A stretch of 64,000 nt of DNA from an uncultured Acidimicrobiales bacterium (GCA_963759645.1 CAVXAI010000019.1:6717-70716); one strand, 5' to 3'; shown: positions 1 through 64,000, counted from the stretch's first letter. The notes: generated from the letters alone by a model not told the origin. Numbers and translations are program-made.

Positions 1-59
1 ACGATCTCACGGTCGAGAGCCCACGTCGTCGGATCGGTGATGGTCGGGGTATTGCTCAT
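1..59 (-). CDS. SRPBCC/AHSA1-like protein, N-terminal fragment (runs off window)
   Basis: ATG at 59 overlaps the ArsR stop (ATGA); translates MSNTPTITDPTTWALDREIV; DREIV start and position after ArsR are typical of SRPBCC genes. Confidence 0.6.
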   Translation of the reverse strand, partial: MSNTPTITDPTTWALDREI

Positions 60-421
60 GGCTTCTCCAGTGTTCGTGGGGATGCGATTCGGTCAGATGT
101 GCGCTGGAGGTGCGCATCGAGGCGGTCGAGACGCTGCTCCCATGCAGCTCGGGTGTGCTCGGCCCATGCGGCGATCTCGACCAGGGGCTCCGGCCGCAGC
201 TGGCATGGCCGCCGCTGTCCATCTCGGCCGCGACTGATCAGACCCGCCTGCTCGAGGACCTTCAGATGACGGGAGATGGCCGGGAGACTGATCGGGAACG
301 GCTCGGCCAACTCGAGCACGGTTGCCTCACCGTCGGCCAACCGACGCACGATCGAGCGCCGCGTCGGGTCCGACAAGGCGGCGAAGACGAGGTCGAACCG
401 ATCGGGGGCCGTCACGGTCAT
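56..421 (-). CDS. ArsR/SmtB family transcriptional regulator
   Basis: FAALSDPTRRSIV...ISRHLKVLEQAGLISRGRDGQRRPC winged HTH. Confidence 0.92.
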   Translation of the reverse strand: MTVTAPDRFDLVFAALSDPTRRSIVRRLADGEATVLELAEPFPISLPAISRHLKVLEQAGLISRGRDGQRRPCQLRPEPLVEIAAWAEHTRAAWEQRLDRLDAHLQRTSDRIASPRTLEKP

Positions 422-719
422 CGTTGCCGCCGCTCCTGCTGATACTTCACAGGTTGGTTATTTAACAGAGTGACTACATAGAGTCAAGGACGCCGGAGTG
501 TCGACGCGGCATATCGCTCTCCAGTGATCGAGGGTGGAGCCCTCGTCGTGCGAGTCGTTCCGCACTGACGAGATCGCCACGAGGGAGGGCACGAGCTGGG
601 CGTGTCATCTGACACCCGCCGACCTCCCCGAGCTCGATGACTCATGAGTCGCCGGCAACACCTGCCGCGTGTCGGCTCGCCGGCAGATCCGCGCTCCAAG
701 TTGGCGCACGGTTTGGTAC

Positions 720-1515
720 ATGGCACGCACGACCGTTCTTCGCTCGATTGGATTGCTCCTGTCGCTCGCCTTGGCGACCACAGTCGGACTGGTCAGCACG
801 GCGACACCGGTCGGTGCCGATGCGGATCCGCCCGTCGTCATCCTCTACGGCGACTCGCTGGCGTGGGAGTCGCAGGATCGCTTCGCGGCGGCGGTCACAC
901 TGGGTACCAATGCGGCTGCGATCGGCCGCAGCTTCGGCGGGACCGCCCTGTGTGACTACCTCGACATCATGAGAGACGACGCCCTCAAGCTTCGCCCGGC
1001 CGCCGTGGTCCTGGAGTTCAGCGGCAACCGATTCACCGCGTGCATGCACCATCCTGACGGCGAGGGCATGGGCGACGGCGACGCCTTCCTCAAGTACCTC
1101 GATGACGCCCGGGCAGCGGTGCGGATCTTCGCGACCGTCGGCACGCACGTGTACCTGGCCGGGGCGCCGGTGAGCAGACCGGTCCCCGGGTCGTTCCAGC
1201 GCGGGTCGCGGGCTGAACGTCATGTACTCGTGGCTCGCGCTCCTGAGCCCCCCCGAGACGGTGACCTACATCGACGCCGGCACCGCGGTGCAACTCGGGA
1301 GCGACTACGTGGACGAGCTGCCGTGCCTTCCCGAGGAACCGTGCACCGATCCGGACCGAACCACTGTCGTGCGGTCGAGCGACGGAGTCCATCTCTGCCC
1401 GGGCGACGACTCGCATCGCGACCCTGCCACCGCCCGATGCCTCGTGTGGTCCGGTGGCGCCTACCGGTACGGCCGAGCGATGGCAGCGCCAGTCATCGCG
1501 CGCCTCTCGGGCTGA
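720..1515 (+). CDS. Secreted SGNH/GDSL hydrolase-like protein (frameshift near 1210)
   Basis: Signal peptide, LYGDSLA block I and FSGN block III in ORF 669..1685; DGVH block V in ORF 1222..1515. Confidence 0.7.
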
Positions 1516-1745
1516 CGCCTGCGACGCAGGTTGGTCACTCGTCCGTCAGCGGCGTCGGGGTTTGCGGGTTCGAGGACGTGGCGCGCGACATCGCGGATTC
1601 GGCCCTTGTGACCACGGACGGCGAGCGTTACCCTCACGCACAGTGGTCGAAGTTGTCCTTGGCGGGATCGGCATTCGAGCGCTGAACCTTGAGCACAAAA
1701 TCAAAACAGATTCCCCGGCTGTTCGGGCGGACGAATGGAGAAAGC

Positions 1746-2597
1746 ATGGGAACCATCGAGAGAAGGCTCGCCGGCGTTGCGGCGGGCTTGATTGTCGCGG
1801 CGGGATGGCTCGTCATGTCGGGGGAGGCGTCGGCGGCGTCGAAGCCCCCGGCGTGTGTCGACCCGAATGCCGTCACCAACGTCACCTTCACTGACCAGGA
1901 CGGCGAGTCCGCGGTGGGCCAGCCGCCTTTCACGCACCTTCCAGCCGGGTTCGTCGACCCCGGTGACACGATCACCGTGGAGTTCGACGTCATCGCGACG
2001 CAGAAGTGCCCGTCAGGAGTGGAGCTGACGTTGGTCGCCTACGGCACGCAGACGCCGTACTACGTGCCCGGTGCCGCGCAGAATCTCTTCGACGCGGACA
2101 CCAAGACGTTCGCGCTGGGCACCGGCTACACCCTCGTGGTCGATGTTCCCGAGAGCGACGCTGGCGGATCGGGCGACACGGGTGGGGACCAGAAGAACCC
2201 GAACGCCGTGTGCGATGGCTCGACCAACAGCGACACCGGCAACGGCGCCAACCAAGGCGGTCCGTACGACAACACGTGCCCGGACGGCGAATCTCAGAAC
2301 GGCGCCAGCACGGACAACAACTCGAGCAAGCCCTGCGCCGGGTGCGTCGGCAACGCCGACGACAAGAATCCCGGAGCCGTGCAGCAGACCAACGGTCAGT
2401 ACCCGAACGGCACCGACCACAACGCCGGCTACGAATGCGACCGAAACCAGGGCGTAGGGCAATCCAACCCCGCGCACACCGGCTGCAGCGGGGACCCCCA
2501 CTACCAGCTCGACTTCGTGTCCGGCCAGCCGATCACCGACTTCACCACCACCAGCTACTCGGGCGAAGGCCGGCTCATCAACTGGGCCAACGGCTGA
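1746..2597 (+). CDS. Secreted hypothetical protein with Cys/Asn/Gly/Asp-rich insert
   Basis: GGAG RBS before ATG 1746; signal peptide ending ASA-A; 8 Cys; GC3-rich coding-like codons. Confidence 0.8.
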   Translation: MGTIERRLAGVAAGLIVAAGWLVMSGEASAASKPPACVDPNAVTNVTFTDQDGESAVGQPPFTHLPAGFVDPGDTITVEFDVIATQKCPSGVELTLVAYGTQTPYYVPGAAQNLFDADTKTFALGTGYTLVVDVPESDAGGSGDTGGDQKNPNAVCDGSTNSDTGNGANQGGPYDNTCPDGESQNGASTDNNSSKPCAGCVGNADDKNPGAVQQTNGQYPNGTDHNAGYECDRNQGVGQSNPAHTGCSGDPHYQLDFVSGQPITDFTTTSYSGEGRLINWANG

Positions 2598-2694
2598 TCC
2601 TCCCGGCAGGCACACCTGTACGTCTCCCCGTCCAGCAACGGGGACGGGGAGACGTGCGTTTCATGGTTGCAGCAAGCGCTTAGACCGGCCTTCG

Positions 2695-3063
2695 TCACGC
2701 CTCGGTCTCCCTCCGCGTTGAACGCCGCTCGGCGCGGGTGCGACGGGCCCGTTCCTCGTGCTCGGCGGCTTGCTTGAGCCGGGCCAGACGGTCGGCCCAC
2801 ATCTCCTCGACGAACGTGGCGGCGTCGCGCAGGCCCTCGCGCCGCCAGCGGTAGAGCCGCCGGTTGCCGTCGGGTCGCACGGCCACGAGGCCCGCGTCGG
2901 CGAGCACGCGGAGGTGCTGGGACACGGCGGGTCGGCTGATCGAGGGGAAGTGCGTTGCGATCTCGCCTGCGGGGACCTCGCGGTCGCGCACGAGGCGAAG
3001 GATGGCGCGGCGGGTCGGGTCGGCGACGGCACGCAGCGACTCGTCGATCAGCTCTTCCGGCAT
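2695..3063 (-). CDS. ArsR/SmtB family transcriptional regulator
   Basis: LRAVADPTRRAILRLV...SRPAVSQHLRVLADAGLV...GNRRLY. Confidence 0.92.
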   Translation of the reverse strand: MPEELIDESLRAVADPTRRAILRLVRDREVPAGEIATHFPSISRPAVSQHLRVLADAGLVAVRPDGNRRLYRWRREGLRDAATFVEEMWADRLARLKQAAEHEERARRTRAERRSTRRETEA

Positions 3064-3094
3064 CGCGCTTGCGCTCCTCTCGAACCTCCGCGAG

Positions 3095-3116
3095 TGTGTA
3101 AGCATTATCTTACACA
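3095..3116. promoter_or_regulatory. Palindromic operator between divergent ArsR and TIGR03086 genes
   Basis: TGTGTAAG-cattat-CTTACACA, perfect 8-bp inverted repeat in an AT-rich 67-nt intergenic gap. Confidence 0.7.
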
Positions 3117-3130
3117 GATCGGAGCAGATC

Positions 3131-3673
3131 ATGGATGTGATCGCATCGCTCGAGCAGACGTTCGCCCACACCAGCGTCGTCGTCGCCGGCGTTCGGGTCG
3201 AGCAGCAGGGTGACAAGACGCCGTGCGCCGAGTGGACCGTCCGAGAGCTTCTCGAGCACATGATTGCTGTCGTCGCCGGGTTCGGGAGCGCTGCTGGCGG
3301 TCAGGCAGCAAAACCGTTCGTGCTCGGCGACGACCCCGCGACCCAGTTCGACGAGGCCGCCAGCATGGCGCTTGCCGCGTGGCGAACCCCGGGCGTCCTT
3401 GATCGGGTGGTCGACGGCGGCCCAGGTCCGATGCCGGGCTCCGTGCTGGCCGGAATCAACCTGCTCGACACCGCCACGCACGCGTGGGACCTGGCGACCG
3501 CCACGGGCCAGCCGGCCGAGCTTCCCGAGTCCGTCGCGGTCGCGGCGCTCGAAGCCAGTCGTTCGATCGTGTCGCCGGAGATCCGGGCCGGTCGCTTCGG
3601 CCCCGAGCAAGCGGCGCCCCCCGACGCGTCGCCCACGGCCCGTCTCGTCGCGTTCCTCGGGCGCACCCCGTGA
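3131..3673 (+). CDS. TIGR03086 family metal-binding protein (DinB/MDMPI superfamily)
   Basis: TPCAEWTVRELLEH, HAWDLATATGQ, LVAFLGR motifs; GGAG RBS. Confidence 0.88.
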   Translation: MDVIASLEQTFAHTSVVVAGVRVEQQGDKTPCAEWTVRELLEHMIAVVAGFGSAAGGQAAKPFVLGDDPATQFDEAASMALAAWRTPGVLDRVVDGGPGPMPGSVLAGINLLDTATHAWDLATATGQPAELPESVAVAALEASRSIVSPEIRAGRFGPEQAAPPDASPTARLVAFLGRTP

Positions 3674-3760
3674 CCACGCACCGCGCCCCGCCCCCGGACC
3701 TCGGTCGTCGTCGGATGCGCGTCGGGCAGACCCACCTGTCCCACGGCACGACTGCCGGCG

Positions 3761-4426
3761 CTACTTGGGCGGGAGGGAGCCGGCGCGGGTGACGCCGCGC
3801 TTGACCCACGGGGCGAGCTGGCGTTTCGTGCGCACGCCGTCTGGGTCGACGCGCAGCCAGCCGAGCATCTCGCGGCCGCGCATCACCATCGGTCGGGTGT
3901 GCGGCTTCTGGAGCAGGGCGTCGGTGTCGCTGCGGTCGACGCTCAGCAGCACGCCGCCCTCGCGACTGGCGGCGACGGCCATGTGACCGCCAACGAGGAA
4001 GGCGAGCCCGCCGAACATCTTCTGCTCCCGCACGCCGTTGACGGCCAGGTCCGACAGCAACTCGCGAATCCGGTTGGCGAGGTCTTCGTCGTATCCCACG
4101 GCCTTGAGCTCTGCAGGTGAGGCGAAGTCGCGGGCCTCGGCAAGGAGCTGCTTCCACACGCGTGGGTCGGGATGGGGGATCGTCGCCCACTCGCGGAACA
4201 CGCGGCCGTTCGGCGCGAACGGCTCGCCGGTGCCGTCGGCGATGAGTTCGGCGACGCGCTCGCGCGGCAGCTTCACGACCAGCGCCTCGCTCCCCGTGTC
4301 GAACGAGGCGAAGAAGCGGCCGGCCCGGCGCACGCACGGGTAGCCCATCATCGTCGAGCGGCCGACGGCGGGGTCGTACAGCAGGTCGTCGGTCAGCGCG
4401 TCGTAGAGCGTGCGGGCATCGCTCAC
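3761..4426 (-). CDS. Tandem TfoX N-terminal-like domain protein
   Basis: STMMGYPCVRRAGRFFA domain followed by YDEDLANRIRE...KMFGGLAFLVGGHM...MRGREMLGWLRV TfoX_N domain. Confidence 0.75.
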   Translation of the reverse strand: MSDARTLYDALTDDLLYDPAVGRSTMMGYPCVRRAGRFFASFDTGSEALVVKLPRERVAELIADGTGEPFAPNGRVFREWATIPHPDPRVWKQLLAEARDFASPAELKAVGYDEDLANRIRELLSDLAVNGVREQKMFGGLAFLVGGHMAVAASREGGVLLSVDRSDTDALLQKPHTRPMVMRGREMLGWLRVDPDGVRTKRQLAPWVKRGVTRAGSLPPK

Positions 4427-4436
4427 GCGGACAGTC

Positions 4437-4823
4437 TCACGCGGGCGGCGTGAAGATTCCGAACAGGCTTCCGACGGGATCGCTCAGGTAGGCGAACGCC
4501 GGCCCGGCGGGCGGGTCGAGCTCCTTGCTCACGACCTTGCCGCCGAGGCGCTCCGCCGCCTCGCAGGTCGCCGCTACATCGGTGACGGCGATGTAGAACA
4601 CGGCATGCCCGGGCATCGCGCCGCCTGTCGCGACGACGCCGCCGAACGGGGTGTCGTTGCCCGGCAGTGCGGCGACCCGGTAATCCATGCCGGTGGTCTC
4701 GGGGTCGGCGAAGGGGCTGAAGACCCAGCCGAAGAGGTCGGCGTAGAACGAGGTAGCGGTATCGGGGTCGTCGGTCGCGACCTCGAACCAGGCGAGTGTG
4801 TTGGGGGTGAAGGCGTTGGTCAT
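4437..4823 (-). CDS. VOC/glyoxalase family protein
   Basis: LAWFEVATDDP...FYADLFGW...FAYLSDPVGSLFGI. Confidence 0.9.
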   Translation of the reverse strand: MTNAFTPNTLAWFEVATDDPDTATSFYADLFGWVFSPFADPETTGMDYRVAALPGNDTPFGGVVATGGAMPGHAVFYIAVTDVAATCEAAERLGGKVVSKELDPPAGPAFAYLSDPVGSLFGIFTPPA

Positions 4824-4883
4824 GTCATCGAGCCTCCACGTGGTCGGCGACAACCCTGTGTCGGGGTTTCGGCCGGACTTTCG

Positions 4884-5579
4884 TCACTCCCACGCCGGCG
4901 TGCGCGTCTCGTAGTCCTCGACACCGACCTCGCGGACGGGTTGCTGGAACGCGCCCGGCAGCGGCTGCACCGAGTGGATGCGGTCCATGCGGAAGACCCG
5001 CTCGTCCTGGCGCAACCGGCACCAGCCGGTGACGTACGAGCCGTTCGGGCCGAGCACCACGTGGTGTGGCTCGACCTCGCGCACCGTCGAGCGGCCGCCG
5101 ACGTCGAGGTAGTCGATGAGGATCGGCGTGGCGTCCTCCACCGCTTGCACAACGGCGTCGGCGATCGCCTGGTCCGGCGCGCTGAGCGGCTGCACGAGCA
5201 GCCGAACGCCGTCGGCCAGGGTGCGGGCGCGGGAAGCCGCACCCGCGGGCATCGCGGCGAGGACCTTGAGCAGAGCCGTGCGAGCGTCGCGGGCCCACGG
5301 CGTGTCGTCGAGCCGCCGCAGACCGACCGCCATCGCCACCGCCTCGGCGGGGGAGAAGTTGAGCGGCGGCAGCGTCATCGAGCGATCGAGCACGTAGCCG
5401 CCGCGTCGGCCGACCTCCGCCGAGATCGGCACGCCCGCCTCCTGAAGCGCAAGGATGTCGCGCTCGATCGTCCGCACGCTCACCTCGAAACGCTCTGCCA
5501 AGCGGCGTGCGCTGCGGCCCATCGCGCCGGCTGCCCGCAACTCCTCGACGAGCGCGTAAAGCCGGTCGAGCCGGTTCAT
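4884..5579 (-). CDS. YafY-like HTH_11 + WYL domain transcriptional regulator
   Basis: LAERFEVSVRTIERDI HTH; REVEPH...YVTGWCRLRQDERVFRMDRI WYL domain. Confidence 0.92.
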   Translation of the reverse strand: MNRLDRLYALVEELRAAGAMGRSARRLAERFEVSVRTIERDILALQEAGVPISAEVGRRGGYVLDRSMTLPPLNFSPAEAVAMAVGLRRLDDTPWARDARTALLKVLAAMPAGAASRARTLADGVRLLVQPLSAPDQAIADAVVQAVEDATPILIDYLDVGGRSTVREVEPHHVVLGPNGSYVTGWCRLRQDERVFRMDRIHSVQPLPGAFQQPVREVGVEDYETRTPAWE

Positions 5580-5643
5580 TCCCTCAGACTACGCGGGCAC
5601 CACGGCGCACTCCGACGCTCCCGATGTGCGTCATTGCTCGGTG

Positions 5644-6120
5644 TCACGCGGTCCCGCTGCGCGGTTCGAGGACGATCACCGGCGTCTCGGTCGACCGCCG
5701 GACCGCATACGCGTCGAGCCTCGGATCGACCGCGACCCAGCGCTGCCACAGCCGATCACGCTCCTCTCCCGCCGAAGGGCGTGCGCGCACGAGGCGAGGC
5801 TGCTGGTGCGGCAATCGGATGACGGCGTCCGGGTGAGCCTCGAGGTTGAGCCACCACGCGGGATGGCCCTCGTCCCAGCCGTTCATCGCGATCGCGACGA
5901 GGTTCGGACCGTCTTCGAGGTAGCCGATGATGACGCTGCGCTCTTGCCCGGACTTCCGCCCGATGGTGGCGAGGCGCAGCGTGCCCCAGCCGCGCTTGTT
6001 CGACGTGGTCCACAGGAATCGACCGCCACTGAGCCGGTACAGCGCGCGGTGAACGCGCCAAGCCGCGTGCACGAACCACGGCGGCGGGTGCTTCGGCGGC
6101 CGCGTTGCCGCACCGCTCAT
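5644..6120 (-). CDS. Deazaflavin (F420)-dependent nitroreductase family protein (DDN-like)
   Basis: LATIGRKSGQER, HPAWWLNLEAHP, YAVRRSTETPVIVLEP. Confidence 0.88.
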   Translation of the reverse strand: MSGAATRPPKHPPPWFVHAAWRVHRALYRLSGGRFLWTTSNKRGWGTLRLATIGRKSGQERSVIIGYLEDGPNLVAIAMNGWDEGHPAWWLNLEAHPDAVIRLPHQQPRLVRARPSAGEERDRLWQRWVAVDPRLDAYAVRRSTETPVIVLEPRSGTA

Positions 6121-6188
6121 TGGCGAGACCTCCCGAAACGGGCGAGTCGCCACAGTACGTCGCTGGCTCATCTTCGTACGATGGGGTC

Positions 6189-7847
6189 ATGAGGCAGCTC
6201 CCGAGATCTGGTGGACATGTCCTCGTCGAAGCAGTGCGCGACGCGGGGGCGACTTCGGTGTTCGCGCTCCACGGGGCGCAGATCGACCCGGTCTTCCAAG
6301 CGTGCGCCGACCTCGGCGTGGCGCTCGTCGACGTGCGTCACGAGGCGAGCGCCGGGTTCGCGGCCGAGGCGTTCTCGCGGCTGACGGGCGCGCTCGGTGT
6401 GGCCGTCGTGTGCCCTGGTCCGGGACTCACAAACACGCTCACGTCGATGACCAGCGCGCTGCTCGACCGCACCGCGGTCGTCTACATCGTCGGATCGACG
6501 TCGGAGTCGACGCTCGAGACGAACGGCTTGCAGGTGGGCATCGATCACGTCGCGCTCGCCAGGCCGATCACCAAGTGGGCATGCAAGGTCCACTCCGTCG
6601 ACCAGATTGGTCGCATCGCGGCCCAAGCGATCCGGATCGCGACCACGGCGCCGCGCGGCCCGGTGCTGATCGACGTCCCCGCCGACGTACTCGAGGCGTT
6701 GGCGCCCAGCTCGACAGCGTCGATCTCGCCCCTGGGAGCCGCTCCGGCCGCGCCGGCCGTCGACGCGATGCTCGAGCGGATGGCCGGCGCATCGCGTCCG
6801 GTGATGCTGCTCGGTGGCGCGCCGAGCGACGCGGCGCGGGTCGCGTTCAACGATCTCCTCGATGTCACGGGCGTGCCCTGCTTCGTGGAGTACGGAGCGA
6901 TCGGGGTCGTGGGTGACGACGACGATCGCTACGGCGGCACGCTGTTCCAGCTCGGGAGACTGAGCGAGGGAGCCCGGCCTGACGTCGTGCTCACCCTCGG
7001 CGTGCGCATCGGGTTCGACACGCCCGGCTTGCGTGACGGTGGCATCTCGTGGGGAACGTCGGTGCTGCAGGTCGACAGCGACCCTGCTGAGCTCGGCCGT
7101 TTCTCGCCTGCTGAGCTGGCACTGGTCGCCGATCCCGAGCAGGCGATCGAGGCGTTGGCGGCCCGCAGTCGCGATCACGCGTGGAAGGTCGATCCCGAGT
7201 GGAGAGCTTCGCTGCGGGCGGCGCTCACCGCGACCCGCTCCGAACTCGATGCCATCGATTCCGTGGCCGGAGATCGCCTCCACCCTTACGCGGCAGCCCG
7301 GGTCGCCTCAGACGTCGCGGCCCGGCACGGTGCGGTGATCTTCGGCGACGGCGCGGTGTGCAAGCACTGGCTGCACGACGCACTGCGGCTGCCGGCGGGA
7401 AGCCGCTACCTCACCCACAGCCGGCTGGGTTGCATGGGGATGGGCTCAGGGGCGGCGATCGGTGCCGCGACGGCGATGGCGGGTCGGCCAGTGGTGTGCA
7501 TCACCGGCGACGGTGCCGTCGGATTCGCCATCGGTGAGTTCGAGGCGATGGTGCGCCACGGCCTTCCGATCTGCATCGTCGTGATGAACAACGCGAGCTG
7601 GGGCGCGTCGCTCTTCATGCAGATGCGGACCCACGGACCGGAGCGGGTCATCGGCACCAAGCTCTCCGACGCCGACTATCACGAGGTGATGAAGGCATTC
7701 GGCGGACGCGGCGTGCGGGTCGCCACCGTCGAGGCGCTCGAGCGCGAGCTCGACGACGCACTGCGGTCGGGCACGCCGACCTGCATCAACGTGAGCACAA
7801 ACGATGTCGGTCTCCCGCCTGAGGTCCTCCAGCTCACCGGGCCCTAG
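6189..7847 (+). CDS. ThDP-dependent enzyme, benzaldehyde lyase-like
   Basis: VRHEASAG catalytic Glu; GDG...NN ThDP motif; LHGAQIDPVFQAC and ETNGLQVGIDHVALARPITKWA resemble benzaldehyde lyase as recalled. Confidence 0.85.
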   Translation: MRQLPRSGGHVLVEAVRDAGATSVFALHGAQIDPVFQACADLGVALVDVRHEASAGFAAEAFSRLTGALGVAVVCPGPGLTNTLTSMTSALLDRTAVVYIVGSTSESTLETNGLQVGIDHVALARPITKWACKVHSVDQIGRIAAQAIRIATTAPRGPVLIDVPADVLEALAPSSTASISPLGAAPAAPAVDAMLERMAGASRPVMLLGGAPSDAARVAFNDLLDVTGVPCFVEYGAIGVVGDDDDRYGGTLFQLGRLSEGARPDVVLTLGVRIGFDTPGLRDGGISWGTSVLQVDSDPAELGRFSPAELALVADPEQAIEALAARSRDHAWKVDPEWRASLRAALTATRSELDAIDSVAGDRLHPYAAARVASDVAARHGAVIFGDGAVCKHWLHDALRLPAGSRYLTHSRLGCMGMGSGAAIGAATAMAGRPVVCITGDGAVGFAIGEFEAMVRHGLPICIVVMNNASWGASLFMQMRTHGPERVIGTKLSDADYHEVMKAFGGRGVRVATVEALERELDDALRSGTPTCINVSTNDVGLPPEVLQLTGP

Positions 7848-7865
7848 CCCGGCCGTGACCCAATG

Positions 7866-8486
7866 TCAGGCGAAGCCTTTGGTGGCGCGGAGGCCGGCGA
7901 GGAAGTCGGTCGGAACGAAGCCGGGCACGTGCACCGCGGCGACCGATTCCAGCCACGACATGCGAACCGAGTCTGGATGAGCGCGCACCTCGTCCGCGAG
8001 CACCGCCTCGAACTCGGTGGGAAAGTCGTGCCGCGGCCAGCGGTCGAGCACCGCGCGGACTAGCGCGGGTTCGAGCGCTTCGCCGCCCGAGCCGCGCACG
8101 TCAAGCGCGATGCCGCGGTTGGAGTAGTGGGTCTCGGCGCTCTTGTGGCGGGCGAGTGGGGTGGAGGCGTGCATCGCAATGCAGTCCCAGACGTTCGCGA
8201 CCCGGTCGGCCTCCATCCCGTGCTCGAGCAGGAGCGCCCGCACCCTGTTGGCGCCGCGCACCTCGAACCGCTCGTCGCCGTCGGCGGCTGGCGAGAGGCC
8301 GACGTCGTGCAGCACCGTGCCGAGGTAGAGCACCTCGTCGTCGAGCTCGATGCCGTCGGTGGCGGCGAACGCTGCCGCAAATTGGTAGCTGCGCTCGCTG
8401 TGGGCCGCGACGACTGGCGCGCATTGGTCGAGCAGCCGCTGCACCTCGACCGTGAGAGCGCGTACCCGGTGGGTCGATGAGATCAC
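7866..8486 (-). CDS. HD domain protein (cyanamide hydratase-like)
   Basis: HSERSY...VLHDVGL...RFEVRGA...VWDCIAMH. Confidence 0.85.
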   Translation of the reverse strand: MISSTHRVRALTVEVQRLLDQCAPVVAAHSERSYQFAAAFAATDGIELDDEVLYLGTVLHDVGLSPAADGDERFEVRGANRVRALLLEHGMEADRVANVWDCIAMHASTPLARHKSAETHYSNRGIALDVRGSGGEALEPALVRAVLDRWPRHDFPTEFEAVLADEVRAHPDSVRMSWLESVAAVHVPGFVPTDFLAGLRATKGFA

Positions 8487-8677
8487 CGCTCACACTGTGA
8501 CCGGCCTTGCTGCGATCGCTCGATCAGCCCGGAGGTGCCGGCTCGCTTCACCGCGCGGAGGGTACCGCGAGTCGCATTTGCCAACGGCTCGCTGGCTTCA
8601 CCGGGTGATTGTGCTGACCACGGCACGCCCGCCGAGCGGCCGCGAGCCCACGCGCTCGTCGGAGGTACCGTTGGGCC

Positions 8678-9212
8678 GTGCCCGACTTCCTGACCGACAT
8701 CCAGACGCTCCGCGAACGAGCTCGGGAGAAGATCGAAGAGGGCCCGATCACGTCGTCGTACGGCGCTGACCGAGACCGGGTGGTCGAGGTGCTCAACGAG
8801 GCGCTCGCGACCGAGATCGTGTGCGTGCTCCGCTACAAGCGCCACTACTACATGGCCGATGGACTGAACGCCGGTCCGGTCGCCGCGGAGTTCCTGCAGC
8901 ACGCCAACGAGGAGATGGGGCACGCGGACCAGATCGCGTTGCGGATCACGCAGCTCCAGGGCGAGCCGAACTTCAACCCGAACGGCATCACGGACCGCAG
9001 CCACGCCGAGTACGTCGAGGGCACCACGCTCGTGGACATGATCCGAGAGGACCTCGTGGCCGAGCGGATCGCGATCGAGAGCTACAGCGAGATCATCCGC
9101 TGGCTCGGTGACAAGGACACCGACGACGCGTCGGATGATGGAGGGCATCCTGGCGGTCGAGGAGGAGCACGCCGATGACCTGCTCAGCCTTCTCGCTGAT
9201 CTGGATACCTAG
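8678..9212 (+). CDS. Bacterioferritin/ferritin-like diiron protein (frameshift near 9119)
   Basis: ALATEIVCVLRY, EEMGH, EDLVAERIAI; removing one base restores DPTTRRMMEGILAVEEEHADDL to TAG at 9210-9212. Confidence 0.88.
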
Positions 9213-9232
9213 CGTCAGTTTGCGTCGTCATC

Positions 9233-9559
9233 CGGATCGAAGAGCTCGGCCTCGAGGTTTTTGCGGTCATCGACCACCGTGGCGACGCGGCCGAGGTCGG
9301 CGTGACCATTCCCGAGATGAAGCTCGTTCTCTTCGGGAGCCCGAAGGACCTCGCTGAGCTCGTGCACGCCCATCCTCGTCTGACGATCGAGCTTCCCCTC
9401 AAGCTGCTGATCTGCGAGGGCGACGATGGCCAGAGCCTCCTCAGCTACCACGCGCCGGACTCCCTCGCCCGCGGATACGAGCTGACCGAGGACGAAAGCG
9501 ACACGTTGCGGGTCGTCGACGGGATTGCACGACACACATGGAGCAACCGATTGGTTTGA
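9233..9559 (+). pseudogene. DUF302 family protein, 5'-truncated
   Basis: GLEVFAVIDH...KLVLFGSPK...ELPLKLLI; no in-frame start codon upstream of the conserved region. Confidence 0.6.
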
Positions 9560-10825
9560 GTCGGGCCACGGACCCCTCCGACAGCGGAGTTACCATCGTG
9601 TCCACGAGCGTGATGCAAGCTGTCGAGGTCGACGTCGACCTGTGGTCCGACGCGAACTTGCGCGATCCGTTCCCTCTCTACGCCGAGCTCCGAAGGTTGT
9701 CACCGGTCGTGCGCCTGGCGCGCCACGACGCCTACGCCGTGACCCGTTACGACGAGGTCCGCTCTCTGCTCCAGGACTGGGAGTCGTTCACGTCGGCGAG
9801 AGGCGTGGGCATGTCATCGCTCGCCAACGCTCGCGGTGGTCGAGGGGTGATCAGCTCGGACCCTCCGATCCACACCTCTCGACGGCGTGTCCTCAACGGT
9901 CAGCTCTTGCCAGCGGCGCTCAAGCCCCACGAGGAGTTCATCGAATCGCCGCGCCATCGAGTTCGCTAACCAGGCCGTCGAGAGTCGCGACTTGGAGGTC
10001 ATCGCCGACCTGGCGGTGCCGTTCAGCGTGTCGCTCGTGTGCGACCTGGTCGGACTGCCGGAAGACGGCCGCGAGCTGCTGCTGCCGTGGGCACGGTTGG
10101 GCTTCGACACTTGGGGGCCGCTCGGACCTCGCAGTGACGCGGCGGCCGCCGGATACGAGTGCCTGGTCAACTACTCGAACACGGTCTCGGTGCCCGACCA
10201 CCTCGAGCCCGGCCGCTGGGGCACCGGCATCTACGAAGCCGTCGACCGGGGTGAGATGGAACCGGAGGCGATCCACGGTGTCGTGTTCGCCTACCTCCAA
10301 GCCGGCATGGACACCACGGTCAACGCGATCGGCACCGCGCTCTACCTGTTCGCGGAGCACCCTGATCAGTGGGACCAAGTCCGCAGCGACCCCGAGCTCA
10401 TCCCTTCGGCGATCAACGAGGTGCTGCGCTATCACTCTCCCATTCAGCGCTACACACGTGTCGCCACCGACGACATCGAGCTGGGCGGCGTCAGCATCCC
10501 CTCGTACAGTCGCGTCGTCGCGCTGATCGGTGCGGGAAACCGCGACGAGCGACGGTTCGAAGACCCCGACCGCTTCGACGTGACGCGCAACCCGATCGAT
10601 CACCTGAGCTTCGGTCGCGGCATCCACCACTGCGCCGGAGCTGGGCTCGCCCGGCTCGAGCTGAGTGCGCTGCTCACGAGATTCGCCCAGCGGGTGAAGC
10701 GCTTCGAGCTCCGAGACCACGAATGGGAGATCAACTCCACCGTTCAGGGTCTCTCCTACCTCGATCTCACTTTGCATGCCACCTCATCTGCCGGGGGCAC
10801 GCGCGCCACGCAGTTTTGCCGCTGA
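9538..10825 (+). CDS. Cytochrome P450, CYP199-like (frameshift near 9946; true start may be 9598 or 9613)
   Basis: SDPPIH, I-helix AGMDTT, K-helix EVLR, heme motif FGRGIHHCAG. Confidence 0.92.
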
Positions 10826-10938
10826 TGGGTGGGTTGCAGTCGCTCCTGGTGACCGACATCGTGGGGTCGACACGCCTCTGGGCTGAGCGGGCGCGGACCC
10901 GACGTGCGTCATCGCTCTGGACGCTCTCGAGCGAGTGA
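10825..10938 (+). pseudogene. Remnant of class III adenylate/guanylate cyclase N-terminus
   Basis: ATG overlaps P450 stop (TGATG); MGGLQSLLVTDIVGSTRLWAE matches the TDIxGSTxLW cyclase motif, then stops after 37 aa. Confidence 0.55.
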
Positions 10939-10971
10939 TCGCAACAAGCTCCTGATCGGCCCCGCTCGCGC

Positions 10972-12798
<1,827 letters not shown>

Positions 12799-12827
<29 letters not shown>

Positions 12828-13246
12828 ACCGAGGCGCCTCCGTCGTGCTGCGCCGACCGGAGATGAGATCGATCGAGATGGCGAGCACTGCCTCGTGTCC
12901 GGGAGGTGCCCACACGGCAGTTCCGTCGCCGTCTGTCGCTCCGAACACAGTCAGGTCGTCGAGCTCGGTGGCCACGCCGGTCACGGCGACGCTCCAGCCC
13001 CGCTGACCCATCGGATCGAGCTCGTCGGCCTCGAAGGCAACGACAGCGTCCTTCAGGGCCGCGTCGAGCCGGCTGCCTCGAGCGGTGTGGACCAAGATTC
13101 GGTTGCGGTCGAGGTGAAAGTTGACGGGCAGCACCGAGGGCAGGGCGCCGCGAAGTGAACCCGATGCGGCCGAGCGTCGCGGAGGCCAAGAGACGCAGGC
13201 ACTCCTCACGGTCGAGAACCTCGAGCCCATTGCGGTCGAGCTGCAC
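12799..13246 (-). CDS. Pyridoxamine 5'-phosphate oxidase-like flavin-binding protein (frameshift near 13155)
   Basis: LEVLDREECLRLLASATLGRIG joined to LPVNF...VAFEADE...GWSV. Confidence 0.85.
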
Positions 13247-13251
13247 GGGCG

Positions 13252-13810
13252 TCAGACCCCGCGGTGACGCGCGGCCATCTCGAGCCGAAGGTCGACAATG
13301 ACGCGGACGACATCGGACCGCATCTCCGACTTGACCAGTAGCCCCGAGTCGCGAAAGACCCCACGCATCCGATGGTTCTCACTCGAGCGTGTCCGCGAGA
13401 AACCGTGTGATGCCCTCCGCTCTCGCTCGATGGACGAGCTGCTCGAGAAGCTGGGTGCCGGCGCCATTGCCCTGCCAATCGTCGGCGACGACGAACGCGA
13501 CCTCTGCGTCGCTCGTGCCGGGCAAGCGGTCGAACCGGCCGACGCCGATGATGTCGCCACCGTCGACAGCCACCATCGCCTCACGGTCGTGATGGTCGAC
13601 GTGAGTGAAGTACTCGACCTCTGACGGCTCCAGGTGTGGGTGCAACACGAAGAACCGCAGTCGAGTGGTCTCGTTCGTGAGTCCCTCGTGGAAGCGAACG
13701 AGCGCATCACCGTCCGAAGGCGAGATCGGACGGATGCCTACGGTCCTGCCGTCGTGTAGCGCCGTGGTCTCCGAGTCGACATCCACTCGTCCATTCGAAC
13801 CCGAGATCAC
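13252..13810 (-). CDS. GNAT family N-acetyltransferase (frameshift near 13381)
   Basis: RLRFF...VDHHDREA...AEVAFVVADDWQGNGAG, then ENHRMRGVFRDSG in shifted frame. Confidence 0.85.
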
Positions 13811-13820
13811 CCGAACGAAC

Positions 13821-13866
13821 AGGGCCGAACGGCACGTTCTCGTGATCGTAGGTGACGTTCGCCTCT
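13821..13866. promoter_or_regulatory. Two candidate DosR/OsdR binding boxes
   Basis: AGGGCCGAACGGCACG (13821-13836) and AGGTGACGTTCGCCTCT (13850-13866) resemble the GGG(A/C)C-N4-G(T/G)CCC palindrome; lie between divergent GNAT and ADH genes near the regulator. Confidence 0.55.
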
Positions 13867-13925
13867 ACAAGGTCGCTCCTGACAGCGCTCATGGTGAGGT
13901 TCGCGACGACCAGGAGGTCCGCTTC

Positions 13926-14969
13926 ATGAAAGCGCTCGTGTATCACGGTCCCGGCCAGAAGGCCTGGGAGGATGTCCCGAAGCCGACGATCTTGGTCGAC
14001 ACCGACGCGATCGTCCGCGTCGATGCTGTCACCATCTGCGGCACCGATCTGCACATCCTCAAGGGTGACGTTCCGGCGGTAGACGAAGGCCGAATCCTCG
14101 GCCACGAAGCAGTCGGAACGGTCGAGGCAGTCGGTGTGGGAGTCAAGACGGTCAAGGTCGGCGACCGCGTGCTCGTGTCGTGCATCACCGCATGCGGCAC
14201 GTGTCGCTTCTGTCGCGAAGCCCGGTACGGCCAGTGTCTCGGCGGCGGCGGTTGGATCTTGGGCCACAAGATCGACGGCACCCAGGCCGAGTACGTGCGC
14301 GTTCCGTTCGCCGACACCTCCACCTATCCGGTGCCCGCCGGCGTCGAGGACGAGCAGATCCTCATGCTGGCCGACATCGTCCCCACCGGTTACGAGGTCG
14401 GCGTGCTCAACGGAGTGGTCCGGCCCGGCGATGTCGTGGCGGTCGTGGGCGCCGGTCCGGTCGGGCTCGCCGCGATCATGGGCGCACGGCTCTTCAGCCC
14501 GAGCCACATCGTGGCCATCGACCTGAGCGACAGCCGTTTGGAAGCGGCCAAGCAGTTCGGCGCCGACATCACCATCAACAACTCGCGCGAGGACGCCGAC
14601 GCGATCATCGCCGAGCTCACCGGCGGCCTCGGGGCCGACGTGTCGATCGAGGCCGTCGGCGTGCCGGCAGCCTTCGATCAGGCAGTCCGTCTGGCCCGTC
14701 CCGGAGGTCATGTCGCGAATATCGGGGTTCACGGCGAGCCCGTGACATTGCATCTCGAAGACCTCTGGATCCGTGATCTCACGATCACGACAGGGCTCGT
14801 CGACACCTCCACAACCCCGACACTGCTGCGCCTCCTCATCAGCCACCAGCTCGAGGCCAATCGGTTCGTGACCCATCACTTCACCCTCGACCAGTTCGAG
14901 CAGGCGTACGACGTCTTCGCGAACGCCGCGGAGACCGGAGCACTGAAAGTCGTTCTGACCCGGACCTAG
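13926..14969 (+). CDS. Zinc-dependent alcohol dehydrogenase (MDR family)
   Basis: ICGTDLH, GHEAVG, CGTCRFC...C, GAGPVG; AGGAGG RBS. Confidence 0.95.
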   Translation: MKALVYHGPGQKAWEDVPKPTILVDTDAIVRVDAVTICGTDLHILKGDVPAVDEGRILGHEAVGTVEAVGVGVKTVKVGDRVLVSCITACGTCRFCREARYGQCLGGGGWILGHKIDGTQAEYVRVPFADTSTYPVPAGVEDEQILMLADIVPTGYEVGVLNGVVRPGDVVAVVGAGPVGLAAIMGARLFSPSHIVAIDLSDSRLEAAKQFGADITINNSREDADAIIAELTGGLGADVSIEAVGVPAAFDQAVRLARPGGHVANIGVHGEPVTLHLEDLWIRDLTITTGLVDTSTTPTLLRLLISHQLEANRFVTHHFTLDQFEQAYDVFANAAETGALKVVLTRT

Positions 14970-15011
14970 GGGTCCCGTTACACCGATCACCAACTTTGAA
15001 GGAGAAGAAAG

Positions 15012-15668
15012 ATGAAACGCAGAACCCTCGATGTGCTCTTCAGCGTGGGTGGGCTCGCACTTGCGGCGCTCCTGCTCGTGCTCGGGCTCGTCATGACGAG
15101 CAACGCGAACTTCGCGAAGAGCTACGTCAAAGACCAGCTGACCCAACAGAAGATCAGCTTCAAGACGGCCGACACCCTCACGCCTGAGGAGGCCCAGTCT
15201 GCGTGTCTCGTCAAGTACGCGGGGCAGCCCCTCACGACTGGCAAGCAAGCCGAGTGCTACGCCAACGACTTCATCGGTCTGCACCTCCAGTCCACTGCCG
15301 ACGGGCTGACCTATGCGGAGCTCGGCGAACCTCAGGCTGCGCTGCGGACCCAGGTCGCTGATGCCCAGGACGCCAACGATCCCGCGCTGGCGGACTTGCA
15401 GGAGGAGCTCACCGCCATCACGGCACAGCGTGACACCCTCTTCAGGGGCGAGACCCTCCGTGGTCTGCTGCTGACCTCCTTCGGCTTCAGTGTCTTCGGT
15501 GTCAAGGGTGAGCAGGTCGCAACCGTGGCCTTCGTGGTCGCCGGTCTGCTCGCACTCTTGTCCATCGCCGGCTTGGTCCATGCCCTCCGAACTCCGAAGG
15601 ACGAGACGTTCGCGGCGCCGGAGCACAGGGACAGCAAGAAGGACGACACAGAGCTCATCAGCGTGTGA
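15012..15668 (+). CDS. Conserved membrane-anchored hypothetical protein
   Basis: AAGGAG RBS; N- and C-terminal TM helices; TLFRGETLRGLLL; two extracytoplasmic Cys. Confidence 0.8.
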   Translation: MKRRTLDVLFSVGGLALAALLLVLGLVMTSNANFAKSYVKDQLTQQKISFKTADTLTPEEAQSACLVKYAGQPLTTGKQAECYANDFIGLHLQSTADGLTYAELGEPQAALRTQVADAQDANDPALADLQEELTAITAQRDTLFRGETLRGLLLTSFGFSVFGVKGEQVATVAFVVAGLLALLSIAGLVHALRTPKDETFAAPEHRDSKKDDTELISV

Positions 15669-15701
15669 GCCAGATCGGCTCTCGGCAGAGCCTCGAGACG
15701 A

Positions 15702-15735
15702 GAAGGGCGGAGGACCATACGGGTCCTCCGCCTTC
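15702..15735 (+). terminator. Intrinsic terminator-like hairpin
   Basis: GGCGGAGGACC-atacg-GGTCCTCCGCC 11-bp stem after the ADH/membrane protein operon; no strong U tract. Confidence 0.65.
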
Positions 15736-15797
15736 CACTCCGTCGAACGCCGATTCATTCAAGACGAGATGTCCGCCGGTAGTCCAGACTCAGTGAC

Positions 15798-16216
15798 ATG
15801 AGCACCCACACGACCGATCCGTTCAGCCTGACCGACTGTTCGTGCGCCTACGGTCAGATGGCGGTATGGACCTCGAGCCCCTCACGCCCTCGTTCTGGAG
15901 CGGTGACCACGCGAGGCCAGGGGACAGGGTCGTGACCGTGTTCGAGTTCACCTCGTCGGACGACCTGCACTCTGACGTGCTCGAAGTGCACCCCGATGGC
16001 GACGAGCTCATCGTGGTGCTTGCGGGGGCGATCGACCTCATCAGCGAGGCGAACGGCGACGAGGTCGTCGTAGGCCTCGACGCCGGCCAGGCGGCGGTTG
16101 TGCGCCGCGGCAACTGGCACCGGCTCTCGATGCGTTCACCCGGCCGCCTGTTGTCCATCAACGTGCGATCCGGAATGCAGAGCAGGCATCGCGACGAGAC
16201 GTTGGCCGCGTCATGA
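15798..16216 (+). CDS. Cupin domain protein (probable frameshift near 15838; alternative start 15842)
   Basis: EVHPDGDELIVVLAG and VVRRGNWHR cupin motifs. Confidence 0.8.
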
Positions 16217-16653
16217 CGATCGACTTCGACCAGATCGACATCGTCGTGGCGGACATGGACGCCACCCTCGCCTTCTACCGGGCACTCGGCCTCGAGATCC
16301 CCGACGAGGCCATATGGCGGACCTCGACCGGCATCCACCACATCGACATCACGATGCCGAGCGGGCTCATCGTCCACTTCGACAGCCCTCAGCTCGCCGT
16401 CGTCTACAACCGGGGGTGGAGCGCCCCAACGGGCACTGGCACCCGCAACGTGTTCAGCTTCAAGGTCGCCGAACGAGACGATGTCGACGCGCTCCATCGG
16501 CAGCTCGCCGACTTGGGCTACATGTGCACCCAGGAGCCATTCGATGCGTTCTGGGGTTCCCGGTACGCCATCTTCGCGGACCCCGACGGCAACCACGTCG
16601 GAATCATGAGCCCGTCAGATCCCGCCCACCGGACGGCGGGTCCCGACCTGTGA
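16213..16653 (+). CDS. VOC/glyoxalase family protein
   Basis: IVVADMDATLAFYRALG...PFDAFWGSRYAIFADPDGN; ATGA coupling. Confidence 0.92.
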   Translation: MTIDFDQIDIVVADMDATLAFYRALGLEIPDEAIWRTSTGIHHIDITMPSGLIVHFDSPQLAVVYNRGWSAPTGTGTRNVFSFKVAERDDVDALHRQLADLGYMCTQEPFDAFWGSRYAIFADPDGNHVGIMSPSDPAHRTAGPDL

Positions 16654-16663
16654 CGTCAGGCGG

Positions 16664-18128
16664 CTAGTCCGCGTGATCCGCGATGGCGGCGCCATGCGGC
16701 GGAAGATGAGGGCATGAAACGGCAGCACCGCGTACCAGTAGATGCGTCCGAACAAACCCTTCGGAGCGAAGTACGCCACCTGGTGCAGTTGCAGCTTGCC
16801 CGGCGCGTCGCCTTCGATGCGCCACGTCAGCCATGCCCTGCCCGGCAACTTCATCTCGGCTTCGAGAACCACCTGAAGACCCGGCTCCGACGTCGACGAC
16901 GCGCCAGAAGTCGAGTGCATCACCCCGCCGTAAGTCGACTGGATGGCGCCTGCCGCGTCGTAGCCCAGGTCCGCCTATGAGCTTGTCGACGAGCCCCCGA
17001 AGTGACCAGGCCCAGTTCGAGGCGTAGTAGCCGTTCTGCCCGCCGATGCGGGCGAACGCGCCGTAGAGCGCCTCTCGTGTCGTGTCACTGTCGACCGTCT
17101 GATGGTCCTCGAGTACCGAACCTCCGGCCCAGTCGGGATCGCCGGGAATGGTGTCGGCCGACGTGAAGCCGGAGTCCGTCCACCGCGTATCGATCGCCTC
17201 GGCGCGGGTGAGTCGCAGGGCGAGCTCGAGCGACTCGCGGAAGCCGAGCGGCCGATGGGGTACGAGCGTGTCGATCTGATGGTCGGTCATCACCACTTCG
17301 TGCCGCAGCGAATCGATCAGAGGGACGGCGATCGAGGCGGGGAGCGGGGTGACCAAGCCGACCCACCGCGACGAGAGCCTTGGGCTGAGAAGGGGCACAG
17401 GCAGAATGAGCCGACGGGGCAGTCCCGCGACCTCGGCGTAGGTCTGCATCATCTCGACGTAGGTGAGCACGTCGGGACCGCCGATCTCTAGCACGCGGTC
17501 GACGGTCTCTTGATCATCGAGCACCGCGGCGAGGTAGTACAGGACGTCGCGAATCGCGATCGGCTGACACCGCGTTCGTACCCAGCGGGGTGTGACCATT
17601 GCCGGAAGCACCTCGGTGAGATAGCGCAGCATCTCGAACGAGATCGATCCGGAGCCAATGATCACAGCCGCTCTCAGCTCGGTGGTCGCTGTGTGGCCTG
17701 AGGCGAGGATCTCGCCGACACTGTGCCGGCTCGCCAAGTGCGCCGAGAGCGCGTCGCCGATGTCCCATGCCACCGAGGTACACGATCCGGCGCAACCGGG
17801 CGGCGTCGGCCGCATCGCGCACATTCCGGGCGGCGGTGGCTTCGGTCGCGGCGAAATCGACGCCGGTCCCGATGGAATGGACGAGGTAGTACACGGCGTC
17901 GCACCCCTCGAGTGCGGGTGCGAGCGTGGCGGCATCAAGCACGTCTCCGGTGAAGAGCCGCACGCGGCCTGCCCACTCGAATCGTTCGGCGCGCGATGGG
18001 GATCGGCTCAACACCCGGACTCGGTACCCAGCGTCCAACAGCTTGGACACGAGGCGACCGCCGACGTATCCAGTGGCGCCGAGTACGAGGACCTCGCGCG
18101 TTCGTGCGCCCGTTCCTTCCGCGTTCAC
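16664..18128 (-). CDS. Atypical SDR/NAD(P)-binding protein with DUF2867 (YbjT-like); about 3 frameshifts
   Basis: VLGATGYVGG, YYLVHS, GSGSISFEMLRYL, GDALDFWRV, AEMKLPGRAWL, YWYAVLPFH spread over three frames. Confidence 0.88.
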
Positions 18129-19030
18129 CGCCCGGAGCTTTCGTTCTGTGCGGCGGTGACCGGGTCGCCGACCAGGACACGTGCGCCGACGCCATCGGCG
18201 AGTGGTTTCGTCGCCCCCGAGCCGGCGACTGCGAGCGGCACGACTCGCGCCAGTCGTGCGAGCTCGCCGCGGATCGCGTCGAAGCCTTCAGTTGTGGTGG
18301 CGGCGACCACGACCAGTTCGGGGTGTGACCGGCCAACCGCACGCACCAGTTCCGGGACGGGGGTGTTCGCGCCGAGGTACTCGACCCGCCATCCGTTGCG
18401 GTTGAGGACGATCCCGAACATCATCAACGAGAGGTCGTGCAGCTCTCCCGGCGGGCAGGCGAGGAGCGCCAGCGGGCCGCGTGCACTGCCCCAACCTCGG
18501 GCCAGGCCGGCCAGTCGGCCTCGGATCACGTTGGAGGCGAAGTGCTCCTGGGCGATGGTGACATCACCCTCGTTGCCATCGCTCGCCCAACTCATGAAGG
18601 TAGGGAAGCACGACGTGCCGGAGCGTCGTTGCGACGCTGAAGTCCGACAGCAGCCGGTCGAGCACGGCCTGCGCCGCGGGTTCGTCGAAGTCGTCGAGCG
18701 CACGTTGCCAGGCGATCGACAGCTCGCGTAGGTCGGTCGAGTCGGTGACTTCCGACCCTCCCGCCGCGACATCCGCCGGGGGCGGCGCTAGCGCTTCGGC
18801 GATCGCAGCCCGCGCTGCCTCGGCTGCCGACAGGCCCTCCGCGAGGTGGAACTGCATTCGTCGGACCCGGCGTTCGTCGCCGTCGGAGTAGAGGCGGAAT
18901 CCCCCCGAGGATCGGACCGGGGTCAGCAGCCCATACCGGCTTTCCCAGCGCGCAGCACATGGCTGCTGACGCCGACGCGTCGGCTCAGCTCGCCGATTCG
19001 CAGCAGGTTCGGCCCGTCCGACGACTCCAT
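18125..19030 (-). CDS. MerR-family cobalamin-binding regulator, CarH/LitR-like (2 frameshifts)
   Basis: LRIGELSRRVGVS MerR HTH; LGERW...IAQEHFAS (W-x9-EH type); PPGELHDL...YLGANTP B12-binding domain. Confidence 0.88.
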
Positions 19031-19089
19031 CCGCATCATTCTACTGAACTTATACAAACCTTGTTGCAAATAGCAGAACAAGGCCTCTA

Positions 19090-19111
19090 ACATTTGACAG
19101 ACATTAGACAA
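19090..19111. promoter_or_regulatory. Tandem 11-bp direct repeats, candidate CarH-type operator
   Basis: ACATTTGACAG / ACATTAGACAA, TnnACA cores 11 bp apart, in AT-rich gap upstream of the fasciclin gene. Confidence 0.6.
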
Positions 19112-19133
19112 TCTACCGAAGGAGTCTCACCAC

Positions 19134-19731
19134 ATGACCACCAGATACCTCCGACTTGCGGCGGGTTTCGCTCTCACACTCGGCCTGCTCGCCAGCGCAT
19201 GCAGCGACGATGCGAGCAACACGGCCGACTCGTCAGCGGAGCAGAGCACCGTGCTTGCGCCCGCAGGCACGACCGCGGCCGATGCGGCGATGGCGACACA
19301 GAACGACATCGTCGACACTGCGATCGCCGCCGGCGACTTCACCACTTTGGTCGCCGCCGTGCGAGCCGCAGGGCTCGAAGACACGCTTGCGCGGCGAAGG
19401 ACCCTTCACCGTGTTCGCTCCCACCGACGATGCCTTCGCAGCATTGCCGCCGGGCACCGTCGAGACTCTGCTCGAAGACCCGACCGGTGACCTGGCCACG
19501 ATCCTCACCTACCACGTGGTGCCCGGTGCCGTGCCGGCCGCTGACGTCGTCGGATTGAACGGCCAGGACGTCGCCACGGTCGAGGGTGACTCGTTCAGGG
19601 TCAACGTCGGAGGCGATGGCTCCGTGACCCTGACCGATGCCGCCGGCCACGATGTCGCGGTCGTGACTACCGACATTGAAACCAGCAACGGGATCATCCA
19701 CGTCATCGATGGCGTCCTGCTGCCGGGCTGA
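19134..19731 (+). CDS. Fasciclin (FAS1) domain lipoprotein, MPT83-like (frameshift near 19390)
   Basis: Lipobox [14 protein letters not shown]...[13 protein letters not shown]...ILTYHVV...[13 protein letters not shown]. Confidence 0.92.
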
Positions 19732-19922
19732 TCGCTCGGCTCGTTGTCCCGGTGCGAGGGTCGCTCGCGGGCTTCCGCGCCGGGCGGAGCGGATAGTCGG
19801 CTCTGGCAGGAGACGGCGGAGGGCGATCTCTCACTCAGCCGAAACCGTCCGGCTCGACCTTCATGTCGAGGTTGACCCGACAAGTCGAGTCGCTGAGGAT
19901 CAGCGGCGTGCGCAGGGAGTAG

Positions 19923-20348
19923 GTGGGTACCCTCGCGGCGGTGGGCGAGGTCATGGGCCGGCTGCTCGCAGCGATGAACGCACATGACGTCGACGCGTTC
20001 GTCGCCTGCTTTGCTCCGGACTACCGCAGCGAGCAGCCCGCACACCCCAGCCGAGCCTTCGGCGGCAGCGCGCAGGTGCGCGACAACTGGACGAGCGTGT
20101 TTGCTGGTGTGCCCGACTTCCACGCCGACCTGCTCGTGGCGGTGACTACCGACGACGGCATCGAGATCGGGGAGTGGCGATGGCGCGGCTCCCACACCGA
20201 CCGCACGCCGTTCGCGATGGACGGCGTCATTGTCCTCGGGATCGAGGCCTCGCAGATCGCGTGGGGCCGTCTCTACATGGAGCCGGTCGAACAGGACGGC
20301 TCCGACATCGAGCAGATGGTGCGGGACACCTACCGCCCGAGCACCTAG
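19923..20348 (+). CDS. SnoaL-like/NTF2 family protein
   Basis: AMNAHDVDAFVACFAPDYRSEQPAHP...GRLYMEPV. Confidence 0.88.
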   Translation: MGTLAAVGEVMGRLLAAMNAHDVDAFVACFAPDYRSEQPAHPSRAFGGSAQVRDNWTSVFAGVPDFHADLLVAVTTDDGIEIGEWRWRGSHTDRTPFAMDGVIVLGIEASQIAWGRLYMEPVEQDGSDIEQMVRDTYRPST

Positions 20349-20397
20349 GCGCCCGTCGGGGAAATCGTCGGGAGAGTGCGGCTGCCAGGATGAGTTG

Positions 20398-21792
20398 GTG
20401 AGCTCCTCGGGTCCCGGGTTCGAGATCGAGCGGCAACGGCATCTTCAGGGTTACGCGGCGCGCCTTCAGGAGGAGGCTGAGCGGTTGACGTGGCCGCTCG
20501 AGAAGCTCCACCGCGTGCGCGACGACCGCCTGCGGACCCTTCTTCGGACGGCGAAAGAGCGGTCCCGGTGGCACGCCCCGCGACTGGCTCACGTCGACCC
20601 AGACACGGTGACGGGAGACGACCTGTCGATGATCCCGGCGATGACGAAGGCCGACGTGATGGCGAACTGGAACGATCTCGTCACCGATCGCCGCCTCACC
20701 CTCGAGCGAGCCGAGGCACACCTGCTGAAGGTCGCGTCCGACGGTCCCGCCTACCTGCTCGGGGACTACCAGGTGCTCACCACGGGAGGGTCGAGCGGGA
20801 CGCGTGGCGTCTTCGCGTGGGACTTCGAAGGGCTTCTCATGTACGCCCTCGGTCGCGACCGAGGCACGTTTTGGCTCCAGGAGCGCGATGGACGCACAGA
20901 GAGTAGGAGGGCGTTCGTCGCCGCCTCCCACGCTACGCATGCGACGTCTGCGCTCGGTCGAACCTTCGCCGGCTCGCCACAGCTCGGCGCGACTCGTTCG
21001 TTCCCGGTCACACTGCCGCTCGAGCAGATCGTCGACGGTCTCAATGCGCTCGAGCCGACGGATCTCATGAGCTACACATCCATGCTGCGGCGCCTGGGCG
21101 AGGAGAAGCGCCGCGGAGGACTGCGGATCTCGCCCGCTTCGGTCGTGTGCGCCGGCGAGCCACTCACTGCCGACGCCCGCGCCGATATCGAGGATGCGTT
21201 CGGCTGTCCGCTCACCAACCTGTACGCGGCGACCGAAGTGGGCATCATCGCTCGCTCCTATCCCGGATCGCTCGGGCTCCACCTGAACGAGGACATCGCC
21301 GTCTACGAGCCCGTTGACGGGGGCAACCGCCCGGTTGGCCCCGGTACCCGGGCCAGCAAGCTGCTGGTCACCAACGTGATCAATCACGTGCTGCCGCTCA
21401 TCCGCTACGAGTGCACAGACGAGGTCACGGTGCTCGATGAGCCGAACCCCGGTCCGTGGACCGGACGTCGAATCGCCGACATCGAAGGCCGTAGCGACGA
21501 CGTCTTCGCATACGACCGTGTCGAGGTGCACCCGTACGTCTTCCGCTCGGCCATCGGTCGTCGCCGCGACGTCCTCGAGTATCAGGTGCGGCAGACCGCG
21601 ACAGGTGCCGACATCACGCTGCGGACGGCGTCCCCGATCGACACCGATGCGCTCACCCGCGAGCTCGTGGACGGTCTTGTTGCGCTCGGCCTCCACGCGC
21701 CGGACGTGCGAGTGTCCCTCGTTGAGGCCGTCCCCAGACCGGGCAACGCGGGGAAGGTACGGACATTCGTACCCCTTCCGAGCCGGTCATAA
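20398..21792 (+). CDS. Phenylacetate-CoA ligase-like (PaaK family) adenylating enzyme
   Basis: TTGGSSG P-loop, AGEPL, YAATE, LPLIRYE, IEGRSDD; start approximate. Confidence 0.82.
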   Translation: MSSSGPGFEIERQRHLQGYAARLQEEAERLTWPLEKLHRVRDDRLRTLLRTAKERSRWHAPRLAHVDPDTVTGDDLSMIPAMTKADVMANWNDLVTDRRLTLERAEAHLLKVASDGPAYLLGDYQVLTTGGSSGTRGVFAWDFEGLLMYALGRDRGTFWLQERDGRTESRRAFVAASHATHATSALGRTFAGSPQLGATRSFPVTLPLEQIVDGLNALEPTDLMSYTSMLRRLGEEKRRGGLRISPASVVCAGEPLTADARADIEDAFGCPLTNLYAATEVGIIARSYPGSLGLHLNEDIAVYEPVDGGNRPVGPGTRASKLLVTNVINHVLPLIRYECTDEVTVLDEPNPGPWTGRRIADIEGRSDDVFAYDRVEVHPYVFRSAIGRRRDVLEYQVRQTATGADITLRTASPIDTDALTRELVDGLVALGLHAPDVRVSLVEAVPRPGNAGKVRTFVPLPSRS

Positions 21793-21849
21793 GGGGATTC
21801 CGACGCGGGGTGGCTAGCGTGCCGCGGATCCCGGACGGAGGTCCAACTC

Positions 21850-22671
21850 ATGAAGCGGATCGCGCTGATAGCAGTCCTGTGCGTCGGCGCGTGTGTGCTC
21901 GCCGGTTGCGGGGACGACGACGAGGCCCTTTCGGAGCAGGAGTTCCTCGAGCAAGGCAACGCCATTTGCGCCGCGGGCAACGAGCGACTCGACGCCGCGT
22001 TCGAGGACCTGGATCTCGAAGAAGGCCAAGAACCCACGGCCGAGCAGATGGCCACGCTGGTGGTGGACGAGTTCATTCCCGACGTCCAGTCGCAGATCGA
22101 CGACGTCCGCGCCCTCCAACCACCGGACGAGCTAGCCGACGCTGTCGACGAGTTCCTCGACAACGCCCAAGCCACCCTCGACGACCTCGAGCAACAAGCC
22201 GCGGACGACCCATCGGTTCTCTTTACGGACGACGAGGATCCCTTCGCCGAGGTCAACGCGCAGGCCAATGAGATCGGGCTGACCGAGTGCGCCGATGACG
22301 GCGACGATGACGGCGCGAGCGGCGCTGAGGACGTTGCGGCCGACATCGAGCCCGACCCCGATCACCCATACTGCGACGTCGAGCGCGAGGTCGACGCGAT
22401 CTTCGAGGAAGCGTTCGGTGCGCTGCCCGAGGACGCCCCTGAGGAGGATCAGCTCGCCGCCGCACAGCAGGCGTCGCAACAGATCATCGATGAAGGCCTC
22501 ATCGAGGAGGGCGAAGCCGCGGTTCCCGACGTGATCCGATCCGACTTCGAGGTGCTGGCGGCCGGTGTCCAACAAGCTGCCGAGGGCGACTTCGCCGGCC
22601 TCCAGAATGGGGACGCTGAGGTCGCGGGCCTTCGAGTCGACACCTTCTGCGGCCAGCTCGAGGAGGACTAA
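21850..22671 (+). CDS. Acidic secreted lipoprotein, unknown function
   Basis: GGAGG RBS; lipobox LAGC; two helical domains each with a Cys pair. Confidence 0.82.
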   Translation: MKRIALIAVLCVGACVLAGCGDDDEALSEQEFLEQGNAICAAGNERLDAAFEDLDLEEGQEPTAEQMATLVVDEFIPDVQSQIDDVRALQPPDELADAVDEFLDNAQATLDDLEQQAADDPSVLFTDDEDPFAEVNAQANEIGLTECADDGDDDGASGAEDVAADIEPDPDHPYCDVEREVDAIFEEAFGALPEDAPEEDQLAAAQQASQQIIDEGLIEEGEAAVPDVIRSDFEVLAAGVQQAAEGDFAGLQNGDAEVAGLRVDTFCGQLEED

Positions 22672-22687
22672 CGCCGGAGCGGTGACT

Positions 22688-22996
22688 TCACGGCGCGGTC
22701 GATCGGCTCCGCCGGCGCCGTCGCACCTCGACGAGGAGGTCGAGCACCTCGCCGATGGTCCGCTCGCGGCCGATCGAGTCCCCCAGCGGGAGGTGCTCCT
22801 GGATGTGGTAGCGGTTGCGACGGCCGTCTTTCTCCTTCACCACGTAACCGGACTCGGTGAGGTCGACCACGATGCCGTACGCCGTGCGCTCGGTGACGTC
22901 GAGCGCCACCGCGAGGTCGCGCAGCCGCACGTCAGGGTTCTGGGCGATGAAGACCAACGCTCGGGCGTGGTTCGTGAGGAAGCTCCAGTCCGCCAT
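22688..22996 (-). CDS. Winged-helix (MarR/AsnC-like) DNA-binding protein
   Basis: WSFLTNHARAL...RLRDLA...TERTAYGIVVDL...GRRNRY. Confidence 0.88.
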   Translation of the reverse strand: MADWSFLTNHARALVFIAQNPDVRLRDLAVALDVTERTAYGIVVDLTESGYVVKEKDGRRNRYHIQEHLPLGDSIGRERTIGEVLDLLVEVRRRRRSRSTAP

Positions 22997-23012
22997 GCCA
23001 TTAGCAGTAGAC

Positions 23013-23040
23013 CAATACACGAAATAGATTGCAAGTATTG
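23013..23040. promoter_or_regulatory. Imperfect 28-bp palindrome, candidate autoregulatory operator
   Basis: CAATACACGAAAT-AG-ATTGCAAGTATTG just upstream of the HTH gene. Confidence 0.5.
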
Positions 23041-23116
23041 AGTTGCGACTGTAGGGTCGGCCTCGCCGGCGAGTCGACCGTTGACGCGGCTCCGGCCTCG
23101 GCAGGAAGAGGTGCTG

Positions 23117-23416
23117 ATGATGAGCGGTCACCGCGCCCGCCCGGGGGAGGGCACCGCATGGCTGGTCACCGACCGTCCTGAGACCGCCGGCTGCCACTGC
23201 TACTGGTACACCGGCCCGAAGGACGACCACCTCGTCGAGCACGCGCACGTCACGGGCGCGGCCGAAGCCGTCGCGTGGGGCCGGCAACGCACGCCTCGTG
23301 TCCGGATCCGTACCGCTGACGGACGCACCTCGTGGGCGGGGAGCGCGCCACGCCCCGTGGGCATCGCGCACACGTGGATCGACCCCGATCGAGTCTCGGA
23401 GGGGGCGTCGTGCTGA
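23117..23416 (+). CDS. Hypothetical protein
   Basis: GAGG RBS; Trp/Tyr-rich globular-looking 99 aa; overlaps next gene start. Confidence 0.6.
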   Translation: MMSGHRARPGEGTAWLVTDRPETAGCHCYWYTGPKDDHLVEHAHVTGAAEAVAWGRQRTPRVRIRTADGRTSWAGSAPRPVGIAHTWIDPDRVSEGASC

Positions 23417-23751
23417 GGTTCCAGTGGAACGCGTTGCGACCCGGGGACGCTGTGAACGTCCACGATCTCGAGAGCTCGGAGATGACGTTGCTTCCTGGCA
23501 TCGTTGCGACTGTCGACACCCGTGCGGGACGAAAGCTCGCGAACGGCGTCCGGATTCGAGTGGACGGCAACGACGGGGTGATCAGGTTGCTGTGGCCGGC
23601 GTACATGGCGGTCCATCTCGAGCCACTCGAAACGGAGCCGTGCTGGCGATGCGAGGAGATGGCCACGAAGCTCGAACGCCCGGCGACCTCACTCGATGAG
23701 CCGGCAGCAGAGCTCGTCGACCTTGCCGCGGCGGTGCCGTCCCGCCGCTGA
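23410..23751 (+). CDS. Hypothetical protein (beta-rich, C-terminal CxxC)
   Basis: GGAGG RBS then GTG; LRFQWNALRPGDAVNVHD...CWRC. Confidence 0.6.
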   Translation: MLRFQWNALRPGDAVNVHDLESSEMTLLPGIVATVDTRAGRKLANGVRIRVDGNDGVIRLLWPAYMAVHLEPLETEPCWRCEEMATKLERPATSLDEPAAELVDLAAAVPSRR

Positions 23752-24802
23752 CCCCTCCGCTATGCGCGGTTCGCCGAGGACGGTGCGGTACACGTCGACG
23801 TACTGGTCCACCATTCGGTCGCGGCTGAACCGCTTGACCGCAACGCTCCGGATGTGGTGGCGATCGAGCGTGTCGACACGTGAAACGGCGGCAACAGCCG
23901 CATCGACGCCATCGACGACGAACCCGGTGGCGCCATCGTCGACGAGCTCGCGCATGGACCCTCGGTCGTAGGCCACGACGGGTGTCCCACATGCCATCGC
24001 TTCAACGACGCTGAAGCCGAAGGGTTCGTCGAAGCCGATGAGGTGCAGGAGGGCGGCCGCGCCTCCGAGAACACCGATACGAGCCGCTGCAACGACCGGG
24101 CCTACGTACGACGTCTGGATGCCGTCGAGGTGCGGGGCGACTTCACGGTCGAAGTACGCCTGGTCCTGGATGATGCCGGCGATCACGAGTGGCCTCCCCG
24201 CGAGCCGCGCGACCTGGATGGCGGCGGCCGTCCCCTTGTCGGGGTGGATGCGTCCGAAGAACAGCAGGTGCCGGCCCGGTGCGGGGTGCAGCGAGAACGA
24301 ATCTGTATCGATGCCGTGATGGATGGTCGCGGCATAGCTCAGCGCGGGATGGCGGTCGGAGTCGCTGATGGCGACGTAGGCGCAGTGATCGTCGTACCGC
24401 TCGTAGACAGGGACGATCTCCGGCGACGAGAACCCGTGGATCGTGGTCACCACAGGCGTCTCGACCAGCCTGCTGTAGGTCAGAGGCAGGAAGTCGAAGC
24501 CGTTGTGGATGACATCGAACTCGCCGGCGCGTTCGAAGAGCAGCGGCGACGTGCGTGCATTCGGCGACCTTGGCGTCGAGTCCTGACGCTTCTGACCAGC
24601 CGTGGGGCACGACCGAGGCCAATGCGGCGGTCGTCAGCGAGTTGGCCGTCGCGAAGAGCGTCACATCGTGGCCCCGGTCGACCAGGCCCTCGGTGAGCAG
24701 CGACGCAAACTGCTCCCACGGCCCGTAATGGACGGGCGGAACCCTCCAGGCGATGGGTGCCAGCACCGCGATGCGCAGGCTCCGGCGTTGATGGTGCCGC
24801 AC
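23689..24802 (-). CDS. Glycosyltransferase family 4 (frameshift near 24540)
   Basis: IAPxxxxPPxxYG-like LAPIAWRVPPVHYGPWE; FFGRIHPDKG; EPFGFSVVEAMACGTPV. Confidence 0.92.
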
Positions 24803-24966
24803 GGATCGAGTGACGGCTCCGAGGGTACCCCGGCCCAGAGTGGGGCTGGCCCCGGTAGACTGGAGCCTTCGCCCCTTGGTGAGTCGCTTGGTTTGGGCTG
24901 GACGGCTTAGACCCCGTCGCCCTGTGCAGGCTCGACGTCTCTACCGAGCTGCCTCGAGGAGATCTA

Positions 24967-26145
24967 GTGCCCCTGGACGACATCGACCGCGTCGATGGTC
25001 TGTCGACGCCAATGCGCCGGCGTCGCACCTATGCGGTCGTCTCGACGTTCCCACCGACGCCCTGCGGTGTCGCGACGTTCTCCGCCGCGCTGTGCGACGG
25101 GCTCGCACGCGGTGGCGACGACGTCACCGTCGTTCGGGTCGGCGACGCGAGCGACGGACGCGATCCGCGCGTGGTGGCATCGCTCTCCGACCGCAGCTCG
25201 ACGCCATCTCCGGGAGTGCGTGGACGCGCTCGTGCGGGCCGATGTCGTGGTCCTCCAGCACGAGTACGGCCTCTATGCAGGCAAGGACGGCGACTCTGTC
25301 ATCGACCTCCTCGATGCGGTGGAGGCGCCGACGATCGTGGTCGCCCACACCGTGCTGCGCTCGCCGACGCCACACCAACGTGCGGTCCTCGAAGAGGTCG
25401 CCGCGTGCCGCCGACGCGGTCGTCGTGATGACCGAGGCCGGGCGACGCCTCCTTGTCGGCGGCTTCGACGTCGACGCAACGAAGGTCGTGGTGATCCCGC
25501 ACGGCGCAGCCGTCACAGGCGCACACCGAGGACGCGATCCGACGCGTCGAGTCGCAAGATCCTCACCTGGGGCCTGCTCGGTCCCGGCAAGGGGATCGAG
25601 TGGGCCGTCGACGCCTTGGCCCTGCTCGACGATCTCCGGCCTCGAGCGACCTACCGGGTCGCCGGCGACACGCACCCCAAGGTGGCAGCCGCGAAGGGGG
25701 AGGCCTACCGCGACATGTTGCGCCGGCGGGCCGCCGACCTTGGTCTGGCGGGACGACGTCTCGTTCGACGCCGGCTATCGCGGGCTCGACGCGCTCGCGG
25801 AGCTGATCTCGACGGCGTCGGTCGTCGTGCTGCCCTACGACTCGCCCGATCAGGTGACCTCCGGGGTCTTGGTCGACGCCGTCGCCGCGGGCCGCCCGGT
25901 GGTCGCGACCGCGTTCCCGCATGCGGTCGAGCTGCTGGCGAGCGGCGCCGGCATCGTCGTGCCCGCGACGCGATCCCGCGGCCCTGGCGACTGCACTGCG
26001 CCGGGTGCTGACCGAGCCTGGTCTCGCGGAAGGCATGGCCCGCGAGGCGCGTCGTCTCGCTCCTGAGCTCGCGTGGCCGGCCGTCGCCTCTCGCTATGCC
26101 GCGCTCGGAGACTCTCTGCTCGAGCGCCAGTCGGTGCTCGCATGA
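24967..26145 (+). CDS. Glycosyltransferase family 4 (multiple frameshifts)
   Basis: STFPPTPCGVATF, LQHEYGLY, VIPHGA, TWGLLGPGKGIE, VLPY...QVTSGVL...GRPVVAT across frames. Confidence 0.85.
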
Positions 26146-27158
26146 CGGCCTGCGGGCCAACCTTCGCCCACCTCGATTCGCTCACCGATCGCTTCGGCAC
26201 GTTCGAGCACGCCCGCTACGCGCGGGCTCGGCCCGAGCACGGCTACTGCACCGACGACGTCGCTCGCGTGCTCGTCGTCACGCTGCGCGAGCCGGATCCG
26301 CCCCCGAGGTGTGCCGCGCTCACGCGCAACGCGTTCCGGTTCGTCGCGGAGGCGCAGGGCGTGACCGGCAACACCCGGAACCGGCGCGCCGCGAGCGGCC
26401 GCTGGCACGGCCCGCAGAACCGTCGAGGACTGCTGGGGCCGGAGCCTTTGGGCGTTCGGTGTGGCGGTCGAGCGACGTTCGGACTCGCTCGGGGACGACG
26501 CACTGGCGTACTTCGAACGAGGCGCCGGCGAGGCGGTCGCCCTGGCCACGTTCGATGGCCTACGCCGCCCTCGGCGCCGCCGCCGTCCTCCGAGGTGCAC
26601 CCGCACAACGCCGAGCGCGTCGGCGCTCCTCGTCGGACGCCGCCGACCTGATCGGGCGACCGGCCGCCGACGAGTCGTGGCCCTGGCCCGAGCCCCGTCT
26701 CGCGTACGCCAACGCGCTTCTGCCGGATGCGCTGATCGCCGCCGGGTCGGCTCTCGGGCGACCCGCGCTGATCGCCGATGGCTTGCATCTCCTGGGGTGG
26801 CTGCTCGATCGCGAGACCGTCGACGGGCACCTGTCGGTGACGCCCGCCGGTGGGTCGGGACCGGGTGACGCGCACGGTTTCGACCAGCAACCGATCGAGG
26901 TGGCGACGCTCGCCGAGGCCTGCGCCCGCGTCCGCCGCGGTCACCGGAGATGCCCGTTGGGCCGCGGGCGTGCGTATCGCAGCGGCGTGGTTCGACGGGG
27001 ACAACGACACCGGCGCCCGGATGTGGGATCCCGCCACCGGCGGCGGCTACGACGGGCTCGAGGCGACCGGGGTCAATCTCAATCAGGGCGCCGAGTCGAC
27101 GATCGCGCTGATCTCCACCCGCCAGCAGGCCCGGGTGGTGGACAAGGTGTCTTCGTGA
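26142..27158 (+). CDS. Six-hairpin glycosidase-like protein associated with GT4 (multiple frameshifts)
   Basis: FEHA...GYCTDDVAR, WPWPEPRLAYANA, FDQQPIE, WFDGDND...DGL...NLNQGAEST; ATGA coupling. Confidence 0.8.
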
Positions 27159-28648
27159 CACCAAGCGGCGACGCGCTCGTGCAACGACAACGAGCGGCGG
27201 CTCGAGCCCGACGCCTCTCGTGTCGTCGCCCAGCTGTTCGTCGCCGGCCAGGAGGTCGTCGGCGCGAGCGAGTCACGAGCGTCAGGCGTCGTCGCCAGGA
27301 TCCTTGCGCTGGACGAGGAGGACGTGCAGCGCGAGCTCGCCGATCTTGTCCGTACGGTTCGGCGACCGCCATCGAGACCTGATCGGCACCTTCAGCCACC
27401 ACGCCGACCGGATCGCCAACCGGCTCGACCCCGACGCCGATCTCAGCCCGGAGCGCTGGCTCTTGCTCGGAGCGACCTTCACCCACGAGTACTCCATCGA
27501 AGCGGCGTCGCTGTGCAACCCGAGCATCGTCGCCCATCCCGACCAGTCATCCGCGCCGGTCGGCTCGGTCCGCTTCGTCATGAGCGTGCGCGGCATCGGC
27601 GAGGGTCATCGATCCAGCATCGGCTTCCGCACGGGCACAATCGACGCCGCCGGCGAGGTCACCGTCGACGACGCAGGTCGCTTTCCGACCCTGGCCGCTG
27701 TCGAATCGGCCGTGTTCGACCGCGAGCAGTTCGCCGGCCGGCTCCGGGCGATCGGCGAGCACACCGAAAACGCGACATACGTGCTCGACCACCTCGACGA
27801 CACCTTCAGCGGTGACGAGCTCGAGTGGCAGCTCGGTGTGCTCGCCGGACAGCACGACACCCGGCCCGACACGCACACCACCGCGGCGTTGCTGCGGTCC
27901 ATCGCGGCCTGCAGCTACACGGCGCGCTTCTCCGCGGTCACACGCGACATCCGAGCGCGTGCTCGCGCCCGCTATGGCGGCGGAGGCCCGAGGCATGGAG
28001 GACGCCCGCTTCGTCCGCTTCGTCGACGACGACGGCGCGGTCACGTACTACGCCACGTACACCGCCTTCGACGGAGTCTCGATCAGCCAACAGCTGCTGC
28101 GCACGACCGACTTCCTCGAGTTCGTCGCTTCGCCGATGATCGGCCCGGCCGCCACCAACAAGGGCTTGGCCCTGTTCCCCCGCCGCATCGGCGGCCAGTT
28201 CTTCGCGCTGTCGCGCCACGACCGGGAGACCAACGCCGTCACGTGCTCGGACTCGCTGCTGCACTGGGACCGCGCCGTCACCATCCAGACGCCGGACCGG
28301 CCCTGGGAGGTGATCCAGCTCGGCAACTGCGGGTCACCGATCGAGACAGATGAGGGCTGGCTCGTCCTGACCCACGGCGTCGGGCCGATGCGGACCTACA
28401 GCATCGGCGCGCTGCTCCTCGACCTCGACGATCCGACCCAGGTCATCCGAACGCTGCCCGAACCGCTGCTCACACCGGGCGAGGACCTGGACGGGTACGT
28501 CCCGAACGTGGTCTACAGCTGCGGTGCGCTGCTCCACGGCGAGACCCTCGTCATACCCCACGGCGTCGCCGACAGCTTCATCGCCATCGCGACCGTTCGG
28601 CTGCCGGCGCTGCTCGATGCCATGGTTGATCTGGCCACGTTGACCTAG
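27155..28648 (+). CDS. Glycoside hydrolase family 130 protein (multiple frameshifts)
   Basis: EYSIEAASLCNPS, GEGHRSSI, GMEDARFV, NKGLALFPR, GNCGSPIET, GYVPNVVYSCG. Confidence 0.88.
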
Positions 28649-28751
28649 CGCCGCCGAACGCCAGCGGCAGGCGTCCCTCGGGTACTCTCGACCACGCGGG
28701 TGGCGTTGCTCCGGACCTCGGTACGCACACGCGAGACCGAGGAGCACACCT

Positions 28752-29436
28752 GTGACCAGCCTTGCGAACACGTCCCCGTCCGGGGTCGTGGCCGATAGCT
28801 CGGCCGACGTGCGCCCCGCAGTTTCCAAGCTCTCGGTCTTCTTCGCGGTCGTCACGCGCTCGGCCCCACGTCTCATCGAGGCCTCGCTGATCCCGTCGGC
28901 CCTCTTCTACTGCTGTCTCGTCCTGGTCGGGATCGGCGCGGCGTACGCCGCCGCCGTGCATCTGGCTGTATGCGGCCGTCGCCAGTCGCTGGGTCCGCCA
29001 CCGACCCGTCCCCCCGCTGCTCGTGCTCGGCGCGATCGGCATCACGGTGCGGACGACGGTGGCGATCGCGAGCGGCAGCACCTTCTTCTACTTCGCGCAG
29101 CCCGTGCTCGGGTCGCTCGTCGTCGGCTGCGTCTTCCTGGTCTCCATCGCGGTCGGGCGGCCGATGGTTGAGAGGCTGGCACTCGAGTTCTGGCCACTGA
29201 CGCCGGACATGCTTGCTCATCCCGCCGTCGGCCGATTGCTGCGAAGGCTGACCTTCCTGTGGGCGGGCATCAATCTCGCGATCGGCGCATCGACCTTCAC
29301 GCTGTTGGTCCTGCTCCCGCTGCCGCTGTTCGTCGCGGTCAAGCAGGTCGTCGCGTGGTCGATCACCGCCGCCGGCATCGCGGTGACGATCGACCGGTCC
29401 GTGCGGACACGCGCGGCGCGCAGGCTTCGCCGCTGA
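28752..29436 (+). CDS. VC0807-like membrane protein (frameshift near 28965)
   Basis: GAGGAG RBS; multi-TM; SGSTFFYFAQP...GRPMVERLA.EFWP...RRLTFLW. Confidence 0.7.
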
Positions 29437-29499
29437 AGCACCGCGCCGGGGCGTCGTGCTCGATCCGTCGTGAGTCGCTGCTCCCCGCCTGCGACGGGC

Positions 29500-30236
29500 T
29501 CAGGGCTCGTGCGGCGAGCACGTCCAGTCCGGGCGCGGGGAGCGAACCCGCGATGACGTCGGTGGCGACATCGGCGAGTCGCCGGTTGTGGTTGCGGGCG
29601 TGGTTCCGCAGCGTGGCGAAGGACCTGCTCCATGTCGACGCCCTGACGCTCGGCCACCACCCCCTTGGCTTGCTCGATGACGATGCGGGTGTTGAGGGCG
29701 CCGTTGAGCTGCTCGTTCAGGGCGTGCGCTTCAGCGGCGGCGCGGTGTTGGAGTATCGCAATCGTGGCCACGTCGGCGAAGGCCTGAGCCGCGTCCACGT
29801 CAGCCTGACGCATGGCTCCCGGCTCGGGGTGGAAAAGGTTGAGCGCGCCGATGACCCTGCCCCGCAGCCGCATCGGCAGAGCATGGACGGAGTGGAAGCC
29901 GGCGGCGAGCGCCTCGGTCGCGAAGCGAGGCCACCGGTCGCGCGCGGCGACCAGGTCCTGGTTGATCACCGGCTTACCGGTGCGGAAGCAGTCCAAGCAC
30001 GGGCCGTCTTGCGCTTGGATCTCGAACAGCTCGAGCACGCGCATGGCCTCGCTCGAGGAGGCCATCACCCGCAGGTTGCCGTCGGGCGCGGCCAACATCA
30101 GACCGGCGGCGCCGACGTCGAGCACGTCCACACAGCTGTCGGCCAGCAGCGTCAGCAGCTCCACGACGTCGAAGTCGGCGACGAGCGTGTCCGCCAGCTC
30201 CACGAGCGTCCTGGCAAGCAAGGATTCTCTGGGCAT
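29500..30236 (-). CDS. GAF and ANTAR domain protein (frameshift near 29620; 3' end approximate)
   Basis: LVELADTLVADFD, QDGPCLDC, ALNTRIVIEQAKG, then FATLRNHARNHN in shifted frame. Confidence 0.88.
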
Positions 30237-30329
30237 CGGCTCTCCAATCACGACAGCTTCGGCCCTCGCGACCGCGCGGGCTGTGCACGCGCGGATCCAA
30301 GGGAGATCGTAGGCCGCAGCAGCTCGGCC

Positions 30330-31052
30330 TCACGTTTGCGGGTCCTTCTCGCCGCTCGCCGCGTCGAAGCGGAGCGTTCTGGACACGACGTCTCGCGCAA
30401 CCTGGGTCAGGGGACGGTCGTTTCCGAAGGCGTAGGCCCGGAGACGGATGAGCGCCTGACCGACCGTGACGTCGAGCTGCACGGAGACCATCCCGGCGGC
30501 CTGATGGACCACATACTGAAAGTCTCCACCCGCGTCGAGCTCGGCGGCGATCTCCCCGACGGGCGCCTCGGCCTGCAGGAGAAGGACTGCCTCCGCGGCG
30601 ACGTCGGCCATCACGAGGGCGTCGGCGTGCTGCTCGCCGTCGAGGGGTCCCGGTCGGTCTCGATAGAGGTTGAGGGCGCCGAGCCGTACGGCGCCGACAC
30701 GGAGGGGAAATCCGAACACGGCCCGCACTCCCGCGTCGAGGGCGGGTCCGGCGAACGCGAGCCAGCGGGGGTCAGTCGGGTCGGCGAGGTCGGGTTCGAG
30801 CACGGGTCGCTCGAGCTGATGCGCGTCCACACACGGTCCTTCGCCCAAGTCGTACTGCAGCTGTTCGATGAGCGCGCTCACCTCATCAGTGGTGCACACC
30901 GAGCCCCGAGGAACGTCCCCCCACATCAGCATGATGCCTGCGCCCGTCATACCGGTGACCTCCGCGCACACGCGGCAGAGCCGGGCAGTCTCTGCGCCGG
31001 GCGCGTCACCCACGAGCCGATCGACGATCCGCTGCCGGCGTTCGCCGAGCAC
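30330..31052 (-). CDS. GAF and ANTAR domain protein
   Basis: QYDLGEGPCVDA, GALNLYR, VHQAAGMVSVQL...ALIRLRAYAF. Confidence 0.9.
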   Translation of the reverse strand: MLGERRQRIVDRLVGDAPGAETARLCRVCAEVTGMTGAGIMLMWGDVPRGSVCTTDEVSALIEQLQYDLGEGPCVDAHQLERPVLEPDLADPTDPRWLAFAGPALDAGVRAVFGFPLRVGAVRLGALNLYRDRPGPLDGEQHADALVMADVAAEAVLLLQAEAPVGEIAAELDAGGDFQYVVHQAAGMVSVQLDVTVGQALIRLRAYAFGNDRPLTQVARDVVSRTLRFDAASGEKDPQT

Positions 31053-31055
31053 TAC

Positions 31056-31461
31056 CTACAGGCCTGAGGCGGCGAAGCGAGCGCCGGCGAGCTGGAACGC
31101 ATCGACCGACTCGCGTGGGTTGCGCTCGACGAGACCAGAGAGACCGCACAGGTCCAGCACGCGTTGAGCGCAACTCGAGGGTGACCGAAGCACCAGCGAT
31201 CGCGACCTGGCTCGTAGGAACTCGGCCGGCCGCCACGATGACTCCCACGGTGGACGCGTCGAGGAACTCCACCGCGCTCAGGTCGAGGATCAGGTCGGCG
31301 CCACCGACCGCGATCGCGCCAGCCAGCGTCTCGCACAAGGCGGGCACGGTGGAGAGGTCCTGCTCGCCTCGAAGCGAGGCGATGGTGGGATCGAGGCCTG
31401 TGCCAGCACCCCTCGGCGGACCGCGCAGACGGGTCGGGCGAGGCGAGGTAGCGACAGACAT
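31056..31461 (-). CDS. STAS domain protein / anti-sigma factor antagonist (frameshift near 31225)
   Basis: LRGEQDLST, LDLSAVEFLDAST, then LVLRSPS...RVLDLCGL in shifted frame. Confidence 0.82.
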
Positions 31462-31735
31462 GGTGCACTCCCGGATGGCGTGGTGACGACGCGCTACCAG
31501 GGTCCGGAGCACCGCTCCCGGGCCAGCAACTGTTGGCCCAACACGTGAGGGTTCTGTCGTGTCGCTGTGATCGTACGCTCGTTCTGCGAAAGCCGCTAAC
31601 ACGGAGTGACCGCCGAGCGCCGGTAGATTGAAGGTCTCATCTTGGTAGGGACGCCTCGTTATGGGCAGGACGCCACTTGGCTGTCGCCCCGCACACAGGC
31701 CCGACGCCTCTTCTGAGCGATCAGCGAGGAGCGTC

Positions 31736-31903
31736 ATGTCCGCAGAGACAACCGAGTTGGAGCCGGTCGCGACCCGAAAGTGCGGCCGCTGCAGGCAGGA
31801 GTTTCCGACCGACCCGCTTTCCGTGCCCGGCGTGGTGCTCGACTGGTGGCTGTGCCCGCCCTGTTACGAGACGCTGTTGGGACCAGCCCCGTTGAGGTCA
31901 TGA
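31736..31903 (+). CDS. Small zinc-ribbon-like protein (55 aa)
   Basis: GAGGAG RBS; CGRC...WWLCPPC. Confidence 0.65.
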   Translation: MSAETTELEPVATRKCGRCRQEFPTDPLSVPGVVLDWWLCPPCYETLLGPAPLRS

Positions 31904-31927
31904 GCCTCGGACGATGAGAGGTGTCGA

Positions 31928-32131
31928 GTGAGCGAGACGTGGGAGTACATGATCGTGTCGCTTCCGACGTTCGAGATCGGCAAGGCAGCACCCGGCGACT
32001 CCGCTTCCGTGACACTGCTGAACCGCGAGGGGGCGAACGGGTGGGAGGCGATCGGGATGACCGTCCTTGGTGATGGGAGCGTCGCGGTGCTGCTCAAGCG
32101 CCGGACCGCGAGTGGTCCCGAGGCGTCGTAA
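31928..32131 (+). CDS. DUF4177-like small protein
   Basis: WEY...LN..G..GWE...LLKR signature. Confidence 0.75.
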   Translation: MSETWEYMIVSLPTFEIGKAAPGDSASVTLLNREGANGWEAIGMTVLGDGSVAVLLKRRTASGPEAS

Positions 32132-32161
32132 CGCGACCACCCACCTCGGGGCGTCGTCGAC

Positions 32162-32773
32162 CTATTGTCCGGCGTCCCTCACTTGCTCGTAGATCAGATG
32201 GACAGCGTTGGTCGACGGGCGGACGTCGACCTGGCGGTACTGCTGGCGAGTTCCCGGGCGGAACAGTGGTGTACCGCCACCGAGCAGCACCGGAGCGAGA
32301 TGCAGGCGCAGCTCGTCCACCAGGCCCTGCTCGATCGCCTGCCCGATGACGTCCCCGCCGCCCATGATGACGACGTGGCCGTCGCCCTGCGCGGCGCGGC
32401 CAGCGTGCTCGATGGCAGGCGCCAGATCGGGCACGAACGTGCATTGCAGGCCTAGCTCCTGTTGCAGCCGGACGTGCTCGGGCGGGGAGTGGGTGACGAC
32501 GAAGAACGGGGGCGTCCCCACCTGCTGCGCGCCGTACCCCATGTCCTTGGACCAGCCATCGGGCGCGTCGACGACATCGAACAGCCTTCTGCCCATCACC
32601 ACGGCGCCGGTCTCCGCCGTCGTCCGTTCGAGGATCTCCGTGTCGACGGCGTCCTGATGGACGACCCAGGCGTGAAGCTTGTCGATGTCGGCGACCCCGC
32701 GCTCGGGATCAGTGGCAGGTCCCGTAACGAAGCCGTCGAGTGACATCGTGATGTCGGCGATGACCTTGAGCAT
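32162..32773 (-). CDS. Dihydrofolate reductase family protein (RibD C-terminal)
   Basis: MSLDGF, VVMGRR, MGGG, LVDELRLHLAPVLLGGGTPLF. Confidence 0.92.
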   Translation of the reverse strand: MLKVIADITMSLDGFVTGPATDPERGVADIDKLHAWVVHQDAVDTEILERTTAETGAVVMGRRLFDVVDAPDGWSKDMGYGAQQVGTPPFFVVTHSPPEHVRLQQELGLQCTFVPDLAPAIEHAGRAAQGDGHVVIMGGGDVIGQAIEQGLVDELRLHLAPVLLGGGTPLFRPGTRQQYRQVDVRPSTNAVHLIYEQVRDAGQ

Positions 32774-32834
32774 TGCGAGCTCCTGTCGGTCCGATGCGAT
32801 CAGCTCACGGCGGACATCTCACAACCTCTACCAG

Positions 32835-34862
32835 TCAGATCGAGGCGGACCAGGTCCGGTCGTCGTCCTCGAGCCACCGGTTGATGGACTGGTTGCTGTA
32901 GATGCTGCTTCCGTTCACGATGAGCTCGACCCCCTTGAGGCGCCAGCCGCCGGCGAAGCCGTCCGGGGACTTGTGGATGCGGATCGAGTGGATGTCGCCG
33001 CGGTGGAAGCCGACGCCGGGATCCAGCTCGAAGGCGTCTGTGTGGTTGCGCTCGAAGTCGTCGCGATCGGGGTCGTCGAGGTTCCAGTCGCGACCAGCGA
33101 GCGTGAGCGTGACGTCGTCGTCGGTGCCGGCCCACGCGACGTCGGCCGTGCTCACCTTGACGCGCAACCTGTTGACGAGCTCGCGATCGTTCACACAGCC
33201 GAGCCACCAGCGGTGGTCGTCTTCGAGCCACTGGTTCGGGCTGACGTCACACTTCAGCTCACCTCGGAACCACACCCGCACCCGCGCGAGCTTCCAGCCG
33301 CCGGCGAACCCGTCGGGGCTCTTGCGGATCAGGACGCGCTTGATGTCGGTCTGCTGCAACCAGGGCGCCCAGATGGGGTAGCCCTCGACGTTGCCGCGCT
33401 CGCGATCGTCATGGTCCACGGTGTCCAGGACGAAGGTGTGGTCGCCGATGTCGATCCACACGTCGTCGTCAGTGCCGGCCCACGCCTCGTCGGCGGTGCG
33501 GAGCTCGACGAAGAGGTCGGACCAGCCGATCTGGCCACGCGTGTATCCGCACAGTCGCTGCGAGTTCCCGTCCATCACGCAGTCCTGGCGCGGCGACGCG
33601 CAGGCCCCGCAGTTGCCGTTCGGGACGTGGTCGCACCCGTGCGTGGTGCTGCAGGACGAGCACGGGGTGCCGCTTCCGGTGTACTCGTCGGCGGCGCCGA
33701 AGAGGTGGGAGGCCTCGTGGGCCGTGATCATGTCGATCGTGCCCCGGCCCCAGCCGCCCCAGTTGTTCCGTCGGGCGAGGGTGACCCGGCCGCTGCTCGC
33801 GTAGGCGTGCCAGCTGTTCGCGTAGGGCGTCACGAAGATGACGAGCGCGTGGTCGGACCAGTTCGCCAGCCGCATGTCCTCGCGGTACTCGGCCACCGAG
33901 GACCAAGCCGCCGCGTACGTGTTGCCGTCGTATGTGACCTCGCCCATCGCCGGATCACGCCAGTACGACTCGTCGGAGCTGTTGGTGCCGTCGGCGACCG
34001 CAATGCTGATGAACTGCAAGTCGTATACCCACGATAGGTCCCCGCTCGGGTGCTGCGACGACAGCCAGTTCAGACCGGTGATGATCTCCGCGCACACCTC
34101 GCTCCGCTCGGCAGTCGTGAACCTCGGGCCCCCGGTCTGGCTCGATTCGACGAACACCAGGCCGACCGCCATCTCACCGGTCATCCGCCAGCAGGCGGCT
34201 TCCGGAAAGAGCCACTCCCAAATGAGCTCGATGAGCCCGTCGGGTAGGCGCGTGATCACCTCGTAGTAGCGGGGGCCGAGGCGGTAGGCGAGGCGCGCCA
34301 GGTGGTACGTCAGCTGCTCGTCCTGGTAATGCGCGACCAGCCGGCGCTCATACTCGACGAACGCATCCGGCGTCATGACGTCCGAGATCTGGCCCTTGCC
34401 TCTCGGACGCTCCTGCGGCCTGATGCGCTCTCCGCTCTCGGCTTCGTACTGAGCCACGAGCGCGAGGAAATCCTCGGGATCGAGAGGTGTGAACGGAAGC
34501 GGCGGCTCGCGATCCTCGCCACCTGATCCCCAGGACACGCCTCGCAACGTGCGGTCCCGCTCCAGCCGCCGATACCCACGAGAGAAGCGGGCGTTCCACA
34601 CGGTCACCACGCGGCGCTGCTCGTCGTCGAGCTGGCCGAGCTGTTCACGGCCCATCGCGCCTTTCAGGCGGCCCTGGAACAGGCCGATGTCATCGGCCGC
34701 ATCCACCTGGTCGGCAGTGGCCAGCACCTCGATGGCGACGTTTCCGTACTGCGCCACAACGGTGGCCCCGAGCTCGGCCAGCACCCGCGCCGCCTCGCGG
34801 CGGGCGGCCGTCGAACGTCTCTGCAACAAGAAGAGATAGTTGGAACGCGGACGGTCATTCAT
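32835..34862 (-). CDS. Zinc metalloprotease (HExxHxxGxxD, metzincin-like) with two C-terminal PLAT/LH2 domains
   Basis: HEASHLFGAADEY, Met-turn CVMD; duplicated T(A)D.AWAGTDDDV...DD(R/F)ER...KSPDGFAGGW.L; GAGGAG RBS. Confidence 0.82.
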   Translation of the reverse strand: MNDRPRSNYLFLLQRRSTAARREAARVLAELGATVVAQYGNVAIEVLATADQVDAADDIGLFQGRLKGAMGREQLGQLDDEQRRVVTVWNARFSRGYRRLERDRTLRGVSWGSGGEDREPPLPFTPLDPEDFLALVAQYEAESGERIRPQERPRGKGQISDVMTPDAFVEYERRLVAHYQDEQLTYHLARLAYRLGPRYYEVITRLPDGLIELIWEWLFPEAACWRMTGEMAVGLVFVESSQTGGPRFTTAERSEVCAEIITGLNWLSSQHPSGDLSWVYDLQFISIAVADGTNSSDESYWRDPAMGEVTYDGNTYAAAWSSVAEYREDMRLANWSDHALVIFVTPYANSWHAYASSGRVTLARRNNWGGWGRGTIDMITAHEASHLFGAADEYTGSGTPCSSCSTTHGCDHVPNGNCGACASPRQDCVMDGNSQRLCGYTRGQIGWSDLFVELRTADEAWAGTDDDVWIDIGDHTFVLDTVDHDDRERGNVEGYPIWAPWLQQTDIKRVLIRKSPDGFAGGWKLARVRVWFRGELKCDVSPNQWLEDDHRWWLGCVNDRELVNRLRVKVSTADVAWAGTDDDVTLTLAGRDWNLDDPDRDDFERNHTDAFELDPGVGFHRGDIHSIRIHKSPDGFAGGWRLKGVELIVNGSSIYSNQSINRWLEDDDRTWSASI

Positions 34863-35037
34863 CGTCGGCTCCTCATCAGTCCTTCTTGGTTTCAACCACG
34901 GTCGACGAATGACTATCCCGTGTCAAGAAGGTCGGACAGATGCCTGGCCCGGGTTGCGCCAAGAGGCTCAGCGCTGAAGGGCTTCTAGGTCTTCCGGCCG
35001 GCTAACCCGCCGAGCCGGAAACATAGGATCCTTTCCG

Positions 35038-35517
35038 GTGAGCTCGCCGGAGGATGCGATCAAGCGAGTCGTTGAAGCGTTCGAGCGGTCAGAGTGGTCC
35101 GAGATCGACGTCCGTTCAGGCGACGTGCGCGTCCACCTGGCGACATCTGCGCCGACCGGCCCGCTGACCATCACGCCCGCTCCGGCGCCGGACGGCGCCG
35201 GCGACGATCGAGCCGCGGCGGAGTCCGATCCATCGACGACGTCGGCGAGCCCGCCGCCAACCGGTGCCTACGTCGTGGTGTCTCCCTCACCGGGAATCTT
35301 CTGGCGCTCACCGGAGCCGGGCCTGCCGCCGTTCGCGGATGTTGGCCACATCGTCGACGCGTCAGCGACGGTGTGCATCGTCGAGGTTATGAAGCTGATG
35401 AACCACGTCAAGGCTGGCGTGAGCGGTCAGGTCGTCGCCGTCTACTGCCTAAACGGCGGGGCGGTTCAGAAAGGGCAGGCCCTCTTCGCGATCGCTCCGT
35501 CCGAGTCGTCGTCTTGA
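35038..35517 (+). CDS. accB: Biotin carboxyl carrier protein
   Basis: SPSPGIFWRSPEPG; EVMKLM biotinylation motif; Pro/Ala linker (family symbol, probably not the fatty-acid ortholog). Confidence 0.9.
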   Translation: MSSPEDAIKRVVEAFERSEWSEIDVRSGDVRVHLATSAPTGPLTITPAPAPDGAGDDRAAAESDPSTTSASPPPTGAYVVVSPSPGIFWRSPEPGLPPFADVGHIVDASATVCIVEVMKLMNHVKAGVSGQVVAVYCLNGGAVQKGQALFAIAPSESSS

Positions 35518-36915
35518 CGCCGACCACCAGCATCCGTCGGGTCCTGGTCGCCAACCGCGGCGAGATCGCGGTGCGGATCATCCGGGCCTGCCGAGACGAG
35601 GGCATCGAGGCGATCGCGGCTGTCAGTGAGGCCGATCAGGAGTCGCTCGCGGCGCGTCTGGCGAACGATGTCGTCCACATCGGCCCGGCGAGTCCGACGC
35701 AGAGCTACCTACGTGTCGAGCAGATCGTCGCCGGCGCGCTCCTCACCTCCTGCGACGCTGTCCATCCTGGCTACGGCTTTCTGTCCGAGCGCGCCGACCT
35801 GGCCGAGGCGTGCGTCGCCCATGGGCTGATCTTCGTGGGTCCCTCCGCCGACACGATCCGGCGTGGTGGCGACAAGGTCGAGGCGCGCCGAATCGCACGC
35901 ACCGCCGGTGTTCCCACCGGCGCTGGCTCGGACGCGGTGAGACGCAGCCGCTGTCGCGCTCGAAGTCGCTAGCGCAGTCGGCTATCCGATCCTTCTCAAG
36001 GCCGCCGCAGGTGGCGGCGGACGAGGAATGGTCCGTGTCGACAGCCCGCGCGAGCTCGAAGCGATGTTTGGCACGGCGGCGCGCGAGGCCCGCGCTGCCT
36101 TCGGGGACGGGCGCATGTACGTGGAGCGGTACCTCGAGAACGCGAGGCACGTCGAGGTGCAGCTGCTCGGCGATCATCACGGCGGCATCGTCCACCTTGG
36201 CGACCGGGACTGTTCGACCCAGCGCCGCTTCCAAAAGCTGGTCGAAGAGGCGCCCGCCACCGCGCTGTCCAACGAGCTCGGCCAACGCCTCGCCGACGCC
36301 GCCGTCGCGCTCGGACGCCACCTCGACTACCACGGGGCAGGGACCGTCGAGTTCCTCGTCGATCTCGATCGCAGCGAGTTCTCGTTCCTCGAGATCAACA
36401 CCAGAGTGCAGGTCGAGCACCCGGTCACCGAGATGGTGACCGGCGTCGACATCGTGCGCGAGCAGCTCCGCATTGCTGCCGGCGAACCGCTGAGTTTCAT
36501 CCAAGACGACGTGGCGATCCGCGGACATGCCATCGAATGCCGCATCAATGCCGAATCGGTCGCCGCCGGGTTCCTCCCATCACCGGGCACGATCACCAAA
36601 TGGGAGCCACCGGCAGGCGACCATGTCCGCGTCGACAGTCACGGCTTCGTCGGCTACGAGATCCCGCCGTACTACGACTCTTTGATCGCCAAGCTGATCG
36701 TCTCGGGTGCCGACCGCGCCGAGGCGATCGAGGCATCGCTCAAGGCGCTCGACGACTTCGACATCGAGGGCGTCGAGACAACTCGGGAGCTCCAGCGTGC
36801 GGTGTTGTCGCACGACGACTTCCGGAACAACGTGATCAACACGCAATGGCTCGAGACGACCCTTCTGCCCACGGTGACGCCGACCCCGACTCCAAAGGAC
36901 TTGGCCCGTGGCTGA
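35514..36915 (+). CDS. accC: Biotin carboxylase (frameshift near 35945)
   Basis: VLVANRGEIAVR, HPGYGFLSE, KAAAGGGGRGM, RDCSTQRR, EINTRVQVEHPVTE; TTGA coupling. Confidence 0.93.
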
Positions 36916-38371
36916 GATCGACATCATCGACCAGACACTCCGCGACGGTCAGCAGAGCCTCTGGGGCATGCGCATGAAGGTCGCCCATCTTGCCGACGTC
37001 GCGGCTGACATCGATCAAGCTGGCTACCGGGTCGTCGACCTCACCGGCAGCTCGATCTTCGAGTGCATGATGCGGTACAACCACGAAGACCCGTGGGACG
37101 GGCTCGACGTGTGGCGATCGTGGCTGCCGAGCTCGCGGCTCAGATCCGGATCGCGCAGCAACTGCATCGGCAAGTTCGGCCTGACACCCGACTCCCTGAT
37201 GGAGCTCTGGATCCGAACGCTCGCCAAGCACGGCATCGACAGCTTCTGGATCTTCGACTGTCTCTACAACATGGACGCGATGGAACGTTTGTGTCGCGTC
37301 GTCGCCGACGTCGGGTGCGAGGTGGCGCCGGCGATCATGTACGGCATCAGCCCCGTGCACACCGACGCATGGTTTGCCGACCGGGTCCGTGAGTACGTGA
37401 GCTGGGGCATCACCGACGCGATCTACGTCGAGGACGCCGCCGGCATCCTGAAGCCGGAACGGGCGAAGACGCTCATGCCGGCGTTGATCGAGGCGGCCGG
37501 CGACGTCCCGGTCGAGATGCAGTGCCACAACACAGTCGGCGTGGCGGGGATGAACTACTTGATCGGTGTCGAGGCCGGGGTCAAGGTGCTGCACAGCGCA
37601 GCCGGGCCGATGGCGAACGGCCCATCGGTGCCGTCGACGGAGCAGACCGTCGAGAACCTGCGCTGGGAGGGTCACACGACCAGGGTCGATCTCGACCGAG
37701 TGCGGCGAGTCGGCGCTCACATGCGCCGCGTGGCCGAACAGGAGGGACACCCAGTCGGTGTGCCCAATGAGTACAACGTGTTCCCGTACCACCACCATCT
37801 CCCCGGCGGCATGACCGGCACACTCAAGGCGCAGCTCGCCCAGTACGACATGTCCGACCGCTTCGAGGAGGTACTCGAGGAGGTCGTGCGCGTCAGAGAG
37901 GAGCTCGGGCACCCGATCTCGGCCACTCCGTTCTCGCAGTTGGTGGGCATCCAGGCAGTGTTGAACGTCGTCACCGGTGACCGGTACGGCTCGGTTCCCG
38001 ATGAGGTGCTCGTCTACGTCCTGGGTCACCTCGGCGAGCCTCCCGCTCCCATCGACGAGAACGTGCTCGACCGGATGCTCGCGACCGATCGGGGCCGCGA
38101 GATGCAAGCGTGGGAGCCGCCGCAACCGACGATCCGCGAGCTCAAGATCCAGTACGGCGATCAAACGATGAGCGACGAGGAGCTCTTGCGGCGTTACCTC
38201 GTCCCGTTGCAGGACGTCGAGGCCATGCGCGCCGCGGGACCGGCGGCCCGCACCTATCAATTCGAGGACGACGGAATCCCCGAGTCGCTGATCAACGACC
38301 TGCTCGCCGGGACCCGGATCGGGTTCGCCGAGATCGAGGCGGGTGGGTCGAGCATCACGGTCCGGCGTTGA
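36908..38371 (+). CDS. Pyruvate carboxylase/oxaloacetate decarboxylase-type carboxyltransferase (stand-alone, atypical)
   Basis: DQTLRDGQQSLWG, HHLPGGM, VREELGHPISATPFSQLVG; no attached biotin domain. Confidence 0.88.
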   Translation: MAEIDIIDQTLRDGQQSLWGMRMKVAHLADVAADIDQAGYRVVDLTGSSIFECMMRYNHEDPWDGLDVWRSWLPSSRLRSGSRSNCIGKFGLTPDSLMELWIRTLAKHGIDSFWIFDCLYNMDAMERLCRVVADVGCEVAPAIMYGISPVHTDAWFADRVREYVSWGITDAIYVEDAAGILKPERAKTLMPALIEAAGDVPVEMQCHNTVGVAGMNYLIGVEAGVKVLHSAAGPMANGPSVPSTEQTVENLRWEGHTTRVDLDRVRRVGAHMRRVAEQEGHPVGVPNEYNVFPYHHHLPGGMTGTLKAQLAQYDMSDRFEEVLEEVVRVREELGHPISATPFSQLVGIQAVLNVVTGDRYGSVPDEVLVYVLGHLGEPPAPIDENVLDRMLATDRGREMQAWEPPQPTIRELKIQYGDQTMSDEELLRRYLVPLQDVEAMRAAGPAARTYQFEDDGIPESLINDLLAGTRIGFAEIEAGGSSITVRR

Positions 38372-38388
38372 GCACAAGGAGGGCATGC

Positions 38389-40017
38389 GTGACCAAGTAC
38401 GAGTTCGATACGACGCTCGACCCGAACTACCCCGTGCTCACGCGCGGCAACGCCGGCGAAATCATGCCCGACATCGTGTCGCCCCTGTCGGCGACGGTGT
38501 TCTTTCCCCCGCTCGAACGTGGGTGGCGACGTTCATTCACCGAGACATGGGACGTGATGGACTGGCCGGACTGCCCTACGACGTTCGCACCGATCGTCGG
38601 CGGAAGGTTCTACATCAACATCTCGGCCTTCCGGCGCCTCGCCGATCTCACTCCGGGGACGAGCCCGGAGGACATCGATCGCACCCTCTTCGCCGCCGGC
38701 GGCATCCGGCTCGATCCGTACGAGGCGCCCGATGAGGACGGCTATGCGGAACGCGGCGAGCGGATCGCCGCTGCCACCGCGTCCTTCCTCGACGATCCGC
38801 CGCTCGAACGCATCCAGCGTGAGCACGACGCCGCGCAGGCTCGTCGCGTGGAGGGCCGCGCCAAGCGGCGGACCAGTCCGAACGAGGAGCTGCTCGCTCG
38901 GTTCGAGTCGATGCAGCCGTTGATGGAGTCCGACTTCGTCAGCCTGTTCATCGGATCGTCGGTCAGCCCCGTGGCGTTCGGCTCATTACAGGCGGGCCTG
39001 GTCGAGGTGTACGGCGACGAGGGATATGAGCTCGGGCGGCAAGCGGTGATGGGCACCGGAGGGATCGAGTCGGCCGACGCCGGCAAGGCGGTCGCCCTGC
39101 TCGTCGGGCTCGAGGGCGACGAGTTCGAAGCGGCGTTCGAGCGGGTGCTCGAAAAGTACGGCTTCCGCGGCGTGAACGAGTGGGAGATCGCCGCACCGTC
39201 GTGGGAGATCCGGCCGGACGTGCTGCGTCGCGCCGTCGACGCTGTGAGGGCGGGTGGCACCGAGCGCGATCCCGACTCGATCCGCAAGGCGGCGATGGCG
39301 AAGTTCGAGGAGGACGGCGTCCGGGCCAGGTTCGCGGACCTCGATCAGTCGTTGGAGCGCTGCAAGGTCTGGCTCGGCGTGCGCGAGCGGACGAAGGCGA
39401 CGTGTGTGCTGACCATCAACGAGATGCGACTCGACGCGCTCGAGATCGGTCGACGACTGGCATCGGACGCCAAGTTGGAGTCGGCCGATCAGATCTACTT
39501 CCTCACGTTCGACGAGTTCCGCGCCGCGGCTCGCGGCAGCGATGTCGACCTCGATCGGGTCCATTCGCGACAGGCGGCCAAGGCCGACCTACTGCGATAT
39601 CAGGAACCGTTGTTCGCGATCGCCGGAGAGGTCCCCCCAGTCGAGGAGTGGGTCCTCAAGTCGGACGCCACCACCGACACGGGCCCCGAGGACGAGGTCG
39701 TCGGCGCCGCCGGTAGCCCGGGTGTCGCGACAGGGCGTGCCCGCGTCGTCATGGACGCCTACGCCGACGACCCAACCGAGCCGGGGGAGGTGTTGGTCGC
39801 TCCGATCACCGATCCCGGGTGGATGCCCCTCTTCATCGGTGCCGTCGCTGTGGTCACCGAGATGGGCGGCGAGCTCAGCCACACGATGATCGTGTCGCGA
39901 GATCTGGGGATCCCCGCCGTCGTCGGCGCGGTGGGCGCCACCTCGTTGGTCAAGACCGGTGACCTCGTCGAGGTCGACGGATCGAACGGCGTCGTGCGGA
40001 TCCTCGAACGCGCGTGA
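38389..40017 (+). CDS. PEP-utilising enzyme mobile (phospho-His swivel) domain protein without ATP-binding domain
   Basis: AAGGAGG RBS; TRGNAGEIMPDIVSPLS; YGFRGVNEWEI; GSPG...TDPGW...GGELSHTMIVSRDLGIPAVVG...VDGSNG. Confidence 0.88.
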   Translation: MTKYEFDTTLDPNYPVLTRGNAGEIMPDIVSPLSATVFFPPLERGWRRSFTETWDVMDWPDCPTTFAPIVGGRFYINISAFRRLADLTPGTSPEDIDRTLFAAGGIRLDPYEAPDEDGYAERGERIAAATASFLDDPPLERIQREHDAAQARRVEGRAKRRTSPNEELLARFESMQPLMESDFVSLFIGSSVSPVAFGSLQAGLVEVYGDEGYELGRQAVMGTGGIESADAGKAVALLVGLEGDEFEAAFERVLEKYGFRGVNEWEIAAPSWEIRPDVLRRAVDAVRAGGTERDPDSIRKAAMAKFEEDGVRARFADLDQSLERCKVWLGVRERTKATCVLTINEMRLDALEIGRRLASDAKLESADQIYFLTFDEFRAAARGSDVDLDRVHSRQAAKADLLRYQEPLFAIAGEVPPVEEWVLKSDATTDTGPEDEVVGAAGSPGVATGRARVVMDAYADDPTEPGEVLVAPITDPGWMPLFIGAVAVVTEMGGELSHTMIVSRDLGIPAVVGAVGATSLVKTGDLVEVDGSNGVVRILERA

Positions 40018-40751
40018 GCATCGACTTCGACTTCACCGGACGCACCGTCATCGTGACCGGTGGCGCGCGTGGGATCGGGCGCGCGCTCAGCCAGTTCTTC
40101 GCGGAGTCCGGTGCGACCGTCGCGGTCGCCGACGTCGATGGCGAGGCGCTCGCCGCGGTCGCGACGGACCTCGCCGGCGTGATCCCGCTCGAGATCGACG
40201 TTGCCGACGCCGCCTCGGTCGCCGCCGGGGTCGGTGACGTCCTGGCCCGGACGGGGCGGATCGACGTCGTGGTCAACAACGCCGGCATCCTGCGCGATCG
40301 CGTCGTGTGGAAGCTCACCGATGCCGACTGGCAAGCGGTGCTCGGCGTCCATCTGACCGGCACGTTCAACATGACCCGCGCCGCGATACCGGCCATGCGC
40401 GAGCAGGGCTACGGCCGCTTCGTCAACGTCACGTCGTACACCGGTCTGCACGGCAACGTCGGGCAGGCCAACTACGCCGCCGCCAAGGCCGGCATCATCG
40501 GCTTCACCCGAACGACTGCCAAGGAGCTCGCTCGGTTCGGCATCACCGTGAATGCGATCTCGCCCAACGCCGAGACCGACATGGTGGCCTCGATCCCGGA
40601 GGACCGACGCGAGGAGCTGCGCGCCGAGATCCCGATGGGCCGCTTCTCCGCACCGTCCGAAGTGGGTCCCGCCGTCGGCTTTCTCGCCTCGGAGGAGGCC
40701 GGCTACATCACGGGTGTCGTGCTTCCCGTCGACGGCGGGCTGTCGATCTAG
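40014..40751 (+). CDS. Short-chain dehydrogenase/reductase, FabG/acetoacetyl-CoA reductase-like
   Basis: TGGARGIG, NNAG, GQANYAAAK; GTGA coupling. Confidence 0.92.
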   Translation: MSIDFDFTGRTVIVTGGARGIGRALSQFFAESGATVAVADVDGEALAAVATDLAGVIPLEIDVADAASVAAGVGDVLARTGRIDVVVNNAGILRDRVVWKLTDADWQAVLGVHLTGTFNMTRAAIPAMREQGYGRFVNVTSYTGLHGNVGQANYAAAKAGIIGFTRTTAKELARFGITVNAISPNAETDMVASIPEDRREELRAEIPMGRFSAPSEVGPAVGFLASEEAGYITGVVLPVDGGLSI

Positions 40752-40760
40752 CCGGACCCG

Positions 40761-41408
40761 CTAGCCGGACCAGCTGTCGCACATCATGACGTCGTCGACC
40801 GCGAGTCGCCGTACCGGTCCGAAGCGCCCGACTGGGAACCCGACGGGTATCACCGCCTGGGCGCGGACGTGTCTCGGGAGCTCGAGCACCGACTCGAGCT
40901 CGTCGCGGAACGCCAGCGCGTAGGTCGTCGGCACCGCGCCGAGCCCTGACGCACGGGCGGCCAGCAACAGGTTCTGGACACCCGGCCAGACCGAGCTGGC
41001 GTACCGGCCGGGATCCTGGGTTGCGTCGTCCATGACGCAACAGGCGACGACGATGACCGGTGCCTCGTGCATGTGCTCGGCCTGCCAGAGCACGGCGTCC
41101 CACATGCGGCGCCGACGGTCGCGCTCATGGTGCGGCAACTCACGGCCTGCCTCGCGCTCGGCGGTGGCGTGGTCGAGGCTCGCCCGCCGGTTGAAGTCTC
41201 CGAGGCGGCGACGTTGCGCCGGATCTCGGACGATGATCCAGCGCGCACGCTGGAGGTTGCGTCCCGATGGCGCGTAGTTCGCGGCCTCGACCAGACGTCG
41301 CACCACGGCGTCGGGCACGGGGTCGGGTCGGAGCCGTCGCATCGCGCGGCACGTCGACATCACCTCGAAGACGCCAGGTCCGTCGCGATCGGCGGATGAC
41401 TCGGACAT
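40761..41408 (-). CDS. Nitroreductase family protein
   Basis: RAMRRLRPDPVP, APSGRNLQ, VQNLLLAARASGLG. Confidence 0.9.
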   Translation of the reverse strand: MSESSADRDGPGVFEVMSTCRAMRRLRPDPVPDAVVRRLVEAANYAPSGRNLQRARWIIVRDPAQRRRLGDFNRRASLDHATAEREAGRELPHHERDRRRRMWDAVLWQAEHMHEAPVIVVACCVMDDATQDPGRYASSVWPGVQNLLLAARASGLGAVPTTYALAFRDELESVLELPRHVRAQAVIPVGFPVGRFGPVRRLAVDDVMMCDSWSG

Positions 41409-41458
41409 GGGCACTCCTCGGAGCACGACAAAACGTCAGATGTCCTACTGTCGCACGG

Positions 41459-43033
41459 GTGCCCTCGCCGCTCCACGATCAGCCGCTGCTCCCTCACCTC
41501 ATCGTCCGGAGCCTCGCCGCCCACGACGACGCGCCGTGCATCCATCTCGCTGGGCGGGTCGCGTCATACGCGGAGGTTCGACAGCGGACGAGCCAGCTGA
41601 TCCAGGCTCAACGGGCGCGGGGCGTGACGTGCGGGACCCGCCTCGCCGTGCTGTCGAAGAACCGTCCGGAGGTCCTCACCAACCTGACGGCATCGCTCGT
41701 CAACGGTTGCGTGGTGACGCCGCTGCACCCGATGGGCTCATTCGCGGACCACTCCTACGTGATCGCCGATGCCGAGATCGAGTGCCTCGTCTTCGACGCA
41801 GACAACTTCACCGAGCGCGCTCACGACCTGAAGGCGCAACATCCGAATCTCACGCTGCTCGGCTTCGGTCCGAACGATGTCGGCGACGACTACCTCGCGC
41901 TCGCCGACGAGTTCGAGCCGGCGCCGCTCGTCGCCCCCGACGTAGGTCCGGATGACCTGTGCACGATCGTCTACACCGGCGGCACGACCGGGCGGCCCAA
42001 GGGTGTGCTCATGCCCCATCGCGTGTGGCAGGCGATGACGTGGATCCAGATGGCCGAGTGGGAGTTCCCCGACGACCTGCGGATCGCGATCGCGACGCCG
42101 CTGTCCCATGCTGCGATGTCGCTCGTCGCGCCCGTGCTGCTGTCGGGCGGAGCGTTCTACGTGATGGAGTCGTTCGACCCGGGCGGCTTCTTCGACCTCG
42201 TCGCGGAGCATCGCATTACGGCAACGCTGATCGTTCCCGTCATGTTGTACGCGCTGCAGGGCCATCCTCGGTACGACACGGCCGACATGTCGTCGATGGA
42301 GACCATCTTCTACGGGGCGTCGCCGATGAGCCCGGCCAAGCTCGCGCGTGCGATCGAGGACTGGGGGCCGATCTTCTTCCAGGTCTACGGGCAGACCGAG
42401 GCGCCGATGGTCCTCACCCACCTGAAGAAGAGCGAGCACGATCTCGCGCGTCCGGATCGCCTTGCGTCGTGTGGCCGCCCCGTGCCCTGGATGCACGTCG
42501 CCCTGCTCGACACCGACAACCGACCCGTCGCGGCGGGCAGTTCGGGGGAGATCTGCACTCGGGGTCCGCTCGTGATGACTGGATACAAGGGTCTCGTCGA
42601 CGAGACCGCCGAAGCGCTGTCGGGCGACTGGTTGCACACAGGCGACGTCGGCCGCTTCGACGATGACGGCTACTTGTACATCGTCGACCGGACCAAGGAC
42701 ATGGTGATCAGCGGCGGCTTCAATGTGTTCCCTCGCGAGGTCGAGGACGTGATCAGCACGCACCGCGCCGTGAACACGGTCATGGTCATCGGCGTGCCGG
42801 ACGAGAAGTGGGGAGAAGCGGTGAAGGCCGTCGTCGTGCTTCAGCCGGGTCACCAGCCCTCGGACGCGTTGACGCGAGAGCTCCAACAGTTGGTGAAGGA
42901 CGCGAAGGGTTCGCAGCAGTCGCCGAAGTCGATCGACTACGTCGAGGCGATACCGCTCACTCCCGTCGGCAAACCGGACAAGAAAGCGGTGCGGGCCCAG
43001 TACTGGGCCCGCACCGATCGAGCGGTGTCCTAG
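41459..43033 (+). CDS. Acyl/aryl-CoA synthetase (AMP-binding)
   Basis: YTGGTTGRPKG, YGQTE, LHTGD, DRTKDMVISGGFNV, GKPDKK. Confidence 0.93.
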   Translation: MPSPLHDQPLLPHLIVRSLAAHDDAPCIHLAGRVASYAEVRQRTSQLIQAQRARGVTCGTRLAVLSKNRPEVLTNLTASLVNGCVVTPLHPMGSFADHSYVIADAEIECLVFDADNFTERAHDLKAQHPNLTLLGFGPNDVGDDYLALADEFEPAPLVAPDVGPDDLCTIVYTGGTTGRPKGVLMPHRVWQAMTWIQMAEWEFPDDLRIAIATPLSHAAMSLVAPVLLSGGAFYVMESFDPGGFFDLVAEHRITATLIVPVMLYALQGHPRYDTADMSSMETIFYGASPMSPAKLARAIEDWGPIFFQVYGQTEAPMVLTHLKKSEHDLARPDRLASCGRPVPWMHVALLDTDNRPVAAGSSGEICTRGPLVMTGYKGLVDETAEALSGDWLHTGDVGRFDDDGYLYIVDRTKDMVISGGFNVFPREVEDVISTHRAVNTVMVIGVPDEKWGEAVKAVVVLQPGHQPSDALTRELQQLVKDAKGSQQSPKSIDYVEAIPLTPVGKPDKKAVRAQYWARTDRAVS

Positions 43034-43042
43034 AAGGGCGAA

Positions 43043-44362
43043 TTAGCTGGGCGGCAGGGCCAAGTCGCCGACGTCCTCGAAGTCGGTCGTCAGCGGAACG
43101 ACCTTGCCGTTCTCGAGGGTGCTGTACACGACGCTGCGATTGAACAGGCGCTGGTAGCCCTCGAGGCCGTCGGACCACTCCTCGGTGAAGTTGAGCACCG
43201 GCACCATGCCGTTCAGATCGAGCTCGGACGTGGCCGACGCCGCCTCGTAGAACGACTCGGCCGTGATGTCACCGTCGATCGTCTCGGCGATCTGGGTGAA
43301 CGCGACGAACGCGGCCCAGGTGCCCATTCCGCCGAGCGAGTTGTAGTCGAGCGCAGTGGTGTCGAGACCGGCTTCGTCGAGCGCGACCCGATACTCCGAC
43401 CACGGATCGGTCGAGATGTCCGGGTACATGCCGACGATGATGTCGCCGTCGGTGGCTTCTTCGTTGCCGGCCGCGGAAACCTCGTTGAGGTTGCCCTGCG
43501 GACCGTACTGACGAGCCTCCGTGCCGGACTGGGTCCAGGCGGTGTTCCAGGTGATGTACGGCGTCTCGGAGATGATCCCGATCACACAGTCAGCATCCGT
43601 GGTCGCCTGGGCCACCTCGGCGGAGTAGTCCTGGGCGGTCGGCGGCAGGATGATGACGTCACCGAAGGACGTGCCGAGGTTCGCCATGGCGTTCTCCATC
43701 GGGGGGATGAAGATCTGGGCGCCGTCGATGATGACCGCGTTGATGCTCGTGCATCCGTCGTCGACGGCCTTCTTGACCGCTCCGACGGCGTACATCGGTT
43801 GGTTCCCGATGTTGAACGAGTAGGGACTCGTCAGCTCGGACGGCGTGATCGGGCAGCACGCACCGAACCAGGTGATGCTGGATTCGGCGATGACGGGCAC
43901 GATCGACTCGGCGAAGAACGTGAACGAGCCGACGATGGACACCATGTCCTCGTCGACCGCCTGCCGAGCGCACGTCGTCGCGACGGCCGGGTCGAACTGC
44001 TCGTCGCAGACGGTGACCTCGAGCGGCCGGCCGGCGATGCCGCCGCGGGCGTTGATGTAGTCGGCGTACGCCTCGGCGGTGTTGGCGATGTTCTCATAGG
44101 TCGGGCCCGCGGCGTTGAGCGTGGTCACGGTCATGACCTTGATCGGCTCGCCGCTCGGTGCCTCGCCCGAGGCCGCGGTGGTTCCCGCGGAGTCTGCCGC
44201 AGTGGTTGCCGCAGAGTCGGCTGCAGTGGTCGCTGCAGATGAGTCTGTGTCGTCGTCGTCGCCACACGCAGCGACCAGAAGGCCGGCGACAGCGATCAGC
44301 GCCAGCGAGCGTCGCCACGAACGCCGACTCGGAATCGAACGCGGGTCACCCCTAGTAGGCAT
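43043..44362 (-). CDS. Liv-type ABC transporter substrate-binding lipoprotein
   Basis: Lipobox VAAC-GDDDD; INARGGIAGRPLE..CD; Thr/Ala linker. Confidence 0.9.
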   Translation of the reverse strand: MPTRGDPRSIPSRRSWRRSLALIAVAGLLVAACGDDDDTDSSAATTAADSAATTAADSAGTTAASGEAPSGEPIKVMTVTTLNAAGPTYENIANTAEAYADYINARGGIAGRPLEVTVCDEQFDPAVATTCARQAVDEDMVSIVGSFTFFAESIVPVIAESSITWFGACCPITPSELTSPYSFNIGNQPMYAVGAVKKAVDDGCTSINAVIIDGAQIFIPPMENAMANLGTSFGDVIILPPTAQDYSAEVAQATTDADCVIGIISETPYITWNTAWTQSGTEARQYGPQGNLNEVSAAGNEEATDGDIIVGMYPDISTDPWSEYRVALDEAGLDTTALDYNSLGGMGTWAAFVAFTQIAETIDGDITAESFYEAASATSELDLNGMVPVLNFTEEWSDGLEGYQRLFNRSVVYSTLENGKVVPLTTDFEDVGDLALPPS

Positions 44363-44458
44363 CTTGTTCCCCCCCAGTTGCTGACAATGTGACGGGCGCC
44401 GGACGCGCACCGACCACGGACAATAGAGCACAATACATGGGACGTTAGAGGGGGCCGG

Positions 44459-47215
44459 GTGAACGAGGTCATCCGATTCGCGTTGTTGGGGCTGGGTGTT
44501 GGCGCGTTGTACGCCTTCGCGTCCCAAGGCCTGATCGTGATCTACCGCGGCACCGGGGTGTTGAACTTCTCGCTCGGCGCGACCGCGATTGCGGGCGTCT
44601 TCATGCAGTGGGAGCTGCACAGCTCGGCCGGTTGGCCCTTCTTGCTGGCGTCGATCGCCGGCGTCGCGTGGGCTGCCTTCCTGGGAGCACTCACCTACTG
44701 GGTGGTGATGCGACCGTTGCGGCGTGCGAGCTCTCTGGTCCGGGTGATCGCCACGCTCGGTGTGCTGATCACGATCCAGGCGGCCCTCGTGATCCGGTAC
44801 GGCTCCAACTCTCGCCAGATCGAGAGCTGGCTCCCGACCGACCGGTTGACGCTGTGGGGAGATGTCGGCATCACGGCCGATCGACTCATCCTGCTCGCCA
44901 TCGGTTGCGTATCGGCGTTCGGCCTGTGGCTCCTCTATCGGTCGAGCCAGTTCGGCCTCGCCACTGAGGCGGTTTCCGAGAGTGAACGGTCGGCAGCAGC
45001 GATCGGGTTGTCGCCCAACCGGATCGCGCTGATGAACTGGGCGCTGGGCTCCGCGATCGCCACCGTCGCCGGGGTCCTCGTGGTCCCCATCATCACGCTG
45101 CAGGTGACGGTCATGACGACCCTCATCCTGGCCGCGCTCGCGGCTGCGTTGGTCGGCGACTTCCGATCGTTCCCCATCGCCACGGCCGCCGGGTTCGCGA
45201 TCGGCATCGGCCAGGCCCTGGTGGGACGGTTCGGCAACCAGGAGGGTCTCGGACCGTCCCTGCCGTTCCTGGTGATCATCGTGGTCCTGGTGTTCCGGGG
45301 CCGATCACTGCCGCTGCGCGACTACTACCTGCAGAAGCTGCCGATCGTCGGCAACGGTCGCATCAAGTGGGCGTGGACCCTCTTCGCATGCGGCGCAGTC
45401 GTCTTCATCATGGTCACCAAGGAAACGAAGTGGATCGACGCGATCACCGTTTCCATGGGGGTGGCCATCGTCTTGCTGTCGATCGTCGTGCTGACCGGGT
45501 ACGCCGGCCAGCTCTCGCTCGCGCAGTACTCGATCGCCGGCTTTGGCGCGTACGTCGCCGGCCGTTCCGTCGCCGTGTTCGACATCCCGTTCCTCCTCGG
45601 GTTGGCGCTCGGTGTCGCCGCGGCGGTTCCGCTCGGGCTGATCTTCGGCCTCCCCGCGGTGCGAACCAGGGGCATCAACCTGGCGATCGTCACGCTCGGC
45701 CTGGGCACCACCATCGAGCTGATGCTGTTCAAGAACCGCAACTACACGGGCGGCGTCCAGGGCACACAGGTCGGCAATCCCGACCTGTTCGGGTACGACA
45801 TCGGCTCGATCAACTTCCCCGAGCGCTACGGGATCTTCGTCTTGGTCATGCTGATGCTCACCGTCGTCGTGGTCGCCAACGTACGGCGGGGCCGCAGCGG
45901 TCGGCGGCTGATCGCCGTGCGCACCAACGAGCGGGCGGCCGCGGCGCTGGGGATCAACGTGATGGTGGCGAAGCTCTTCGCGTTCTCGTTCGCCTCTGCG
46001 ATCGCCGCGCTGGGCGGCATCGTGCTCGCGTTCCGGCTCAGCTCCATCAGCTACTCGTCCTTCAGCAACGTCACCTCGATCACGTACGTCGGGTTGGCAC
46101 TCCTCGGCGGTGTCGGCCAGCTGCTCGGCGCACTCGTCGGTTCCACATTGGCAACGGCGGGCGTCAACCAGGAGATGCTCGAAACGCACTGGGAGGGGGT
46201 CGGTCGGTGGATTCAGCTGATCAGCGGGATCGGGATCCTGCTCACGCTGGTCATCTACAAGGACGGCGTCGCCGCCGAGTGGCTCAGGATGTCTCGCGCC
46301 ATCAAGAAGATGAGGAAGTGGAGCCGGCCCTACACCATCGAGCTCGCCGATGTCGCCGATCTCGGGGCCCAGGTCGATCGTCACGCCCGGGTTCCGGCGC
46401 GCACACTGATGGTCGAGGGCATGACGGTGCGTTACGGCGCGGTGGTCGCCGTGAACAACGTGAGCTTCCGAGTCGAGCCCGGCAATGTCATGGGTCTCAT
46501 CGGACCGAACGGTGCCGGCAAGACCTCCCTGATCGATGCGATCAGCGGGTTCACCGCTGCGGAGGGCCGCGTACTCCTCGACGACCTCGATCTGTCGAAG
46601 CAGTCAGCGGTGAAACGAGCCCGGGCCGGCTTGGCCCGGTCGTTCCAGTCGCTCGAGCTGTTCGAGGACTCGACCGTGTTCGAGAACCTCAGCGTGGCGG
46701 CCGACCCGCAGGATCTGCGCTCGTACCTGACCGATCTGGTCTGGCCGATCAATCCGCCGCTCCCGCCCGAGGTGGTGCGGGCGGTCACCGAGTTCGATCT
46801 CGACCAGGATCTGCATCGCGACGTGCAGGACCTGTCCTACGGGAAGCGGCGGCTCCTCGCCATCGCCCGCGCCGTCGCGATGCATCCCAGCGTGCTGCTG
46901 CTCGACGAGCCTGCCGCGGGCCTCAGCTCGAACGAGAGCAGCGAACTGGCCCGCGTGGTCCGGCGCCTGGCCGACGACTGGGGCATGGCCATCGTCGTCG
47001 TGGAGCACGACATGAACTTCGTGATGCGTGTCTGCGATGAGCTGACCGTGCTCGACTTCGGGTCGCTGATCGCGTCGGGTCCGCCCGACGCGGTCCGCTC
47101 CGATCCAGTGGTAGTCGCGGCATATCTCGGCGACGACAGCGACAACGCTCCTGACGCCGATCGCTCACTAGCCGAGTCGCCGGCGGCGGCATCGGTCGCG
47201 GGTGGTGCGTCATGA
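44459..47215 (+). CDS. Fused Liv-type ABC permease-permease-ATPase (LivH-LivM-LivG-like)
   Basis: Two permease domains, GPNGAGKT, LSYG, LLLDEP, EHD. Confidence 0.93.
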   Translation: MNEVIRFALLGLGVGALYAFASQGLIVIYRGTGVLNFSLGATAIAGVFMQWELHSSAGWPFLLASIAGVAWAAFLGALTYWVVMRPLRRASSLVRVIATLGVLITIQAALVIRYGSNSRQIESWLPTDRLTLWGDVGITADRLILLAIGCVSAFGLWLLYRSSQFGLATEAVSESERSAAAIGLSPNRIALMNWALGSAIATVAGVLVVPIITLQVTVMTTLILAALAAALVGDFRSFPIATAAGFAIGIGQALVGRFGNQEGLGPSLPFLVIIVVLVFRGRSLPLRDYYLQKLPIVGNGRIKWAWTLFACGAVVFIMVTKETKWIDAITVSMGVAIVLLSIVVLTGYAGQLSLAQYSIAGFGAYVAGRSVAVFDIPFLLGLALGVAAAVPLGLIFGLPAVRTRGINLAIVTLGLGTTIELMLFKNRNYTGGVQGTQVGNPDLFGYDIGSINFPERYGIFVLVMLMLTVVVVANVRRGRSGRRLIAVRTNERAAAALGINVMVAKLFAFSFASAIAALGGIVLAFRLSSISYSSFSNVTSITYVGLALLGGVGQLLGALVGSTLATAGVNQEMLETHWEGVGRWIQLISGIGILLTLVIYKDGVAAEWLRMSRAIKKMRKWSRPYTIELADVADLGAQVDRHARVPARTLMVEGMTVRYGAVVAVNNVSFRVEPGNVMGLIGPNGAGKTSLIDAISGFTAAEGRVLLDDLDLSKQSAVKRARAGLARSFQSLELFEDSTVFENLSVAADPQDLRSYLTDLVWPINPPLPPEVVRAVTEFDLDQDLHRDVQDLSYGKRRLLAIARAVAMHPSVLLLDEPAAGLSSNESSELARVVRRLADDWGMAIVVVEHDMNFVMRVCDELTVLDFGSLIASGPPDAVRSDPVVVAAYLGDDSDNAPDADRSLAESPAAASVAGGAS

Positions 47216-48102
47216 CGGCCGCGCTGCTGGAGACGCGCAACCTCAAGGCCGGGTACCTGAGCAGAGAGGTGGTTCGGGCGGTCAATCTCAAGGTGCAGCG
47301 CGGCGAAGTCGTGTGCCTGCTCGGCCCGAACGGCGCGGGCAAGTCCACCACGTTGCTGACGATCGCCGGCGAGCTGGCGCCAGTCGACGGGATCGTCATG
47401 TTCAACAACGTCCCGACCTTCACGGCCATGGATCGGCGGGTCCGCGACGGTGGCATCGGCCTGATCACCGAGCAACGCCTGGTGTTCACGAAGATGTCGG
47501 CACGCGACAACCTGCGCCTCGGCGGCGGCTCGGTCGAGGCCGCGCTCGCGCTGTTCCCCGAGCTCGAACCCCGATTGTCGGTGAGGGGCGGGCTGCTCTC
47601 GGGCGGCGAGCAGCAGATGTTGGCCCTCGCCCGCGCTCTGAGTCGGAATCCGTCGCTGCTGCTTGCCGACGAGCTGTCGCTCGGGCTCGCGCCCAAGATC
47701 GTCGACCGGCTTCTCGGCGCGGTCCGAACCGCGGCGGACGAACGCGGCACAGGGGCGCTGATCGTCGAACAGCACGCCCACAAGGCGTTGAGGTACGCCG
47801 ATCGGATGTATCTGATGGCGCGCGGGCAGATCCTGCTCGAGCTCTCCGCCGCCGAGGCGCTCCAGCGCCTCGACGAGATCGAAGACGCCTACCTGAGCGG
47901 CACCTCCGAGACCGAGGAGGACCACATCGAGCGGCTGCGGCGGAAGAACAAGAAGAAGCAGTGGAAGCGCCAGCGGGTTCGAGAGCGCGAGCTCGAACGG
48001 CTGAGCGGGCAGGTCGTTTCCACGAGGAAGGCAGAGGATGACGACTACTACCTCGACACAGACCAGCGTCTGCGTTCCTGGGCCAAGCGCGTGAGGAGGT
48101 AG
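47212..48102 (+). CDS. Liv-type ABC ATPase (LivF-like) with charged C-terminal extension
   Basis: GPNGAGKST, LSGGEQQM, DELSLGLAP. Confidence 0.92.
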   Translation: MTAALLETRNLKAGYLSREVVRAVNLKVQRGEVVCLLGPNGAGKSTTLLTIAGELAPVDGIVMFNNVPTFTAMDRRVRDGGIGLITEQRLVFTKMSARDNLRLGGGSVEAALALFPELEPRLSVRGGLLSGGEQQMLALARALSRNPSLLLADELSLGLAPKIVDRLLGAVRTAADERGTGALIVEQHAHKALRYADRMYLMARGQILLELSAAEALQRLDEIEDAYLSGTSETEEDHIERLRRKNKKKQWKRQRVRERELERLSGQVVSTRKAEDDDYYLDTDQRLRSWAKRVRR

Positions 48103-48107
48103 CGGAC

Positions 48108-49901
48108 GTGGGTTACAGAACCTCAGAACTCCCGCCTGTCGAGCTCGACGAGTTCGCCAAGATCCCGTTCCTCCAGCGGATGAAGCTGCTCCAGCTCCAC
48201 TGGGTGGAGTCGGGATTCGGAACCCCGAAGCAGACGATCAACTTCTACGTCTGGAAGATCTTCTTCTACGCGCTCTTCGGGTTGATCTTCTGCGGAGCGT
48301 TCACGAAGGGCCTCGAGTTCGACAACATCGCGGGATGGTGGGACCAACCGATCCTGTACCAGAAGCTGATGATCTGGACGATCCTGCTGGAGATCCTCGG
48401 GCTCGCCGCGACGTGCGGCCCGTTGGCGTTCCACTTCGACCCGCCGATCGGTGGCGTCCTGTACTGGTGGCAGAACGACACCCTTCGCGTCCCGCCCTAT
48501 CCCAATCACGTGCCGTTCACCAAGGGGAATCGGCGCACGCCGTGGGACACCGGGCTCTACAAGCTCATCGTGTTCTGGCTCGTCATGATGATGTTCCTGT
48601 CCGGCGTGCAGGTCGATGGTCTGCCGGAGGGCTCGATCGGCGTCATGCCGCAATGGGCGCTGGTGACCTACTGCGGCCTGATCCTGTTGATGGGCTTCCG
48701 AGACAAGATCGTGTTCCTGTCGGCGCGCTCGGAGCAGTACGTCCCGACCATGCTCTACTTCGGGCTGTTCACCAACTTCGTCGACATGATCGTCGCCGCC
48801 AAGATCTGCATGGTCGTGATCTGGATGGGAGCCGGCTTCTCGAAGCTGCAGCACGGCTTCTCGTCCACGGTGGCGATCATGGTCCAGAACACCCCGTGGA
48901 TGGTGTCCCAGCGTTTCCGCAAGGCGACCGTCAAGGACTACCCGAACGACATCCGACCATCGAAGGTCACGCACGCGTTGGCACACATCGGTGGTACCAC
49001 GTGTGAGTTGGTGATGCCGTTGGTGCTGCTGTTCTCACCGTGGCCGTGGTTGACCTGGATCGCCATCATCTCGATGTGGATGCTCCACACCTTCATCATC
49101 TCCACGATCCCGTTGGCGGTCCCGTTGGAGTGGAACGTGTTCTTCATGTTCGCCGTCGCGTTCCTGTTCGCCAACTTCTCGCCCAGTGAGGGGTACGGGG
49201 TCGCGGACATGGATCCAGTCCTGCTCGCGATCGTCGTGTGTGTCGCTCTCGCGCCGATCGTCCTCGGCGCTCTTCGACCGCAGTACGTGTCGTTCCTGGT
49301 TGGGATGAAGCAATACGCCGGCAACTGGGCCTCGGCCACGTTCTCGTTCCGCAACAAGTCGATGGAGGACCGGATCAACGAGCGGATCGTGAAAGCCGCC
49401 GACAACCAGATCGATCAGCTCAACCCTCTGTTCGGCAACGAGATCTCGGAGATCTTCATTCAGAAGGCGGTGGCGTTCCGCATGATGCACCCGATGGGCC
49501 GGATGCACATCTCGGCCCTGATGCGTCACACGGAGAGCCTCGACAACAGGATTCAACGCGAGGGCGAGTTCGTCAGCAACGTTCTCACCGGCTGGAACTT
49601 CGGCGATGGCCACTGTCTCGACGAACGCCTCATCGCCGCGCTCCAGGAGCGATGCCAGTACGAGCCGGGCGACGTGATCGTCGCGTTCACCGAGTCGCAG
49701 CCGGCCTTCAGCAAGAAGGTGCAGTACCGGGTCATCGACGCCGCCCTGGGCACCGTCGAAAAGGGCTGGTACCACAACGACGACGCCTACAACGAGCAGC
49801 CGTGGCTGCCCAACGGCCCGATCCCGCACACCGTCACCTGGACCCTCCCCGGATACGAAGCGCCGGGGGTTCCTCATCCGGGTAGCGGCGGTCGAGTGTG
49901 A
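48108..49901 (+). CDS. DUF3556 family transmembrane protein
   Basis: HWVESGFGTP, GPLAFHF, PLAVPLEWN, YAGNWAS, GWNFGDGH. Confidence 0.85.
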   Translation: MGYRTSELPPVELDEFAKIPFLQRMKLLQLHWVESGFGTPKQTINFYVWKIFFYALFGLIFCGAFTKGLEFDNIAGWWDQPILYQKLMIWTILLEILGLAATCGPLAFHFDPPIGGVLYWWQNDTLRVPPYPNHVPFTKGNRRTPWDTGLYKLIVFWLVMMMFLSGVQVDGLPEGSIGVMPQWALVTYCGLILLMGFRDKIVFLSARSEQYVPTMLYFGLFTNFVDMIVAAKICMVVIWMGAGFSKLQHGFSSTVAIMVQNTPWMVSQRFRKATVKDYPNDIRPSKVTHALAHIGGTTCELVMPLVLLFSPWPWLTWIAIISMWMLHTFIISTIPLAVPLEWNVFFMFAVAFLFANFSPSEGYGVADMDPVLLAIVVCVALAPIVLGALRPQYVSFLVGMKQYAGNWASATFSFRNKSMEDRINERIVKAADNQIDQLNPLFGNEISEIFIQKAVAFRMMHPMGRMHISALMRHTESLDNRIQREGEFVSNVLTGWNFGDGHCLDERLIAALQERCQYEPGDVIVAFTESQPAFSKKVQYRVIDAALGTVEKGWYHNDDAYNEQPWLPNGPIPHTVTWTLPGYEAPGVPHPGSGGRV

Positions 49902-49929
49902 CAACAGGCGCGACCGCCCGCTTGACATC

Positions 49930-51378
49930 GTGACCACGGCGATCGTCGTCGGCAGCGGGCCGAACGGGCTCGCAGCCGCGGCCCGGCTGGCCCGTGCTGG
50001 TCTCGACGTCACCGTGCTCGAGGCAAGCGATGTGATCGGCGGTGGAACGCGCAGCTCGGAGATGATCGTCCCTGGCTTGGTGCACGATCACTGCTCCGCG
50101 TTCCATCCCCTCGCTGCCGCGTCACCGTTCTTCGCCGGACTGGACCTGGCCGACGCAGGGCTCACGTGGGCGCAGCCGACGGTGGACTGTGCCCATCCGC
50201 TCGACGACGGTTCGGCGGGCGTGATGTGTCGATCGATCGAACGGACCGCGGAACACCTCGGGAGCGACGGTCACCGTTGGCGCCGACTGTTCGAGCCGAT
50301 GGCGTTGCGCTTCGACGACTTGTTTGCCGATGCCTCGCAGCCCATCCTGCGCGTGCCACGCCATCCGTTGACGTTGGCGCGCTTCGGCACCCGTGCGATG
50401 CTGCCGGCGACCGCCTTGGGTCGCGTGTGGCGGACAGAGCAGGCCAAGGCGCTCTGGGCCGGCGTAGCGGCGCACGCGTTCTCTCCACTCGACCGGCCCA
50501 TGACCAGCGCCGTCGGGCTGATGCTGATCGTGGCGGGGCATGCCCGAGGCTGGGTGGTGGCGGAAGGCGGTTCGCAGGCGATCGCCCAGGCGTTGGCGAC
50601 TGACGTCGAACGTCACGGCGGCAAGATCGAGACCGGGGTACACGTGACCTCGGCCCACGACCTGCCGCCCAGTGACGTGCTGATGCTCGACGTGTCGCCG
50701 TCGATCGCGGCCGACATTCTTGGCGATCGGCTTCCAGATCGCGTTTCCCGCTCGTACCGGCGGTTCCGTCACGGCCCTGGCGCGTTCAAGGTCGACTTCG
50801 CGATCGAGGGCGATGTGCCATGGACGGCGACGGAGGCCGGCCGCGCCGGCACGGTCCATCTCGGCGGCAGTCTCGATGAAATCGTCGCCAACGAGAAGAC
50901 AGTCCATCAGGGCGCGATGCCCGAGCGACCGTTCGTTCTCGTCGGCCAGCAGTATCTCGCCGACCCGAGCAGGTCGGTCGGCAACATCCACCCGCTGTGG
51001 ACGTACGCGCACGTGCCCCACGCCTACGCCGGCGACGCAACCGAAGCGATCGTCGCTCAGATCGAACGATTCGCTCCGGGCTTCCGCGATCGGATCATCG
51101 GCATGGTCGTCCGCTCCACGACGGAGATGTCGGTCTACAACCCCAACTACGTCGGCGGCGACGTCATCGGGGGAGCGGCCTCGCTGACACAGCTCTTGTT
51201 CCGACCTCGATTCGCGGTCGACCCGTATTTCACCGGCATCCCGGGTACCTACCTGTGCTCTGCGTCCACACCGCCTGGAGCCGGTGCGCACGGGATGTGC
51301 GGCGCGAATGCCGCCGCTCGAGCGCTGGCACAATTGGGCTCCGACGTCACAACGCCAGGAAGGAGACGAACACGATGA
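49930..51378 (+). CDS. Phytoene dehydrogenase-like FAD-dependent oxidoreductase (COG1233)
   Basis: GSGPNGL, HDHCSAFHP, NPNYVGGD, CSASTPPGAGAHGMCG. Confidence 0.92.
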   Translation: MTTAIVVGSGPNGLAAAARLARAGLDVTVLEASDVIGGGTRSSEMIVPGLVHDHCSAFHPLAAASPFFAGLDLADAGLTWAQPTVDCAHPLDDGSAGVMCRSIERTAEHLGSDGHRWRRLFEPMALRFDDLFADASQPILRVPRHPLTLARFGTRAMLPATALGRVWRTEQAKALWAGVAAHAFSPLDRPMTSAVGLMLIVAGHARGWVVAEGGSQAIAQALATDVERHGGKIETGVHVTSAHDLPPSDVLMLDVSPSIAADILGDRLPDRVSRSYRRFRHGPGAFKVDFAIEGDVPWTATEAGRAGTVHLGGSLDEIVANEKTVHQGAMPERPFVLVGQQYLADPSRSVGNIHPLWTYAHVPHAYAGDATEAIVAQIERFAPGFRDRIIGMVVRSTTEMSVYNPNYVGGDVIGGAASLTQLLFRPRFAVDPYFTGIPGTYLCSASTPPGAGAHGMCGANAAARALAQLGSDVTTPGRRRTR

Positions 51379-51494
51379 ACGAACAGCCTCAACCCGTTGG
51401 CCGAGACAAGGTGAATCATGACGGTCTCGCGGCGCTCGCCGTCGTGCTCCTGGCCGCGGTGCTCATCGCCGTCGTCATCAACGCCATCGTCTAG
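51375..51494 (+). CDS. Small single-pass membrane protein (39 aa)
   Basis: AGGAGA RBS, ATGA overlap; MNEQPQPVGRDKVNHDGLAALAVVLLAAVLIAVVINAIV. Confidence 0.65.
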   Translation: MNEQPQPVGRDKVNHDGLAALAVVLLAAVLIAVVINAIV

Positions 51495-51603
51495 TGCAGA
51501 TAGCCACCCAAAGCTGAGGTCGATGTTCGTCGGCGAACGCGGAGATGCGGTCGCCCGCATGGAGCGACCGCATCCCCGGAGCCACCTCGTGGGTGAGGCG
51601 ATG

Positions 51604-52304
51604 TCAGTTGAAGGTGCCGAACGAGGCGACGAGCTGGTCGCGGGGTAGGGCGGCGATGGCGTCTGCGTGTCCCGAGACGTTGACCGACTGCAGCTCGGGG
51701 CTGTGGGCGTTGCGCTCTGGACGGACTGCCGGGTCGGGGCGCTGAGCGATGCGGGCGAGAGGCCGGTCAACCCCTCGGCCCTCGCCATCGCGGCGATCGC
51801 CTCGAGATCGACGTTGCTTGCTTGCAGTTCCGAGACGTTGACCGACTGCAGCTCGGGGCTGTGCGCGTTGACGCTCTGGACGGACTGCCGGGTCGGGGCG
51901 CTGAGCGATGCGGGCGAGAGGCCGGTCAACCCCTCGGCCCTCGCCATCGCGGCGATCGCCTTGAGATCGACGTTGCTTGCTTGCAGTTCCGGGACGTTGA
52001 CGGCTTGCAGCTCGGGGCTGTGCGCGTTGACGCTCTGGACTGACGGCTGGGCCCGGAAGACATTCCCGAAGACCGCCGCCCGCTGCTCGACGTCGAGTGC
52101 GACGACGCCGTCGACGTACGCCTGGGCGGCGGCGCTCGGCGCGGACGCAACCCCGGACTTGGAGTTGCTCGCATCGGACTCCGTCGCAACCCGGGTGACT
52201 GACCAGGTGGTGACACCGGTCAGGATCGCGACTCCGACCACAAGGCCGGTGAGGCGGCTAGGCCTGATCTGGATGGTGCTTGGATGAATGACTGAAGTGC
52301 TCAC
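51604..52304 (-). CDS. Exported protein with 53-aa tandem repeats (frameshift near 51712)
   Basis: AAGGAG RBS; N-terminal TM; restoring one base in the third repeat gives ...GHADAIAALPRDQLVASFGTFN-stop. Confidence 0.7.
51672..52044. repeat. 159-nt tandem repeat, about 2.3 copies
   Basis: CGGACTGCCGGGTCGGGGCGCTGAGCGATG recurs at 51722 and 51881; copies near-identical. Confidence 0.9.
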
Positions 52305-52549
52305 TGAAGGCTCCTTTTGTCTTGCGTTCCTGTGAGAGTGCGCCGACTTGGAGCCCGGGTCTGTCGGCGAGCCGACACCCGCTAGGTGTTACCGGCGACG
52401 GAACGAGTGAGCGAGCTGGGCGCCGACGTCGGCCAGCGCCAGGCGGGTCCTTCGGCGACGGCGAGCGCATCGTCCAACTGAGTCCTCGCCAGTCCGATGG
52501 CCTTCGGATCGCGATCACCCTCGCAACTGTGCTCTCGCGAGGCGGACGC

Positions 52550-52801
52550 CTAGAACGAGAGGATCCCCGGCGCTGACTCGCCGCTCGCGTTCTGCCGCAA
52601 TACTGGCAGCCGATCGCGCACAGACGGTCGGAACCACACGGCGATCATGAGCCTGCGAATCCGATGCCGACGCCTGTCGGGCATCACGTGAAGAAGGTGA
52701 AGACGCTCGGCGAGCATCTCGTTGTGGCGCTGACTCGGGTGTTCGCCCAGCATCGCCCACAAGTCGACGGGCGATCTGGTTGGTTCTTGACGTCCGGACA
52801 T
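52550..52801 (-). CDS. Hypothetical protein
   Basis: GGAGG RBS upstream of ATG, downstream of Crp gene; no recognisable motif. Confidence 0.35.
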   Translation of the reverse strand: MSGRQEPTRSPVDLWAMLGEHPSQRHNEMLAERLHLLHVMPDRRRHRIRRLMIAVWFRPSVRDRLPVLRQNASGESAPGILSF

Positions 52802-52898
52802 AGTCGAGCCCTCCCAGGTTGGTGGGGCTCAAGGGTGCGCCGACTTGGAGCGCGGGTCTGTCGGCAAGCCGACAGATTGGCGGTTCGCGCGCGAACGG

Positions 52899-53552
52899 CT
52901 AGCGAGCGAGCTTCGTGAGCGCCGCGATATCGAGAATCTCGATACGACCTCGACTGATGCGGAGCACACCCTTCTCCTCGCCGGAACGAAGGACTTGGTT
53001 GGCAGTCGGGCGAGTGGTGCCGGCCATCTGCGCGACGTCTTCTTGGGTCAGGGGAATCGTGACGACGTCGTTCGCGGCCGTCTCGTACAGCCTCGTGAGA
53101 TCGGCCACCCGTTTCCACACCCGCGACTCCGCCGGCAGGTACAGCGCCTGCGAGAGGTGCGCGGAAAGACGTCGCACTTCGGCGATGAGGGCGTGCATCA
53201 AGACGGCATCCACGCCTGGGTCCTTGGCGCGAAGCTCCTGGAAGGCGTCGCGGTGGAGCCCGAGGGTTTCGGTGGCGTCCAGGCAGTCGATCGTGGCATT
53301 GCGCGGCGCCGGCGCGATCACTGCGAGCTCCCCGAAGAAGTCGCCGGCCCCGAGCACGCGGATCAATGCCTGATCGCCCCTTGGAGTCGTCGTTCTCACG
53401 GCGACGTGTCCCTTGGCGATGAGGTGGAGGGTGTCGCCGGGATCGCCTTCATGAAACACAACTTCACCCCGGGCGAACTTCCGTCTCCGACAGGCGGAAA
53501 GGACCTCGCGCCGCTCCGCCTCGTCGAGGGTATCTAGCAGCGCCCACCCCAC
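52899..53552 (-). CDS. Crp/Fnr family transcriptional regulator
   Basis: FHEGDPG, FFGELA...RNA cNMP pocket; LTQEDVAQMAGTTRPTAN HTH. Confidence 0.93.
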   Translation of the reverse strand: MGWALLDTLDEAERREVLSACRRRKFARGEVVFHEGDPGDTLHLIAKGHVAVRTTTPRGDQALIRVLGAGDFFGELAVIAPAPRNATIDCLDATETLGLHRDAFQELRAKDPGVDAVLMHALIAEVRRLSAHLSQALYLPAESRVWKRVADLTRLYETAANDVVTIPLTQEDVAQMAGTTRPTANQVLRSGEEKGVLRISRGRIEILDIAALTKLAR

Positions 53553-53580
53553 CGCTCCATTCTGTCCCTTCTCCTCCGCG

Positions 53581-53609
53581 GGTCGCAGGTTCGAATCCTG
53601 CCGGGGCGC
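53581..53609 (+). other. tRNA 3' half (T-arm plus acceptor strand, Arg-like); possible att remnant
   Basis: GGTC-GCAGG-TTCGAAT-CCTGC-CGGGGCGC; no D-arm or matching 5' acceptor strand upstream. Confidence 0.7.
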
Positions 53610-53637
53610 TGCACGCCCACTCGCGAAACCCGCAGGC

Positions 53638-54045
53638 TCAGCCGGCGCTCATGTCGATCGCGTTGACCCGTGACGGTTCGACCGTCACCACGACCCGGCG
53701 CCCCTGACCAGCATCCACCATGCGCAGGTCGAGTCCGCCGTACTTGGCGCCGACCCGGTCGGCGAACGCGTAGTCGTCGTCGAACTCGATGCGAGCGTCG
53801 CCCCGCACCTCGAGATAGCGGCCCGGGTTTGCAGAATCGAGGATGTGCACACCGATCGCCGGATTGGCCTGCAGGTTCTTCGTCTTCTGGCGGTTGGTGT
53901 TCAGCGAGAACTGCAGCTGGCCGTCCTCGGCAAGGAACCACACCGTCGACATCTGTGGGCGCCCGTCGCGACCCACCGTGGCCAACGTCGCGTGCTGTTC
54001 CTGCAGCAGACCGGCGTGCGACTCGGGGACGATCACGTTTGTCAT
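53638..54045 (-). CDS. PPOX-class F420-dependent oxidoreductase
   Basis: ATLATVGRDGRPQMSTVWF, RQKTKNL..NP, YLEVRG. Confidence 0.9.
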   Translation of the reverse strand: MTNVIVPESHAGLLQEQHATLATVGRDGRPQMSTVWFLAEDGQLQFSLNTNRQKTKNLQANPAIGVHILDSANPGRYLEVRGDARIEFDDDYAFADRVGAKYGGLDLRMVDAGQGRRVVVTVEPSRVNAIDMSAG

Positions 54046-54782
54046 CTCGCTCCCTCCATAGGGCTCTGTTGTGCTTGCTCGCCGAGATAGCTCGACAGGA
54101 TCAGCTGGTGGTCGGCGCGGAGCACGTCGGCCGGCTCGTGGATGACGAGCTCGCCATGTGAGAGGACGTATCCGCGGTCAGCGACGGCGAGCGCGATGTG
54201 AATGTGCTGTTCGACGAGCAAGACCGCGCAGCCGCTTTCCTTTGCGTAGTTCGACACGATCGGGAGCAGTCCCTCGACGATGACGGGCGCCAGGCCCAGC
54301 GACGGCTCGTCGAGCAACATCACGCGCGGTCTGCGGGCGAGCGCCCGACCGAGCGCGAGCATCTGCTGCTCACCTCCGGACAACAGACCGGCACGACGCT
54401 CGGCGAGCGGGCGGAGTGCCGGGAAGTACTCGTACGCCGTGTTCGTGTCGAGCCGCTCACCCGGATACCCGAGGCGGAAGTGCTCCGCGACGGTGAGCCC
54501 GAAGAAGACGCCACGTCCTTCAGGCATGTGCGCGATGCCGAGGCGCGCCCGGCCGGCCGGCGAGCGGCGTGCGAGATCCTCGCCGGCGACGCGAACGGTG
54601 CCGGCGAGCGGGCGCACGATGCCCGAGATCGCGCGCAGCGTCGTCGTCTTTCCCGCGCCGTTCGGGCCGAGGAGGGCCACCACTTCGCCCGCCCCGACAT
54701 GAAGATCGATGTTGCGCAGCACGGGAGCGCCGTCGTAGCCAGCCGTCAGCCCTTCGACGGCGAGCACCGGTTCGGCGTTCAT
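54042..54782 (-). CDS. Liv-type ABC ATPase (LivF-like)
   Basis: GPNGAGKTT, LSGGEQQM, DEPSLGLAP. Confidence 0.93.
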   Translation of the reverse strand: MNAEPVLAVEGLTAGYDGAPVLRNIDLHVGAGEVVALLGPNGAGKTTTLRAISGIVRPLAGTVRVAGEDLARRSPAGRARLGIAHMPEGRGVFFGLTVAEHFRLGYPGERLDTNTAYEYFPALRPLAERRAGLLSGGEQQMLALGRALARRPRVMLLDEPSLGLAPVIVEGLLPIVSNYAKESGCAVLLVEQHIHIALAVADRGYVLSHGELVIHEPADVLRADHQLILSSYLGEQAQQSPMEGAR

Positions 54783-57574
54783 CGGTCGCCGCCGTGTTCG
54801 GCCGGTGCGGTGCCATCGGTCGCGACGAGCCGGTCAGAGGCGCCGAGGTAGGCCTCGACCACTCGCGGGTTCTCGCGGATCTCGGTCGGCGTGCCCCGTC
54901 CGATCACGACACCCGACTCGATCACGACCAGTTGGTCGCTGATCCCGAGCACCAGGCCCATGTCGTGGTCGACGAGGAGCATCGGGATCCCTTGGTCGAC
55001 CACCTCGCGCAGCCGATGCCCCAGCTCGCCGACTCCTGCGCGTCGAGCCCGGCGGCCGGCTCGTCGAGCAGCAACAGCGTCGGCCGTGCCGACAAGGCTC
55101 GGGCGACGGAGACCATCTTGCGCTGACCCTGGGTGAGCTCGCCGGGCATGGCGTCGGCGAGATCGTCGAGCGAGAGCCGCTCGAGCGCTTCGTCGACCGC
55201 GTCGACGCGGCTCACCGGCCGGGAGAACAGCTCCTTCATCGTCTCCACCGGCGTCGGGTGGCGTGCGGCGACCGTGAGGTTCTCCCGCACCGTGAGATCG
55301 TCGAACAGCTCGGTCCCCTGCCACGTGCGGGCGAGGCCGCGCCGCGCCCGTGCGTGCGGAGGGGAGCGGGTGACGTCCACCCCATCGATGCTCACCGTCC
55401 CGCGATGCGGCACGAACCCGGTGATCGCGTCGATGAACGTCGTCTTGCCGGCACCGTTCGGTCCGATCAGGCCGACGAGCTGTCCCGGATCGACGTCGAG
55501 GCTGACGTCGATGACGGCCCTCACTCCACCGAACGAGACGGAGATGGCGTGGGCAGAGAGCACCGAGGTCATGATTCCGCCACCGCCGTCGATGCCTGCG
55601 CGCGGTATCCGGTCCGACGCGGATCGGCCCCCGCTCGCGGCGAGCGCGGCTCTCCTCTTGAGCTGCTGCTTCCGGTAGATCGTTCCCGCGACGCCGTCCG
55701 GGTTCTGGATCAACGTCACGATCAGCAGCAGTCCGCCGAGCAGGAGGCTCCAGTTCCCGGAGATGCCGAGCAGCTCCTCGAAGAAGTACGGGACAAGTCC
55801 CTCGGTGGCGACGAGGCCACCGATGATCGCACCCGACACCATCGTGATCCCGCCGATGTAGGCGTACGCGACGAAGCCGAGCGCGATCAGGAACCCGAAG
55901 CGGGCGGCGCTGACCGACCCGAAGTTGTACGCGTACATCCAGCCGGCGGTGCCGGCGATGAACGACGAGATCGCGTAGGCGGTGAACTTCACCCGCGTGA
56001 CGCTGATCCCGGCGGCGGCCGCCGCCCGCTCGTTCGCGCGGACCGCCAACATCTGCTGGCCGAGGGTGCTCCGGCGCAGATTGGCGACGAGCAGACAGAG
56101 ACCCAAGACGGCGACGAGGAACACGAAGCCGAGCACCGGGCTGGGAAGCTTGTCGTCCAATCCCCGGAACGCCGCGTTTGCGCCGAGGTCGATCCCGAAC
56201 AACCTCGGCTGCTCGACCGGGGAACCGCTGCTCCCGGCTCCCCACCTCTCGTTCGCGAAGCCGAACTGCTCGATCGCTACTACTCCGGAGAGCGTGACCA
56301 CCGCGAGGGCTACCCCGCGCACCCGAAGCGCTGACGCGCCCACCGCCATCCCCACCGCGACTGCAGCCAGCGAACCGAGGATCGGTCCCCACGGGAAACC
56401 CACGCCCGCATCGATGATCAGGTGCGCCACCGCGAAGCCACACACGCCGGCCAGAGTGACCTGGGCGAGGGAGACCTGACCGACGAACCCGGTGATCACG
56501 ACCAGCGACAGGCACACCACCATGCCGACCAGCGACAACATGAACGCCTGGCGGTATCCGAACGGCAGCACGATCAACAGCACTGCGCCCAGCACCGTGA
56601 GCGCCGCGCTCGGGCCAGCCAGCCGCCGGGGCCGGGGCGCCGCCGGCAGCTGCCGTTCGACGAGCTCGCCACGGGTTGGCAGGCTCGCCCCGCGGACATA
56701 CAAGGCCGCGCAGATGATGATGAAGATCAACAGCGCCTGCACGCCGGGAAGCGGGTTGCCGGCCTTGCTCTTCGGAAACCACGAGAGAGTCGACACGTAG
56801 TACATCAACGACTGCCCGATACCGATGAGGAGACCGGCGACGCACGCGATGCCGAGCGACGTGAACCGGGCGAACAGCGCGGCCGCGAGCGCCGGGACGA
56901 TGAACAGCGCCAGCGTGGTCGAGTCGGCCTGCACCAACGGTGCCGCGATGATGCCCATGATCCCGGCGATCGCCGAAGCGAGCACCGTGTTGGCCATCGA
57001 GAGCTGATTGGGCGACAGGCCGGCGAGCATCCCGAAGACCTCGTTCTCCGACGCTGCTCGAGTCGCCAACCCGAAGCGAGTCCATCGGTAGAGCGCGGCG
57101 AGCGCGAGCGTCATCGCCACCACGAGGCCAGCCATCCAGAACCGATTCACGGGGATCTGGACGTCGAACATCTCGATGGTGTTCGTCGGCAGGATGTTCG
57201 GAACCTGCTTGGCCGCCGACCCGAACCACAACAGCACCGTCGCCTGCAGCGTGAGCAAGATCCCGAGCGAAGCAATGAGCTTGGCCAGCGGCGACGACGT
57301 TCTCAGCGGTCGGAACACGAGGAGCTCGGTCAACGCGCCTACTGCCGACCGCGACGGCCACGGTGACGACGAACGCCGGAACAGTGCCGAGGCTGACGTG
57401 GAAGAAGTCGGACTTGAGCGCCCAGAACGTGTACGCCGCGACCATCGCCACCGCTCCGGCGGCGAGGTTGATGATGCCCGAGCCGCGGTAGGTGACGACG
57501 ACGCTGAGGGCGATTCCCGCCGTCACCGCGCCGGTCCCGAGGCCGAGCAGGGCGAACAGGATGATCTGGTTCAC
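54779..57574 (-). CDS. Fused Liv-type ABC permease-permease-ATPase (frameshifts near 57340 and 55025)
   Basis: MNQIILFALLGLG N-terminus; permeases and GPNGAGKTT in ORF 54922..57333; VDHDMGLV C-terminus in first frame. Confidence 0.9.
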   Translation of the reverse strand: MNQIILFALLGLGTGAVTAGIALSVVVTYRGSGIINLAAGAVAMVAAYTFWALKSDFFHVSLGTVPAFVVTVAVAVGSRRVDRAPRVPTAENVVAAGQAHCFARDLAHAAGDGAVVVRVGGQAGSEHPADEHHRDVRRPDPRESVLDGWPRGGDDARARRALPMDSLRVGDSSSVGERGLRDARRPVAQSALDGQHGARFGDRRDHGHHRGTVGAGRLDHAGAVHRPGARGRAVRPVHVARHRVRRRSPHRYRAVVDVLRVDSLVVSEEQGRQPASRRAGAVDLHHHLRGLVCPRGEPANPWRARRTAAAGGAPAPAAGWPERGAHGAGRSAVDRAAVRIPPGVHVVAGRHGGVPVAGRDHRVRRSGLPRPGHSGRRVWLRGGAPDHRCGRGFPVGTDPRFAGCSRGGDGGGRVSASGARGSPRGGHALRSSSDRAVRLREREVGSREQRFPGRAAEVVRDRPRRKRGVPGIGRQASQPGARLRVPRRRLGSLSARRQSAPEHPRPADVGGPRERAGGGRRRDQRHAGEVHRLRDLVVHRRHRRLDVRVQLRVGQRRPLRVPDRARLRRVRLHRRDHDGVGCDHRWPRRHRGTCPVLLRGAARHLRELEPPARRTAADRDVDPEPGRRRGNDLPEAAAQEESRARRERGPIRVGPDTARRHRRRWRNHDLGALCPRHLRLVRWSEGRHRRQPRRRSGTARRPDRTERCRQDDVHRRDHRVRAASRDGEHRWGGRHPLPSARTGAARPRPHVAGDRAVRRSHGAGEPHGRRTPPDAGGDDEGAVLPAGEPRRRGRRSARAALARRSRRRHARRAHPGSAQDGLRRPSLVGTADAVAARRAGRRARRAGVGELGHRLREVVDQGIPMLLVDHDMGLVLGISDQLVVIESGVVIGRGTPTEIRENPRVVEAYLGASDRLVATDGTAPAEHGGDR

Positions 57575-57634
57575 AGGCCTGCTCTCGTCGGGACCGGCAC
57601 GTCAGAGGATGCCGGGCGTTCAGTCATCAATGGG

Positions 57635-59004
57635 TCAGCTCGGGGCGACCCATCCCTCCGGTGGGCCCACCCAGTCGCCCGCCTTCGTCATCGGGCTGCC
57701 CTGTCCGTTCCATTGGTAGAACTGCGTGTGGTCGTTGCACACGCCCGGAGCCTCCGAGTACTTGCCGCACTCGATCACCGGCGACCCGAGTGCGAGCGGA
57801 CCCTCGAACGCGAGCATCTGCTCGGCGATCGCCTCCGGGGCGAGATTGTCGGCCCCGGCCCCGTTCAGCCACTTCGCCAGCGTCAGGATCTGCCCGAACC
57901 CGACGTTCACCCACGGGTCACCGATCAGGGCCTCTTGGCCTTGGCCCGTGAGGATCTCCTGGTACGGCGGCACGCCGGGATCGGTCACGTCGAACGTCTG
58001 CGCTGACGCGATCGCGTAGATCCACTTCGGGAAGTCGCCGAGACCTTCAATGGTCGTCGGCGTCAGGCAGATCGGGCTCGCCAGCACCTTCTCATCGGGG
58101 ATGCCGAGCTGCTGGATCGCTTGCTCGAACTTCACGCAGTCGTTGGGGTTGATGACCGGCATCACGATGTCGGCGTTCTGCGCGTCGGCGGCGAGAAGCG
58201 GCACGGTCAGGTCGGGAGCGTTGGCCGGGTAGGAGACGACCTTGATCGGGATCCCCGCCGCTTCGAACGCCGATGCTTGCCCCGCAGCGGGGATGTCGGC
58301 ACCGGCTCCTTCGGGATAGACGAGCGCCGCCGATTCCACGCCGAGCGTGTCACGGGCGAACGTGGCGTACGGCGCCAGGATGTACTGGGCGCCGCCGTAC
58401 AGGACGGCGGCGCTTCGGCTGGACGGTGTCGACCGCGTTCACCGAAACACCGGAGATGACCGGCTTGTCGCCGAGCGCGGCGAACATCGACTCCGCTCCG
58501 ACGACGATCGGGCCTTCGACCACGGCGACGATGCTGTCGTCGTTGGCCATCTGCTGCCCGCACTGCTGGCCTTCTTCCTCGGTCGATGCGATGTAGCACT
58601 TCACCAGCTCGATCGGGTGGCCGCCGATCCCGCCGGCCTGCTCGTTGATGAACGTGACCCCGATCTCGACACCGTCGTCGTGCGTCGGACCGACCTCGAT
58701 CGGCCCGCCCTCCTGGCTGATGTAGCCGACCTTGATCGGTTCGAGGCTGGCATCGGCGGCGCCGGAGCCGCCGACGTAGGCGGCGTAGTCGGTCACGACG
58801 TCTGTCTCCTCGGCGGGTGCGCTCGTCTCCGCGGCGGCTGCGCTCGTCTCCGCGGTCGGTGCGCTCGTCTCTACCGGCGCAGTGGTGTCGTCAGCGGCAT
58901 CGCCACTGTCGTCTCCGCAACCGGCGGCGATCAGCACCGCCGCGGCAATCACCACCAGCGGACGCCCCCACCGCGCGAAGGACAAACCCGGTGCTCCGAC
59001 TCAT
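57635..59004 (-). CDS. Liv-type ABC substrate-binding lipoprotein (frameshift near 58410; start 59004 or 58985)
   Basis: Lipobox AAGC-GDD; INEQAGGIGGHPIELVKC; continues in ORF 57635..58339. Confidence 0.85.
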
Positions 59005-59144
59005 CGGTTCCCCCTCTGTTCTCACCTCGCATCAGCGCTGACGCGCTGGCATATCCCCGGCCCCCGACACTACGGGAAGTCGATCCGTCCCGCCTGGCTA
59101 ACTTGACCCGCGGGTTCCGTTCACTCACACCGCTGGGGGACGCC

Positions 59145-60317
59145 ATGCGACGCAGCACGGACCGGATTCTCACGACCCACGTCGGTGCCTTGCCGGCTCC
59201 TCATGACGTCTGGGCTCGGCTCGACGTTGGCGATGAACGCCTTGCCGCGGCGGTGGGGGAGGTGTGCGACGCGGAGCGCAGTGCCGGCATCGACTTCATC
59301 AACGAAGGTGAGCTCACCAAGGGTGGCCACTGGACGCAGTACCTGGCGTCGCGCCTCGGCGGCTACGAGCCGGCCGGGCATCCCGGAGCGCTCGGCGAGC
59401 TGCTGCTCTCGAGCACCGACTGGGTCGAGTTCCGCGAGTTCTATCTCGCCGTGCTGCAGAACGGCACGCTGTTCGAGCAGTCGGGATCGGCCCAACATGT
59501 GCCGGAAGGCGCCGAGGAGACAACCCAGTCTGTCGAGGATTGGGTGTGCACATCGCCCGTCCACTACCGCGGTGAGGCTGCTCTCGCGCGTGAGATCAAC
59601 GTGATGAAGGCGGCGCTCGGCGACACACCCGCGTCCGACGTCTTCTTGACGTCGACGGCGCCGCTCAGCGTGGAGCCCGGCCGCGACAAGGGCATCTACA
59701 AGACAGACGAGGAGCACATTTACGCCATCGCCGAGGCGATGCAGGTGGAGTATGAAGCGATTGCCGCCGCCGGGTTCCAGGTGCAAGTCGACGACGCGTG
59801 GCTCGGTGCGCTGTGGGACCGAATCGGCATCCCGATGGGACTCGAGGGTTATCGCCGGTTCTGTCAGATGCGATGCGAAGCGCTGAACCATGCGCTGCGA
59901 AATATCCCCGAGGAGCAGATCCGGTACCACCTGTGCTGGGGCAGCTGGCACGGACCGCACTCGGCCGACCTGCCGCTGCCCGACGTCGTCGACATCCTCC
60001 TGTCGGTGAAGGCGCAGACCTACTCGATCGAGGCTGCGAACGTCCGCCATGAGCACGAGGTGGAGCTCTGGGAGACGACCAAGCTGCCCGACGGGAAGAT
60101 CCTCGCGCCCGGTGTCGTCACCCACTCGACGCCTCTGATCGAGCACCCACAGCTCGTGGCGAACCGGATCGAACGGTTCGCTGCGCTGGTCGGTCGCGAA
60201 AACGTCATCGCCTCCACCGACTGTGGGTTGGGGTTGCGGCTTCACCCGTCTTTGGCGTGGGCCAAGCTCAACGTTCTCGCTGAAGGCGCCAGGTTGGCGA
60301 GCGCCGCACTGTGGTGA
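59145..60317 (+). CDS. Cobalamin-independent methionine synthase II family protein (MetE C-terminal-like)
   Basis: RILTTHVGALP, HLCWG, IEAANVRHEHE, STDCG zinc ligands. Confidence 0.92.
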   Translation: MRRSTDRILTTHVGALPAPHDVWARLDVGDERLAAAVGEVCDAERSAGIDFINEGELTKGGHWTQYLASRLGGYEPAGHPGALGELLLSSTDWVEFREFYLAVLQNGTLFEQSGSAQHVPEGAEETTQSVEDWVCTSPVHYRGEAALAREINVMKAALGDTPASDVFLTSTAPLSVEPGRDKGIYKTDEEHIYAIAEAMQVEYEAIAAAGFQVQVDDAWLGALWDRIGIPMGLEGYRRFCQMRCEALNHALRNIPEEQIRYHLCWGSWHGPHSADLPLPDVVDILLSVKAQTYSIEAANVRHEHEVELWETTKLPDGKILAPGVVTHSTPLIEHPQLVANRIERFAALVGRENVIASTDCGLGLRLHPSLAWAKLNVLAEGARLASAALW

Positions 60318-60346
60318 GCAGAACGCCGATGAGGCGCGGTTTGGGG

Positions 60347-61817
60347 TCACTGGGGTGATGCGCGCACGGGCCGCCCCGGAAGGGCGCCTCGCACGAGTTC
60401 GCCGTCACGGACCACGAACGTCCCGCCGACGATCACGTGGGTGATGCCAGACGACGGGCGGGTGGAGGCGACGTACGTCGCCTGGTCGGTCACACGAGAC
60501 TCCTCGAACACGACGAGATCGGCGTCCGTGCCGGTCTGTACGCGACCTTTGCGGCGCATCGCGGGGGCCGCCCCCTGAAGCACCTCTGCAGGAAGCAAAG
60601 TCGCGCGACGGACAGCCTCGATGAGCGGCGCGCCCTCCTGCCTCCACAGCCGCAGGGCGCGCGCCGAACGTGCCTGCAGTACGCGGGTGAGTGACCGCTT
60701 CTGGCGGCAAGGGCCAAGCAGTGAAGTCCATGTCCGTTGTGTCGGTCCACAAAGGCGGCATCGCGTCGCTCGCGACGATCGTGTCGGGGAATGCGAGGGA
60801 CCGCCGCAGCAGCGCGGCGTCTCTGGGTTCGGACTCGTCAAGGAACTCGGCGATGACGAGACCGGCGGGGTCAGTCGTGCGCAGCTCGCGGAGTCGGGCT
60901 TCGTCGGCGATGCGCTCGCCCGTGGGGAGGTATGTGATCGAGGTCGTGCTCCGGAAGCGCTCGTGCAGCCGCTCCGGCGAGAGGAACGCCGCGCCGATCG
61001 CCGTCGAACCCGACCCGTAAGGGTAGGCCTCGGTCGTGACGCGGGCGCCTTCCGCCTGGCAGCGGCCGACGAGTGCGAGCACTCGATCGATGTGCCGCCC
61101 CGACGTCGAGTTGATGTGGCAGTAGTGCATGTGCGCGCCCGTCGTGCCGGCGGCCCGAACGACCTCTTCCGCTCCGTCGATCAATGTGTCCGGAGCCAAC
61201 TCGACGACGTCACGCGAGTGCGTGAACGTCGGCACCCCGGCGGCGGCGGCCAGCTCCGCGAGGGCGAGATACTCGGCCGGATCGACCCCGGGTGTGTAGC
61301 CCATGAGCACTCCGATACCGACGGCCCCGGCGGCGAGGTCGTTGGAGACCTGGTCGAGGATCCGCGCCACTTGTGCCGCGGTCGCGGCCTGTTGCCATGC
61401 GGTGCCGGTCAACCCGCCGAAGATCGCCGCGGCACCTCCGTCGAGTGGCATGTCCGCGACAACGTGCATGCGCGCGGCCGCCCATGAGGCCGAGAAGCCA
61501 TAGTTGATCGGGGAACCTCGCTCCGCTTCTCTCGCGTACGCGACCTCCACCGGCGCGCGGCCGGCTTCGAGGTCGAGCGCGGTGGTGACGCCGTCGCACG
61601 CCTGGAGCCGGCGTCCCGGCAGAGTCTGCGCGTGGCTGTGGAGGTCGACAAAGCCGGGGGCGACGACGAGCCCGCGGACATCCATGCTCGTTGCGCCGTC
61701 GAGACGGTCTCCGACCGCCATGACTGAGTCACCGTCGATCCCCACGTCGCACACCTGATCGAATCCGGTCTCCGGATCCACGACCCGACCACCGGCCAGC
61801 ACCAAGTCGTGCGACAC
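60347..61817 (-). CDS. N-acyl-D-amino-acid/D-glutamate deacylase-like amidohydrolase (frameshift near 60660)
   Basis: VAPGFVDLHSH, DGVTTALDLEAG, HYCHINST, ASDAM, HPRTAGTF, KGRVQTGTDADLVVF. Confidence 0.9.
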
Positions 61818-61866
61818 CAGCCAACCTGTTCCGACCCGCTCAGCTCTGTCAAGTCCGAACGCCGGG

Positions 61867-62506
61867 TCAGGTAGGGATCGAGCGCCCGAGGGTTGCGTCG
61901 ACGCTCTCGGCGAGTCGCACGGCTTCCTGCTGAGCCGCGCGGTCGAGCGGTGCGAGACGGACATCGTCGGGCCAGTCCTGTACGACCTCGCTCGCCCATT
62001 CCACCCACCTCGCAACCATGACGTAGAAGTCGGTGAGGAAGCGCCCGCCGAGCTGATTGAGCGCCGCCCTCTCGGGAAACAAGCTGTCGCCGTCGAGATA
62101 GGCGCGCGCGGTGGCAAGGTTCTCCTCGTTCTGCTCGGCGACCCATGCCGCGTGCTGCGTCGAGGTTGGTGAGGATGTCGGCCTTCGTGCCGCTGTCGGC
62201 GAAGCTGATCTTCAGCAGCTGCTCGAACTCGAGGACTGGTCCGTCGCCTGGTTGGTGTAGCCAGACCGCCAGCGCGCGCCGGCCGGCGGCGGTGATCGTG
62301 TACCGGGTGCGGCGACGCCGGCCGATGGAGTCGTCGGAAGCCCGGGCGTACCCGTGAGCCACGAGCTTCTTCGGTTCCTCGTACAACTTGCTCTGAGCAC
62401 GGGGCCACATGCGCCTCATGCTGCGGTCGACCTGCTGGACGAGCTCATGAGTGGTCCACGGCTTGACGGCCAGCAAGCCGAGGATCGCGTACGACGTCGT
62501 CGTCAT
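61867..62506 (-). CDS. PadR family transcriptional regulator (frameshift near 62145)
   Basis: SYAILGLL...WPRAQSKLYEEPKKL...RTRYTITAAGR. Confidence 0.9.
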
Positions 62507-62527
62507 CGCCGGAGGGCTTGACATTGT

Positions 62528-62564
62528 TCTCCCTTTGGGAGAGATTTAACCTCCCAAAGGGAGA
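62528..62564. promoter_or_regulatory. Double palindromic operator upstream of PadR
   Basis: TCTCCCTTTGGGAG-agatttaac-CTCCCAAAGGGAGA perfect 14-bp inverted repeat; each arm is itself CTCCC-N3-GGGAG. Confidence 0.75.
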
Positions 62565-62581
62565 GTAGCAGGAGGGTCGCG

Positions 62582-62761
62582 ATGGCACCGACCAATGCAC
62601 TCCAAGTGGATGCGTCGAACCTTGACCAGCTTCGGAGTCGTCTACGGGTCCGCGGCGTGGACGATCCGGGCGACGTGAAGATGGCCGCCATCGAGGAGAA
62701 CACTCCCGGAGCGACGCCTGTCCACGTCTGTGAGATCGCACCGGAAAGGCACGAACGATGA
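62582..62761 (+). CDS. Short hypothetical protein (59 aa), possibly a gene remnant
   Basis: GGAGG RBS; stop overlaps YciI start (ATGA). Confidence 0.45.
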   Translation: MAPTNALQVDASNLDQLRSRLRVRGVDDPGDVKMAAIEENTPGATPVHVCEIAPERHER

Positions 62762-63087
62762 CCCTGTTCGCCGTCACCCGTGAAGCCGGACCCGGCTGGA
62801 CCAACGGAAAGGGAGCTTTCGAGCAGCCCGCCGTGAGCGAGCACGCCGCCTTCATGAACAAGCTCGCCGACGAAGGCTTCGTGTTGTTCGCCGGTCCGCT
62901 CGCCGGTAGCGAGCACGACCGCATCCGAGTTCTTCTGATTGCGGACGCCGCCAGCGAAGCCGAACTCCGTCAGCGCCTCGCGGATGACCCCTGGGTGCGC
63001 ACAGATCAACTGGCGACGACGAGCGTCGAGCCGTGGATGCTGGTTGTGGGCGGCGAGCGCGTCGGCGCCCAGCTTCCGGCTCAGTAG
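62758..63087 (+). CDS. YciI family protein
   Basis: EHAAFMNKLADEG..LFAGPL...LADDPW. Confidence 0.82.
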   Translation: MTLFAVTREAGPGWTNGKGAFEQPAVSEHAAFMNKLADEGFVLFAGPLAGSEHDRIRVLLIADAASEAELRQRLADDPWVRTDQLATTSVEPWMLVVGGERVGAQLPAQ

Positions 63088-63161
63088 CGGCTGCCTCGGC
63101 GGTCGCGCGTCCACGGCAGCGCGCCGATTCGGTGGAACCCCCGCCTACGACGTCGAGGCGC

Positions 63162-63737
63162 TCACTCGCAGGTGATGCGGCCGGCCAACGTCGAGGAAAG
63201 CGACCCATCGCTCGCCGGCGCGACCGTGTTCGTGCCGGTGCCGGTGGCGTGCACGAGGTCGCCGGTGCCGAATCCTTCGGCGATGGTCCAGGTGCTCGTG
63301 GTCGTCCCGGTCGTCGAACCGAGACCGGTGCTCAAGAAGACGAGCGTCCCGGTGCCGCATCCGGCGACGGTGCCACTGAAGATCAGAGTGTCGCTCGCCG
63401 CGAAATCGGTGCCAACCAGCGTGCCAGCGCTGTGAGAGATCGTCGTTCCCGTGAGATCGCCCGAAAGCGTCGCCGTGATCGTGAGGGGATACATGCAGTG
63501 CTGTTCCGCGTCGCAGATCGGGTCCCCGACCGTGGTCGCGCCGGCGGTGGAGGAGGCGTTGACTTCTTCGCCCGGCGGTTCCGTCGTCGTCGAGGCCACA
63601 GTCGACACCGTGCTCGACGAGGCAGCGGTCGCCGACGCGGCCCCGGAGGTCGACGCGCTCGTCGTGTCGTCGTCCGAACCACACGACGAGACAACGACGA
63701 TGATCGCAAGCAGACCAATGAGGTGGGTTCGGCGCAT
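63162..63737 (-). CDS. Secreted Ser/Thr-rich lipoprotein with DUF3224-like beta-barrel
   Basis: GGAGG RBS; lipobox VSSC; FSGTVAGCGTG...WTIAEGFGTGDL...GTG. Confidence 0.7.
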   Translation of the reverse strand: MRRTHLIGLLAIIVVVSSCGSDDDTTSASTSGAASATAASSSTVSTVASTTTEPPGEEVNASSTAGATTVGDPICDAEQHCMYPLTITATLSGDLTGTTISHSAGTLVGTDFAASDTLIFSGTVAGCGTGTLVFLSTGLGSTTGTTTSTWTIAEGFGTGDLVHATGTGTNTVAPASDGSLSSTLAGRITCE

Positions 63738-63857
63738 GAAGACATGCCTCCCAGCTGTCGAGCGACGACTTGAGTGTCGAACAGCGCGGTCGCAGATCGA
63801 CCGCAAATCGACCGCACGCCTCGGCTACCGGATGCGGGTCCTTGGTACCCTCCCGCT

Positions 63858-64000
63858 GTGCTCGTGCGGGTGCTGGGGCCGCTCCGAGTCGATTCCGACA
63901 GCGGCACTCCCATCTCGGTCTCTCGGCCGATGGAACGCCGGGTGCTCGCGGCGCTCGCTGCCAGCAAGCCGGACTCGATCTCGACGAGCTCGCTCGTCGA
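63858..64000 (+). CDS. AfsR/SARP family regulator, N-terminal fragment (runs off window)
   Basis: VRVLGPLRV...ERRVLAALA...ISTSSLV. Confidence 0.72.
   Translation, partial: MLVRVLGPLRVDSDSGTPISVSRPMERRVLAALAASKPDSISTSSLV

Follow-up and report, generated by a model that had tools for sequence, protein, structure and literature searches.

What donates phosphate to a histidine-swivel protein that has no ATP-binding domain and is encoded beside a biotin carboxylase? The question is raised by the five-gene operon BCCP-BC-CT-SW-SDR in a 64,000-nt stretch of DNA from an uncultured Acidimicrobiales bacterium, hereafter the window.

Organization and conservation of the operon

Re-reading of the window recovered the five genes (Table 1) with the coordinates and junctions given in a preliminary description, which had noted their tight linkage by overlaps or by a 17-nt gap, the latter lying between CT and SW. 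That description had missed that the BC reading frame is split near position 35939 in the window's assembly. One base is absent at this position in the contigs of two independent studies (X5 and X7; two further runs have no coverage there) and BC is unbroken across the region in orthologs L030, L032, L036, L040 and L045, and for these reasons the frameshift is probably an assembly error.

Table 1. Features of the operon and its downstream neighborhood
Feature	Coordinates	Strand	Basis
BCCP, biotin carboxyl carrier protein, 159 aa	35038..35517	+	PF00364 47.6 bits; upstream of BC in orthologous loci too
BC, biotin carboxylase, one-base frameshift near 35939	35514..36915	+	PF00289, PF02786, PF02785 on two pieces
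CT, stand-alone pyruvate-carboxylase-type carboxyltransferase, 487 aa	36908..38371	+	PF02436, PF00682
SW, RPH-type acceptor domain + C-terminal His swivel, 542 aa	38389..40017	+	PF00391, residues 464-534, sole Pfam match
SDR, classical, 245 aa, FabG/acetoacetyl-CoA reductase-like	40014..40751	+	PF13561, PF00106, NCBIfam, motifs
Nitroreductase-family gene, often linked	40761..41408	-	PF00881; present in several orthologous loci
FadD8-like acyl-CoA ligase, start estimated	41459..43033	+	NF004838 601 bits, cut-off 875 not reached
Branched-chain-type ABC transporter, often linked	43043..48102	mixed	PF13458, PF02653, PF00005; synteny
DUF3556 membrane protein + FAD oxidoreductase, often linked	48108..51378	+	PF12077, PF01593; synteny

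Synteny analysis revealed that the operon is conserved far beyond chance: an SW ortholog (75-94% identity) is found in 18 of the 20 loci examined, with CT upstream of it in 17 of these 18. The SDR gene, whose coupling to the carboxylase had been presented as a distinguishing trait, does adjoin SW in the window; however, it is the least constant member of the operon (directly 3' of SW in 10 of the 14 informative loci), and a carboxylase of this type is already known to be fed by a dehydrogenase (Hped1, PMC10715001). One locus, L046, has SW-SDR without CT. The Asp40 residue of SDR suggests NAD(H) as the cofactor. Downstream, FadD matches are present in 9 of 18 orthologous loci, and the FadD8-like ligase is a candidate activator of the carboxylated product. 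In the ABC transporter, the binding protein is encoded on the minus strand, and a fused permease-ATPase and an ATPase on the plus strand.

Phylogenetic placement of the carboxyltransferase

In our phylogenetic analysis, CT lies outside the PYC/OadA clade. A quick tree also separates it (SH-aLRT 99 and 100) from five Hpe/MarK-type proxies defined by gene order; identity to an Hpe-type proxy is 38%. CT scores 326 bits against NF006761 (vs 402) and carries the motifs VEDAAG and QCH in place of IKDMAG and HxH of PycB/OadA, so that Glu175 and Gln205-x-His207 occupy the places of residues that we take to be the active-site Lys and the metal ligands. Furthermore, CT retains an Arg near position 79-82, which is missing in Hpe-type rows. 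Residues, family score and tree rule out a PycB role, in line with the earlier expectation that CT differs from canonical PycB. Judging from these sequence comparisons, CT is not PycB, groups apart from the Hpe/MarK-type proxies and probably represents a clade sister to the Hpe/MarK-type carboxyltransferases.

Consistent with the initial observation that the operon lacks both an ATP-grasp kinase subunit and a HAD phosphatase, no HAD tag was found in 94 rows of the CT clade, and neither a stand-alone ATP-grasp protein of the HpeI/AcvB type nor MarK was found in the window or among the 23 rows of the CT clade. The sister CT clusters contain a truncated PPDK, carrier, small swivel, acceptor, CoA ligase, thiolase and phosphatase (L125, 64%; L072/L073, 49%; L109, 46%), and in many of them the truncated, VadK-type PPDK is accompanied by a protein of ~200 aa with a winged helix and a helical bundle. 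We also considered whether SW is homologous to the ~520-aa acceptor in these clusters and dropped the idea, as BLASTP gave no match at E 0.01.

In 22 of 49 CT-clade loci of at least 10 kb, neither a relay gene nor a kinase gene is seen within 9 kb, which argues that the clade can do without phosphorylation. These loci, L046 and the Arg near position 79-82 would all fit a reading in which SW and the carboxylase have separate targets or work in another order, SW phosphorylating, for example, the alcohol product of SDR for a biosynthetic or envelope function and the carboxylase using an unphosphorylated keto acid or ketone; the envelope/biosynthetic proposal for Rv2047c (PMC2443190) agrees with it. 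However, the linkage of CT to SW is tighter (17/18) than that of SW to SDR (10/14), and HpeCBA requires the phosphorylated substrate (PMC9618137). We regard this reading as unlikely. The matter is independent of the identity of the donor.

SW resembles rifampin phosphotransferase lacking the ATP-grasp domain

The structural model of SW (pLDDT 85.9) has rifampin phosphotransferases (RPH) as all of its six best Foldseek matches (E 1e-20 to 2e-16), with a sequence identity of about 20%. R332, E333, K336 and H498, the latter in the swivel motif SHTMIVSR, are invariant in 120 of 120 homologs and alignable to RPH. The model reveals SW as an RPH minus the ATP-grasp, that is, as an acceptor fold with retained catalytic residues and no nucleotide-binding domain. 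Indeed, an ATP-grasp is absent from the SW chain and from adjacent genes in both the window and the orthologous loci, and the SW homologs listed span 486-567 aa in a search restricted to 298-949 aa. Thus, the original characterization of a swivel protein with the SH..IVSR histidine and no ATP-binding domain stands. Its assignment as a phenylphosphate-synthase-like subunit of the Hpe/Acv type does not: against NF006153 (HpeH/PpsA; PRK08296 models, which also cover AcvA), SW scores 101 bits (cut-off 578) over the swivel only (residues 418-541), compared with 772 bits for Hpe-type proxy L113, and by this profile SW falls outside the HpeH/PpsA family. A proposed resemblance to Rv2047c holds for the acceptor domain and fails for SDR, which is a separate FabG-like gene downstream; the score against NF004520, for the Rv2047c family (PRK05865), is 106 vs 1509 bits.

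ATP-grasp-less RPH-like proteins number about 10 per genome here, so the orphan state is a trait of this large family, to which SW belongs, rather than a peculiarity of the operon. Most paralogs are situated away from carboxylases, and the nearest outside relative of SW (44%) neighbors the carrier discussed below and a His-phosphatase-like gene. Both observations count against phosphate recycling, whereby SW would move phosphate from the carboxylated product to fresh substrate, replacing the ATP-grasp subunit and the phosphatase and needing only occasional priming. Recycling would account for the lack of both functions in the operon, and HpeH alone can transfer phosphate from phosphoacetophenone to acetovanillone, but at 2.7 nmol/min/mg, the full kinase reaching about 0.7 U/mg (PMC12167813). 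We consider it quite improbable as the explanation, and it is compatible with a relay.

Search for a phosphoryl donor

The donor had been left as PEP, a partner in trans or the ATP-grasp of the carboxylase. For the latter we found nothing in support, the paralogs being mostly distant from carboxylases. A search with PF01326 covered the host genome (G000, 78% complete) and ten others; in genomes with the operon, all matches were PPDK, PEP synthase or fused RPH-like genes, and the stand-alone, HpeI-type form was not found in the host, five other operon genomes or G359, G423 and G426, so the PPDK_N-only partner for which a genome search had been suggested was not found. An ordinary two-component kinase of the Hpe/Acv type, with its HpeI-type subunit encoded in sequence missing from the assembly, would be consistent with the incompleteness of the host genome and with the adjacent HpeI-type genes of some related acceptors. 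Against it, SW lies outside the HpeH family, and no stand-alone PF01326 protein was detected in G021 (98% complete), G014 (96%), G359 (94%) or any of six further genomes, bar a contig-edge piece in G383, and we rate this explanation as very improbable. G383 does not contain the operon.

A truncated PPDK (PRK05878) was not found in six operon genomes (G000, G010, G014, G021, G061 and G062), which have full-length PPDK only; for this lineage, the idea of a VadK-type donor was therefore given up in favor of the carrier model. Enzyme I was likewise rejected: the PEP-barrel query of the host genome retrieved PPDK and PEP synthase and nothing else. The findings are best read as a phosphorylate-then-carboxylate pathway whose donor acts in trans, with PPDK plus a carrier as the candidate.

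A candidate phospho-His carrier

The candidate carrier is a protein of ~200 aa modeled as a winged helix followed by a four-helix bundle. A homolog of the 201-aa gene following the PRK05878 gene in L111 is present in the host genome. The carrier gene is located there at C13:393033-393668, where it is frameshifted, possibly through an assembly error since the copy in G010 is intact, and full PPDK at C17:477230-479838. His187 is invariant in 29/29 and 120/120 homologs and forms an invariant pair with His194. Judged by gene position and size alone, the carrier probably belongs to the Rv1126c family. Fold searches return no more than generic matches to winged helices and four-helix bundles (Z at most 12), which name no family and show no new fold; the ESM Atlas yielded only unnamed or 'transcriptional regulator' clusters.

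The distribution of the carrier follows that of the orphan acceptors. It is found in 96 genomes of an order-level sample of 201 phylogenetically related genomes, including all 48 with SW-clade acceptors and all 26 with a split small-swivel/acceptor type. For a second acceptor clade the count is 37 of 39, leaving aside 6 genomes whose sole match lies in frames of 850 aa or more; of the two exceptions, one has an adjacent HpeI-type gene and the other is at a contig end. In a phylum sample (n=201), the carrier is absent from 10 of 11 genomes with SW-profile matches only in frames of at least 870 aa and present in 5 of 8 with short frames, two of the other three having an adjacent HpeI-type gene. 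Up to 8 candidates per genome were scored for the SW clade, the second clade and the phylum sample. The Fisher test of co-occurrence (p about 1e-19) takes no account of relatedness, and we do not count it as evidence. Genomes G566 and G184 have short acceptor-like genes without the carrier or a visible partner. Moreover, the carrier is fused to PPDK without ATP-grasp in L119, L121, L186 and L190, and to PPDK without the PEP barrel in L185, L208 and L209, while G359, assembled in one contig, combines the operon with a PEP-barrel/carrier fusion and no full PPDK. In 7 order-sample genomes, the carrier lies within 1.6 kb of an acceptor gene (pairs picked by eye).

We modeled the complex of SW with the G010 carrier. 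The score was 0.77, compared with 0.02 for the best of three controls (unrelated proteins, no other swivels); the mark used is attained in 116 of the 157 solved complexes and in 2 of the 215 mismatched pairs. The runs share at least 96% of their contacts, with partner pLDDT of at least 83. The carrier is predicted to dock on the swivel with His187 on His498 (expected error 1.7 A), and the predicted interface includes winged-helix residues 17-20 and 56-66 of the carrier.

PRD-domain regulators also combine a winged helix with a His bundle and are controlled by phosphorylation. The small protein might similarly be a phosphorylation-controlled transcription regulator that senses the phosphorylation of PPDK or swivels and controls these operons, with SW loaded directly by PPDK or PEP synthase. 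Its N-terminal domain resembles MarR-type winged helices (Z up to 12), databases annotate the family (2,525 matches) as MarR regulators, the stand-alone gene often neighbors dapA-rnj, and 30 of the 96 carrier-positive genomes have none of the three acceptor types, so that the carrier may have another job. However, the near-strict dependence of three acceptor families on the carrier, lifted where an HpeI-type subunit adjoins, and the use of winged-helix residues in the predicted SW interface argue against regulation, which we hold to be rather unlikely.

Proposed pathway

We favor, with some confidence, a three-subunit biotin carboxylase working with SW, which would phosphorylate a hydroxylated ketone using phosphate delivered in trans from PPDK via the carrier. 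The PPDK swivel histidine, phosphorylated from PEP or from ATP and Pi, would pass its phosphate to His187 and on to His498, comparable to EI-HPr-EII; the co-occurrence of the carrier with the orphans, its fusion to or proximity to PPDK fragments and its presence beside full PPDK in the host are consistent with this. In a weaker form, the carrier would only dock the partners. SW would then phosphorylate a substrate hydroxyl, BCCP, BC and CT would carboxylate the carbon adjacent to the keto group, a phosphatase encoded outside the operon would remove the phosphate, and the FadD8-like ligase would form a CoA ester. Least securely, SDR might oxidize a secondary alcohol to the ketone or reduce a beta-keto product. 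The substrate is probably neither acetovanillone nor hydroxyacetophenone; literature on plasmid hosts gave no clue to it.

More tentatively, and with somewhat less than even confidence, we suggest that Actinomycetota and some Proteobacteria have a hitherto undescribed PTS-like network in which a donor derived from PPDK (the full enzyme, a PEP-barrel fragment or VadK) and a new-family phospho-His carrier charge, on demand, ATP-grasp-less RPH-type kinases numbering up to about ten per genome. The operon would be one branch, equipped with a new carboxylase clade, and VadK-Rv1126c of M. tuberculosis would really output to Rv2047c for phosphomycoketide synthesis; by extension, the relay could explain the mycobacterial VadK/Rv1126c/Rv2047c set. 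The carboxylase half alone is a variant of a known pathway type; the donor system would be of a new kind. If true, the relay would assign a function to an uncharacterised family annotated as MarR regulators and show by what means the very common 'PEP-utilizing enzyme' orphans could function. Full-length PPDK would gain a second role, supplying phosphate throughout the cell, and phosphorylation-carboxylation catabolism would have a third kinase type beside HpeHI and MarK. It also makes the target of VadK and the source of the mycoketide phosphate testable.

Comparison with known systems

The Hpe, Acv and MarK-Acv systems and Xcc(Hac)ABC of Aromatoleum share with the operon a three-subunit biotin carboxylase, whose PC-type CT is a stand-alone protein, next to a phosphotransferase (PMC9618137, PMC12167813, PMC12624787, PMC10715001). 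A CoA ligase is likewise nearby, and a dehydrogenase may precede the carboxylase. By contrast, CT here belongs to the sister clade with other metal-site residues, the kinase belongs to neither the HpeH/HpeI nor the MarK type, a HAD phosphatase is missing and the donor is proposed to act in trans. RPH (PMC4844700; PDB 5HV1, 5FBU) shares with SW the acceptor fold, the Arg-Glu-x-x-Lys phosphate site and the C-terminal His swivel, whereas SW shows no sign of rifamycin specificity.

In M. tuberculosis, the truncated PPDK VadK (Rv1127c) autophosphorylates its own His and is stabilised by co-expression of Rv1126c; regulation of the methylcitrate cycle was proposed, and Rv2047c is not among the five filtered pull-down hits (PMC13400623). 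The genes rv1127c, rv2047c and pks12 display a similar TnSeq pattern (PMC13400623, PMC7058343, PMC2443190). The two cases share a PPDK-derived His kinase that lacks a PEP barrel and is encoded beside a small partner gene, together with an ATP-grasp-less swivel protein in the same genome, but the published model makes VadK a regulator of methylcitrate enzymes, assigning Rv1126c no role and drawing no connection to Rv2047c (PMC13400623, PMC7058343, PMC2443190). Here, the donor would instead be full PPDK or a PEP-barrel fusion, and the NAD-binding domain fused N-terminally in Rv2047c corresponds to no part of SW, SDR being a separate downstream gene.

The proposed relay can also be compared with the PTS. 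As in the PTS (EI-HPr-EII) and the PTS-dependent dihydroxyacetone kinase DhaKLM, phosphate derived from PEP would travel between histidines by way of a small carrier, here one that serves several terminal enzymes. The parts differ: the donor would be PPDK-derived, no Enzyme I being found in the host genome, the carrier has a non-HPr fold and the terminal enzymes are of the RPH type. In our best reading, the relay would be PTS-like and built of different parts, with the contact between His187 and His498 a prediction from modeling.

Operon anatomy and conservation

The window sequence bears out the preliminary description of the operon: all five genes are there, with the overlaps and the 17-nt gap that it gave, and domain profile searches agree with its assignment of a BCCP, a biotin carboxylase (BC), a stand-alone pyruvate-carboxylase-type carboxyltransferase (CT), a 542-aa swivel protein (SW) and an SDR. 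BC is frameshifted near position 35939 in the window assembly. Because one base is missing at this site from contigs of two soil studies, independent of each other (two other runs examined do not span it), and several BC orthologs are unbroken at the matching region, we treat BC as intact. Single-base frameshifts are frequent throughout the source genome, G000 (78% completeness), and hit otherwise conserved genes, including PPDK, the carrier discussed below, a fused gene resembling rifampin phosphotransferase (RPH) and an ABC permease; G000 looks like an indel-prone long-read assembly whose broken genes should not be taken for pseudogenes.

The named relatives are MAGs of Acidimicrobiia and other Actinomycetota, and SW is matched at 75–94% identity in 18 of the 20 loci returned. 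The gene set is conserved: CT lies upstream of SW in 17 of 18 loci, sometimes with intervening genes, 10 of 14 loci of sufficient extent have an SDR ortholog directly after SW, and a FadD match is present in 9/18. The CT–SW pair occurs in three further genomes (G014, G021 and G359; locus L050 is a repeat of L045). CT at ≥78% identity is found in just 3 of 400 other order-level genomes, and the distribution of the operon is patchy.

Coordinates of features in the window, in contigs (C) of G000 and in compared loci (L) of other genomes (G)
Feature	Location	Remarks
Operon	window 35038-40751	
686-aa protein, divergent from operon	window 32835-34895 (minus)	HEASH metallopeptidase-like motif, C-terminal PLAT domains (PF01477); common only to G000 and same-genus genome
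DUF3556 membrane protein and FAD oxidoreductase	window 48108-51378	linked to the operon and the ABC transporter across several families
Frameshifted sites (examples)	window 27220-28648, 54779-57574	
Frameshifted sites (examples)	C17:477230-479838, C8:547851-549839	
Stand-alone carrier, frameshifted	C13:393033-393668	genome with full PPDK; intact copy in same-genus G010
Tandem SW-clade paralogs	C8:1752185-1755664	about 31% to SW; ABC1/UbiB kinase fragment (judged by eye) adjoins
Serial acceptor-plus-swivel units (two) with a single ATP-grasp	L215:1713-6413 (G604)	1567-aa frame
HpeH/PpsA-like protein	L171:3369-5123 (G010)	judged by eye
Split-type acceptors	C8:1060041-1061659; L192, L199, L213	
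Carrier fused to VadK-type protein	L185, L208, L209	
Stand-alone carrier by dapA-RNase J	L187, L189, L194-L198, L200	housekeeping position
Well-supported CT subclades without nearby kinase or relay gene	L108, L256, L269, L273, L276, L286, others	
MarK-type plasmid clusters	L075, L076, L217	Tm-1-like kinase, BCCP, BC, CT, HAD; Pseudomonas, Sphingobium, Novosphingobium records
Homolog of sister-cluster tyrosine phosphatase	C8:294676	

SW belongs to a family of orphan acceptors

The predicted model of SW (pLDDT 85.9) matches RPH alone over its full length (six top Foldseek hits, TM 0.48–0.65). R332, E333 and K336 of SW align with R666, E667 and K670 of RPH, which bind the product phosphate, R666 and E667 being essential (PMC4844700). 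Together with the swivel residue His498, they are invariant in 120/120 SW homologs. The gene set and missing kinase subunit of the initially proposed pathway stand; SW itself lies outside the family of HpeH, a kinase subunit of the hydroxyacetophenone pathway. The HpeH-family model, with its cut-off of 578, scores SW at 101 bits, all of them contributed by the swivel, and the kinase of a canonical HpeH–HpeI–carboxylase–HAD cluster on a Rhizobium plasmid at 772 bits.

G000 has 14 swivel matches and three ATP-grasp loci, all inside longer proteins (PEP synthase, PPDK and the fused RPH-like gene). The search for a PPDK_N-only partner, suggested earlier, found no stand-alone ATP-grasp gene in G000 or in five other operon genomes, each with 6–15 swivel matches. 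Being an orphan is thus characteristic of the whole family and calls for a general donor. Tandem pairs of SW-clade paralogs recur in other genomes, and the serial ATP-grasp/double-acceptor architecture is present in several genomes of one family, all without the carrier.

CT represents a separate clade

A quick tree was built from 111 rows, leaving out two metagenome loci and any locus with <370 aligned residues. The window CT falls there within an SW-linked clade of 23 rows, itself nested in a 94-row clade; the metagenome rows were gathered with patterns from the window's CT clade, biasing sampling towards it. As for the relationships raised in the preliminary description, the 94-row clade is apart from PYC/OadA and, in this quick tree, from five Hpe-/MarK-type proxies, picked by gene order to stand in for characterised HpeB, AcvD and XccC sequences. 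In the alignment, CT has Glu175 in place of the PycB active-site lysine and Gln-x-His in place of the His-x-His metal ligands; Hpe-type rows retain both. We regard the window carboxylase as a new form within a known kind.

The carrier is encoded within 9 kb of CT in 19 of the 94 clade rows; a PPDK-type ATP-grasp is near CT in 13 and SW in 17, and HpeH, HpeI, MarK and HAD occur within 9 kb in 0/94. Of the 49 loci spanning 10 kb or more, 22 show no relay gene. CT subclades without kinase or relay neighbours are further uncharacterised biotin carboxylases.

A candidate phosphate carrier

The nearest annotated CT clusters, on Rhodococcus plasmids (49%), a Novosphingobium plasmid (46%) and in G167 (64%), combine a swivel-only gene with genes for a truncated PPDK (PRK05878), a protein of ~200 aa and another of ~520 aa and unassigned family; they further encode a CoA ligase, a thiolase and a protein of tyrosine-phosphatase or SurE type. 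A truncated PPDK and the 200-aa gene are likewise found close to the best plasmid relatives of SW. In Mycobacterium tuberculosis, the truncated PPDK Rv1127c (VadK) autophosphorylates His422, and its solubility is improved by co-expression with its operon partner Rv1126c (PMC13400623); from gene position and size we infer that the 200-aa carrier belongs to the Rv1126c family. Truncated PPDK was not found in six operon genomes. Among 23 genomes screened (G167, G383 and 21 carrying the operon or SW), 20 have the carrier domain, nearly always in single copy. Besides the stand-alone form, seen in genomes such as G000 that have a full PPDK, it is fused either to a PPDK that keeps the swivel and PEP barrel without the ATP-grasp, or to a VadK-type protein. 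The single-contig genome G359 (94%) carries the operon and lacks a full PPDK, and its one weak ATP-grasp match falls inside its own swivel-bearing frame; its sole PPDK-type gene is therefore the PEP-barrel fusion, and the donor there would be PEP. The stand-alone gene is often directly upstream of dapA and an RNase J gene, including in genomes without a detected acceptor.

The carrier model (pLDDT 96.9) comprises a winged helix (1–80) and a four-helix bundle, with only generic fold matches (Z at most 12). Q108, S185, H187, W190, E192, H194 and R205 are invariant in 29/29 and then 120/120 further homologs. The G010 carrier folded with SW residues 428–542 scores 0.77 versus 0.02 for the best control; the score mark is reached by 116/157 solved complexes and 2/215 mismatched pairs, counts that are only rough with our own alignments. 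Runs agree in no fewer than 96% of contacts, pLDDT of the partner is 83 or above, and the predicted interface engages both carrier domains, placing residues 187 and 191 against His498 of SW. This prediction supports binding of the carrier to the SW swivel. The controls were unrelated proteins rather than other swivels, and the score may reflect swivel binding in general, which a relay requires and a regulator model equally allows.

Co-occurrence of carrier and acceptors

For all profiles we used one fixed set of 201 order-level genomes, scoring up to eight acceptor candidates per genome; the counts include related genomes, which are not independent. The carrier is found in 96 genomes, including 48/48 with an SW-clade acceptor (profile without swivel) and 26/26 with a split-type acceptor. 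The split type, a 130–240-aa swivel-only gene followed by a 370–520-aa protein without Pfam match, is a second, sequence-unrelated acceptor family. For the second acceptor clade, six of 45 genomes were dropped (sole match in a frame ≥850 aa; 3/6 without carrier), and 37 of the remaining 39 have the carrier; of the two exceptions, G194 has an HpeI-type gene next door and G184 lies at a contig end. Counting against a relay, 30 of the 96 carrier-positive genomes have none of the three acceptor types.

In a phylum sample (n=201), the carrier occurs in 16 genomes and the SW profile in 19. Eleven of the latter have it only in frames ≥870 aa, and 10/11 are carrier-negative (ATP-grasp fusion was confirmed directly in G604 alone). 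Among the eight short-frame genomes, five are carrier-positive (two with adjacent genes), two have an adjacent HpeI-type gene and G566 has neither. Genome size alone is no explanation, since within mixed families carrier and acceptor turn up in the same genomes (f7, 1/5; f16, 4/5), and 2-Mb genomes can hold both. Carrier and acceptor genes, in pairs picked by eye, are ≤1.6 kb apart in seven genomes.

Proposed mechanism and relation to known systems

Beside the observed operon anatomy, conservation, fusions and co-occurrence, we place a relay from PPDK through the carrier to SW, which we regard as rather probable. Phosphate would pass from the PPDK phosphohistidine to carrier His187, to SW His498 and to a substrate hydroxyl. 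Carboxylation next to a keto group would follow by analogy with HpeCBA, which acts on the phosphorylated ketone only (PMC9618137); a hydroxy-ketone type of substrate, phosphorylated and then carboxylated, is a tentative assignment on this analogy, with slightly less than an even chance. CoA ligation and thiolysis might come next, by analogy with the Aromatoleum route, Hped1-HacABC-AcsA1-TioL1 (PMC10715001), and with the sister clusters. The phosphate could be removed in trans by a phosphatase, G000 having a homolog of the sister-cluster tyrosine phosphatase; bypass of this step through recycling is conceivable because HpeH by itself can move phosphate from one aryl substrate to another (PMC12167813). 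The relay may likewise serve the HpeH/PpsA-like protein of G010, a genome in which the search turned up no HpeI-type gene.

In mycobacteria, the release and phosphorylation of mycoketide have been proposed as the role of Rv2047c (PMC2443190). Six-condition TnSeq gives NE ES GD NE NE ES for rv1127c, NE ES ES NE NE GD for rv2047c and NE GD GD NE NE GD for pks12, a weak link because mmpL5, mmpS5, irtB and murI have the same pattern (PMC7058343). The available text of the VadK paper, which favours regulation of the methylcitrate cycle, does not mention Rv2047c, and the five filtered pull-down hits that it lists are other proteins (PMC13400623); a term search found neither Rv2047 nor ppdK in the available text of PMC13622277. 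A PPDK–carrier–acceptor relay was not found in the literature searched, most subscription journals being outside its scope. From sequences and models, the proposed donor relay would likely be a new kind of system. For phosphorylation–carboxylation chemistry, HpeHI/AcvAB and MarK are the known kinases, and the only ones for which the MarK survey looked (PMC12624787); the proposed relay is distinct from both. PTS and DhaKLM are phosphate relays of another kind. The PPDK–carrier–acceptor system would work like them without being a member of either.
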